DNA of 64,000 bases from Takakia lepidozioides (Eukaryota > Plantae > Bryophyta), in NCBI GenBank assembly GCA_030704615.1, contig CM060731.1, positions 48,298,001 to 48,362,000 of the forward strand, in the 5' to 3' direction. The stretch's first letter is position 1. Each line of letters starts with the position of its first letter. Positions 1-64,000 of the stretch are shown in pieces. The notes under the pieces are model-generated. The model worked only from the letters and a program-made list of their open reading frames with translations, made no database searches and was not told the DNA's origin. A program made the translations under genes and the position numbers.

Positions 1-174
1 TTGTAACTGAGGGTTTGAGTCATGTGGAATGGCAGGGCTGAATCAAGCATCTTTGTTTATACCAGGCATTTCCAGCAGGGCCACTGCTTCTAAAAAGTGG
101 AGCAGGAGAAGGAGTCAACAAGAACTCTTCTGGCACTTGTGAGGATGTAAGGACACCATGTAAGGCACAACGAT

Positions 175-2400
175 CAAAAGAGGTGCTGCACATTTTGGAC
201 CATCGAGACATTTTAGCAGACTCCAGTACTTGCATTTCTATCTTGAGGCAGTGCATCAAATGTAAAGACCTACAAATACGAAAGCAGGTGCATGCCCACA
301 TTATACAAAGTGGATTCAATCCAAACTCTTGGCACTCAACACCCTTGTGAACATGTATGCCAAGTGTGAGGGCGTGGTGGATGCACGCCAAGTGTTTGAC
401 AATATGCCTAAATGAGATGTCTTTACATGCACGATAATGATGTCAGGATATACAAAGCATGGATGTGGGAGGGAGGCTTTTGAGATTTATCAGCAAATGA
501 GACAGGGAGGGGTTACGCCCAACAATGTCACCTTCATATTTGCCTTCTCAAGGCATGTGCCAGCCTAGGTACCCTGCAGAAGGGCAAAGTGGTCCATGCT
601 GGTATTCTAAAAGCTGGAATTGCAACAGATATGATTCTGGAGACTGCTGTGCCAGCCTAGGAGCCCTGAAACTGGGTAAAGATGTCCACTCTCACATCGT
701 GACAGCTGGACTGGGGAATACCCTGGTTGACATGTATGCAAAATGTGGGAGCATAGAGGATGCAAGGAAAATATTCGACAGTATGACTGAACGAGATGTG
801 GTACCATAGAATATGATGATCACTGGATATGCTCAGCACAGGTGTTGCAGGCTTGCTTTTGAGCTGTATGAGCTAATGATGTTGGAAAGGGTGACACCCG
901 ACAAGATCACATTCCTTTGTGTTCTCAATGCTTGTGCCAGCTTAGGAGCCCTTGGAAAGGGCAACCAGGTCTATGCTGATATTGTCCAAGCTGGAATTAT
1001 GCCAGATATCATTCTGCAGACCACCCTTGTGGACATGTATGTCAAATGCGGGAGCTTAAAGGATGCATGTCAAGTGTTTGACAGCATGGCTCAACGAGAT
1101 TTGGTCTCATGGAATGTAATGATAGGAGGATATGCTCAGCATGGGTGTGTTTTGGAGGCTTTTGAAACTTTTGAGCAAATGATGCAGGCAGGGGTGATGC
1201 CCAACAGAGTCACATTCATGTGTGTTCTCAATGTGTGTGCCAGGCTAGGATCTCTGGAGAAGGACAAAAAGGTCCATGCTGACATCATGAAAGCTGGAAT
1301 TGAGCCAGATGTTTCTATGGAGAATACCCTTGTTGACATGTATGCTAAATGTGGGAGCCTAGAGGATGCACGCCAAGTGTTTGACAATTTGGCTGAACAA
1401 GATGTTGTCTCATGGAATATTATGATTGCAGGATATGCTCAGCATGGGTGTGGTAGGGAGGCTTTCAAGATGTACGAGCAAATGAGAAAGGAAGGTTTGA
1501 TACCTGACAAGTGTGTGTGTCAATGTGTGTGCCAGGCTAGGTGCCCTGGAAAAGGGCAAAGAGGTCCATGCTGATGTCATGAAGGCTGGAATTGCATCAT
1601 ATGTAGATTTAGAAACTACTCTTGTCCACATTTATGCCAAATGTGGGAGCACAAAGGATGCACGGCAAGTGTTTGACAGTATGTCTCAACGAAATGTTTT
1701 CTCATGGAGCACAATGATCGTAGGATATGCACAGCATGGGTGTAGCAGGGAGGCTTTTGTGATCTATGAGCAAATGATACAGGAAGGGTTGACACCTGAT
1801 AAGGTCACATTCATTGGCCTTCTCAATGCGTGTGCCAGCTTGGCTATCCTTGAAAAGGGCAAAGAGGTGCATGGTGACATCATCAAGGCTGGGATAGCTC
1901 CACATGCAAATTTGGAGAATGCTCTTGTTAATATGTATGTAAAATGCGGGAGCATGACGGATGCGGCTCAAGTGTTTGACAATATGGTTAAACAAGATGT
2001 GGTATCTTGGAGTGCCATGATCGCATGGTATGGGCAACTTGCTTGTGGCCGGGAGGTTCTCCAACTATTCGAACAAATGCAACATGAAGGCTTGAAGCCA
2101 GCTAGTATCACCTTTATCAGTATTCTCTCTGCATGTAGCCATTTATGCTATCACTACTTTGATTCCATTAGTCAAGATCATGGCCTCACTCCTACAGTCG
2201 AGCATTTTGGCTGCATGGTGGACCTTCTTGGCCGTGCAGGGCGATTGTGTGAGGCAGAGAACTTCATAAACAAAATGCCAATCGACCCAGGTGTTGGGGT
2301 GTAGCCTTGCTCAGTGCCTGCAGAAAGCATGGGAGCGTGGAGGTGGCAGAACGTGTCGCAAAATGTCTCCTTCGCCCCGGGGATCCACAGGATGCCTCAA
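175..2400 (+). pseudogene. PLS-class pentatricopeptide repeat (PPR) pseudogene with E-domain remnant
   Basis: Repeated P-L-S motifs (LVDMYAKCGSLEDARQVFD..DVVSWN.MI.GYAQHG) spread over ORFs 525-809, 813-1574 and 1513-2304. C-terminal FGCMVDLLGRAG...ALLSACRKHGSVEVAERVA (E domain). In-frame stops and frameshifts (e.g. TGA ~413, TAG ~808); no DYW domain seen. Confidence 0.93.
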
Positions 2401-5400
2401 TCCATGCCGAGCTGAAGAGATTGACTGGATGGATGAAGGTGTCTGGGTAGACGATTTGCATTGGAGGAGCAAAAGGAAAAACTTCTACCTTAACACAGTG
2501 AGAAACTGGTGATTTGCTTTGCACCCTGGGGCACCTATCCTTCTTATGAAGAACCTTACTTGTGTAGTGACTCTTGTGGGGTTACTGGTGGAACAAAAAA
2601 AGTACATGAAAAGTACATGAAGTGCTTTGCTTCATATGTGAGGGTTGAAAGGTCATACTTCTGGCACTCTTTTAGTAAGAAAAGAGTAAGATTGGGGCCC
2701 ACATGCAGGCGCCAGATATATTTGGACACCTAGAGTTACCCTGCTTGGTTGATTTTCATTTTGGTTGGGGAAAAAGAAATATGCAATGAGAGAGACTGAT
2801 CTACAACATTGAGCACCTTTTGCTTCTATCTGCCATTCAGTATCTCAGACCTACTGAAACCTGGCTGACTTCAATTTGGCTCAAACTAGAAAGGGTTCCG
2901 TGACAGTGGGTTGCCACAGCATGAGTAGGGTCCGTTGGAGTGCAGACCTTAGTGAGCAACACAATCCCTTCCCCCATGCAGCTCTCATAGCCAACTACTC
3001 TGATCCATGCAATGAGAGGGAGAGAATACTTGGTGACATGAGGGAAACAATTGTTCACTACAGATTATTGACCAGAGTGTAACAAAATATTCTTCATTTG
3101 CAACATAGTGTAACATATTCCTGCCATACCACAAAAACCAGATATGGCATCTTTAACATTTGCACTAGAATCTTTTCAAGGGGCTCGAAGATCAATATTC
3201 CTTTCTCTGCCCATGATCTTTCAGAGATACATATGTTCATACATATTATTTCTAGATACTCTGTTCTTTCTATTTGGGCCATCAAAGATTCCGCTAAGAC
3301 TTGGGTTACTGAAAGATGGAAGTTTAAAGGATATTTCCTGAATATTCTTTGAAATGCAGTTCCAACAATCTGGATCGAGATCACCAAGATCGATCTCTCT
3401 CAACAAGACAAGCCCTCGTCGGCGTAACTAGTCTCGAGAGGATGGATCGATATCACCAAGATCGGTCTCTCTCTACGAGAGCCCTGGCCGATCGGTCTCT
3501 CTCTACGAGAGAAACCCTCGTCGTAACTAGTCTTGAGAGGAGGTCTGGGGGAGGACTATTTAAGCACCTTTCAATGGTTAGTCCCCGGAGCTCTGTGTTT
3601 CTATCCTAAGTCACTTGTGTTGCCTCTGGCGCTATAGAACCTTAGACTCTTGCAATGGCTTCCGACTCTTGGCGCTGTTATGGCTTTGTTCGTCCCGCGC
3701 AGGGTGATTGGAGAGCTGCTCTGGATGAGGGACTGCTTGGCTCCAGCACTGTTTTCCGTGGTCTGTGCTTGGTGGGACTGTAAGTATAAAACATTCCTAA
3801 TACAAGTTGTAGCCCTAGTGGTGATTTGGGTTTGATGGGGGTGCTTGCATAGAGGTAGTCTACTTTTAACCAGTAGTCATATGCTCCTCATGATATGATA
3901 AAGTCAATGTTAAATATTCTCCTGTCAGGATGGAAGGGATGACTTCTGCCGACACTCGTGAGCTTGGAATGAATTTCCCTGATCTTTTGCTCACAGCTAT
4001 GGGTTGTGAGGAAGGGGTCTGGCTGCAAGCTGCCAATTGGCCCAAGTTATGCATTCTAGATATTCCTATAAGCGGCTGAGGCACTTGCAAAATACTACTG
4101 AAATGTAATTGGTATGCTTTAAACTATTGAGTTTGTAATGAATTAGTTATAATATTTAGTAAAAGTCTCTTGAACCCTCAATTGCGTGTTCAAAATTTTG
4201 CATAACAGACTAAGTTACCCGTGATACTTGTCTTGTTCAAGCTCAGATGCACATACTCAAACGACGTAAATCAGTTTTCTCGTAGCATGGATTTTAGCTA
4301 CTAAGTTTTAAGGAAATGTATTTCATGAGATACAGGGATTTTTAGACACTGACTGCGCACTCCTTGAAGTTCAGGACGACTACTACTTCAATATGTTGTC
4401 AGACGTTTGCTACTGCACCCTCATCATGTTCGATCAAGGGAGACTCCAAGATCTTCAGAATACGGGCAGAACATGTGACCCCCTGAATTATCACAAAGTT
4501 GTCACATATGAACTGCTATTTGCATGTCCCAGGTTATCACTTGTGATGTTCAATTTGTGATTTATGACTAAGTATTCACTCTAGAAATCTTACTCGATCA
4601 TAGCTTGTTTCAACTTATATTTGGCCTAGAGAGATGACCCCTGCCCCAAGATCCATGTGTGGAGTATAATTGAAGGATGGTGAAGTTAAGTTGTATACAT
4701 GTGAGTAACTAGCTCGTAACTAGATACTTTGGTCAAAACTTCCCTCGAACGTACATCCCTAGTATCCTAGACTAAGGCCAACTGTGATGATTTCAATCTG
4801 CAGAAACCAGTGATTTGGTGGCCAATGGACAATTTCCTAGCGTCATGGAGATTGCAGCTAAGTGCCAAGCACTGCCTGAGCCATATGGTCATTACATGAG
4901 ATCTTCTTTCCAACTCTCATCTCTGGGACAGACATCTCTACCTGGCCAACATCCCACACCGACAGGACACCCTGCGCCTCTGCAACGGCAACATCAGCCA
5001 CGGCGGTATGCTCCAATAAGGCCACCGGTGCCACAATGTCAATCACCCATTGAGGATATTGTTCAGCATGCAGCTTGTACAATGTACGAGTCACTACGCT
5101 TTTGCCTCCATGGCAATGATCACTCTCAACATCCAGTGTGCTCAAATATTCAGTTGGGTACTCCATTATATCGCAATCCAAGGAGGCTTGAGATCGGACA
5201 TACGGCTTCTGGTCGACCGAACTCGCGATCGAACTGCCAGCTCTATTCATATCCTATACAAGGTGGCGAAGCTCCATGTAGTCCGCATCATCAGCAACTA
5301 GACCGCCGGTACACTAGGCTGGCGACACCACATTTCACAACTCAGCAACGTGATGCAATCTGTATGTAGCTCTTACTGCACTTTAGAACTAGTTACAATC

Positions 5401-6965
5401 ATAGACACTACATTATAGTGTGTCGAAGTTCAAAGTAGACCATACAACTACACAAGCCTTACAGGGGCGGTCTCTTAAATATATGGATCAGTGGAATGTA
5501 TTTTCCAACTGAGTCACAACGCTTGAAGCAAACTGTCTTGAAGATAACGCTAAATTTGATAAGCCTAAATAAGAAAAATTTTATGTAGAAGAGTTTAGGG
5601 GCTAACTTAGATTTATGCTAAGATCGCAGCAGCTTCCTCATTCGACTATGCAGCATCCATGATCTCTTCGTAACCTACATGGCTCTTGCTGCAACTTCTC
5701 AGTAATACAGCATATAATGACGATCAGGATGTGGATTCGAGGGCTAGAGCGGTGCCATGTGCATTTTCTTCGACGAGTTGTAATTACACACACCATGGAC
5801 AGGTTTGTAAATTCAAACTTATCCGACGTATCTATTTCATGAATGCTACATTTTTTGGAAACCACAGCTAGAATCTAGATGTGCGGTCTAGAGATCATAC
5901 ACTAGTTACACAGTGTTACAATTCTGGATCTTGAGCTAACTTCGGTTGGCATCGACATAAATATATATGGATCTAGAGCTCTCCCGAAGTGAGATATATA
6001 TGTACCTTAAATCATCCAGGGTGACATTTTGAAGCTGGATTAATTTGAAGTCCTAAACATTCAATCTAGCTCTACGATTTGTATCGAGAGCTTGATAATT
6101 CATACTGATCAAATATTGAGTCTAGAACTCGTTTAGTCTAGAACTAACACAGTTCGTACGTGGGGTTCAGGGTTCCCGCGACTGCTGAATCGAAACCAGG
6201 GGATCACTACGACAGTTCAATCCTCTCCTCTGGATGCAGACCATGCGAGCACATTTCAGTACATTTCAATCATCAATGACAGAACTGCATACGGACTGTA
6301 TACATGCAGCCTAGGTTTCTCTTACTGTGCTGACACCTTGTTTCTTTTATTCACTCCCTGTCCAAGTGACATCCCTTGTGATAAATCATTTTTCAAACTT
6401 GGTCAGTGGCAGAATTCTCCAACTATTATGTGCCAAACCAACCGCATGCCATTTGGCAGGGCTCTTAAGGACTGAAGGTTAGCCTGGTTAGCGACGGCCT
6501 GGAAAGGCTCTTTCTTCAAAGTTCAAAGCATAGGGGAATTTCGAGCAACCAGGTCGTGCCGTCTTGCCCTCTCACCAGCATACCGAGATGTAGGGTGTCC
6601 ATTCTAAACAAACTCAAAACAGAAACCAAAGCCTAGCATGAAGAAACAAACCATCTCTGTGCCTACCACGAACACATACTCACAGGTAATCCCAATTTGG
6701 GGTCTCTTGAGGACTCCTCTTCTCTGCGTCTTTCCGACAAATGTAGCCCACATCTGTTCTGTGCTCTCTCCTCTCTCCTTTCAGTCTTCGTTCCGCCTCA
6801 ATCCATCGCATGAGTGTCACGTATTACATGTGAGATGACTCGTCTTCACATTTTCAAATTTCTTGAGTGCTCAAAAACAACAGCCAGGTACTGGAACACA
6901 GAACCCAAGTTCTGTTTTCAAATTGGAGTTTTCCACTTCCATAAATAAATAAGATATTTAACAAT

Positions 6966-7294
6966 TTGACTCAATTGTCAACGTGCTCCTCATCTTCCAT
7001 GCTTCAGTCAAAGAAGTGTATGTAGTTGGCTTTGGACGGTTTTCAAATAGTCAAAGAGGTGGTGCTCACATTTGGCCGCGCGTTTCCCAGCTCGCCTCAC
7101 TAGCAACGTGTGTTGTGGCTCCACATATTGTGGAGAGAAGCCGGTCAACATGGTCTGCTCATATTCTCGAGAGGCTGCTGAGCTGCTGAGCTGATCAACA
7201 CTTCACTCGTGAGATCCGCTTCAGATGGTGAAAATTATATATATGTATTCTATCACATACTGGTCAGTTCTTCAACTTTGCGTGACCTGGTCAA
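6966..7294. promoter_or_regulatory. W-box (TTGACY) cluster upstream of PAL
   Basis: TTGACT 6966-6971, AGTCAA 7006-7011 and 7049-7054, GGTCAA 7143-7148 and 7289-7294; all five retained in the right arm (~34647-34950). Confidence 0.5.
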
Positions 7295-7424
7295 GTAAGG
7301 CCGCGTGCAGATTTGAGCTATGGCGAGTCGCGACGCAGCCGTGGACTGCCTATGTATTGGAGCCTGCCAGCCAGCTTCGTATCAGCCCCTGGGTCCCACA
7401 TGACTAGCTCTTATGTCCACTGCT

Positions 7425-7432
7425 TATAAATA
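7425..7432 (+). promoter_or_regulatory. TATA box of PAL copy 1
   Basis: TATAAATA ~340 bp upstream of the ATG, followed by a CT-rich leader. Confidence 0.65.
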
Positions 7433-7765
7433 CAGCTCCTCAGGACTCTCATTCTCATCACTCTCCGATCAAACTCCGGATTGGGTGTCTCAGAGATATT
7501 GAATTCTCCATCCTTCTCCATCCTTCTCCATCCTTCTCCAGTTTGAGTATTTTTGTGAAACATATGTACAGTTGCTTTCAACAGTACTAAGATTTGCACA
7601 GTGAATTTCAAGGTCTGCAGCTCCATCCATTGAATAGGTTCCCTTCTCTGTGATCTGTGTAGCTCGCAACAGCCCTCTGTTCTCTCTGTTTCTTCCTCAC
7701 TCGCAGGGACGATATATATATATAATTTGTCTTGTTTCCACGGTCTCCATTAAAGTTCTGCGAGG

Positions 7766-9946
7766 ATGGTGACGGCCAACGGAGCTCGGGTGAGCGTCAA
7801 TAGCAGTGGCATCAAAGCTGAGCACGAGGCTAGTTTGGAATCTTTTTGCACAAAGGTACAGCCTGCTGACCCTCTCAACTGGGGGCGAGCAGCCTCAGCC
7901 CTGCAAGGCAATCACCTGGACGAGGTTAAAGATATGGTGAAGACATTCTATGACGCAACCGAAGTAGCCATTGAAGGGGTGACCTTGACGGTTGCTCAAG
8001 TGGCAGCCGTGGCCCGCCGACCAGAGGTGAGAGTGGTGCTGGATGCGGCCAATGCCAAGAATCGAGTGGACGAAAGCTCCAACTGGGTTCTCCAGAAGAT
8101 CATGAACGGTGGGGATATCTATGGCGTCACAACTGGTTTCGGAGCCACCTCCCACCGGCGTACACAGCAAGGGGTGGAGCTCCAGAAAGAGCTCATTAGG
8201 TTTCTGAATGCGGGAGTTTTGGGCAAGGGCAACACCCTCCCAGCGTGCACCACCCGGGCAGCCATGCTCGTGCGCACCAACACATTAATGCAGGGATTCT
8301 CTGGCATTCGTTGGGAGATCCTGGAAGCCATGGAAAAGCTTTTGAATGCAAATGTCACACCCAAGTTGCCACTGCGAGGGACCGTCACCGCTTCTGGAGA
8401 CCTTGTTCCCTTATCTTACATCGCGGGACTACTTACTGCCAGGCCCAACTCCAGAGCTGTCACCGAGGACGGACAGGAAGTGTCAGCCTTGGAAGCTCTG
8501 AGACTCGCCGGGGTCGAGAAACCATTTGAATTGCAGCCCAAGGAAGGCCTGGCCATTGTCAATGGAACAGCGGTGGGGTCAGCCTTGGCATCCACTGTCT
8601 GCTTTGACGCCAATGTGATGGTCCTACTGGCTGAGGTTCTTTCAGCCCTGTTCTGTGAAGTGATGCAAGGAAAGCCTGAGTTTGCTGATCCCTTGACGCA
8701 CAAACTGAAGCACCACCCAGGCCAGATGGAGGCGGCTGCCATTATGGAGTGGGTGCTCGATGGAAGCTCATACATGAAGGCAGCAGCAAAACTGCATGAG
8801 ACCGACCCTTTGAAGAAACCCAAGCAGGATCGATATGCTCTACGGACTTCCCCACAATGGCTCGGCCCACAGGTGGAGGTGATTCGCAATGCCACACATG
8901 CCATTCAAAGAGAAATCAACTCTGTCAACGACAACCCAATCATTGATACTGCCGGGGACAGGGCCCTTCATGGCGGGAATTTCCAAGGAACCCCCATTGG
9001 AGTCTCCATGGACAACATGCGGTTGGCCGTTGCTGCGATTGGGAAGCTCATGTTTGCACAGTTCTCTGAGCTGGTAAACGACTACTACAACAATGGGCTT
9101 CCTTCAAACCTCAGTGGAGGACCTAACCCAAGTCTGGACTACGGAATGAAGGGCGGGGAGATCGCCATGGCTTCATACCTCTCGGAGTTGAACTACTTAG
9201 CCAACCCAGTGACCACCCACGTGCAAAGTGCTGAGCAGCACAACCAGGATGTCAACTCCCTGGGTCTAGTGTCTGCAAGAAAGACCGAGGAATCTATTGA
9301 GATTCTGAAGCTTATGAGCTCCACTTTCTTGGTGGGCCTCTGCCAGGCCGTGGACCTTCGCCACATCGAGGAGACGATGCAGACGACAGTGAGGCAAATT
9401 GTTTCCCACGTCGCCAAGAAGACGCTCTTCACAGGCAGTAACGGCGCACTTTTGCCATCACGGTTCTGCGAGAAGGACCTTCTCAGCCTGGTGGATCGCC
9501 AGCCTGTATTCAGCTACATCGATGATGCCAGCAGTGAAACTTACCCCCTGATGCAGAAACTAAGGGAAGTCTTGGTGAGTCATGCGCTCCAAAACCCCAA
9601 GAATGAAAAATCGGAGACTACATCAGTGTTCCACAGGATTGCAATCTTTGAAGAGGAGTTGAAGACGCGCCTGAACATTGCTGTACCTTTGGTCCGGGAG
9701 TCGTACGATAACAAGGGGTATTCGGCAGTGCCAAACCGGATTGAAGACTGCAGGACATACCCTCTCTACAGATTTGTGAGGTCAGAATTAGGGACCCAGT
9801 TGCTATCAGGCTTGAGGACTGTGTCTCCTGGTCAAGAGATTGAGAAGGTGTACAATGCCATCTCCCAAGGCAAGCTTGTGGGTCCTCTTCTCAAATGCGT
9901 GGACGGTTGGACTGGGACACCCGGCCCTTTTGCCCAGCGCTGCTAA
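7766..9946 (+). CDS. PAL: Phenylalanine ammonia-lyase, intronless, 726 aa (copy 1, intact)
   Basis: [30 protein letters not shown] (Phe at the selectivity switch), [17 protein letters not shown] (MIO-forming ASG), [31 protein letters not shown]. Confidence 0.99.
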
Positions 9947-10596
9947 GGCGGATTACCTTCGATAGAAGATCGTCACAGGGATTCGGAATTTTTAACTTCC
10001 CTTCCAACTTGCATCATATGATGCATTCATTGATCAACCGCTAAAGTAGAACATAAGGCCAGATGTACATGCATAGAGAGGCTCTTCATTTGAGCTGTAG
10101 GTAGCAACAATTCACTAAACTAGTCATTCACACTCTCCTCACAAAAAGCTTCAGAAGCTTTGGAGCAGCCATGTGTCCATAATTCTTGATACACAAAAGG
10201 GCTCTTTAAATGACCCTGTTTTACTTTCACCAGAACTCATGACGTCCACAAAATCATCCTCCGCATCATTGAATGTTATAAGTTCTGTTCAACCCACATC
10301 ACAATTTTGTAATCTGATGATCACCGCAGGCACAGCAGTAGCATGAGACATGATCATTCAGAAAATTTCATGCATTTGAAAATTTCATGCATTAAAATTG
10401 CTTAACTTGATTCTCGACGGAATGATGCCTCACAACATTATGCTGTATCCCACAATGCAGATGAAAACTTAATGACTTGGTTGTCGAGAGGATCAACAAC
10501 AAGGAATTATCTGAGTCTGCCCTTGATTGCCGACCACTAGTAAAAATGCTCTACATGCAAATGACAAAGAACTTGCCAGCAGTCCCAAACGCATCC

Positions 10597-10876
10597 GCCT
10601 TTTGCTTTTGGTCTCTTTTTTATAAAAAACTTATTTAATAAAAAAGGAAACCTGGGAGCGACAGCCCACAATTCAGGCCCATGAGGAGGGGGAAAAATTA
10701 ACCCCCTTTCATTTATGGGCCATTAGACCTACAGGACGATCAACGCCTAGACATACCGTCACAAACAATCCAACACAGGGGACAAGGCACCGGGTTCGAA
10801 CCCCAAACCATCGGGGTGACACACTGTGCACTTATCAGCTGAGCTGAAAAAAAAAAAAAGACCAAAAGCAAAAGGC
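10597..10876 (-). mobile_element. tRNA-derived SINE-like element bracketed by inverted repeats
   Basis: Minus strand has A-box-like AGCTCAGCTGATA, B-box GGTTCGAACCC and an A-rich tail. Flanks GCCTTTTGCTTTTGGTC (10597-10613) and its reverse complement (10860-10876). Confidence 0.6.
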
Positions 10877-12135
10877 CCATGAAAACTGTCCAATTTGCAA
10901 ACAGAACTAGGGCTTCGCGTTGCTCCGCTCTACTAGCGACGAATTCTGAGAACTACTTACGTAAAAACCTAGCTAGTGTAGTTTTGGTGTGCTTTTAATA
11001 GCATCAATCCCTCTGCTACGCCATGGAGCCCATGGGCTTGGGCCCGTAATCTCAGATTACGGGCAGATAGGCAGGTAATTTTCTTTTTCACACGCTCAAC
11101 AATGCGGTTTTTATGTTAGTTAAGGTCCTGTAACTCGGGCTTTTACGCAATTCAAGATTCCCACGCCTTTGTGCTGCCGCCCCGGGGACTATGGAATCTT
11201 GAATCACGTAAAGCCCTCGTTGGAGGACTTTACCTAATACAAAGGGGTGGGTCATCCCCAAGGTCTTACAAACATACATCCCGTATGTCATTGTTTTTCG
11301 GATGACAGTAGGGGAAGTAGGAGCCATGTTGAGCTCTGACCATGAAGCAACAAAGGAAAAGCCACCTTTACATAGTCAACTTTGCCCTTGCAGAGTTCAG
11401 TCAACAGGATGGCATCCACATGCTCTCCGCGCTTCACAATAGCTTCCTACTTATACACAATGCTTCTCCGCCAGAGTGCCATTGCCTTTCAAGCACCATA
11501 AATCGGTATTTGATAGGATTGAGAAAGCGAAATAAGAGTTCAAGCACCATAAATCAGTACTTTATAGTATTGAGAAAGCAAAATAAGATGAAGTCATACA
11601 ATGGTTGATTGAAGAAGCTGGTTTGAAAACCAACTGTCAAAGAAAATTCGTACTTCCAAAGAGGTCTTTCTAACCATGACCTGTATATGCAGTACAAGGG
11701 TAGAAGCATTTCATATGCCTACCAAAGGCGGAAAACAATGGTTTTTGACAAAGATTTTGACCTTCAAACTTAATAAGAGGCAGACGAAATTCAAATTTGC
11801 AGATCTGATAGCTGAAGAGCGTGCACATGGTTATTTTTCTAGACTACCTATGACTTCAATCAAAGATACTCATAAGTTTTGAGAGGCCAACTGTGTAGAA
11901 ACCTGCCCAAACCTGGCTCCACCTGCCCTGGTTATGCCATTAGAAGGTGTCCACCTTCCCGACGGAAGGCAGTAGCCCATTTCAGGGTGAAGTGACACCA
12001 TCACTTCCGCTTGCTTCCGCAGGAGTCAACCTGTTTTCCACTGCGGCTGCCAGAATTCCACTGCAACAAAGCCATTCTACTAATCTGCCAATATATCTAA
12101 ATAGAACCCACTCTAACAATGCCCGATGTACGGGA

Positions 12136-12914
12136 TTGAGGACTATTTGGGGTCTATTGAGGCCGATATCTTGCAGGTATTGGGGCTTGCTTTGAGGACT
12201 ATTTGGGGTCTATTGAGGCCAATATCTTGCAAGCTTGTGGAGCCTGCTTGGGGCTGTTTGAAGGACTATGTGGGGTCCTTTGAGGCCAATGTTTGGCAGG
12301 CCTGTGGAGCCTTGTGAGGGCTGGTTGGAGGATGATTGGAGGTCCTTGGATGCCCATATTGGGCAGGCTTATGGAGTTTTCTAAGAGCTCTTTGGGGGAC
12401 TATTGGAGGTCATTGGAGGCCAATACTTAGCAGATTTGAGGAGCTTCTTAAGGGCTGTTGGAGGACTGTTGGAGGTCCTTGGAGGCCAATACTTGGTAGA
12501 TTTGAGGAGTTTTTTAAGGGTTGTTGGAGGACTGTTGGAGGTCCTTGGAGGCCAATACTTGGCAGGCTTGTGGAGCCATTGTGAGGGCTGGTTGGAGATC
12601 TTGGAGGCCACTAATTGGCGGGCGCCTAGGGGCTTTTGGTGGACTGTTTAGAGTCCATGTTTGCGAACTTCTTGAACCTCGGTGGGTCTATGTTATGGGC
12701 TAATTGAGGGCAGATTTCAGAAGTTCATGGCAATAATTTGTGGGCTCTTGAGAGTTATTTGAGAGGTTCTTTAAAGATAGTCTTATCTATTGCTTGAGCA
12801 AGAGTGAGTGTGAAGATAGGGGGAGTAATGGGATGAGAGCATTCTGGGCTTAGAGATTGCTTTAGCTTTCTTTCTTTATAGTCTTCCAACATTCTTGTAG
12901 GCCAAAGCTTTTCC
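12136..12914 (+). mobile_element. 5'-truncated LTR of a Ty3/Gypsy-type element with internal ~57-60 bp tandem repeats
   Basis: Highly similar to 45360-46193; followed by a leader and a gag relic. Confidence 0.8.
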
Positions 12915-13556
12915 GTAAGCGGAGGCAGAGCTAGTTTGGATAGAGACTTGGTTATCTTACAGGTTTATTGAAGCCGCAAGGAGATCGATTGATTTAAGCT
13001 GTGGGAGGTGTTGTTGTTTGAGTTTCTTGTGTTTGGAACCTCCTCCCACACATGCATGCTTGACTGTGCGCCACGTTAGTTTGGTTTGGGCGCTTGCTTT
13101 TATAGGTGGTTGTGCCGGAAATATTGTGGCCGGCCAATCCTAGAGCGTGCTGTCGGTGGTGAGGCTGGGGTGATGACCAGCGGACCATTATTGTTTCTCT
13201 TATGGTGAGGCTGGGTTGATGACCAGCAGATCATAGGAGTGTCTGCGGTGGATGTAGGTGCAAGTGCAGGTTCAGAATATGAACCTAATATTCCAAACCA
13301 TAATCCGCAACAGGTTGTCTACCCGGTTACCTTGTGGAAAGGGGGATTAGAGACAAGCTGATAGCCGGTTTGAGTGTGAGTTTTCATCACGGAGGTGCCA
13401 CCAGTTGCTGAGGAGAGTGCCGGTACGAGCACCAGCGATACTAGTGGGTATACAAGACGAGGTGTGCGGTTTAGGCCACCTTCACCTTCAGTGTCTTCTG
13501 AGGAAGCTTCAGACTCAGAGTTAGGAGGATTCTCACCGAAGGTGTAAGCCATTTCC

Positions 13557-14748
13557 GTGCCATTGTTGTGGGATAGAATTGAGGAAATGTATGGAGCTAC
13601 TAAGGGGCCATGTCGGTACTCTGGAGCTGTGGGCACCTTCGAGCTTGATGATTTCATACATGAGTTTGATAGTTGGTGTGATTTGCAGCAGATGCGCAAT
13701 CCACAACTGTTTACGCCTTTTATGGCGTGGAAGGGGCTGTTTCAGCACCTTGAGGGCCGCCTATGGATGACTACTATGAGTTTAGACGAGGAAATGAGGT
13801 GGAGATTGAGAAGTGGCGACAATATTGGTCACCTGATTATATCTCCAACACTAGAGGCACAAGGGCAGCGGCGACACCAGCAGCTACACCAACATCCCCA
13901 ACTGCAAGCACTAGTAGTAGGACAAGTAAAGATGGAGCTGGGAAATCCACTCAAGCTCCTGCTACAACACCAGCACCCGTGCCTGCCTTTAACCCAGTTG
14001 TGGAGTTCTTCGAGGAGTTAAGGAGAAACTACCATGGAATAAAGACAGAGAAGTTGCGGAGCTTGCAAGAGTTCCAACGGAGGCCTACTGAGAGTTTGAG
14101 GAAGGCTTATACGCACATGAGGCGATTGATAAATGTGACCCAAGGGTTTACGGAAGCTCAAGCAGTCCAATTCTAGTATGGGATATTGGACAATGAGCTG
14201 AGGAGAAGGGTGCGGGATGCAACTCTCCTACAAGTGGACCAACCCATCTTAACAAACGTGTTTTTGCTAGCAGAGGGGATAGAGCTCAATATGGTGGAGG
14301 AACGAGTGGTCATGGTGGGGTTTGGTAAGGAGACACAACGAAGTGGGACTCCTAGCCAACAACAACCACTACCCCCAACGTGCTCAAGGCAACAAGGGGG
14401 CTCAGGCAAAGCCCATGGAAGGATAGAGAGGATCTCAATTGCAGAGATCACTTCCTTCATTCTCAGGCCAACAACAGTCGGGTGTGACATGTTGGGATTC
14501 TGGAGGACCCTTTGTTAAGAGAGATTTCCCGAAGAGAGGCAAAGGGTCGGCACAGACACAACCTACACAATTACAGTGTGGGCAATTTGGCAAGTATAGG
14601 CATGAGGATGCCCATTGTTATGACTTGCATCCTGAGATACGCCAGGCCAGTTCCAAGGGAACAATGGTGGCCGAAGACGAGGCAATATAGTCCAGAGAGG
14701 TAGAGGAGGCAGAGATCGCGGTCGAGGTCGGAACCAAAACCAGGCGTT
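13557..14748 (+). pseudogene. Degenerate retrotransposon gag with zinc-knuckle relic
   Basis: Frameshifted ORFs 13557-14690 with gag-like LQEFQRRPTESLRKAY, CGQFGKYRHEDAHC knuckle and an RG-rich tail; truncated at ~14748. Confidence 0.8.
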
Positions 14749-15488
14749 AAAAAAAAAAAATGAGGCCAAAGAAAGGCTGTCCCATGTTCAACTTGGCCCC
14801 TATAGCCGCTCAAGGCGGGCAGAGACATTTCAAATATCCATGGTCGATTTGAACGGCCAGCGTGTCAAAATTGGTTCCACATATGACGTCTCCACCGTGA
14901 CGATGTTTCCACCTTGGTAAAAAAGATTCCACGTAAGATGTTTTGGCGCGCTTCCACGCCGGGTTCTGGCGCGTTTTCTCCCGCCGGGTACGCGGGCTTC
15001 TTCCCTCGCCCGTTTCTTCCCCCTAGTTCTCGCAGCGTTTCTTACCATCTTGTACGCGTCGCTTCGTGCAGTTTGCGTCGACACCCTGAAGCACACGATC
15101 ATGTCCTAGAACATGTGCTACTTTAATCTTGTTCCTCATATCAAGCGGTTCAATATCATCATACACTTGTTGTACGTTTGGCAAACAGTCCTCCAGAAGG
15201 TCACCTTTATCCTCGTCATGGTCGCTAGATTCCATAATGAACTAGCAGTCTGAATTGTTGATCTTTGGCTGAGTGCTGAGTGCGGTCTTTTCCTCAGTTG
15301 GTCTAGACAGCTCTTGGAATCATTAAAGTCCAAGTTTTCAGCTCCTGATCCCTAAACAATCACATTCGTGTGTGGGACAGCTAAAGTGAAGTTAACTCTT
15401 GTCAATGCGATGGCACTGGCCCGGGAGAGAGAGATGGCAGTTACGTACAAAGTGACAAAGAGTTCATTTATCATGTGATGACTGGCAG

Positions 15489-15635
15489 GGCCAGCACAGT
15501 TTGTAGGAAATGGAAAGAGGGCATGAGGCAAGCCCTGGCTTGTCGGGACAAGTTGAGCTTTGCAGGCTGGCGTGCCGATGACGGTACTGTTTCTCGTCTG
15601 GTAGATGTTCATTGCAACCTTCGGGAACTTAACAT
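15489..15635 (+). pseudogene. Captured exon of an F-box/LRR gene (At5g67140-like)
   Basis: cag|..ASTVCRKWKEGMRQALACRDKLSFAGWRADDGTVSRLVDVHCNLRELN..|gt; AG/GT flanks; matches the recalled VCRKWK..V...LSFAGW..DD motif. Confidence 0.75.
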
Positions 15636-15832
15636 GTTAGGCTTTCTTTTAATAAACCTCAGCTCTGCTTACATCTTGAGCTTCGCTCTGGACATGTATA
15701 ATCATCATTGTCAAAACAAATTAGGAAGTGTTGCAAGTACTTTCAAGGGATATTACATGTACTTGTATTGTTTTTCCCTCTTCATGGTACGAATGCAGAA
15801 AAGAATTAACCCTGGTCATAAGTTCTATCTAG

Positions 15833-16912
15833 TGCAGGACGGCACTGAAGCCTGATGGACAGTTTCTGGCAGCCATGTTTGGAGGCGAAACTGTGAGGTT
15901 GGACCTTTTCTCTTGATTTTTTCCACTGCCAGTTGCACTGCAATTTGAAAAGGGTGTGCACGCTCATGCAAGAGTGTTCAATTTGTGTTGTAGAGGGAAA
16001 ATCTTGCGCACATCTAGTAGATGTATTTGGATATGAGACTAGTCTTCCATGTTGCCCTTATTGAGACTGCTTCTGTCTCTTTTTCTAGGGGGTTTTCAGG
16101 GAACTGAGAATAGCATGCACAGTGGCACAGGTGGAGCGTGAAGGTGGTGTGAGTCCTCGCATCTCGCCTCTGGCTCAGGTGAGTCTCTTCATTTTGGTGT
16201 AGGAATGAGGACACACACACATAAGCTAATAGGGGAGAGAAACAAGGGGTTGGCAATGGGTTATATGCAAGTGACAATTGTCAAAAGTATGTTCATTGTG
16301 GGTGATGAACAGGTACGAGTTGCACTGCCTGCAGTTGATGTGGACGAGTACACTTTGCGATATCCCAGTGTTGTGATACCTAGTAACGCTAATTGATTTG
16401 GATTGTTGGAGAAGCAAGCCATTTGTTATGTCTTGCATTATACAAACTACCTACATACAGCACAGACCGTCATTCTGCTTTGGAATATCTGTGCTTCAGT
16501 ATTTGTGTGCTGCCAGACATAGGCATCCTGGAACAAAGTTAAAAACAGTAATGTAGAGTATCAGCGGAATTAGGGAAGTGAGACAGCGATAGCGATGTAT
16601 ACAATATTTATAGAATTGTACTCATGGTATGTTCCCAGTCAAGGTGTAATGTCCATGCAGCTTGGTGGTATGAAGTGTGTTACCCCATTGTTGATCTATT
16701 ACTACCGTTGTCCTGCCGGTCACACTGTAAGGCATGCCTGGAGGGTAAAGACTGTGCTGGATGAGAGAAATTATGTCTTTGTCAGGGTTTTACCAGTCTT
16801 AGGGCCTTTGCATAACAACGTCGGAGCCTGTATTGACTTATGTGCAGCAATTGAGTTGATTAAGCACTTGCGGGCCATGGGGGAAGTCAACGCTGCTCGT
16901 CAGAGGAGTTTG
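15833..16912 (+). pseudogene. NDUFAF5: Captured 4-exon fragment of NDUFAF5-like mitochondrial methyltransferase gene
   Basis: Exons 15833-15897 (CRTALKPDGQFLAAMFGGETV), 16100-16178 ([26 protein letters not shown]), 16313-16370 (VR/VALPAVDVDEYTLRYPS) and 16848-16912 (IELIKHLRAMGEVNAARQRSL), colinear and with introns. Confidence 0.88.
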
Positions 16913-17838
16913 GTATAATTCAACCTACATCATTTTTCTTTGTTACCTAGTGTTTAGGGCACCATGGACACATTAGGGGCTCCTGGCCCAAACCTGCTCA
17001 GCATTGACGGCAATGGCATGGCTCAGAGTACCCATTCATTTTCTATCCTCTGTTCCTCGAGACACTGGTTCTCTGGCAAGTAAAAGCTGTCTTAATCTAT
17101 TGAGTGCGACAGATAGCAGTGCCTAGAGGAGGGAGCTGCCTGCACATGACAACATGACAATTGCTACAGCAAAGGTAATAGCTCTTTAAATGGGAAATTC
17201 AGTAGTAAATCTGAACATGTTTTTGCCCTACATATTGCCACTTGCTTGTGGCTTGCTGCTTGCTTGAGTGTGAGACTACCTCTGGTTGGAATTCAGGGGG
17301 GCCTTCGAATTGCAGGTCTGTGGAGGTCTGCCCAGCCCTCGAGGCTACAACAGCCCAGCCCTCGGGTTTTACCAGTCTTGTATTTGATTGGTGATGTGAG
17401 GTCATGTGAGGTCATGTAATGTTGCATTTGATTGGTGGCTGGCAGGGCTTTCTTAAGTTCAGCACACTTCAGGAGTGGATTGTTTATCAGCCATTCAGAA
17501 TTGTGGCCTATGGTACGTGATATTGCAAAATTTTGAACAGAATTGATTGGTGAGGACCAGCAGGAGAGTGCTGGCGATATATCATGATTCAGGAACATCT
17601 GATCTGGTTACTCTCTACCTCAAGGTGGCGCTCTACTTTTCTTGACTGGAATTGCTTAGCTTGGGAGGGATATACTGATATACTTGGTGATTGGCGCGCA
17701 CAGGTGGCCATCAGGGTCGGGAGCCAATGTATGAGCAGTTAGATTTTTTGTTTCAGCTTTCACGGTGCTTCCTGACCAGCTTAGTGGGCTGGTTGAATGG
17801 ACTTGTTTTGATTTGTGTTTTTCGGATAATTGTTTCAG

Positions 17839-17972
17839 AAGTGGTGCAAGGGAAAGCAGAAGGAGAAGGTAAACAACTTAGTGTTGTTCGATCAAGGCAC
17901 TTACGACAAGCTGCTGAGTGAAGTGCCCAAATACAAGCTCATTACCCCTTCAGTGTTGTCCGACCATCTTGG
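17839..17972 (+). pseudogene. RPS25: Captured exon of 40S ribosomal protein S25
   Basis: ttcag|[44 protein letters not shown]|gt; no other RPS25 exons nearby. Confidence 0.93.
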
Positions 17973-18012
17973 GTACTAACTCTCTGAATATGACATGTGG
18001 ATAGGTGATAGT

Positions 18013-18072
18013 GAGCAAGGAAAGGGCCTTGGCAAATTCCTGATGCAGTTCCTTGAATTGATTGCACGAAAG
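18013..18072 (+). pseudogene. NAA40: Captured exon end of NAA40-like GNAT N-acetyltransferase
   Basis: EQGKGLGKFLMQFLELIARK|gt, containing the acetyl-CoA binding Q.KG.G motif in NAA40-like context. Confidence 0.7.
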
Positions 18073-19760
18073 GTGTATCTCTTTCCTTATTTTGTCCTGG
18101 GAGCATAAGTGTAACTAGATATGTTAATTTATGCTCTGTTATAGGCCAGTCATTCTCTTTGCCAACATCGAGATGTGATAAGTGGTCCCTACAATCAAGA
18201 ATGGCTTTGGTGTTGATTGTGTGTTGATTTAGTCATACAAATTCATCTACCAGTCTATCCTGAATGAATCATTTAGTTGGAGGACTCGTAGATAATCAAG
18301 ATGATTTCTATGGTGTGATGACATCACAAGAACCATGGGGGGGGGGGGGACTGTGCAGCAGCAGACCATTCAAAGGCTGCTACCTGCAACCATAAGCTGC
18401 TGCTATGAGTGAGAAGCATTCAAGTTGTCCGTTTGCCAAGGCTGCAGTGAGTAGCTTGCGAAGACCTTTTCACATATTTCCCACTAGGTGCTGGGATAGG
18501 TGCCACAGCAAACAACGTTGTATATGTTTGCTGGCCCTGATATCAGAACATGGTGCCATCAATCTTAGTAATGCGAAAAGCTGAATATAAGAGCTCATTT
18601 GGGGAGGACCTCATCTGGTACTTCGGGCCGGATGACATTTGTACAGAATGTAGAAAAGAATGTAGAAATGACATGGTTCTGTTTGCACATTTGAAGTGAA
18701 GTTTGGGACCTTGAACCGAGAAAGAGGGACTGGTCAAAATCAATTTTGACCTGCATTGCTCAAGTTTGCAGTTGGGATATCGGATGGGAAGTGGAACTTT
18801 TGCAGGTCAAAATTGCTGAAGCCACACCTTGAGCAATGCCATTCGAGGCCGTGGTTGACAGAGATCTGCCTTTCATGGACACCTGTTCTGTATGATAGCA
18901 AGTGCACTCATCCCTGTAAAATGTACCACCATTGGTATCTCCATGGAAAGGAGGGATCAGCTGAGCTCAGGTGCTGGATAACAACTTGTTTCCCCACTAG
19001 GCTGGCCCTTCATGAACTTATGTTAAAATTAACCGGGAATGGATTGGGAAAACTTCTTATGCTGGTTTTTCCTTGATTCATGCAAACCAGAAATTATATG
19101 CTAACCCCTGATACAAGAAAAAGGAGACAAATAAGGTGCCAAAGTCCTGAACACCTCACACCAAAGTAGCCAAAGATAGAACCAAAATCACTTGGCTCCT
19201 TAACAAAGTGTTGTAGATGCATATGGCCTTATCTCCCAGCCATAAAACCCCACCGGGGCCAAGGCTTTAGGCTCAACCTCAAGATTTTGAAAGTTGATGA
19301 ATAGAGGTGCAGGGACTCTGTGAAGTGGAGGTCCTCTCTGATGAGAATACCCTGGACATTATATCAGAAAATGGATATTGCATATTGGAAATTGGATATT
19401 GGATTTTGATATATGAAAAGATGGATATTGGATTATTGATTAGATATTTGATATTTGAGAGGTAGGGAGGGAGACAGACTTCATTTGAAACATATTCCAG
19501 ACTGTTACCATTTTCACCCCGAAACATGGCTGCCAGCCATCACCAAGCACTGTCCAGTTTATCCATCCACAGAGGCTTGAAATTCAGTTCAATGTCTCTT
19601 CTGAAATCAAAAGAAAAAGCATTGCCGGAACAACATGCATTGTTTAAGGCACTCGTCCAAAAACACATCAGTCAGTTCTTCCTGCCTGGAGGCACTTGCC
19701 CGTACAACTACCCGTCATGATCAGTGACATCACTAGCATATTGGAAGTCTTCGATGTCAT

Positions 19761-22700
19761 TCAGATTATACGAGCCAGTCTCTTGACCAGCCTCAAGAGA
19801 CAATCTCTTTTGAAGAACGGATTTTTCAAATGTGACTGAGTATAAGTTACCCCCAAATGAATCGTGGGGTCTCTGAAGTTGCATGGATTACCATTGCTAC
19901 CATGGCTACCAGTTGGGATAGTACCCTGGTGGATTAGTGGGAATTGCCTTTCACAATGTTCACATGTGTGAATAATTGTACATTGCTGTTGGCATTTCAT
20001 TCTTGGTCAAGAAGGTATACACCTGCTGCAGTAGCGAAGATATTGGAGACGTGTAACAACCTATTGAGGATTTAGGTTTTTTTGTCACCCTTCAAACTTT
20101 TGAGGGCAATCAGTTTACATCACAAATTGAATGGCCAGGAGCCCTGAAAATTGAGTAGTCTATTACCCGCCCCATGCTGCTTTACAAGGTCTTATACTAA
20201 ACTAAAATGGGCAGGGAAAGCCACGCCTTGGACGCTCCAGTGTCATCGCCAACCCCAGTATGTATACGGTCATGTCATTACTTCCCCTTGCCACATACAA
20301 AGCATGCAAAGTACTCAGAGACCTGCCTCTCAAAAGAGTAGCACCAATACACATCGTGGCACCCATGCCTGAGGACATCATCCAGAAGTTCCCCACTACC
20401 TGCATCACCACAAAACTTTCAAATTTCAGAAGTCACAGCTTTCAGAAATCTGAGCACTTTCATTCCTGCATTACCACAGAACTTTCAGAATGTTGAGAAG
20501 TCAAAACTACTATAAATCACAAATGGAAATTGGTGTATGTCAACATCGAGCTTCAAACTCACCGGCTACATGTTCAAGGGGTGAAGAATTAGACCCCAAA
20601 CTCTCCTCAACTCTTACTCGCCAAGATGCCAGCAGTGTGCGCGTTGTATCCATCCTATCATGTGTCCATCCATGTTTTCGGGAATGAGAGTAGAACAACC
20701 GACACACTTCTGTCAGTATTACCCCTACACCACCCAAGACTGAATCCTTTCTCAGATCAAGATGATCCAATATGTAGGGCAAACACCACATCACAAATAA
20801 TTGATACTCTTCTGCCTTATAATAACCCAAGAATTTCAGCATCCTGGGCCACCGCCCTCCCAAGCCTTTGGGTCTGTGTTGTGTTGCAATTGCAAGCGCT
20901 TCCTCGAGCTCTTTGTTCCGACCTAACATCTCCATGGTCTCAACCAGCAAAACAACATACTTCTTCAGTACATTTAGAGCCAGGGTGTGCATTACATCAT
21001 ACACAAGATCCAAAGAAATGTCGAATCCGTACAGATGGTACAAGCGCCACATGATGGAGTGGCCTGATATGCCACCTCTCCTCTCTTCCACCACTCTCTC
21101 TTTTCCAGGAGGTAATTGCTGCCATACAGTTACTGCATCAAAGATGCTCTCACAACTTCGCACTGGAAGGGGGTGGCGTGCTTCTTCACGTGTATTTTGG
21201 TACTCCAAAGTTGCTCTAGAACTTGAACCTCTTCTTTGCAATTCCAAGTTCAGCTCATGACGCCTACAACCTGAGTACCCTCCATCTTTTAGACCCCCCA
21301 CCTTGCACTGGGCAGGGTGATCCCCACTGAACATCATCAAGATGGCATGTAATGTAATGGTCTCACCAACAAGCCCTTCCAAAAGATGTTCACTCACAAG
21401 ATCCGTCGGGTACGCATATGATATATGGAAGCCATGGATAAACATTTCTTCTAGTTCTTGAATGAAGGGCTCTAAAAAGGTAGATAAGATGCTTGTGTCA
21501 GATTGCTTGATGATCTTATCAGAGCTAGCAGGTATGAAGAGGATTGGGAATGGGCCCAAAAGGGAGATCTTCCCTGTGTTTAGCACAACAACCTCAAGTG
21601 TCCAACAGTCCCGTTGCCTTGTCCTTGCACTCTGGAAGCCATCCCAATGGCCTAAGAGAGCAAAATTCCGGGGATCTCCCTATAACAACAAAACCCATAA
21701 TGATCAAACACAGTCAAACCCAACCCATCAGTTTTGACTAAAAACAAACAAATGTTTGAAATATGGAGGCATCACTGCAGGACGTTAACTTGGAGACTAG
21801 CATGCTCCAAAGGGAGAGAGCTTCTTGGAAGAAATGAATTATGTGGTTGGCAAAAAAAATGTGAAGTGTTACCAACCTTTTGCAAACGCCGTGGTGCCTT
21901 CACACGAGTAGCGCATTCTGGACAAGGAAAAGAGTACACCCCAAGCTCCTGAATCCAACCATGTTGTAGCTCTTTGCATCTCAAAGTCCGGGGAAATGCT
22001 CTAAAACTACGTTTGCACATATGATTCGGGCAAATGATGGGAGCTTCCCAATCTGCCTCAGGATCCCAAAATGCTTGATATTCACGTAGCTTCCCGCCAT
22101 CCCAGAACTCCTTCTTGGTAGCAGGAATGAAATCATTTGGAAGCCCTCTCTATACTTCCCTGTTCCTCCATAAAGCCAAAAAATGGTGGCAAAATGTGTG
22201 GCTTAAACACATACTAGCTAGTATACCTCTTATAGGCAAATACTCAAAGGACAAGACATCTTTTCTCATTTTCTCGCACACGGGGCATGCACTTCTGACC
22301 ACTTAGAGCAGTCTCTTCTATGCTTGACCCTGGTCTTCGGAACACATAAACAGTCAAGCTGCATATCAAGATCATCCTCAACATGAGGCTTCATCAATGC
22401 AGGAGCATGCCCTCTGTTCTTGTCACCTGTGCAAAGTCGCCACTTTTGTGCCTCCACCATGCCAAGACCCTTGTAGATGCTTGTAAGTTGCTTCCATGAC
22501 CTGGGGGCTCAAAATCCATTGAAGTCTCCATCCCAGTCTGAACCCTGAAGAGACAACAATCGTCCTAAGGATAAGTCTTTGTAATCCATGAACCCTGAGT
22601 CCATCACACGGGGTTGCTCAGTCAGTGATCCAAACAAATTCTTCAGGATTTCTCCTTGTGCATGGATTGGCGTCTGGCACTTATCAAGAAGCACATGTAA

Positions 22701-23279
22701 TTCAATAATCCGCGCCATGAGAGCCTCTTGTGAGCTCTGAGCTTGGCCTTCGAAGCTTACTTGCACCAATTCAGGGGCAGAAGAACTTGGGACCACCTGG
22801 GTTGTATCAGTATTCACCATGTCCCTCGCCAGAAGAGAGATATCGACACCTTCTTCTCTGTCATCTTCTCTTAGTGTAGGGATGGCCATCAATTGATTCC
22901 GCATTCTTTCGTAACTATAATGCTTCTTCACCGTTCCCTGGGTCCATTTCCGTTGGCCATTGCACAAATGACAAAAACATGGTAGCAGAAGTCGTTCATT
23001 CAAAGCCTGCGACACAAATGTAGCTCCACCAGACGTGGATGGCCCCTCTGTGACGTCCGTAGACAATACCGGAGGAGAAGGATCTTGCCTTAACAGCCTC
23101 CTCACATCATGATGCAATTCTCCTGCTTGAGATTTTCTCTCATGGTTGTACCATGTCCTCTTTGGCAACCAAGCAAATCCGGGAGCGAAGTGTTGACATC
23201 TGTAAGAACAACTACAGCGCACTCTTCCTTGATCATCCATTACAACCAAGTATTCTGACCCTCTAGAATCAACAGTCAT
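19761..23279 (-). mobile_element. CACTA/EnSpm-like (CMC, Tnp2/Plavaka-type) transposase, spliced and degenerate
   Basis: N-terminal Cys/His motifs (22509-23279), then HWDGFQ, FLEPFIQEL, MFSGDHPAQCKVGG..GYSGCRRH, YDVMHTL and GYYKAEEYQLF (20540-21650). Donor after LEHVA (~20563); C-terminal C..IH.C..KNPFF piece (19761-20000). Stops and frameshifts present. Confidence 0.8.
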
Positions 23280-23556
23280 ACGAGGTTTAGTTACAAGTGC
23301 CCCTCTTTTGAACCTTCAGGTCTCCTCCACCTGTGAATGGAAATGTTACACCAGCAGAAATACACCAGAAACACAGTCCATCAGATGTGAACAACCTCAG
23401 GTATTCTAACCAACATCAGGAACCTTGTGTGAGTGCAAACAACCTTGCAAGCCAAGATTCACAGCAACATGCTGAGTCACATCCTGCATTCAAACATTGA
23501 TGGTCAAAACCTTGAAAAATGCAGGCAGAACAGAAAAGAGAGAATACAGTACTCAC

Positions 23557-24308
23557 TTGAGGTAGGGAAGAGTCATGTTCTTAAGAAGAATGGGGTGCTG
23601 CTGCACCAAACTGCGCCATTCTTCCTTGTCTATCTTCCCATCCTTAACAGGTGACCAAGATTTAACAGCAGGGGTGAGCTGTTAACTGAATCCCTGTGCA
23701 CAATTTAATAGCCCAGCTAGCTAGCTGGGCCTGTAGTGGGTAGGTGTGGCCGTTACTATCTGAGCAGGCCTCTTAGCAGCCAGGTGCAGCTGGGGCCTTA
23801 CAACCACCTACAGCGACCAGTTAAAAAGATAATAAATGCAGTCAATTTAGGTTAGTTGACTGTTACAACTACAGAAATTCATGATTGAAAACTAATGAAA
23901 TTTGAATCAGTGACAAGCAAGAGCTGCGGGTGATGTGTTTCTGATTGCACTTCCAGTTGCAATATCATGTATGTATTTCAAACAAGACTGTCATCGATGG
24001 GTGGCCACTTCCCATTGGAAAGTTGCCCTACAGAATGACCAGGTTTGTCAAGCAAATGACTCGGCAACCACTAAGTCAGAAGCTTTATCCTACTGTAGAA
24101 TCAGAGTCTTTTCCTATTCACACGAAACCTTGCAAAACTGTTTCACAAAGCTATCAACAAATTGTTGCGGGGAATTCCCAAAACAATGAGTGCTTGACAC
24201 ATATAGACAGAAGCACACGGGTAAATGCACCTTATCAATGATCTCAACCACTTCATCTGAGAGGTTCAGACCTAACTCTACCAAAGTCGCAACCACCATC
24301 CGCTTCAC
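23557..24308 (-). pseudogene. CBL: Captured 2-exon fragment of a calcineurin B-like calcium sensor
   Basis: Exon 24308-24231 cag|VKRMVVATLVELGLNLSDEVVEIIDK|gt and partial exon 23645-23557 [29 protein letters not shown]|gt. Confidence 0.9.
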
Positions 24309-25280
24309 CTGCCAATCCAAGTCCCACCCCATATGAACATTTTCAATTTCTGCCTCACTTCTTGACGGAGAACAACAAGATCTCCAACCAGACAGAACAA
24401 CCATTAACCACAATTTCTTGACCAGTACTTACTAAGGCCTCCATACCTATGGAAGGTGGCTAAGGTCCCCTGTCAATAGAAACCAGTCATCCTACATGAC
24501 CACCTGCCCTCTTTGACATTGTTTATACAAGGTGGAAGAGACAACTACATGGTGAAGTATGAGATACGTGATTCTCAATTTCACAACATGCTGGAGCCAT
24601 ATGTGCATGTCAACACCACTCAGTGCATAACATATACATTTCAAGGTTCTCAAGAGTTGTGGAAGTTGTGGGTTGGCATGGTATGGCCACATGGAAACCT
24701 AACCAAGCCACTTTCCTAAAGGGTCCAGACATGCAATGAAGTACCTCTCTTTTAAATGAGTACCTCTCTATTAAGTCATCAAGTAACAAGATTGCTAATC
24801 TTCCACTTTTGTAAATATCCTCCCAAGCCTAAAATATTGCAAAGATAAAAGGCTTGTAAGAAACTAGAGTGCAAGACCACACGAAAGCCTTCGCGGTTAC
24901 AACTCTGCGTAAAAGAGCACTACCCTCCTAATTCACCAGTTGGAACCTTTAGCCATGCCCACATCCTTAAATCTATCCTATGAAGCGAATCAGGCTCCAT
25001 TTGGGTAACTGGTCGTGAACTCTTTAGTTATTTAGAAATTTTAGAATGTTTCACCATTTTCCAGTATGAAGAAATGTATGCAGAAATGGAGACCAGAGAG
25101 AGAGAGAAGTGGCATAGGAGAAAAAATAAGTACTTGGTAGCAAGGCGATCGTCAATAATCTCATTGACGACGTATTGCATCACTCGTGCTAAGAATCCCC
25201 CTCCTCTTCCAGCCATCGCTTACCTGCTCCTCTTCGCAAAGTGTCATAGGCATATGTGGTTTTTAAAAACAGGGGACAGA

Positions 25281-25450
25281 GGTGATTTGGCACTTTTTCC
25301 CACTTTTTTACACTTTTTCCCCAGTTATTTTCCAGTGTGATTTGGCCATGTCACTTTTTCCCCTGTTGTTTTCTAGTGTGATATGGTAAAGTCCCACTTT
25401 TCCCTATAGTTTTTCAGAGTGGCATGGTAATGTTACACTTTTTCCCTCTG
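25281..25450. repeat. Degenerate ~42 bp tandem repeats (possible transposon subterminal region)
   Basis: About four copies of GTGATTTGG..CACTTTTTCCC..TTTTC.AG. Confidence 0.55.
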
Positions 25451-25574
25451 TAATACGATTGTTTAAGGAATTCTTGAAGGAAAAACATATTTCCTTTTGA
25501 CAGAGGTAAGTGTTAGGGAAAAAAAGACACCTTTTCCACTTGCTACAGAGGAAACGTCCCCAAAAACTCCTTGT

Positions 25575-27315
25575 GCCATAACAGCGCCAAGAGTCGGAGG
25601 CCATTGCAAGAGTCTAAGGTTCTATAGCGCCAGAGGCAACACAAGTAACTTAAGGCTAGAAACACAGAGCTCCAGGGACTAACCATTGCAAGGTGCTTAA
25701 ATAGTCCTCCCCAGACCTCCTCTCAAGACTAGTTATGCCGACGAGGGCTTTTCTAGTTAGAGAGAGACCGATCTTAGTGATATCTATCCATCCTCTCGAA
25801 ACTAGTTACGCTGACGAGGGCTTGTCTCTAGTTGAGAGATATCGGAGGGCTTGTCTCGTTGAGAGAGATCGATCTTGGTGATCTCGATCCAGATTGTTGG
25901 AACTGCCGAAATCAAACATAGTACCCCAATGAAAGATTTCAAAGAATATTCAGGAAATATCCTCTAAAGTTATTTAGAAATAATATATTATGCCCCTATG
26001 TATCTCTGAAAGATCATGGGCAGAGAAAGGAAAATTGATCTTCTAGCCCCTTGCAAAGATCCCAATGAAAATGTTAAAGATGCCATATCTGGTTTTTGTG
26101 GTATGGCAGGAATATGTTACACTATGTTGCAAATGAAGAATATTTTGTTACACTCTGGTCAATGCAAATGAAGGTGACATTGTTGGGCGTCACCCCTTCC
26201 TGTCTCTTTTGCTGATAAATCTCAAAAGCCTCCCTCCCACATCTATGCTTTGTATATCCTGACATTATTGTGCATGTAAAGACATCTCATTTAGGCATAT
26301 TGTCAAACACTTGGCGTGCATCCACCACGCTCCCACACTTGGCATACATGTTCACAGGCACACTGGAGTAAAACGCCAAACATGATAAAGCCTATATAAT
26401 GCAAATCTTAGGTATAAGAGCTTAGGGGCCCTAACGATTTATGCCTAGATCACAGCAGCTTCCTCATGAATTCAATTATGCATGAATATCCATGATCTCT
26501 TCGTAACCTGCATGTCTCTTGCTGCTGCTTCTCTGTAATACAGCATGACAACAGGACGTGGATTCGAGGGTTAGAGCCATGCCATGTGGCATCAGAAAAT
26601 TTTGTTTGACGAGCTGAAATTACACACACCATGGACATGTAACTTGCAAATTCGAACTTTCCAACGTCTCTGTTTCATGAATGCTCTACAGTTTTTTGGA
26701 AACCACACCTAGATGTGAGCATATACTAGTTACACAGCTGTTACAATTCTGGATCTAGAGCTCTCCGAAAATTGCTCAAGACATATATAACTTGAAGTTA
26801 TGAATTCAGACATCCTGAGTTTACAGTTACTTACATTTCAGAGCTGGATTATATTGAAGTACTTAAGTACTTAATCTAGCTCTACGATTTCTTGTTCAAT
26901 CTTGAGCCTCAGATCGAAACGTATCTAGAGCTTGATAATTTATTCAAGACCCCTAGACCCCAGCGTGCAATGTAGGTCTACCTGAAATCACTCGACTGCA
27001 AATATGCCCTCTTGTGATCATTCAAGATTCTTTCAAATCGGTTTTGTAATTTTACTTTGCACATGAGCCACACACAATTTCACTCGCAAAAACAACTTTG
27101 AACACTCGGTTTAGGGTCTCTTGAGGACTCCTCTTCTCTTCGTCTTTCCGACAAATGTAGCCCACATCTATTCTGTGCTCTCTCCTCTCTCCTTTCAGTC
27201 TTCGTTCCGCCTCAATCCATCGCATGAGTGTCACGTATTACATGTGACATGACTCGTCTTCATATTTTGAAAACAATGCTAAAAAACAACAGCCAGGTAA
27301 TGGAACTTACCCAAA
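25575..27315. repeat. Rearranged relic of the PPR/PAL-upstream unit
   Basis: 25575-26163 = reverse complement of ~3067-3683; 26164-26356 = reverse complement of PPR ~346-543; 26420-26890 ~ 5595-6080 (direct); 27110-27315 ~ 6700-6910 (direct). Confidence 0.85.
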
Positions 27316-27369
27316 GTTCTAGCGACGACGGAAGGTCGGAAGCTAGTTTAGCGTAGAGCAGGAATAAGG

Positions 27370-27517
27370 TGCCATACTGCCATGTCATTGTCACCATGTC
27401 ATCTTCACCATGTCGTCGCCATGTCATCATCTCCACGTCATCATCACCACGTCATCGTCACCACATCATCGTCGCCATGTCATTGTCACCACATCATCGT
27501 TGCCACATCATCGTCGT
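27370..27517. repeat. Low-complexity CAT/CGT/CAC triplet repeat
   Basis: catcatcgtcgccatgtcattgtcacc-type units; source of spurious His/Ser-rich ORFs. Confidence 0.8.
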
Positions 27518-27779
27518 CAAAGTTTTTGGAATCTGCCCGAGATGCCCGAAACTAACCGCTCTCTTGCCGCGCGGGGAAGGCTTGATGATGTCCCCGCGTG
27601 CTTGAGCGCGGAAGGAAACACCGGCGGCAAATTGATAGAACAAGGCACTGCTAATGAAGGCACCTTCTTCAACACAGTGTCGTCTCTAAATTTATCATGT
27701 TGAATTCCGGAAGTTAGCTCGTTGGTGGATCTATGGTGATTTTGGAGTGTTGACATGTTACTGCCAATGTGGCAACAGG

Positions 27780-28150
27780 AAAGTATCAAGAGGTACATGC
27801 TGACATCATCAAAGCTAGAATTGGGTGAGATATCATTATGGAGACAACCCTTACTCTGACGTATGCTAAATGTAGAAGTGTTAAGGAAGCGCGCAAAGTG
27901 TTTGACAATATGACTCAACAAGCTTGGAACGCCATAATCATGGGATATGCTCAGCATGGGTATGGTAGGGAGGCTCTAGAGATCTATGAGCAAATGATAC
28001 TGGAAGGGGTGATACCCAACTAGGTCACATTCATCCTGAATGCTACTGCCACCCTATGAGCCCTGGAAAAGGGCAAAGTGGTCCATGTCGAAATTGAGAA
28101 GACTGGAATTGCACCAAGGATGAAGTTGGAAAATTCTCTTGTCGACATGT
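27780..28150 (+). pseudogene. PLS PPR fragment
   Basis: YAKCRSVKEARKVFDNMTQQAWNAIIMGYAQHGYGREALEIYEQM with stops. Confidence 0.85.
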
Positions 28151-29159
28151 TATGCGTTTTAGTCCTATGAAGTTCTTTCTTTCCAGCGGATGTTATTAAG
28201 TACCATTTCATTTCATTTCATTTCCATTCCATACATTTCCTTTCATTTGTTGCTGTTCCGTGGAATCCTCTTCTTGTTCCCTAGATCAACTGGAGGGTTG
28301 AAAGGTTTATACGCGAAGATTTGACATGTTCATCATACATTAATTTGACAAATATGGCCGCCAAACAAGTTCTTCAATGATATTGCGGGATCAGCATTGC
28401 ATATCTAAAAGATGTGATTTCCCAGGTTGGTATTTGGTACGCCCTTTTGATCATCTCATTGCTAATGTGCCTATTTACCAAATGCTTGAACCACCATTTA
28501 CATCTGCTGACCTTTAAACCCTAGAGATCTAGGGAGTAAGAGAGGGTCATCAGATGTTGTTTGCCATATACTTGGGACTATATACCCTAAGCCTAGTCTA
28601 GACAGCGCACAGAAACAGACAATTTAAGGTGATGGATATTTTAATTGTCAAGCTCGTTTTATGCATGCAGAATGTTGTAGCAAACACTCTCCAGGGAAAC
28701 GACATTGCTGGCCAGTCAACTTGTTCAAGGGGACCCCTCCCAACATTTTCTTCAAGCTCGTTTGTGATGACTACCCTCCTTCCATAGGGCCAGCTATGCT
28801 CCGAGATTGAGCTCGCAGCCACTCTCCATTATCCGTGGGAGTACGTACTTGCCAAAGGGATGGAGAAAGGTCATGTTAGCAACGGTCCACTTGCCAATGG
28901 AGAGAGTGGTCCATGGCTCAGGTGAATGGGCCAGGCTTTGGTTCCATTCCAAGCCTATTGGCCGAAACCGAGGGCTCTCCCTCTGTGGGCCCAAGTAGGC
29001 CATCTATGAACATCATATCTCCTGAGCCCCTTACTACAAAGGCAGCAATTGCAGCAGCTATAAGTGAGTGTCCTTCCTTTTTATGACTCAATGTGCTCAA
29101 CTGTCCTTTTGGCCCTCAATGACACCCCTCCGTAGTTTCCTCCCCCCAAGTTCTCAATG

Positions 29160-29755
29160 TTGGTGTTCTCAATGCTTACGCTAGTCTGGCAGCTCTGAAG
29201 AAGGGCAAAGAGATCCATACTGATATTAGGAAGGTTGAAATTGTGCCATATGTCATTCTCGGCACTGCCCTGTGGACATGTATGCCAAATGCGGTAGCAT
29301 AAAAAATGCAAATCAAGTGTTCAACAATATGGCTCAATGAGATGTGGTTTCGTGGAACGCGATGATCACATGATATGCTCAGTTTGGTTATGGTAGGGAG
29401 GCTTCAGAAACCTACAAGGAAATGATAGGGGAAGACGGGTTCTCAATGCTTGTGCCAGCCTGGCAGTCTTGGAAAAAGATATAGAAGTTCATGCTGACAT
29501 CACGAAGGCCGGAAATTGTGCCAAATGTCGTTCTGGACACTGCCCTGGTCCACATGTATGCCAAATGCAGGAACAAAGTATATGCGACAAGTGTTCGACA
29601 ATATGGCTCAGCTGAATGTGGTCTCCTGGAATGCAATGATCGCAGGATATGCCCAGCATGGGTGTGGTAGGGAAGCTTGGAACACTCATGAGGGGGGGGA
29701 TACAGGAAGGGACAAAACCCAACAAGGTCACCTTTGTTTACATTCTTAAAGCAAG
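29160..29755 (+). pseudogene. PLS PPR fragment, heavily frameshifted
   Basis: VDMYAKCG and RQVFDNMAQLNVVSWNAMIAGYAQHGCGREA pieces. Confidence 0.85.
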
Positions 29756-31158
29756 GTCACTGCTCAACCTCAAGATTTGGAAGTTGTTGAACAGAGGTGC
29801 AGGGACTAAGGTCTTGATGGTCCTCAAGAGGGTTACTTTCTGATGAAAATACCTGAGACTTCGTATCAAAACATGGAAACTGTCTTCAGGCCTCCCGTAC
29901 ATCGGGCATTGTCAGAGTGGGTTCTATTTAGATATATTGGCAGGTTAGTAGAATGGCTTTGTTGCAGTGGAATTCTGGCAGCCGCAGTGGAAAACAGGTT
30001 GACTCCTGCGGAAGCAAGCGGAAGTGATGGTGTCACTTCACCCTGAAATGGGCTACTGCCTTCCGTCGGGAAGGTGGACACCTTCTAATGGCATAACCAG
30101 GGCAGGTGGAGCCAGGTTTGGGCAGGTTTCTACACAGTTGGCCTCTCAAAACTTATGAGTATCTTTGATTGAAGTCATAGGTAGTCTAGAAAAATAACCA
30201 TGTGCACGCTCTTCAGCTATCAGATCTGCAAATTTGAATTTCGTCTGCCTCTTATTAAGTTTGAAGGTCAAAATCTTTGTCAAAAACCATTGTTTTCCGC
30301 CTTTGGTAGGCATATGAAATGCTTCTACCCTTGTATTGCATATACAGGTCATGGTTAGAAAGGCCTCTTTGGAAGTACGAATTTTCTTTGACAGTTGGTT
30401 TTCAAACCAGCTTCTTCAATCAACCATCGTATGACTTCATCTTATTTTGCTTTCTCAATACTATAAAGTACTGATTTATGGTGCTTGAACTCTTATTTCG
30501 CTTTCTCAATCCTATCAAATACTGATTTATGGTGCTTGAAAGGCAATGGTACTGTGGCGGAGAAGCATTGTGTATAAGCAGGAAGCTATTGTGAAGCGCG
30601 GAGAGCAGGTGGATGCCATCCTGTTGACTGAACTCTGCAGGGGCAAAGTTGACTATGTAAAGGTGGCTTTTCCTTTGTTGCTTCATGGTCGGAGCTCAAC
30701 ATGGCTCCTACTTCCCCTACTGTCATCCGAAAAACAATGACATACGGGATGTATGTTTGTAAGACCCTGGGGATGACCCACCCCTTTGTATTAGGTAAAG
30801 TCCTGCAACGAGGGCTTTACGTGATTCAAGATTCCATAGTCCCCGGGGCGGCAGCACAAGGGCGTGGGAATCTTGAATTGCGTAAAAGCCAGAGTTACAG
30901 GACTTTAACTAACATAAAAACCGCATTGTTGAGCGTGTGAAAAAGAAAATTACCTGCCTATCTGCCCGTAATCTGAGATTACGGGCCCAAGCCCATGGGC
31001 TCCATGGCTTAGCAGGACAAGAGGGATTGATGCTATTAAAAGCACACCAAAACTACACTAGCTAGGTTTTTACGTAAGTAGTTCTCAGAATTCGTCGCTA
31101 GTAGAGCGGAGCAACGCGAAGCCCTAGTTCTGTTTGCAAATTGGACAGTTTTCCATGG

Positions 31159-31438
31159 GCCTTTTGCTTTTGGTCTCTCTTTTTTTTTCAGCTCAGCTGA
31201 TAAGTGCACAGTGTGTCACCCCGATGGTTTGGGGTTCGAACCCGGTGCCTTGTCCCGTGTGTTGGATTGTTTGTGACGGTATGTCTAGGTGTTGATCGTC
31301 CTGTAGGTCTAATGGCCCATAAATGAAAGGGGGTTAATTTTTCCCCCTCCTCATGGGCCTGAATTGTGGGCTGTCGCTCCCAGGTTTCCTTTTTTATTAA
31401 ATATTTTTTTTATAAAAAAGAGACCAAAAGCAAAAGGC
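31159..31438 (+). mobile_element. Second copy of the SINE-like element with inverted flanks
   Basis: A box/B box (GGTTCGAACCC); 20 bp inverted flanks GCCTTTTGCTTTTGGTCTCT. Confidence 0.6.
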
Positions 31439-32083
31439 GGATGCGTTTGGGACTGCTGGCAAGTTCTTTGTCATTTGCATGTAGAGCATTTTTACTAGTG
31501 GTCGGCAATCAAGGGCAGACTCAGATAATTCCTTGTTGTTGATCCTCTCGACAACCAAGTCATTAAGTTTTCCATTGTGGGATACAGCATAATGTTGTGA
31601 GGCATCATGCCGTCGAGAATCAAGTTAAGCAATTTTAATGCATGAAATTTTCAAATGCATGAAATTTTCTGAATGATCATGTCTCATGCTACTGCTGTGC
31701 CTGCGGTGATCATCAGATTACAAAATTGTGCTTTGGGTTGAACAGAACTTATAACATTCAATGATGCGGAGGATGATTTTGTGGACGTCATGAGTTCTGG
31801 TGAAAGTAAAACAGGGTCATTTAAAGAGCCCTTTTGTTATCAAGATTATGGACCCTGGCTGCTCCAACGCTTCTGACGCTTTTTGTGAGGAGAGTGTGAT
31901 GACACTTATTAGTGAATTGTGCTACCTACAGCTCAAATTATAGCCTCTCTATGCATGTACATCTGGCCTTTCCTGTTTCTACTTTAGCGTTTGATCAATG
32001 AATGCATCATATGATGCAAGTTTGGAAAGGGAAGTTAAAAATTCCGAATCCCTGTGACGATCTACTATCGAAGGTAATCCGCC

Positions 32084-34262
32084 TTAGCAGCGCTGGGCAA
32101 AAAGGCCGGGTGTCCCAGTCCAACCGTCCACGCATTTGAGAAGAGGACCCACAAGCTTGCCTTGGGAGATGGCATTGTACACCTTCTCAATCTCTTGACC
32201 AGGAGACACAGTCCTCAAGCCTGATAGCAACTGGGTCCCTAATTCTGACCTCACAAATCTGTAGAGAGGGTATGTCCTGCAGTCTTCAATCCGGTTTGGC
32301 ACTGCCGAATACCCCTTGTTATCGTACGACTCCCGGACCAAAGGTACAGCAATGTTCAGGCGCGTCTTCAACTCTCTTCAAAGATTGCAATCCTGTGGAA
32401 CACTGATGTAGTCTCCGATTTTTCATTCTTGGGGTTTTGGAGCGCATGACTCACCAAGACTTCCCTTAGTTTCTGCATCAGGGGGTAAGTTTCACTGCTG
32501 GCATCATCGATGTAGCTGAATACAGGCTGGCGATCCACCAGGCTGAGAAGGTCCTTCTCGCAGAACCGTGATGGCAAAAGTGCGCCGTTACTGCCTGTGA
32601 AGAGCGTCTTCTTGGCGACGTGGGAAACAATTTGCCTCACTGTCGTCTGCATCGTCTCCTCGATGTGGCGAAGGTCCACGGCCTGGCAGAGGCCCACCAA
32701 GAAAGTGGAGCTCATAAGCTTCAGAATCTCAATAGATTCCTCGGTCTTTCTTGCAGACACTAAACCCAGCGAGTTGACATCCTGGTTGTGCTGCTCAGCA
32801 CTTTGCACGTGGGTGGTCACTGGGTTGGCTAAGTAGTTCAACTCCGAGAGGTATGAAGCCATGGCGATCTCCCGCCCTTCATTCCGTAGTCCAGACTTGG
32901 GTTAGGTCCTCCACTGAGGTTTGAAGGAAGCCCATTGTTGTAGTAGTCGTTTACCAGCTCAGAGAACTGTGCAAACATGAGCTTCCCAATCGCAGCAACG
33001 GCCAACCGCATGTTGTCCATGGAGACTCCAATGGGGGTTCCTTGGAAATTCCCGCCATGCAGGGCCCTGTCCCCGGCAGCATCAATGATTGGGTTGTCGT
33101 TGACAGAGTTGATTTCTCTTTGAATGGCATGTGTGGCATTGCGAATCACCTCCACCTGTGGGCCGAGCCATTGTGGGGAAGTCCGTAGCGCATATCGATC
33201 CTGCTTGGGTTTCTTCAAAGGGTCGGTCTCATGGAGTTTTGCTGCTGCCTTCATGTATGAGCTTCCATCGAGCACCCACTCCATAATGGCAGCCGCCTCC
33301 ATCTGGCCTGGGTGGTGCTTCAGCTTGTGCGTCAGGGGATCAGCAAACTCGGGCTTTCCTTGCATCACCTCACAGAACAGGGCCGAAAGAACCTCAGCCA
33401 GTAGGACCATCACATTCGCGTCAAAGCAGACAGTGGATGCCAAGGCTGACCCCACCGCTGTTCCATTGACAATGGCCAGGCCTTCCTTGGGCTGCAATTC
33501 AAAAGGTTTCTCGACCCCGGCCAGTCTCAGAGCTTCCAAGGCTGACACTTCCTGTCCGTCCTCGGTGACAGCTCTGGAGTTGGGCCTGGCAGTAAGTAGT
33601 CCCGCGATGTAAGATAAAGGAACAAGGTCTCCAGAAGCGGTGACGGTCCCTCGGAGTGGCAACTTGGGTGTGACATTTGCATTCAAAAGCTTTTCCATGG
33701 CTTCCAGGATCTCCCAACGAATGCCAGAGAATCCCTGCATTAACGTGTTGGTGCGCACAAGCATGGCTGCCCGCGTGGTGCACGCAGGGAGGGTGTTGCC
33801 CTTGCCCAAAACTCCCGCATTCAGAAACCTAATGAGCTCTCTCTGGAGCTCCACCCCTTGCTGTGTACGCCGGTGGGAGGTGGCTCCGAAACCAGTTGTG
33901 ACGCCATAGATATCCCCACCGTTCATGATCTTCTGGAGAACCCAGTTGGAGCTTTCGTCCACTCGATTCTTGGCATTGGCCGCATCCAGCACCACTCTCA
34001 CCTCTGGTCGGCGGGCCACGGCTGCCACTTGAGCAACCGTTAAGGTCACCCCTTCAATGGCTACTTCGGTTGCGTCATAGAATGTTTTCACCATATCTTT
34101 AACCTCGTCCAGGTGATTGCCTTGCAGGGCTGAGGCTGCTCGCCCCCAGTTGAGAGGGTCAGCAGGCTGTACCTTTGTGCAAAAAGATTCCAAACTAGCC
34201 TCGTGCTCAGCTTTGATGCCACTGCCATTGACGCTCACCCGAGCTCCGTTGGCCGTCACCAT
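32084..34262 (-). pseudogene. PAL: PAL copy 2 with two 1-bp deletions (recent pseudogene or consensus error)
   Basis: Near-identical to copy 1; GGGG>GGG at ~32872 and GG>G at ~32374 split it into ORFs 32838-34262, 32368-32862 and 32084-32371. Confidence 0.9.
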
Positions 34263-34508
34263 CCTCGCAGAACTTTAATGGAGACCGTGGAAAGAAAACT
34301 AAATAAGAATTATATACCGTCCCCGCGAGTGTTGAGAAAGGAACAGAGAGAAGAGAGGCCTGTTGCGAGCTACACGGATCACAGAGAAGGGAACCTCTTC
34401 AATGGATGGAATTCCAGGTGATCTTAGTGCTGTTGAATTCAATATCTCTGAGACACCCAATCCGGAGTTTGATCGGAGAGTGATGAGAATGAGAGTCCTG
34501 AGGAGCTG

Positions 34509-34516
34509 TATTTATA
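34509..34516 (-). promoter_or_regulatory. TATA box of PAL copy 2
   Basis: TATAAATA on the minus strand, same context as 7425-7432. Confidence 0.65.
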
Positions 34517-37500
34517 AGCAGTGGACATAAGAGCTAGTCATGTGGGACCCAGGGGCTGATACGAAGCTGGCTGCCAGGCTCCAATACATAGGCAGTCCAC
34601 GGCTGCGTCGCGACTCGCCACACCTCAAATCTGCACGCGGCCTTACTTGACTAGGTCACGCAAAGTTGAAAAACAGACCAGTATGTGATAGAATACATAT
34701 ATATACACAATGCACCATCTCACAGGTGAAGTGTTGATCGGCTGAGCAGCAGCAGCCTCTCGAGAATGTGAGCAGACCATGTTGACCAGCTTCTCTCCAC
34801 AACACACGTTGCTAGTGAGGCGAACTGGGAAACGCGCTGCCAAATGTGAGCACCACCTCTTTGACTATTTGAAAACCGTCCAAAGCCAACTACATACACT
34901 TCTTTGACTGAAGCATGGAAGATGAGGAGCACGTTGACAATTGAGTCAAATTGGGAGTATGTTTAAATATCTTATTTATTTATGGAAGTGGAAAACTCCA
35001 ATTTGAAAACAGAACTTGGGTTCTGTGTTCCAGTACCTGGCTGTTGTTTTTGAGCACTCAAGAAATTTGAAAATGTGAAGACGAGTCATCTCACATGTAA
35101 TACGTGACACTCATGCGATGGATTGAGGCGGAACGAAGACTGAAAGGAGAGAGGAGAGAGCACAGAATAGATGTGGGCTACATATGTCGGAAAGACGAAG
35201 AGAAGAGGAGTCCTCAAGAGACCCTAAACCGAGTGTTCAAAGTTGTTGTTGTGAGTGAAATTGTGTGTGACTCATGTGCAAAGTAAAATTCACAAAACCC
35301 AGGTGTAAGATAATTTTGAATGCTCACAAGAGGGCATTTGCAGTTATTTCAGGTAGACCTACATATAGTGGCCCTAATGTGTCAGTGCAATTGGCATCAT
35401 GTGCCATTCGCTGGCTGTACAAACAAATTGGGATTACCTGTGAGTATGTGTTCGTGGTAGGCACAGAGATGGTTTGTTTCCTGGTCTTCATGCTAGGCTT
35501 TGGTTTCTGTTTTGAGTTTGTTTAGAATGGACACCCTACATCTCGCGGGTATGCTGGTGAGAGGGCAAGACGGCACGGCCTGGTTGCTCGAAATTCCCCT
35601 ATGCTTTGAACTTTGAAGAAAGAGCCTTTCCAGGCCGTCGCTAACCAGGCTAGTCTGTCCTTAAGAGCCCTGCCAAATGGCATGCGGTTGGTTTGGCACA
35701 TAATAGTTGGAGAATTCTGCCACCAGTTGACCAAGTTTGAAAAATGTTTTATCACGAGGGCTGTCTCTTGGACAGTGCCAAATAGTAGGAGAATTCTGCC
35801 ACCAGTTGACCAAGTTTGAAAAATGTTTTATCACAAGGGCTGTCACTTGGACAGGGAGTGAATAAAAGAAACGAGGTGTCAGCACAGTAAGAGAAGCCTA
35901 GGCTGCATGTATACAGTCCGTATGCAGTTCTGTCATTGATGATTGAAATGTACTGCAATGTGCGCATGGTCTGCATCCAGAGGAGAGGATTGAACTGTCG
36001 TAGTGATCCCCTGGTTTCGATTCAGCAGTCGCGGGAACCCTGAACCCCACGTACGAACTGTGTTAGTTCTAGACTAAACGAGTTCTAGACTCGATATTTG
36101 ATCAGTATGAATTATCAAGCTCTAGATACGTTTACAAATCGTAGAGCTAGATTGAATGTTTAGGACTTCAAATTAATCCAGCTTCAAAATGTCACTCTGG
36201 ATGATTTAAGGTACATATATATCTCAACTTCGGGAGATATATTTATGACGATGCCAACCGAAGTTCCAGAATTGTAACAGCTGTGTAACTAGTGTATGAT
36301 CTATAGACCGCATACCTAGATTCTAGCTGTGGTTTCCAAAAAATGTAGCATTCATGAAATAGATACGTCGGATAAGTTTGAATTTACAAACCTGTCCATG
36401 GTGTGTGTAATTACAACTCGTCGAAGAAAATGCACATGGCACCGCTCTAGCCCTCGAATCCACATCCTGATCGTCATTATATGCTGTATTACAGAGAAGC
36501 AGCAGCAAGATACATGCAGGTTACGAAGAGATCATGGATGCTGCATAGTCGAATGAGGAAGCTGCTGTGATCTTAGCATAAATCTAAGTTAGCCCCTAAA
36601 CTCTTCTACATAAATTTTTTCTTATTTAGGCATATCAAGTTTAGCATTATCTTCAAGACAGTTTGCTTCAAGCGTTGTGACTCAGTTGGGAAATACATTC
36701 CACTGATCCATATATTTAAGAGACCGCCCCTGTAAGGCTTATGTAGTTGTATGGTCTACTTTGAACTTCGACACACTATAATGTAGTGTCTATGATTGTA
36801 AGTAGTTTTAAAGTGCAGTGAGAGCTACATACAGATTGCATCACGTTGCTGAGTTGTGAAATGTGGTGTCGCCAGCCTAGTGTACCGGCGGTCTAGTTGC
36901 TGATGATGCGGACTACATGGAGCTTCGCCACCTTGTATAGGATATGAATAGAGCTGGCAGTTCGATTGCGAGTTCGGTCGACCAGAAGCCGTATGTCCGA
37001 TCTCAAGCTTCCTTGGATTGCGATATAATGGAGTACCCAACTGAATATTTGAGCACACTGGATGTTGAGAGTGATCATTGCCATGGAGGCAAAAGCGTAG
37101 TGACTCGTACATTGTACAAGCTGCATGCTGAACAATATCCTCAATGGGTGATTGACATTGTGGCACCGGTGGCCTTATTGGAGCATACCGCCGTGGCTGA
37201 TGTTGCCGTTGCAGAGGCGCAGGGTGTCCTGTCAGTGTGGGATGTTGGCCAGGTAGAGATGTCTGTCCCAGAGATGAGAGTTGGAAAGAAGATCTCATGT
37301 AATGACCATATGGCTCAGGCAGTGCTTGGCACTTAGCTGCAATCTCCATGACGCTAGGAAATTGTCGATTGGCCACCAAATCACTGGTTTCTGCAGATTG
37401 AAATCATCACAGTTGGCCTTAGTCTAGGATACTTGGGATGTACGTTCGAGGGAAGTTTTGACCAAAGTATTTAGTTACGAGCTAGTTACACACATGTATA

Positions 37501-39488
37501 CAACTTAACTTCACCATCCTGCAATTATACTCCACACATGGATCTTGGGGCAGGGGTCATCTCTCTAGGCCAAATATAAGTTGAAACAAGCTATGATCGA
37601 GTAAGATTTCTAGAGTGAATACTTAGTCATAAATCACAAATTGAACATCACAAGTGATAACCTGGGACATGCAAATAGCAGTTCATATGTGACAACTTTG
37701 TGATAATTCAGGGGGTCACATGATATACCATAAAGCAATCTCAATGATCTGCCCGTATTCTGAAGATCTTGGAGTCTCCCTTGATCGAACATGATGAGGG
37801 TGCAGTAGCAAACGTCTGACAACATATTGAAGTAGTAGTCGTCCTGCATTTCAAGGAGTGCGCAGTCAGTGTCTAAAAATCCCTGTATCTCATGAAATGC
37901 ATTTCCTTAAACCTTAGTAGCTAAAATCCATGCTACGAGAAAACTGATTTACGTCGTTTAAGTATGTGCATCTGAGCTTGAACAAGACAAGTATCACGGG
38001 TAACTTAGTCTGTTATGCAAAATTTTGAACACTCAATTGAGGGTTCAAGAGACTTTTACGAAATATTATAACATTCATAACAAACTCAATAGTTTAAAGC
38101 ATACCAATTACATTTCAAGAGTAGATTTTTGCCAACCTTAGCCGCTTATAGGAATATCTAGAATGCGTAACTTGGGCCAAGTGAGAAAATAAATACAGGA
38201 TTGGGAGCTTGCAGCCAGACCCCTTCCTCACAACCCAAAGCTGTGAGCAAAAGATCAGGGAAATTCATTCCAAGCTCACGAGTGTCGGCAGGCGTTATCC
38301 CTTCCATCCTGCAGGAGAATAATTAACATTGACTTTATCATATCATGAGGAGCATATGACTACTGACCAAAAGTAGACTACCTCTATGCAAGCACCCCCA
38401 TCAAACCCAAATCACCACTAGGGCTACAACTTGTATTAGGAATGTCTTATACTTACAGTCCCACCAAGCACAGACCACGGAAAACAGTGCTGGAGCCAAG
38501 CAGTCCCTCATCCAGAGCAGCTCTCCAATCACCCTGCGCGGGACGAACAAAGCCATAACAGCGCCAAGAGTCGGAAGCCATTGCAAGAGTCTAAGGTTCT
38601 ATAGCGCCAGAGGCAACACAAGTGACTTAGGATAGAAACACAGAGCTCCGGGGACTAACCATTGAAAGGTGCTTAAATAGTCCTCCCCCAGACCTCCTCT
38701 CAAGACTAGTTACGGGAGGGTACTATCGTAGAGAGAGAGACCGATCGTGCCAAAATCAAACATCATACCCCCAATGAAAAATTTCAAAGAATATTCAGGA
38801 AATATCCTTTAAACTTCCATCTTTCAGTAACCCAAGTCTTAGCGGAATCTTTGATGGCCCAAATAGAAAGAACAGAGTATCTAGAAATAATATGTATGAA
38901 CATATGTATCTCTGAAAGATCATGGGCAGAGAAAGAAATATTGATCTTCGAGCCCCTTGAAAAGATTCTAGTGAAAATGTTAAAGATGCCATATCTGGTT
39001 TTGTGGTTTGGCAGGAATATGTTACACTATGTTGCAAATGAAGAATATTTTGTTACACTCTGGTCAATAATCTGTAGTGAGCAGTTGTTTCCCTCATGTC
39101 ACCAAGTATTCTCTCCCTCTCATTGCATGGATCAGAGTAGTTGGCTATGAGAGATGCATGGGGGAAGGGATTGTGTTGCTCACTAAGGTCAGCACTCCAA
39201 CGGAACCTACTCATGCTGTGGCAACCGACTGTCACAAGTGGAACCCTTTCTAGTTTAAGCCAAATTGAAGTAGGTCTGAGATACTGAATGGCAGATAGAA
39301 GCAAAAGGTGCTCAATGTTGTAGATCAGTCTCTCTCGTTGCATATTTCTTTTTCCCCAACCAAAATGAAAATCAACCAAGCAGGTAAATGTAGGTGTCCA
39401 AATATATCTGGAGCCTGCATGTGGGTCCCAATCTTACTCTTTTCTTACTAAAAGAGTGCCATAAGTATGACCTTTCAACCCTCACATA

Positions 39489-40563
39489 TATTGAAAATAC
39501 TGATTTCACTGCTTGCTCATAGCTATTTACAGAGTAGCCAGTAAGTTATGAAGAAGCTATCCAACACTATTGAAACACTAAGAAGTACACGACTTATCAA
39601 TCTACAAGGCAATCCATGGAATCAATGATGCTCACGCATCTGTAAGTTTTTACTACACCACGCTATGAACATACATAAAAACTAACTGAGTATCGTCTGC
39701 CACCAAAAAAAATACATGTTCTACAAAGTGTAGGAGATCCAACTAGCTAGAGATTCAAAATGTGATTGACTGGCATCTGTGATTGTGACTGCTTGGTGGA
39801 CTGCCACCTATTTGCTGACTATGACTATTCGACCAGCATGGTCCAAATGTCAATGACGGACTGGATCTTCGATTTCAACACTCCCACTCAGTCCGACATT
39901 GTATGCATGCTTCAAAGATCGCTTGCACAGAGAGATTGCTTGCTGGGGAATGCAACCCAAGCATGAGCGAAAACGAATGAACTTGTCTGGACCAAGAGCC
40001 TTCGTAAAAATATCGGCAATCTGATCGTTCGTGTGAATATACTGAATGTCAATTTCTCCCTTCGCCTTGTTCTCGCGAATGACATGGTACTGAACATCTA
40101 TGTGCTTTGTTCGACGATGGTACTCTGGATTGTGAACCAGTCTGATGCAACTCTGGTTATCGCTGTGAAGTGGGGTGGGTGTCTTCTGTGAATGTCCAAG
40201 GAGTCCATGAGTCTCCGTAACCAAATAATCTCCCTGGCTAGCCATGTGAGCCACAACATACTCCGATTCAGTTGTCGATCCAGTAGTACACACTTGTTTC
40301 CGACTACTCCAAACAATTGCTCCTTGGTTCAACATAATGAGAGATCCGGATCCGGATTTTCTATCATCTATGTCACCAGCATAATTTGCGTCGCAAAATC
40401 CTGTGAGGTGTCCTGCTTCCCATTGTAGATGTTCCCTTCAAGTATTTCATGATCCGTTTCACAGCGTTGCAGTGCACAGGTCTGTGTCTTGATGCGTATT
40501 TTGCCACTGTACTCATTGCATATGAGATGTCAGGACAACTCCCGATGCTTGCAAACATCAAGC
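39489..40563 (-). mobile_element. Ty1/Copia 3' remnant (RT end, RNase H, PPT, 3' LTR)
   Basis: PDISYAMSTVAKY, WSSRKQ..STTESEY and SDNQSCI..HRRTKHIDVQYH; PPT GAGTGGGAG 39881-39889; LTR TGTTGAAA...TTTCAATA 39880-39489. Confidence 0.92.
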
Positions 40564-42597
40564 TGTTAAATTAGTAATGCAAGCATTAGTGTACCATTGA
40601 TTATTCAGCCCTCAGGTTTAATGTCTTCACTATATTCTCGCGGGTAGCAGTAGATATGCCAGTTGGTTAGCAGTTAATCCACCACCATAGTAGGTAGGAT
40701 AGACTTCATTAGTTGGTAGTTAATTACTTCTGCAATTACTTTCTACAGCTCATGAGTCCATGATATAAGGGCCTGAGGTTCACTATGCAACTATTCTAGC
40801 CTTCGATCCTCATGTAGTTGGTACACTGCTCATTCTACATGGTATCAGAACTCGGGGGGCAATAGAATCATAGTTTCTAAGTTCAGGGTTTGAGGTCACT
40901 AGGAAGCACCTCTGGTGTGAAGCACTGTTCCACCATCGTTGGATGTCTTGTTGATTTGATTTTGTGATCCTTTGAGCTCTGCTTTAGAACTGTTGTTTTA
41001 TTGCAAAATTCTTGTTCCAAAATTCTTTCCACTCTAGAAACTTCTCAAGGGCCTGTAGTTCTCATGCACCTCTCAATTCGTGTCTATGAACGTCATCTTT
41101 CTTCCACTCACTACTTTGTAAAAACAGATTTCTCTCGAGATCCCTCTTCCTCTCTCTTGCCATCGTCCTTTAGTTATTTATTGATTTAATTATTTTCTTT
41201 CTAACCTCCTTCAGCAGCCGTCATGGGAAATGGATCAGACTTGATCATCCCTCAGCAAGACAAGCTGACAGGGAAAAACAACTACTCAGTATGGAAGTTC
41301 AAGGTCACAAACTATCTGCTGAGGGAGGATATTCTTGAGCTTGTCCAGAAGAAGGTGGTCCTAGAAGCAGGTCAGGATAAGGAAGAGCTTAGAAAGAAGA
41401 AGCTCAGGGCTCTTACCATTATAAATCTCTCTCTCAGTGGATGACTCATCTCACAGAGCCAAAGGCTGTGTGGGATGCTTTGGCCAAAACGTACGATGAC
41501 AGGTCATCATCGAGGCAAATGGCTGTGAGGAACAAGTTTCATGGACTTAAAATGGAAGAAGGATCTTCCATGGAGGAATTCCTTGAGACCATTACTAATC
41601 TTGTGGCTCAACTTGCTGCCTTTGGTGAAGAAATTGAGGAATATATCATTGTTGAGCACATTTTGAATGCCTTACCTGACACGTATACTGCCTACGGTGA
41701 CGCAATCATGGCGCAGAAAGAGCTTCCTAGTGTTGCAGAACTAACTTCGAAACTGTTGCACGAGGAAACCAGACGGGAATTGAAGGGACGAAAGGCAAGA
41801 TGAAGCCTTGTGGGTCAAGTTTGAACGCTTCAGTAAGGCCTATCAACGCCAAGGACAAGGTGGAGGTCGACCTTCATCACAAAGATCTTCTATTATCACC
41901 ACCTGCAACCGATGCGGCAAGGAGGTTTATTGGACGAAGAATTGTCCGGTTCCGTACGAAGAGATTTTGAAGAACCGTAATCAGCATGCCAACATGGTTG
42001 AAGATGCACCTGACGAATCTGACGAAGACGACTGCATTGGGGCAGCTGAAATGCTGGAAGTAGCCATGGCCGCTCTCGACATGCAAAGAGATCTCACTGC
42101 CGGGGAAAAGAAAGCTTCCTGGATTATCGACTCCGGTGCTAGTAAGCACGTGACCGGCAACTCAGAAATTCTTCATGATCTGGAGGGTTGTAGCAGCACT
42201 TCTAGTGTGCGATCCGCTGGTGGCACCTACCACAATGTGGAGGGAAAAAGCCATACCAATGTATTACAAAATGGATCAATAAAGCTCATTACTGACGTTT
42301 TGTACGTCCCTGGCATGACGAGGAATTTATTATCTGTTGGTGCTTTGGCTGATAAAGGACATCTTGGAATCTTTGATGCCACGAAATGCTTGTTTATAGA
42401 GAAAGAAAGACCTCACAGAGTAGTTCTTCATGGAGAACAAATTAAATCTACTGGATTGTACAACCTAAAGTCATCTGATCAAACTTTATTTGAGGCCAAT
42501 AGCTGAATGGAATCTGACGAGATTATTCGACTGTGGCATAGGAGGCTTGGTCATCTTAATTATCGCAGTCTCCATTATCTGAGCAACAGTGGCAAAG
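40564..42597 (+). mobile_element. Ty1/Copia 5' remnant (LTR, PBS, gag, protease, pre-integrase)
   Basis: LTR TG..CA 40564-40839; PBS TGGTATCAGA at 40840 (tRNA-iMet); gag KLTGKNNYSVWK, CNRCGKEVYWTKNC, protease WIIDSGASKH, LWHRRLGHLN. Confidence 0.93.
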
Positions 42598-43530
42598 TCG
42601 ACCGCTATGTTGGCGGTCGCTTCAATTTATTGTTTTAAAAAAACAAGATTGGCGGTCGCCTAATTCAAAAAAGAAAACAAGCGACTGACGTATTGGCGGT
42701 CGCACGATAGCAAATACATTTTTGAAAATTAACAAAATGAACGTGACCGCCAATTATGGCGGTCGCTTTGTTTTTCGAAATTAAAAAAAGAAATAGCGAC
42801 CGACGTATTGGCGATCACTTCAATTTATTTTTTTTAAAAGCGAGATTGGCGGTCGCACTGGCGGTCGCTTTATTTTTCGAAATAAAAAAAGAAATAGCGA
42901 CCGCCATATTGGCGATCGCTTCAAATTTATTTTTAAAAAAAACAAGTTTGGCGGTCGCTTTATTTTTCGAATTAAAAAAAGAAATAGCGACCGCTATCTT
43001 CAATTTATTGTTTTAAAAAAACAAGATTGGCGGTCGTCTAATTTAAAAAAGAAAACAAGCGACTGCCGTATTGGCGGTCGCACAATTTTGTAAATATGTA
43101 CAGACAAGCGACGACCATATGGCGGTCGGATAATTTCAAAAATATATAAAAAAAACAGCGACCGCCATTGGGCGGTCGCTTAATTTAAAAAATATATAGA
43201 AAAACAAACGACCGCCATAAAATATAAAGATTGAAAGCGACCGCCTTACTGGCGGTCGCGTTTTTTTCAAAATATTAAAAATAAAAGCGACCACCATATT
43301 GGCGGTTGCTTTATTTTAAATATATTAACAAATGAAGCGACCGCCATACCGGCAGTCGCATTATATTTTGAAATAAAAAACAATAGCGACTGCCATACGG
43401 GCGGTCGCTTCAATTTAAAAATATAGTGACCACAATATTGCACAAAATGAAAGGAAATAAAAGCAACCACAGTAGTGGTGGTCGCTTGTTTTTCATAAAA
43501 AATAAAAATATGGACCGTAGTATTAGCGGT
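42598..43530. repeat. Array of palindromic GCGACCGCC-N3/5-GGCGGTCGC motifs in AT-rich spacers (CACTA-type subterminal repeats)
   Basis: About 20 full or half palindromes; the same motif occurs at 50604-50980 and 57910-58137. Confidence 0.8.
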
Positions 43531-43929
43531 CACTTAATTTCAAAATTACAACAAATATGGTTGTACAGCTTTTTTCGGGTGGGCGCTATTGGTTCGTCAT
43601 TTATTCATTTCACTTTCATCATTTTTGGATCATATATAAGGGATGAGGGTCACCAAGCTCTTCAGTTCTTTTGGCGCAAATACTTGAGGTTGTTTTGAAT
43701 GTTCTCTTCCATTGAACGAGAGTGTAGCCCAAGAGGAGGGTGCGCACCTTTTGCCATTGTGGCTTCCACCAAAGCCATTTCAGCAGATTGTGTATAAGCT
43801 CAATACTACAACCCACATCGACCCACTTGAGTTGTTGACATGTGTAGAAGTGTTGGGCTATCGCATTGCACTTTACATTCACAACGCGTTCATTTATAGG
43901 TGACTGTTTTTTTGTTGTTTGCATCGCTA

Positions 43930-44340
43930 GGTCTGAGGGGAGTGGATATTGGGTGAAGATGAGGGAGAAATTGAGCCCTTGGTATACGACAATCCCGAAC
44001 ACTGTAAGTGCCACTGGTAGTGTTGAGTGCAACCTATGTGGATTAAAGCTTTCTTATTGTAAGGATCGGTTGCTCGCTCACCTCGGCTATAAAGATGTGA
44101 AGAGCGTTGGGTGGGGTTTATGCCCCAAAGCATCTATGCGGGTAAAAACACTTTGCCCAGTGTGAAGGCAATATTTCAATGTCTTTGGATATGGACATGA
44201 CCTCTGAGCAGAACACTCCAGCTTCCCGTCAGGATGCCTCGATTAGTACCCAGGGCGACTCTTGTGGGTGTCCTTGGACAAATGGGTTGTGTCGGAGCAA
44301 CACCTGCTTCAACACCGTTTGATGAGTCAACAAGAGCTCG
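43930..44340 (+). mobile_element. hAT transposase N-terminal BED zinc-finger fragment
   Basis: W.Y....GSVECNLCG..SYCKDRLLAHLGY....CPKAS pattern. Confidence 0.65.
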
Positions 44341-44342
44341 GG

Positions 44343-46200
44343 TGTTAAAGGAGCAAGCGGTGCATGTGTTAGCATGGTTTCAGTTTGTGGGAGTCTTCAA
44401 CTTCAAGCTTAGGAGAGCTATGAATAGAGGCAGACATCTGATTTCTCTTTGGGGCAGAATAGTGTATTTGTAGAGCATGTTTTGAGTTGGGGTTTCAATC
44501 CCAAGCTTGGGAAGAGCATGTCTATGGAAGTGGCAAGTGCAGGGCTGGATTAGGAGCTCTAAGAGGTGCACTATGGCCATAGAAGGAAACACTATGAGTG
44601 CATACGATGGCTAGAAAAGGGTATGCCATAGAAAGCTCAATAGCTTGTTCTATGCTTGTTTCAATAAGTTCTATAGAGAAAGAGAGCTTGTTGTGTGACA
44701 ACTAGCTTGCTCAGGGAGTTAGAGCCACTCTTGGTGGTCTATTGATGCTCAAAAAACCAAGAACAGCACCTCTGGTTGTTCCATAGAAGCCATAGTTTGT
44801 TGCAGCAATCGCAGAGGCAAAGCGGCGCAAACTCTAGCTTGGGAACGCGTGGGAACGCGTGTGAACTCTTTGGGAACTCGTGGGAACATTGCCCCAGGGT
44901 TGGGAGCACCACTATTGTCCTATCGGATGAACTATTGAGCCAGTGGATGAAAATCGGCGCTCCTGGATGAGAATTGGCTGTAGTGGATGAAACTGTGCCA
45001 GCGGATGAACTATCGCGCTATCGGATGAAAAATCGCGGCGACGGATGAAACTGCGTCAGTGGATGAAATCGTGGCAGCGGATGAACTATCGTGCCATCGG
45101 ATGAAAAATCGCGGCAACGGATGAAACTGCGCCAGCGGATGAAATATTGCGCCAGTGGATGAAATATCGCACCGACGGATGAACTATCGCGGCGGATGAA
45201 ATATCGAACCTGCGGATGAGAAATCGCGGTTTTGGATGATTTGGTCAGTGACGGATGAAAAATTGACTGACTGTGGATATTTTTGGAGCCTTAGGGGGGC
45301 TTGTTTGAGAACTATTTGGGGTCTGTTGAGGCCAATATCTAGCAGGTATTGGGGCATGTTTGAGGACTATTTGGGGTCTATTGAGGCCAATATCTAACAG
45401 GTATTGGGGCCTGTTTGAGGACTATTTGGGGTCTATTGAGGCCAATATCTTGCAGGTATTGGGGCCTGCTTTTAGGATTATTAGGGGTCTATTGAGGCCA
45501 ATATCTTGCAGGCTTGTGGAGCCTGCTTGGGGCTGTTTGAAGGACTATGTGGGGTTATTTGAGGCCAATGTTTGGCAGGCTTGTGGAGCCTTGTGAGGGC
45601 TGGTTGGAGGACGATTGGAGGTCCTTGGATGCCCATATTGGGCAGGTTTATGGAGTTTTCTAAGAGCTCTTTGGGGGACTATTGAAGGTCATTGGAGGCC
45701 AATACTTGGCAGATTTGATGAGCTTCTTAAGGGCTGTTGGAGGACTGTTGGAGGTCCTTGGAGGCAAGTACTTGGCAGATTTGAGGAGCTTCTTAAGGGT
45801 TGTTGGAGGACTGTTGGAGGTCCTTGGAGGCCAATACTTGGCAGGCTTGTGGAGCCATTGTGAGGGCTGGTTGGAGACCTTGGAGGCCAGTAATTGGCGG
45901 GTGTCTAGGGGCTTTTGGTGGACTGTTTAGAGTCCAAGTTTGCGAACTTCTTGAACCTCGGTGGGTCTATGTTAGGGGCTGATTGAGGGCAGATTTCAGA
46001 AGTTCATGGCAATAATTTGTGGGCTCTTGAGAGTTATTTGAGAGGTTCTTTAAGGATAGTCTTATCTATTGCTTGAGCAAGAGTGAGTGTGAAGATAGGG
46101 GGAGTAATAGGATGAGAGCATTCTGGGCTTAGAGATTGCTTTAGCTTTATTTCTCTATAGTCTTCCATCATTCTTGTAGGCCAAAGCTTTTCCTGCCGCA
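44343..46200 (+). mobile_element. Full-length ~1.86 kb LTR (same family as 12136-12914), no TSD
   Basis: TG...CA termini with imperfect inverted ends; 3' part matches 12136-12914; left boundary inferred. Confidence 0.65.
44925..45260 (+). repeat. Phased GGATGA(A) array
   Basis: About 18 GGATGA motifs, mostly 18-20 bp apart, with variable CG-rich spacers. Confidence 0.85.
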
Positions 46201-47735
46201 TCTCAACTCCTCATGGGCATGGCGTACCAATCGCGCTCGTTGTGTTGGATGAGGCATAATCCTCACTCGTCTATCCTCCCATACCCGGAGTAGGTGAGTC
46301 CCCTCCCACTTGAACCTCTTGGCTCGTTGTAGGACCCGATCCCTCTCCTTAGCAGTCACACTAGCTGATGTCTCTCCGGTACGAAGGTATACCAACACTG
46401 CTGCATCTTCATGCACATCTTTAGCACCACCAAACTCCTCACTAGTCTCTGGATCGTCATGCACGCTATCTACATGACCAATCGCATAGGATGAACCAGC
46501 TTGAGTTCCCATTGCTAGAATGCACAAAAGGCCGATGCGTGCCATCCTGGCACCATCTCCTCAATCCGTCTCACCATGCCACCAAGCTCCAGTATCATCA
46601 TGCTCGCTCGTGCATGGATTACGACTCAATCCATCTGCATCCCGATTGACAATACCGGCTCGATGCACCACCTGGAAGTCGTACTCTTGAAGCATAAGTG
46701 CCCACCGTGCAAGCTTCCCTGTAAGCTTGTCTGACTCCATCAACCACTTCAATGGTTGGTGATCCGTGACAAGGGTGAAGATATTGTCATAGAGGTAGCA
46801 TCTAAAATGTGTCACTGTCCATACCGCAGCTAGACACTCCCCTTCATAAGAACTATACTTTGCCTCGGCATCATTGTTCGAACGGCTAGCATATGCCAGT
46901 ACGAACTCTCTTCCCTCATCATCCACCTGTGTGAGCACTGCTCCAATCCCCAGCATACTCTAATACGTATATAGCCGGAAATGCCGCTCCCAAATAGGCC
47001 GCCTCAAAATAGGTGCAGAAGTCAATTGAGCCTTGAGTTTCTCAAAGGCTTCATCTTGCTCCTCCTCCCACTGCCACTCCTGACCCACCTTGGTCTACTT
47101 GGTAAGAGCCTTTGCAATGCTGCTAAATCCCTTGACAAACTGTCGATAGTAGTTTGCCAATCCCATGAAAGCACGAACTCTGCTCACATCCATGGCGCGT
47201 GGAATGCATGCAATGGCCTCCACCTTTGTCTGTTGAACACCCAATCCTCCAGGGTATATCATGTGGCCCAGATATTCAATTGATTGTGGAAGAACTTGCA
47301 CTTTCCGGGGTGCAGTTTCAACCCGTGCGCTCTCAAGCGCTCAAACACCACCTGAAGGTGTCTCTCATGCTCCTCAACCGTAGCACTAAAGACGTGATGT
47401 AATCAATGTAGCACCGGGCAAAGTCTAGCCCGTGAGAATCCTATCCATGACCCTCTGAAACTCTGCAGGAGCATTTTTCAACCCAAACGGTAAGAACCGC
47501 CATTAGTACAAACAATCCTTCCCATGTTGGTCAATCCCCCATAATGTCGTCTTTTGCTTGTCAACCTCATTGATTGGCAACTGGTGGTAACCGGATCGCA
47601 AGTCCAATGTGCTAAACACCTTTGTATGCCCAATGACATCAAAGATCTCATCTGGAGTTGGCATGGCATATCTATCGGACTTAGTCTGACGGTTCACAGG
47701 ACGGTAGTCCCCACACATCCTTCTTTCTGTCCAAC
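46201..47735 (-). mobile_element. Ty3/Gypsy pol fragment (RT, RNase H, start of integrase)
   Basis: MCGDYRPVN..FSTLDLRSGYHQL, IEYLGH, AYASRSNNDAEAKYSSYEGECLA, TDHQPLKWL, RLVRHAHEEL. Confidence 0.93.
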
Positions 47736-47739
47736 GTCA

Positions 47740-50390
47740 GGAGAAGCGATCTGGATGGTCGACGACGCACCATGTTGCTGCTACTACAACACCAAATACA
47801 ACGATCCATCAGACATCCGGTAATGATCATATGCAGATTGATGCTGTCCGATTCAAGCCATTGACGCCACAAGAAAAACAAAGACGGTGCTCGAATGGAT
47901 TATGCCTTTATAGCGGAGAAGATGATTACATGGCATTAAACTGCCCCAACAAGAGAAGATTCAAAGCTCAGGACAGCACTCAAGTGTTCGATACGAGGAG
48001 GTCGGAAAACGAAGATGTCCAGTCACAGTAAGGACCATGCGGCTGAACACCCCAAATTCCTCACCAAAAAAAGATCTATTTCTACCTCCAGATCCTGTAC
48101 CTTGTTTCACAGTTCCAGTAAAGATCAGGATGCAACATCGAGATATCTCCGTAGAAGCACTTTTGGACTCGGGCGCTTCAGCGTGTTTTATTGACAAAGA
48201 CTTTGCGAAACAACACAATTTAACGCTCGTAAGAAAGAAATTTTCGGCCCCTGTTGAAGTCATCGATGGACGACCGTTAGCATCAGGAAATATTGACCAT
48301 GAAACTCGACCCCTTGAAGTGAAGCTTAAAAATCAAGCATCACAGATTGTTTTCAATGTTATGCAGTCTCCAACGAATCCTGTGATCCTTGGACTTCCCT
48401 GGTTTGTACTTCATAATCCTGACATCGACTGGCGATCACGAAATATTTCGGCAAGACAAAAATGCAAAAGTACCAAAGGTATTCAACCCCTGTTTCTTGG
48501 AGCTAGAGCCTTTATGAGAGCTACGAAGAAAGACGCGACATTTGCACTTTATGCGACTCCAATCAAAACCACAACAGACCAAGGTACTTCGACATTACCC
48601 ACTCAATATCAAGATTTCAAGGATGTCTTCGAGAAGAAAAATGCAGACATGTTGCCAGAACATCGACCTTATGATTGTGCAATTGAGTTGCAAAAAGGAG
48701 CTCAACCACCATTCGGCCCAATCTACAATTTATCTCAGACAGAGCTGGATGCTTTGCGCGAATACATTGATGAAAATTTGTCAAAGAATTTCATTCAACA
48801 TTCGAAATCACCCACGGAAGCACCTATCTTATTTGTGAAGAAGAAGGACGGATCGTTACGTATGTGTGTGGACTATCGTGGGCTCAACAAAGTCACTATA
48901 AAAAATCGTTACCCACTACCGTTGATTTCCGGACTCCTCGAACAACTTGGACGAGCAATTTTTTTCACAAAGATCGACTTGAGATGAGCTTACAACCTTG
49001 TACGAATAAAAGAAGGAGACAAATAGAAAATTGTTTTTTGCACAAGGTATGGACATTTCGAATACAGTATTATGCTTTTCAGTCTTACAAATGCTCCAGC
49101 AATTTTTCAACACATGATGAATGATATCTTTCGAGAATTTTTAAATGACTTTGTAGTCATCTATTTGGACGACATTTTGATATTTTCACATAATGAAGAA
49201 GAACATGGTCGCCAGGTACGCCTTCTCCTTGATAAATTGAGGGAAAAAACACTATATGTCAAGTTGAAAAAATGTCTTTTCCACCAATCTGAAGTCGAAT
49301 TTTTGGGCTACATTATTTCCAACAAATGAGTCTTTATGGATCAGAAGAAAATACAAACCATCATCGAGTGGATTAAACCAACTTCGGTCTGAGATGTACA
49401 ATGTTTTCTAGGATTTGCAAATTTCTATAGACTCTTCATCTAGGACTACTCCAAAATTGTTGCACCAATGACACGACTCACAAGGAATGACAAATTTGTA
49501 TGGGACGAGAAGGCTGACCAAACATTTGAGAGGTTGAAGCAGACATTTACAACGGCTCCAATACTGGTACATGCAGACCCATCTAAACCATTCTTTTTTG
49601 AAGCAGATGTATCGAACTTTGTACTTGGCGCGATACTATCTTAATACGGTACAGATGGTCGACTTCACCCTGTTGGTTTTCGTTCTCGCAAATTTTCCAC
49701 TGCGGAGATCAATTATGAAATCCATGATAAAGAACTTCTAGCGATTATCGATGCTTTTGAGGAGTGGCGTCATCTATTGGAGGAAGCTTAACATCAGGTC
49801 ATTGTCTATATCGATCACAAAACCCTCGAGTATTTTATGAGTGCTCGTATTTTGAATCGACGTCAAGCAAGATGGAGTATGTCATTAACAAGGTTTGATT
49901 TTGTTATTACCTACCGTCCCGGACATCTTCAAGGAAAACCAGATGCTCTTTCTCGACAATCGTATCTTTGCGCCAAAGGAAGGGGATGCAGCTTTTGACC
50001 AACAGAAATCCATCATTTTGAAACCAACAAATCTCCAATTGAATATGTTATCCATGTCCACCTATGACGATGCAGAGATCATAAAAGAGATTCAGGAAGC
50101 ACTGAAGAGCGACCAATTTGCTACGACACTACGAAGTCAACTAAATCGACCTCGAGACAACCCGCATGTTACAAACGACTTCGAGTTCAAAAATGACTTA
50201 CTTTATTTCAAATGACTTCTCTATGTACCTCAAGGACCTACACGACTTCGAATTCTTCAAACATGTCATGATCTTCCAGCTGGAGAACATTTCGGCTTCA
50301 ACAAAACAATATAAATTTTATCCAGGGACTATTGGTGGTCGCAGATGTGGAAACTCGTGAAAGAATTTATAAAATCTTGCGACACGTGTG
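47740..50390 (+). mobile_element. Ty3/Gypsy (Tcn1-like chromovirus) gag end plus degenerate pol
   Basis: MQIDA..GLCLY knuckle, protease [32 protein letters not shown], RNase H, integrase zinc finger cut at SCDTC; many stops. Confidence 0.93.
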
Positions 50391-50603
50391 CCCTAATTAT
50401 CATTTCTGACGTGACGTGGCGCTGACACGTCAGCCGTCACGTATGATGTGCGTCACGTCACGTCCAATCCGGACGTTTAACCATGTAATATTTTTTACAT
50501 TTGACTTTTACGATTTACTTCTACCATTTGTAATGACATGGCAGCCATGGTGTAAAACAGACGTGGCTAATTATTAAATATTTATTAATTCTTTTTAAAA
50601 AAT

Positions 50604-50980
50604 GAGTCCGCCTATATTGGCAGTCGCATATAATTTATTGTTTTTAATAAAAACGACCGCCCATATTGGCGGTCGCTTGTAATTTAATATTTTGTTGAAT
50701 TAAGCGACCGCCAGTATTGGCGGTCGCCGGTAATTTATTTATTTTGAAATGAAGCGACCGCCCATATTGGCGGTCGCCCGTAATTTATTTATTTTTAAAT
50801 GAAGCGACCGCCCATATTGGCGGTCGCCCGTAATTTGTTTATTTTTAAATGAAGCGACCGCCCATATTGGCGGTCGCTTGTATTTTATTACATTTTAAAA
50901 TAAGTGACCGCCTACATTGGCCATGTGGCGGTCGCTCTTCTTGTTTTTATAAATATAGCGGCTGCCATGCAGCGGTCGAG
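50604..50980. repeat. Palindromic subterminal repeat array (left end of kinase-carrying element)
   Basis: AAGCGACCGCCCATATTGGCGGTCGC at ~50 bp period. Confidence 0.85.
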
Positions 50981-51275
50981 TGTTTTTTTTTTCCTTAGAA
51001 ATCCAGGGACCCGCCGTGTGGCGTTTTGTTTTTTATTTTTAATCATGAAGCGGCGCCTCGGCCAGCTACGTGGCGAGGTGCCACAGGTCAGGAAAAATTG
51101 AAACAAATGGGATGGGGGGAGGTGGTTTTGAACCCTTGACCTCTCCCATGTGGGTGCGCGCGGCGAGGTGCGACTGGCCCGTCGCGCCGCGCTGACACGT
51201 GGCGAGGTGCCACTGGCCTGTCGCGCCTTTTCAAGCATAATGCCATTTGCTTTTGGGGGGGGGGCTGGTGGCGCC

Positions 51276-51283
51276 TATATAAA
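51276..51283 (+). promoter_or_regulatory. TATA box upstream of the kinase ORF
   Basis: TATATAAA preceded by a G10 run, ~320 bp upstream of ATG 51600. Confidence 0.55.
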
Positions 51284-51599
51284 CCATTTCCCCCTCTTCT
51301 GATCACTTTTGCCCCTCTTGTGGTGCGGTTCCTTGGCATCATGTAGTCCTTTCGGACTTCGTTGCTTGGCACAACCAACGGGAGGTGCAAAGGTGATTAT
51401 TTGGGGGGGAAGGTTTTGTCGGTTTTTTATTGGTCAGTCCCACACACTTGTTCACGGTACAATCATCGTATCACCATTTTGCCGTTTCCGGATCTCCGGC
51501 GGCCTGTTTTTTTGTAGAAAACTACGAAGACACCATCCATATTCGTTCATTGCCATTTTTATGAGGTTTTGGATCCTGTAGTGGGCAAAGGTTTATACA

Positions 51600-53062
51600 A
51601 TGTCGGGGGTTGTGAATTCAAGTTCTGGGGCGGGATCGGCTGGGGGGCGAAGGAAGAGAAAACGTGCCCACGAGCGAGATAGCCAGGTCAACAAGTTAGA
51701 CTACCCGGGACCGGATGCCTTGGATAGGGTGAAAGAAGTGGTAGTGGATTATTTCAAGGGTAGGGACATGATGAGGTTGGAGAGTGCTTATGTTAGGCAT
51801 GGATGGGAGGGGTTTCAGATTTTTCAGCAAAATATGGAGAAGAAAATGACAAACGCTTTGGCGGGGGCTAAGTGGACGGCGGACATGGACAAGCTGAAGT
51901 TCAATCGGTGGATCCAAAGCAGGGCGAAAGACGCCACGTGGAATTTGAGGCAACAAATGAAGACATGGAAGGGTAGAACAAGTGAAGGTTGAGTGCCCTC
52001 CGCCGAAGCTGAGTTAATGCGGCGTGTTGAGTATTGGGCTTGCTTGACAAGTCAGAAGTCACATCGCTGGACTAGGGTTGTCCCTTGGAAGGCGGGGTCA
52101 TCAGGCAGAGGAGGCACAACTGGTCTTTATTACTTGAATTCTACTGCGAAGGTGGTAGAGATTGGCCCTTACAAAGAAAGAGGGTATGCTAAGGTCCACC
52201 ACTGTAGGATTGTTGGCGATTCTAGAATACCGGAGAGTTGGGAGCTCGCGGGAAAAAAACCCAAGTCCAAAAATCCAGAAAAGGCGTTGAGACAACATAA
52301 CGACGAGTGTTTGGCAGTGAAGTTCCAGTATCCGGGTGTTATCTCGTATTTTGCTGTGAATGCACGTGAGGTAGAGGGTTACACTCACTGGTGGAATGGG
52401 GGGACAATACGCGACATGATGAACCTTGACAGAAAATGGGGCAACGATTCGGACAACATGGTGATTTTGGAACAAATGGGAACGGAAGCAGAGTTCCAGG
52501 AATGCGATCGCTTGCTTCATTTCCGGAAAGTGCGTAGTAAACTTGCATGGGCATTGGTGTGCATCATGGATGTTGTCCACAATAACGGTGTCATGCACAA
52601 CGACTTGTCCTCCGACAACATCTTGTTGCATTTTCCAGATGGCACCGAAGAGATCAAGATTGGGGTGTGTGATTGGGGCTTAGCCACCCCATTGGGCATA
52701 CGCAAAGCCTCGCCATACCAGTTTGAAAACCAAGACAAGCTGGACCGGGAACTCGCGAAAAGATGGTGGGTGGAAAAAGATATTGCATCGGTTTTCAATG
52801 CGAATGCCACGCCCCCCCCTCCCAGGACATGACATCAGAGGCCTTTGTCGTTGGAAAGATAGTGATACGAATAAATGGCGGCGCTCATTATGATCTAAGT
52901 ATGTTCCATGACCAATTTACAGGAGGTTGTTGGCATTCAATGCTACAAAGGTTGTACGACAACAACAAGAATGAGAGAGTCACATTAGCCCATGTAGTAC
53001 TTTGGTTCATGGGCAAGCCATTCAATTGGCCTGAGCCGAAAGACGTATATAGGACGGAGTAG
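51600..53062 (+). pseudogene. Intronless atypical protein kinase (one in-frame TGA, one frameshift)
   Basis: NLS-like RRKRKR; ERGYAKV loop, LAGKK, catalytic loop MHNDLSSDNILL, DWG motif. TGA 51990-51992 is in frame with both flanking ORFs; frameshift in the C-run at ~52812-52823. Confidence 0.85.
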
Positions 53063-53145
53063 ATCATAGTCTCGTAGATATGAGATTTATGGCGGTACAA
53101 TGGTTCTTTTATGAAGACATAACTCAATTTTGATCATGCATGTAA

Positions 53146-53677
53146 TAAATAAAGTCCCATTGTAAATACTACATTGCATATGCTTGACCCTGACACATGT
53201 CATCGCAACATAAATGGTTTGTGTACTGGCTCACTGTTTATATTTATAATGTTCCAAGGTTTCGGATAGGGTTATGAGAAAACGATGTATTAGTCCCGTA
53301 GGAGTTAGACAACAAACCTCTCATCTCATTCAACTGTGCGACACTACCATGAGAGGCATGGATCGGAAAATAATAGGTGCACATGCGACCTCCGTACGTT
53401 TGATACTAGGTCTCTACTTAAACGTGCGGAGGTCGCATGTACACCTATTATTTTTTTATCCATGTCACTCATGGTAGTATCGCACAGTTGAATGAGATAT
53501 TGAACGTTTGTTGTCTAACTTATATGGATCCAATATATCATTTTCTCATTACCCTGTCAGAAACATTGAAACATTCGCAGTTACAAACAGTGCCACAATA
53601 CACGGCCGGTTTTGTTGAAATGATATTTGTGAGGTTCGAGCGCATGCAATTTATTATTTACAACGGAATTTTATTTA
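53146..53677. repeat. Long fold-back hairpin 1 (~255 bp arms, ~18 nt loop)
   Basis: e.g. ATCTCATTCAACTGTGCGA/TCGCACAGTTGAATGAGAT and CATGCGACCTCCG/CGGAGGTCGCATG; loop 53402-53419. Confidence 0.92.
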
Positions 53678-53745
53678 CTTGGGGGACCGGTACTGATGTT
53701 GGAGCGCAACTGATGGTACGAGTTCTCTATTGATTAGAGCTGTCA

Positions 53746-54123
53746 CAACCAATGTCAACAATCATATTTACGGTAAGGTGTTTAATGTTATTGTTGTTCT
53801 TCTAGCTGAATTCTGTAGTACTATTTTTGCTATTCCCATGCCAACGTCCTCTGAGACTGTCATGTTCAAACAGACGTATCAGCCACCCCGGCCAGCTTGC
53901 AGGCTACAGCCATGGCCCACCATAAATTGAATGAATTGGAGATTTTGTGCGAAGTTCCTGGTTTCATGTCCGTGGTGGCTGATACAGAATTCGGAATATG
54001 GCAGTCGCAGTGGACCTGATGTTGTTGGCATGGGAGTAGCAAAACGATTCATAAATAATTCTGCTACATGAACATTGGCAGTATGAAATACCTTGCAGTA
54101 CATATGATTCTTGAGATTGTTTG
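53746..54123. repeat. Long fold-back hairpin 2
   Basis: GTATCAGCCACC 53876-53887 / GGTGGCTGATAC 53974-53985; TCCCATGCCAAC/GTTGGCATGGGA; opposite-strand ORFs 53730+ and 54229- translate to similar peptides. Confidence 0.88.
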
Positions 54124-54403
54124 CACGGATTAGTTGTGTTTGTGCTTTCAAGTGGCGAACATTTCTGCCATGGTGCGGAAGACGTGCATTAAACGGTTGA
54201 TGTGATACTACAAATGTATCACATCGCATTTGTGAAAATGTATCACATGAACCGTTCCATGTGACATACGGGAGTTTTCGATAGGTACGAGATCAATGTG
54301 GCCTACGAGATCTGCTTCCACCAACAAACATGTGATCATTTCAGAAGCGCTAGAACTTTGAAGCGACGATGGGCAAGGTTCTTCATCCAGATGTTCAACA
54401 TGC

Positions 54404-54707
54404 TGAGGTCTTCTATAATGTCTCTTGCTTCGTAATGAGGTGCTTCTCCAACTCTTATTTTTTCAATGCTAATATCTTTCATCTGGAACATATCCACACA
54501 TGCGTATATAACTTAAAAAAACAAATGACCATCAAAACTGGAAGCTGGGAATGAGGCTTATAAAAGTTGAGATGGTCATTTGTTATTTTAATGATTTCTG
54601 CACACATATGTGGATATGTTCAAGGTGGAGAATATTAACATATTGGATAAAGTGGACATGGAGAAGCACTGCATTACGAGGCCGGAGACACTACAAAAAG
54701 AGCTTCA
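54404..54707. repeat. Long fold-back hairpin 3
   Basis: GTGCTTCTCCA/TGGAGAAGCAC, GAACATATCCACA/TGTGGATATGTTC, AACAAATGACCATC/GATGGTCATTTGTT; loop ~54541-54565. Confidence 0.9.
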
Positions 54708-54708
54708 A

Positions 54709-55551
54709 ATGGCATACCATGTAACAGGAGGATCGGATGCCCATAGGTTTTTAATACAATCGACACCACCTCCCATTGGATAGGCTACCATACACATTTC
54801 TGAATTGTGTGCATTGGGCAAGAACTTGGTATGAAATGCAGACAAAGAGATGCATGGCATACATGCCGGAAACCTGGCATACATAAAAGATCCCCAGTAT
54901 TTATGGGTCACATCTGATTGGGAGATAACCATACGTGCGGGAGATATTCGAGATTGGTGGGAGAGAGAGCAGTTTTGCCACAATCTGGGAGGGCATTGGA
55001 GTCAAAGAAGGTCCAGGTTTATCCGGCTCCCACAGGTTCAATGGGTGCCGGAGGAGAAAGAATTGTATGACCGACAACCGATTGGGAGATATTTGTTGTT
55101 GTCCGAACTGGAAGATGCTATAATATGTCAACGCCGAATGAATGATGCGTACGAGGTGGCTTATCGTCGAAACGACACAATGGTTATGGACAGGGCCCGC
55201 GAGAGGCAGTTGGAAAGTATCAAAAGTACCATCAAGGCAGTTGTAGAGAAATGGAGGCGATTATGGACATACCGTTATCATCGTGTTTCGGGGGCTGAAT
55301 TGCCGGATGTGGACGGTCTCGTTGCCGATTTGCATGCAGCTCGAGCACTTATTCTCGATCCACCTCCGCCACGTCGTGAGAGTGAAGAAGAAAGTCAACT
55401 TTCACCGCGAAGTAGGCGGATGCAGGCCAGAATTAATCACATGTCATTGGGCCCCTCATTGACCACGAGATCACGGTCGCAAGCTCTGGCAATTGGCAGT
55501 GCAAATCAGGCCACAACATCAAATTCCACATCCTCGGACAGTGACGACTAG
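54709..55551 (+). pseudogene. Orphan ORF (~280 codons; 233 aa still open from 54850)
   Basis: ATG 54709 is in frame with ORF 54850-55551 across a TAG and a TGA; protein-like composition with a Ser/Asp tail; no family recognised. Confidence 0.55.
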
Positions 55552-56000
55552 GCTTTTAATGACTGGCAGCGTAAAACATATACAATATGCATTTTTGTTG
55601 TACCTTGAATATTGTTGGAAAACACAGTGATGGCATTCCGCCAAATTTGTATATCACCACTTTTGTTAATACACAATGCACATGTGCAGCACCTACCAAT
55701 TTCAATTGCATGAGCAGTGTTTTTTTCACATTTACACTCGTGTGATGGGGAAGAAGTAGTTCACCCTGTAAACAAATTTACAATGGTGTCATATTTGGTC
55801 ATGACGTGTATATGGGTATTTGCAATGAACTCCGAAAGCTGGAGAACAAGGAACATTGATGTTATCAAATAAGTTATAACGAGTTACGAACGGTCATCTT
55901 CCAAACAAATTTCGCCTGGTCCCTGCGTATTTTATAATCATTTCGCAAAATCTATGATCTTTTTACGAACATACCCACAAAGTTCTCAAAGCACAAAATA

Positions 56001-56360
56001 ATTTCGATTGATCTCATATTACACTGGGACGTATCAGATGGTACATTGAACACACTGGCCAAGTTTCAAAGCGAACGAAAATCATTTGGATGGGCAACCA
56101 TCCGTTGGGCCATTGAACGAATTTCTATTGAACTCCTATTACTGTGGGGCCTCTTACATGGCACATTGAATATAGTGGCTAAGTCTCAAAGCGCACCAAA
56201 ATCATTTCGATGGGCAACCATCCGTTGAGCCATCGAATGAATTTCGATTGATCTGATATTAGTCCGGGACCTGATACATGGTATGTTGAACATAGTGGCA
56301 AAGATTGAAAGCAAACGAAAATCATTTGGATGGGCAACCATTCAATCGCCCATTGAATGA
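56001..56360. repeat. 120 bp tandem repeat x3
   Basis: Units begin ATTTC.ATTGA at 56001, 56121 and 56241; all contain ATCATTT.GATGGGCAACCA. Confidence 0.92.
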
Positions 56361-56375
56361 GGGTTTCGTCTTCGA

Positions 56376-57515
56376 TTACACGCTTGATGCGATGCGGAGA
56401 TTGTTATACCTTTGCATGTTCGTATAAATGCTATCTACGCTACGGTTTGACATGCGTGCGACACGTTGCAAGCCTGACAGTGCCCGCTTTACCCGTGCTT
56501 CTCTGGAGGCCAAATGGGTCGTTCATTGTACCCAATTCTCCCAATCGCCATTCAATGGGACCCATGCCTGAATCTCCAGCGTTTTGGACAAGCGCCATAC
56601 AGTTGCCATGACAATGTCCTGCTCCTTTGTAACGCGGTCGACATCTAATATCGGGTTCATCTCCGATTGAATGGCGACCCTCGATTATTCCCCGGTTTCC
56701 AGTACTGGTTCTTTTCTTTTTCTCCTTCTCTCATCCGCAATTCGCTGTTCCTCAACCATGGTTTCATCGGCCATAGGGTCAAGGACGTCCGTAACTTCCT
56801 GAATGATGAGGTCAATACTGCGATCGGGCATCGCAAACTCCGCGTCCATGTCCACGACGTTTGTTCGATCCTCATTGTGGACAACAGTGCCTTCATTGTT
56901 TGGAGGTATGTCTTGCAATCTAGCTTCCAACTCGGCTATGCGCAGTGTTTGTCAGTCTAGTCGGTCCTGCAGGGTCCTGATTCGCTGGTCTCTTTCTGCC
57001 AGTTGTTCCTCTAACGTTGCAGCCGGTTGTATTTCGAACGTGTCCGGGATGTACTCCAAATCGTATAGCAACCTTGCATTCCTCCTACTAGCAGTTTGCC
57101 AATTCACTGGACGCAAGAGTATGACCTCCAAGTACAACATGGTTGCCAAGGTATACGGGATTTGACCCTTTAAGAGAGGTGACCCCACAATGTGCAATGC
57201 ACCTCATTCGCCCTATGCTGGAAATGCAAGTTCGTGCAAGACCTGGACTCTACGTAATTGTTTCGGGTTTGCACGTCATGCCTATCCAAAGGCCACAATC
57301 GATTGATGTGATACCATTTTAGGATTTTTTGCATCTCGCCATCCGCCATCAGAATTCTTCTGGAACGTCCTCCCAGCCCTCTTCTCCTAGTATGCTAGGG
57401 TCACCAAATACTTCCCAATTCAAGTCTTGTCTTTACCTTTGATTTTCTTAGGGGGCGGTCCATGTTCATTGGGGTCATCTTTTCCATAACGGTCATCGTC
57501 CTGGCCCTCTGCCAT
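56376..57515 (-). pseudogene. Degenerate coiled-coil ORF of transposon-cargo type
   Basis: ORFs 56952-57197 and 56685-56930 are in the same frame across a stop; LYLEVILLRPVNW, coiled coil, RRRKRK; further stops and frameshifts upstream. Confidence 0.55.
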
Positions 57516-57909
57516 TCTACAACAATCGGAGCAACACTAAACGAGGTTTTCTAAAAGACGTAACTCTAAACCCTTCCCTCGTTAAGTAGGTTTGAGTAGG
57601 TGTCAAAATAGTTCTTAAAAGCTAATTTTGTAGAATAAAATGATCCTGGAAGCCAGAGAGGGCCTATGGGAGCATTCTGCAACGACCTCACAGAAATCGC
57701 GGCAAAAAATACCCCCCATCCAACCAATGGCCTCCTTCTCCACGTGACTACGTGTCGGGGATAATTAAATGTCACGCATACATAAGTTGTGTGGAGAAGT
57801 GAGGGGAGAATAAGCCTCTCTTGGCGTATATCCCCCCCCCCATCCCCCCCCCCCCCCCCCCCCCCCCCCCTCTTCTCGGGCCACGTACGGGGCGAATATT
57901 CTAGAAGAA

Positions 57910-58137
57910 CGACCGCCAACTTGGCGGTCGCTCGATTTTTCGGAAAATAAAAAAATAAACGACCGCCAGAACTGGCGGTCGCTCCATTTTCTGGAAAGAA
58001 AAAAAATAAGCGACCGCCAACATAGGCGGTCGCTCATTTAAAAAAAATTTAAAAAATAAGCGACCGCCAACATAGACGGTCGCTTCATTTTCAAAAACTT
58101 AAAAAAAAATAAGTGACTGCCAACATAGGTGGTCGCT
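57910..58137. repeat. Palindromic subterminal repeat array (right end of kinase-carrying element)
   Basis: Five CGACCGCCAAC..GGCGGTCGC units at ~50 bp period. Confidence 0.85.
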
Positions 58138-58480
58138 TCATTTTCATTTTCATCCAGTCCCGTCGACTGTACAATGGATTCGACACAATCGTTTGTATAA
58201 ACATGGTTGCGTACGTCAATCGGTCCTGGCAGTACATCACCCCTAAGCTCCATTGGGGCACTACCGGTGGCTTCAGCGTGTAGTGGGAGGTGAGGGTCGA
58301 CCCCAACTTCATTTTGAGGACCATGTTCTAGGGATAACACAATTGCAGCTTCACCTTCATCTGCGATACGTCTTCAAGAAGGTCATTAAAGGTCGGCTGG
58401 ATATAAGCATCTTCCTCTGTGAATGTAAACGGGTCATACGCATTTTCGAGAGCATCATCGGATCCATCTTCACTATCGGA

Positions 58481-58620
58481 GAACGCAATTGAAGTAGTTA
58501 CTCATTTGTTCACAACAAGATTTGCAACAGGTTGAATCCCGCGAGGGCTGACAAATTGGTGTATGTGTATACCAATTGCCGACTGCTACGTGAGAGGACA
58601 GCGGATGATGCTGCAGCATG
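58481..58620 (+). mobile_element. hAT transposase C-terminal dimerisation fragment
   Basis: ERN*SSYSFVHNKICNRLNPARADKLVYVYTNCRLL. Confidence 0.85.
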
Positions 58621-61600
58621 GTATGAGAGGAATTTGCATTCCGAAGAATCTGCTTCTGAGGCTGATTCGATGAGTGATGATACTGAGCCTCAGAGATAAT
58701 CATCTGAGAGGGAATCATCTCGCTGGCACATGGAACCAAATGAAGTCCCAATGCCAACAAAATACAAATATAAATGTCTTAATTAGCTAGAAATAACTAT
58801 TTCTAACTAATCACAAACAAAACCATGACACCTCTTTGCAACCCCCTTGTATTCTCTTTGATCATAGCTACCATCTTAACTTGGAGTTAATCAACTCTCT
58901 ATGAAATCAATGTGCCCCAATCAACTGCCGCCGTCGAAATCTAATGAATCAAGACATGATCGATGAAATTTAATGAAAAAGGGTGCCGAATTTTAGAAAA
59001 ATCGGATGAAGCTTGGATGAAAAAGTTAAAATTGCCATTAAGCCTGCCGAACCTAGCATAATTCCGGGGGGGTTTAATGATTCCGGCAGGGGTCTGACGA
59101 AATAGAGCGACCTCTACGGTATACATAATGACGTGGCACATCAGACGTCATGTTCAGACACTCCATTTGGTTTAAGTCATGTCTTAACTAGGCTTGATTG
59201 AATTTGGGCCGCATCTGTGGCTTCCACTAGCTAAGGGTTTGTAAAATGCAGAAATATCCATCGTTGTTCTTAAAAACAAGTATGATCAGCTATTATATTG
59301 TTCCAATCTCATTGTCCATTTGTTGTATTGTTACTAGATCAGCAAGAATTCCATACGTTCTTAGGCAGTTTTAAAATTTGGGCCCTGTCTTGTCTTCATT
59401 GAGTTTTTTCTTCATCCAGCTTTAAGGTCTAATTCAGAGCGGGCGCTTCAGCTCTGAATAGAAAGGTGATTATTGTATTGTGACCCTACATCCAATGAAG
59501 CAAAAAAATGACAATTTAAGTACAATGACAAAAACATAGTCACTAGGGAGTGTTTATTTTTTTGTTTACTTTAGACATATCAAAAGATTGGACAGAGATT
59601 GCCCCATACTCAAAATCAGTGAATCCATTTGGTTGAGTCCATTCATGTGAAGACAATAAATTGGTCATAGAGAGCAATGTACAAATAAAAGAGCAATGAA
59701 TCAAATATCAGAAGAATAAAAGTCAAATAGAATTAGGATCCAAATTAACCACCAAGTATGAAAAAATTAAAGAGTAAAAAAGGACATCGATCAATGATAG
59801 CCGAGTACAAAGTTTTGTTCTGCATATTATCAACACAACAAAGCGAAATTAACTATTGAAGATAATCAGAAAATGATCATTTGAACTACCGGAGTCTGAA
59901 CAAATTCAATGAATGAATTCATTGAAACGAGGGAGATGAAGCGTGTATGTACATGTACGTGTCTGTGGATGTGAAAAATTTAGACATTTTGGAGATTTGA
60001 TTTTTTTTTATAAGAGAACCCACTGGTAGCTGAGCCTCTGCTCATCTCTTCTCATAAAATATTAGATGGACCAATGCACTGCCATCAACCTCTCATTGAA
60101 GAAGCATACAGACCTCGTTGTAGCGCAAGGTTGGTTGATGTATGCAGTAGTCTCTCTTGAAGTCACACAACATCCTTCTCAATGTGACACATCCCACTTT
60201 TGAACCAAGTGGTCGCTCAAATTTCAATATATGCCAAATACCATATCTGTAATCAATTTCATGTATGTTCATGCAAGATTGGGTGTTGGGAAGAACATAT
60301 GTGTGTCCCATCTTTGGAGATAGAGTCGGAGATGAGGACGATCCAGCGACAGTCATGTGAGTTGAGACACCTATATTGCATGTTGAGCTCGATCCATCCT
60401 TAGAACAACCTGTGGGCACTGATGGATCAAAGGCAAATGCAAAAGGACTAGCAGTTCCACCTCGTGGACGGCCTCCAATGTCACGCTATACGAGCACATC
60501 GTCTGCTCCATTTCCTAACTCAATAGGCAAGAAAAAAAAAATAGCAGCCAGGGTGTAGCATTGAAGAGCACAGATCCTTGCCACGACCTCCTACATTGGA
60601 GTCCGAGTGACGGGCCTTGATGTCCTCCACGGACGGAGGAGGCCAGGGGGGAGGCGCTCCTACAATATTGGTGGGAGGAGGCCAGTAGGAGACAATCATC
60701 CCAAAATAATCCTATCAAAAGTTTTTGCATTAAAATGACTGACAATAGTGTTTGTCATCGTGGATAATGTCCACTTGCAAAATTTTCAAAGAGTAAAACA
60801 AAAAAAATTCAAGAATGTCAGCTTGAAAAAAGATATAATAACGGTGTGTGACTCGTAGAAGTTGCAAATGATCGCATGTCATTTTTATAGCAAGAAACTT
60901 GAGTCTTCGAATTGTTGTTAAATAGAGCATAATTCAAATCCCATGAGTTAAGATGCAGATGACAAAATCCAAAACGTTAAGACCTCTCACTTCGAAGAAC
61001 AACACTTCGAACAGACTAGTAGATATGACTGTGAAGAACACTGCTCTAACAACAACTTTTGTGGGAACATCGACCTCAATTGGCTGTCGATTTGCGTCTC
61101 TTAGGAGCAGTTGTGATGAGATATTGGGACTCTTAACGCTTGACCTGCCCACTGGGTTTTTAATGTTTGTATTTCTATGCCTGAGCTGCGAGGTTACCGA
61201 CCGACTCCATCGGAGAAGTGACAAGTCCCCAACAAACAACACAAAAGGCTCACAAGCAGGTAAAACTTTATTCTTATATTTATAATCAGTATTCCTTGCT
61301 TTGTTTTGAGTTTTCTAATCAAGTTGCACTCTATAGTTTTTTTTACAACTTAACCCATTGAATTCTAGGATTCATTGAAAGGGTGCGTGTGCACAATTGG
61401 AACGACAAGACTTTATTTGAAACACTGACAAATGCTTTATATTATGGCAAATGTTATGTTATGTTAAGGCAAATGTTATGGAATATGTGGTTAACATGGT
61501 AAGTATGGCCATGTAGCCACATGGAGTAAGTGTTAGGATTGCGAGCAAAGAGTCCCATTTGCAACAGAAAGACGTTGTAGATAGCCCCTAATGGTTCTCT

Positions 61601-61929
61601 GCCAACTTTATGCTGTGGGGACGTCGGATGTCACAAACCCCCTTTAGCCGTTGAAGTGCGATGAATTCAACATCAAACCAAAAAGAGATCTAATTGCTCT
61701 ATTTACTTACACAAAGAAATCCAGGACAAAGCTTAATTTACTAATTCACAGTCTATCCGACAATCAACTCATGAGTATGATGAATGAGACTACAACAAAG
61801 AGGATTGAGATATTGCTCTCACTAAACAACACGTTGACAAAAGGCTTGCTAGCAAGATTTTTTTTGATGAGGAAGTTCTTAATGATCCGAATAAACCCTG
61901 TGGACACAAAGGAGCGTCACCTCAACTTG

Positions 61930-62285
61930 CTCTTGAGTCTCTCTCCAAGGGGAAAACTCCAAGAATAGATGGTTTTCCTACCAAAGTTTTTCTTGACTTA
62001 TGGAATAGTGTTGGCTCAAGTTTGCTAGCTCTTTTTACTAGACTTTGGGGTATTGTATATATGCCTCAGTACAATAATATCTTTTTTAGTTCCAAAAAGA
62101 TGAGATTAAAGCTCGTCTCAAGAATTGGAGGCCGATTACATTACTAAGCACAATGGACACAAGAATCTTGCAAAAACTCTTGTCATTCGACTATAGTCTG
62201 TACTCCTCTATTTGGTTAGACCTAATCAAACGAGCTTTGTGAAAGATCGAGGTCTACTCGACAATGTTATTGTATGGGCATTATA
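61930..62285 (+). mobile_element. LINE (L1-like) reverse transcriptase fragment
   Basis: KGKTPRIDGFP, NWRPITLLS, ILAKTLVIRL, PNQTSFVKDR..DNV. Confidence 0.85.
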
Positions 62286-62949
62286 GGACATCTCAACGAA
62301 TCCCGAGCCATTCCAATGAGGAGACTCCGTCAATTTAATCTGGCTTTGGTGATGAGAGGATACAAAATGCCTTGGCTTCACTATAGGAGAACGTGGTTTT
62401 TATGACTACAAATATGACTGCCCCACAGTCATGAAAAAGTATATATGATTGTAGGGCCCATATATACTCATGCAGAGAGACCCTGTAACTTTTTTTGCTA
62501 TAGATGGTCATAGTCATAAGCGCCATACAATCACATGTATCAAATCATATCCTTAACTGTTATTGATCATCAGATTGAATTTGTTACAAAATTGTGATGT
62601 GGGTTGAACAGAACTTATAACATTCAATGATGCGGAGGATGATTTTGTGGACGTCATGAGTTCTGGTGAAAGTAAAACAGGGTCATTTAAAGAGCCCTTT
62701 TGTGTATCAAGAATTATGGACACATGGCTGCTCCAAAGCTTCTGAAGCTTTTTGTGAGGAGAGTGTGAATGACTAGTTTAGTGAATTGTTGCTACCTACA
62801 GCTCAAATGAAGAGCCTCTCTATGCATGTACATCTGGCCTTATGTTCTACTTTAGCGGTTGATCAATGAATGCATCATATGATGCAAGTTGGAAGGGAAG
62901 TTAAAAATTCCGAATCCCTGTGACGATCTACTATCGAAGGTAATCCGCC

Positions 62950-64000
62950 TTAGCAGCGCTGGGCAAAAGGGCCGGGTGTCCCAGTCCAACCGTCCACGCA
63001 TTTGAGAAGAGGACCCACAAGCTTGCCTTGGGAGATGGCATTGTACACCTTCTCAATCTCTTGACCAGGAGACACAGTCCTCAAGCCTGATAGCAACTGG
63101 GTCCCTAATTCTGACCTCACAAATCTGTAGAGAGGGTATGTCCTGCAGTCTTCAATCCGGTTTGGCACTGCCGAATACCCCTTGTTATCGTACGACTCCC
63201 GGACCAAAGGTACAGCAATGTTCAGGCGCGTCTTCAACTCCTCTTCAAAGATTGCAATCCTGTGGAACACTGATGTAGTCTCCGATTTTTCATTCTTGGG
63301 GTTTTGGAGCGCATGACTCACCAAGACTTCCCTTAGTTTCTGCATCAGGGGGTAAGTTTCACTGCTGGCATCATCGATGTAGCTGAATACAGGCTGGCGA
63401 TCCACCAGGCTGAGAAGGTCCTTCTCGCAGAACCGTGATGGCAAAAGTGCGCCGTTACTGCCTGTGAAGAGCGTCTTCTTGGCGACGTGGGAAACAATTT
63501 GCCTCACTGTCGTCTGCATCGTCTCCTCGATGTGGCGAAGGTCCACGGCCTGGCAGAGGCCCACCAAGAAAGTGGAGCTCATAAGCTTCAGAATCTCAAT
63601 AGATTCCTCGGTCTTTCTTGCAGACACTAAACCCAGCGAGTTGACATCCTGGTTGTGCTGCTCAGCACTTTGCACGTGGGTGGTCACTGGGTTGGCTAAG
63701 TAGTTCAACTCCGAGAGGTATGAAGCCATGGCGATCTCCCCGCCCTTCATTCCGTAGTCCAGACTTGGGTTAGGTCCTCCACTGAGGTTTGAAGGAAGCC
63801 CATTGTTGTAGTAGTCGTTTACCAGCTCAGAGAACTGTGCAAACATGAGCTTCCCAATCGCAGCAACGGCCAACCGCATGTTGTCCATGGAGACTCCAAT
63901 GGGGGTTCCTTGGAAATTCCCGCCATGCAGGGCCCTGTCCCCGGCAGCATCAATGATTGGGTTGTCGTTGACAGAGTTGATTTCTCTTTGAATGGCATGT
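62950..64000 (-). CDS. PAL: PAL copy 3, 3' half (5' end beyond window), frame intact
   Basis: Open frame from the window edge ([14 protein letters not shown]) to stop; lacks both deletions of copy 2. Confidence 0.97.

Follow-up and report, generated by a model that had tools for sequence, protein, structure and literature searches.

Transposons of the hAT superfamily usually carry a single gene, and in the classical elements the transposase is the sole encoded protein. Their hallmarks are a transposase with an RNase-H-like core and the C-terminal dimerisation domain PF05699, an 8-bp target-site duplication (TSD) and short terminal inverted repeats (TIRs), often (C/T)AGGG.... Many members of the superfamily are decayed or are derivatives with internal deletions. 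CACTA/En-Spm elements are two-gene DNA transposons with subterminal repeat arrays, which are bound by the accessory protein TnpA. In fungi, cut-and-paste transposons of several superfamilies carry TET/JBP dioxygenase and alpha-kinase genes; some fungal hAT lineages have a TET/JBP gene, and IS3EU has an alpha-kinase gene as well (PMC12730594). From mosses, Lanisha is described as a cut-and-paste DNA transposon of Ceratodon purpureus with enrichment on the V chromosome (PMC8245031; see also the Repbase report cited in PMC12730594). Our literature search found no published description of the transposon family considered here.

Layout of the locus

The window, by which we mean the whole 64,000-nucleotide stretch of Takakia lepidozioides DNA that was analysed, is a patchwork of truncated transposable elements (TEs) and duplicated PAL genes. 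The original prediction, made from the sequence of this stretch, described 50391-58140 as a symmetric, transposase-less, CACTA-like element carrying a kinase, a hairpin array and orphan genes. All features that it listed (arrays, G-run and TATA box, kinase, hairpins, ORFs and 120-bp repeat) are present at or near the positions it gave, and the features used below are as follows.

42598-43530, no strand assigned: array3, about 9 full palindromes and 28 half-sites, oriented as array2
43956-44165, plus strand: remnant of a hAT transposase (N-terminal zinc finger), corresponding to aa 7-70 in L017, behind array3
50391-50607, no strand assigned: outer flank of array1, with a TGACGT/ACGTCA cluster starting 17 bp from the Gypsy junction
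50608-50950, plus strand: array1, with 5 perfect palindromes and 2-3 degenerate ones, spaced 50 bp apart
51040-51283, plus strand: promoter region of the kinase, with CGTGGCGAGGTGCCAC repeated three times, a G10 run (51255-51264) and TATATAAA (51276-51283)
51600-53062, plus strand: kinase pseudogene, full length, about 490 codons, colinear with its family
53146-53677, 53740-54126 and 54405-54705, no strand assigned: three long imperfect hairpins, fold z-scores -27, -9.6 and -13.5
54710-55551, plus strand: C-terminal, post-RING part of a RING-family gene, aa 746-967 of moss RING proteins, including the 233-aa ORF
54850-55551, plus strand: 233-aa ORF
56000-56341, no strand assigned: 120-bp tandem repeat, 2.8 copies, 80% identity, between the two RING-gene pieces
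56500-57524, minus strand: N-terminal domain and coiled-coil of a RING-family gene, ATG at 57524, decayed
57823-57880, minus strand: minus-strand gene promoter, with a long G-run (57832-57878) and after it a TATA-like GATATAC
57908-58146, minus strand: array2, with 4-5 palindromes spaced 50-53 bp apart, in the opposite orientation to array1
58412-58699, plus strand: hAT transposase C-terminal remnant (dimerisation region), about aa 600-691 of the L017 transposase, adjoining array2 on its outside

Very probably, the region is a fragment, decayed and rearranged, of a large hAT-superfamily DNA transposon with several genes. We observed the homologies, the lesions and the co-linkage in other genomes directly and describe them below.

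Transposase remnants and element ends

The reference for the comparison is L017, an intact contig of 17,136 bp that encodes a kinase (+), an N-domain gene (-), a RING protein of 1039 aa (+) and a transposase of 966 aa (-), each beside arrays of the GGCGGTCG core. Its transposase contains DUF659 (E 3e-37) and Dimer_Tnp_hAT (PF05699; E 7e-10). In tblastn searches with this protein, window positions 58481-58687 (+) matched aa 626-691 with 51% identity over 69 aa (E 1e-12), and positions 43974-44153 (+) matched with 39% identity over 64 aa (E 8e-7). The C-terminal remnant has a TGA (58490-58492) in place of the Trp of L017 CERNWS, and a Pfam search with the short remnants of the window alone detected neither. 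The description of the element as transposase-less holds only insofar as no more than about 95 hAT codons are kept, and it overlooks that the C-terminal remnant adjoins array2, just outside the predicted end; the transposase is reduced to these C-terminal codons. Array3 and the transposase N-terminus probably represent a second fragment of the family, 7 kb upstream amid truncated Copia and Gypsy pieces; array3 starts at the exact break point of a Copia gag/pre-integrase ORF.

Position 50391 is the junction with a truncated Gypsy element, which is cut at 50390; the sequence reads GTGTG up to the junction and CCCTAATTATC after it. The Gypsy does not continue on the other side: no resumption of an interrupted Gypsy or Copia was found downstream. 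Accordingly, at least one junction is a deletion or rearrangement, and 50391 is not a clean insertion site. No left-junction 8-mer is repeated within 58146-62600 as an 8-bp TSD would be, no TIR was recovered as an inverted match to 50380-50412 (at most 2 mismatches per 12 nt) with matching 8-bp flanks, and an inverted match to the left end occurs nowhere in 58146-62600. As this copy yields neither TIR nor 8-bp TSD, its mobility class rests on the transposase remnants and the relatives. In L017, a 10-bp perfect inverted repeat (AAGCAGGGTT / AACCCTGCTT) with a spacing of 15.76 kb adjoins ACGT clusters and marks candidate ends, around which no TSD is visible.

These observations also bear on whether the sequence from 50391 to about 58.7-59.3 kb could be a complete Ds-like internal-deletion derivative that has kept both termini and can still be mobilised by full-length copies. 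The ACGT cluster 17 bp from 50391 does resemble the L017 cluster, which adjoins the candidate termini and lies 16 bp inside, and a transposase reduced to its C-terminus directly after array2 is what internal deletion predicts. We nevertheless consider such a derivative unlikely, given the missing left-end inverted match and TSD in 58146-62600, the unresumed Gypsy with its at least one deleted or rearranged junction, and the internal rearrangement of the RING-family gene.

Palindrome arrays and promoter regions

The arrays share the core CGACCGCC-N6-GGCGGTCG, which matches 9 times in the window where 0 matches are expected; the palindrome can also be written GCGACCGCC-N6-GGCGGTCGC. The repeat period is 50-51 bp in array1 as in array2, and the two arrays point in opposite directions. 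The 8-mer CGACCGCC/GGCGGTCG occurs 36 times in the window, exclusively inside the three arrays, and 24 times in L017, where it forms five clusters next to gene ends. The motif is not universal: Ceratodon arrays are built on GGCCGTCC-type motifs, and the 8-mer was not found in L010. A metagenome scan with the 18-base palindrome gave no arrays, and other contigs showed only isolated matches of the kind expected by chance.

Between the TATA region and the kinase ATG at 51600 lies a leader of about 320 nt. A TATA box is also seen near 43630, behind array3 on the side of the hAT N-terminal remnant. The symmetry reported earlier is confirmed for arrays and promoters, which are mirrored, and does not extend to the outward flanks of array1 and array2, which are unrelated (a mirrored-flank search gave nothing beyond chance). 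The window looks mirror-imaged because its kinase and RING-gene units run towards each other. In intact relatives, each gene would stand behind its own promoter module, in which an array of a short GC-rich palindrome is followed by ACGT motifs, then by a G-run and a TATA box, and finally by about 300 nt of leader; the arrays themselves may serve as promoter or transposase-binding modules.

CACTA elements typically have subterminal repeat arrays, and the original assignment was to a transposase-less member of a CACTA-like family whose accessory module is mobilised by an unseen autonomous partner sharing the subterminal motif. The unit itself contains no long transposase ORF, and a weak Tnp2-like ORF lies elsewhere in the window (20543-21586; E 0.0065). 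We regard the assignment as very improbable, however: neither end has CACTA/TAGTG termini, no Transposase_21/Tnp2-type ORF is found within 42.5-59.5 kb, and the surroundings of the Tnp2-like ORF lack the palindrome motif. Within the window the arrays are instead tied to remnants of a hAT transposase, and in L017 to the full protein, with its DUF659 and Dimer_Tnp_hAT domains; they precede every gene rather than marking the ends alone.

A kinase pseudogene from a multi-copy family

The kinase frame of the window runs through three colinear pieces (51600-51989, 51993-52829 and 52763-53059), and intact members of the family have about 492 aa. It is broken by a TGA at 51990-51992, where the relative P0001 has Arg, and by a frameshift in a C-run near 52800-52810. 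The broken ORF keeps the catalytic motifs (Lys in AGK, HNDLSSDN and DWG) and, at its N-terminus, the basic cluster GRRKRKRAH. Pfam scores it as Pkinase with an E of 1.7e-7 and 31.4 bits against a cut-off of 31.7.

A search for the family gave 243 hits, Ceratodon proteins among them; one cluster has 126 members at 90% identity, and its representative, P0051, is a Ceratodon protein encoded on the V chromosome. The bilobal protein-kinase fold is marked by a beta3 Lys, an alphaC Glu, an HxD..N catalytic loop and DxG. In an alignment of 32 sequences, K210 and E229 are invariant, and HND..DN (325-332) and DWG (350-352) are nearly so. AlphaFold predicted a protein-kinase fold (pLDDT 85; TM about 0.6-0.65 to many kinases), and sequence matches to solved kinases are marginal only (E ~0.004). 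Between L017 and L011, dN/dS of the kinase is 0.28, with synonymous sites saturated in most pairs.

Could the kinase and the ORFs be ordinary host-gene fragments between repeats, brought together by Pack-type capture or left by a decayed host-gene cluster? The patchwork nature of the window and a Pfam score merely at the family cut-off would fit such an origin, but the kinase is not truncated and aligns colinearly with a family that is multi-copy and TE-linked in several genomes, it matches solved kinases only marginally, and its neighbours are the same genes as at other loci. An origin of this kind therefore seems highly unlikely. The evidence favours genes that belong to a DNA transposon as its dedicated accessory module, as first proposed, over captured host genes: the same genes co-occur in independent loci, and the multi-copy kinase keeps its catalytic residues.

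A divided RING-family gene, hairpins and a satellite

The two ORFs previously described as orphan genes are, by their tblastn matches, the C- and N-terminal pieces of one RING-family accessory gene on opposite strands. Moss RING proteins match window positions 54710-55260 (+) with aa 746-967 and positions 57432-56910 (-) with aa 27-201. A word search and an Atlas search with the 233-aa ORF were both blank, and its identity comes from tblastn with the moss RING proteins. The minus-strand gene has at least three frameshifts and several in-frame stops. No C3H2C3 RING-finger motif is present in any of the six frames of the window element; in relatives the finger is readily detected (zf-RING_2, E 1.7e-7, in L010; the same domains in L017). 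The gene is split, with its N-terminal part on the minus strand, its C-terminal part on the plus strand beyond the 120-bp satellite and its finger lost, and the opposite orientation of the pieces may have arisen by local inversion. A Pfam search with the N-domain and "unk" genes found nothing, and a model of the common N-terminal domain (6 sequences, pLDDT 79.5) had no Foldseek match at E <= 0.001; the best VIA-align Z was 2.7.

Neither the three hairpins nor the 120-bp satellite is found again in the window, and the moss loci contain nothing that matches them in sequence. When the DNA downstream of the kinase was searched for inverted repeats at six moss loci, four gave none, L006 gave one 40-nt arm pair, and L012 gave a single long hairpin that begins 2.3 kb past the kinase gene. 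The hairpins, which had been counted as part of the module, are thus real in the window and absent from most moss relatives. Their matches to Rfam are far below gathering and occur on both strands, and therefore reflect structure only. An anti-silencing or toxin/antidote function of kinase and hairpins is speculation.

Related loci and a proposed role

The kinase and its neighbour genes occur together in the independent loci L017, L013-15, L010, L011, L012 and L139; kinase and RING are likewise found together in Ceratodon purpureus loci. Gene order varies by lineage: RING and kinase share a strand in L017 and L010, and they converge in L011 and the window.

The Takakia copy is dead, as none of its proteins can be expressed, and most likely has no present-day role, except perhaps as a source of small RNAs from the hairpins. 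Intact relatives would move by means of a DUF659-type hAT transposase and carry, next to it, a divergent and catalytically complete protein kinase, together with one or two genes for proteins with a common novel N-terminal domain, one of which would end in a RING-H2 finger. The accessory proteins may act in the nucleus to the benefit of the element. Tentatively, we suggest a bryophyte-wide hAT lineage with a selected, self-contained regulatory kit. In it, arrays of an element-specific palindrome, recognised by a protein of the element itself, would drive a nuclear kinase and N-domain/RING proteins, through which the element would control its own expression or act on host factors for chromatin, silencing or repair; the hairpin cluster in the branch of this genome could be a built-in source of small RNA. 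This is possible rather than probable, and the present copy contributes just one dead, rearranged example. If true, the lasting linkage of an apparently active kinase and a RING-type gene to a hAT transposase in distant bryophyte-type genomes would be a departure from the usual hAT plan, the more so as every gene has a private promoter motif, and the lineage would offer a testable case of a transposon manipulating its host through protein modification. For annotation, the family accounts for recurrent moss gene models of "orphan kinase" or "orphan RING" type, including the 126-member cluster, as transposon genes.

Comparison with known systems

Lanisha shares with the present family its moss host, its cut-and-paste mode and the V chromosome, on which the kinase representative P0051 is also encoded. 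We rejected it as the identity of this element because it is described as EnSpm-like, while the kinase-linked transposase here is of the hAT type. The likeness to CACTA/En-Spm elements extends to large size, short-repeat arrays near the ends and an accessory protein; the differences are the lack of CACTA termini and of a Tnp2/DDE transposase, and accessory genes that encode a kinase and a RING protein.

The lineage would also be the plant equivalent of the enzyme-carrying fungal DNA transposons, in which enzyme genes likewise sit stably beside the transposase and gene order is conserved (PMC12730594). Palindrome-array promoters are not reported there, the host kingdom differs, an alpha-kinase takes the place of the divergent ePK fold seen here, and neither system has the other's second component, TET/JBP being absent here and a RING gene there.

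There are also shared features with hAT elements of the Ac/Ds type and the DUF659-bearing ones of plants. The L017 transposase combines DUF659 with the hAT C-terminal dimerisation domain, the window keeps remnants of such a protein, and short motifs are repeated near the ends. What sets this lineage apart is the additional gene content, namely a kinase gene plus N-domain/RING genes, one or two in number, and the placement of motif arrays in front of every gene rather than in subterminal positions only.

The intact family encodes a hAT transposase

The unit at 50391-58140 had been described as a symmetric, transposase-less element of CACTA-like type. Its intact relative L017 (an ENA contig of 17,136 bp) carries four genes: a kinase (+), an N-domain gene (-), a RING gene (+) and a 966-aa transposase ORF (-) matching DUF659 (E 3e-37) and Dimer_Tnp_hAT (E 7e-10). 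Two remnants of this transposase gene were recognized in the window by their match to the L017 protein:

43974-44153, +, hAT N-terminal zinc-finger remnant (39% identity, E 8e-7)
58481-58687, +, hAT dimerisation-region remnant, directly outside the palindrome array at 57908-58146 (51% identity over 69 aa, E 1e-12)

The second remnant has a TGA where the CERNWS motif has Trp. The element is thus not transposase-less by nature; the description holds only as near-total loss, about 95 codons of the hAT gene being kept. A CACTA identity was judged very unlikely, as the element shows no CACTA features and hAT remnants lie beside its arrays. Since the transposase they encode is of the hAT type, the intact relatives move by cut-and-paste.

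A profile search with the kinase recovered 243 proteins; almost all came from Ceratodon or from moss-type contigs (metagenomes or assemblies), and one hit stands for a 126-member cluster (90% identity). Linkage of the kinase with the N-domain gene, the RING gene or both recurs in two Ceratodon purpureus loci (L010, L011), in the ENA contigs L013-L017, and in L012 and L139; L138 has the kinase alone. In an alignment of 32 kinases, down to 26% identity, the β3 Lys and αC Glu are invariant and the HND..DN and DWG motifs nearly so. AlphaFold predicted a helical N-terminal domain followed by a kinase fold (pLDDT 85), which matched many kinases at TM 0.6-0.65 and 12-14% identity; by sequence, solved kinases matched the family marginally (E about 0.004). 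The dN/dS ratio was 0.28 in the sole usable pair, synonymous sites being saturated in most pairs, and four intact ORFs are kept despite this saturation. Alongside the hAT transposase, the intact relatives have retained a kinase with its catalytic residues complete, together with linked RING/N-domain genes. The accessory proteins would serve the element, and the kinase may be nuclear because its N-terminal basic cluster is conserved. On a 531-kb assembly contig, an N-domain gene has beside it a kinase copy interrupted by four in-frame stops (L139:9506-10990); decayed family copies therefore exist in that genome too.

The window copy is decayed

The kinase of the window aligns end to end with the intact family of about 492 aa, in three colinear pieces. 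The 233-aa ORF found no identity by word search, Pfam or Atlas. Moss loci were therefore reached through the kinase, and their RING proteins, ORFs of 1000-1039 aa with a RING-H2 finger near the kinase in L010 and L013-L017, then served as tblastn queries on the window. The resulting features are:

51600-51989, +, kinase, first piece
51993-52829, +, kinase, second piece
52763-53059, +, kinase, third piece
54710-55260, +, match to RING protein aa 746-967
57432-56910, -, match to RING protein aa 27-201

Because tblastn places these two regions of one protein on them, the "coiled-coil" and "orphan" ORFs, originally taken for separate genes, are the N- and C-terminal pieces of a single RING-family gene. 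The two pieces flank a 120-bp satellite and have opposite strand orientation. Since Ceratodon L011 has both RING parts on one strand, in a gene convergent with the kinase, we infer that in the window either a local segment was inverted or partial copies were fused, and that the middle of the gene was lost.

The genes are not intact. The kinase is interrupted by a TGA at 51990, where its closest relative P0001 has Arg, and by a frameshift in a C-run near 52800; the minus-strand gene has at least three frame changes in its first 130 codons and in-frame stops beyond. All reading frames of the window element lack a RING motif. This copy encodes none of the proteins.

The RING and N-domain ("unk") proteins have a common N-terminal domain, about 140 aa long and invariant at W, C, H and K residues, found in L010, L011, L012 and L139 as well as twice in L017:

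L017:5250-5732, -, shared N-terminal domain
L017:8362-8796, +, shared N-terminal domain

Its structural model is of moderate confidence; the domain matched no Pfam family and no detectable fold relative in the PDB (best Z 2.7).

Palindrome arrays adjoin putative promoter modules

The two inverted palindromic arrays were confirmed, and a third, longer one was found:

50608-50950, array1
57908-58146, array2
42598-43530, array3, followed by a TATA box near 43630 and by the N-terminal remnant of the hAT gene

The unit of array1 and array2 is the palindrome CGACCGCC-N6-GGCGGTCG with a period of 50-51 bp, in mutually inverted orientation; this core pattern occurs nine times in the window against none expected from shuffles. 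Inward of array1 follow three CGTGGCGAGGTGCCAC repeats and the predicted G-run and TATA, namely G10 at 51255-51264 and TATATAAA at 51276-51283, with the kinase-frame ATG 320 nt further. The mirror promoter on the minus strand is likewise present (a long G-run, GATATAC, then ATG at 57524). The window thus holds three like-built promoter modules, one each for hAT, kinase and RING-type genes. Within the window, the 8-mer CGACCGCC/GGCGGTCG is found nowhere outside the three arrays; L017 has 24 occurrences of it, grouped in five clusters adjoining gene ends; Ceratodon arrays are built of related GC-rich motifs instead. The arrays could act as promoter/enhancer modules, or a protein encoded by the element could bind them.

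Hairpins and the 120-bp repeat

All three long hairpins held up against shuffled sequences (fold z-scores -27, -9.6 and -13.5). The 120-bp repeat (2.8 copies, 56000-56341) is present as well. No sequence of the moss loci matched the hairpins, and no Rfam family reached its gathering score. Among six moss loci, four had no structural counterpart, one had a 40-nt arm pair and L012 had a long hairpin. The latter (L012:13833-14644), about 2.3 kb downstream of the kinase, is near-perfect, with arms of 99 nt at 97% complementarity and further arms nested; none of comparable size occurred in the other moss loci. Small RNAs from the hairpins would be the sole conceivable activity of the window copy.

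Candidate termini and neighbourhood

In L017, a perfect 10-bp inverted repeat, AAGCAGGGTT / AACCCTGCTT (L017:442-451 and L017:16195-16204, 15.76 kb apart), provides candidate hAT termini, with no 8-bp target-site duplication (TSD) visible; GGACGTCC clusters lie 16 bp inside it on both sides of the four-gene element. The sole TGACGT/ACGTCA cluster of the window begins 17 bp from 50391, in the left flank. Because it resembles the GGACGTCC clusters of L017, 50391 may be near the true left end. The left junction has no TSD or terminal-inverted-repeat partner in 58146-62600, and the outer flanks of the unit show no mirror symmetry. Neither the Gypsy element cut at 50390 nor the Copia element cut at 42597 continues further downstream, and the surroundings are made up of truncated elements. 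The Copia gag/pre-integrase frame (41223-42597; Pol_BBD, E 3.7e-21) runs up to the first palindrome of array3 and ends exactly there, and no Copia integrase or reverse transcriptase was found anywhere downstream of 42597.

The window has two copies of a block of ~55-bp tandem repeats that contains long open frames (12136-12914 and 45296-45886; 96% identity between 12136-12914 and 45415-46193). The second copy has the hAT N-terminal remnant on one side and a Gypsy fragment of the minus strand on the other. Three genes for phenylalanine/aromatic ammonia-lyase (PF00221, lowest E 3.5e-147), at 7766-9946 (+), 32838-34262 (-) and 62950-63888 (-), sit in a large inverted segmental duplication (2634-12135 versus 39489-29893, 93-98% identity; 8896-10312 versus 64000-62584, 99.6%).

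Comparison with known systems

In the literature searched, no hAT lineage that carries kinase and RING genes is described. Lanisha, a V-enriched transposon of Ceratodon (PMC8245031; PMC12730594), was rejected as the identity of the element, being EnSpm-like, whereas the family described here is hAT-linked. The nearest parallel is provided by fungal DNA transposons with TET/JBP and alpha-kinase genes (PMC12730594).
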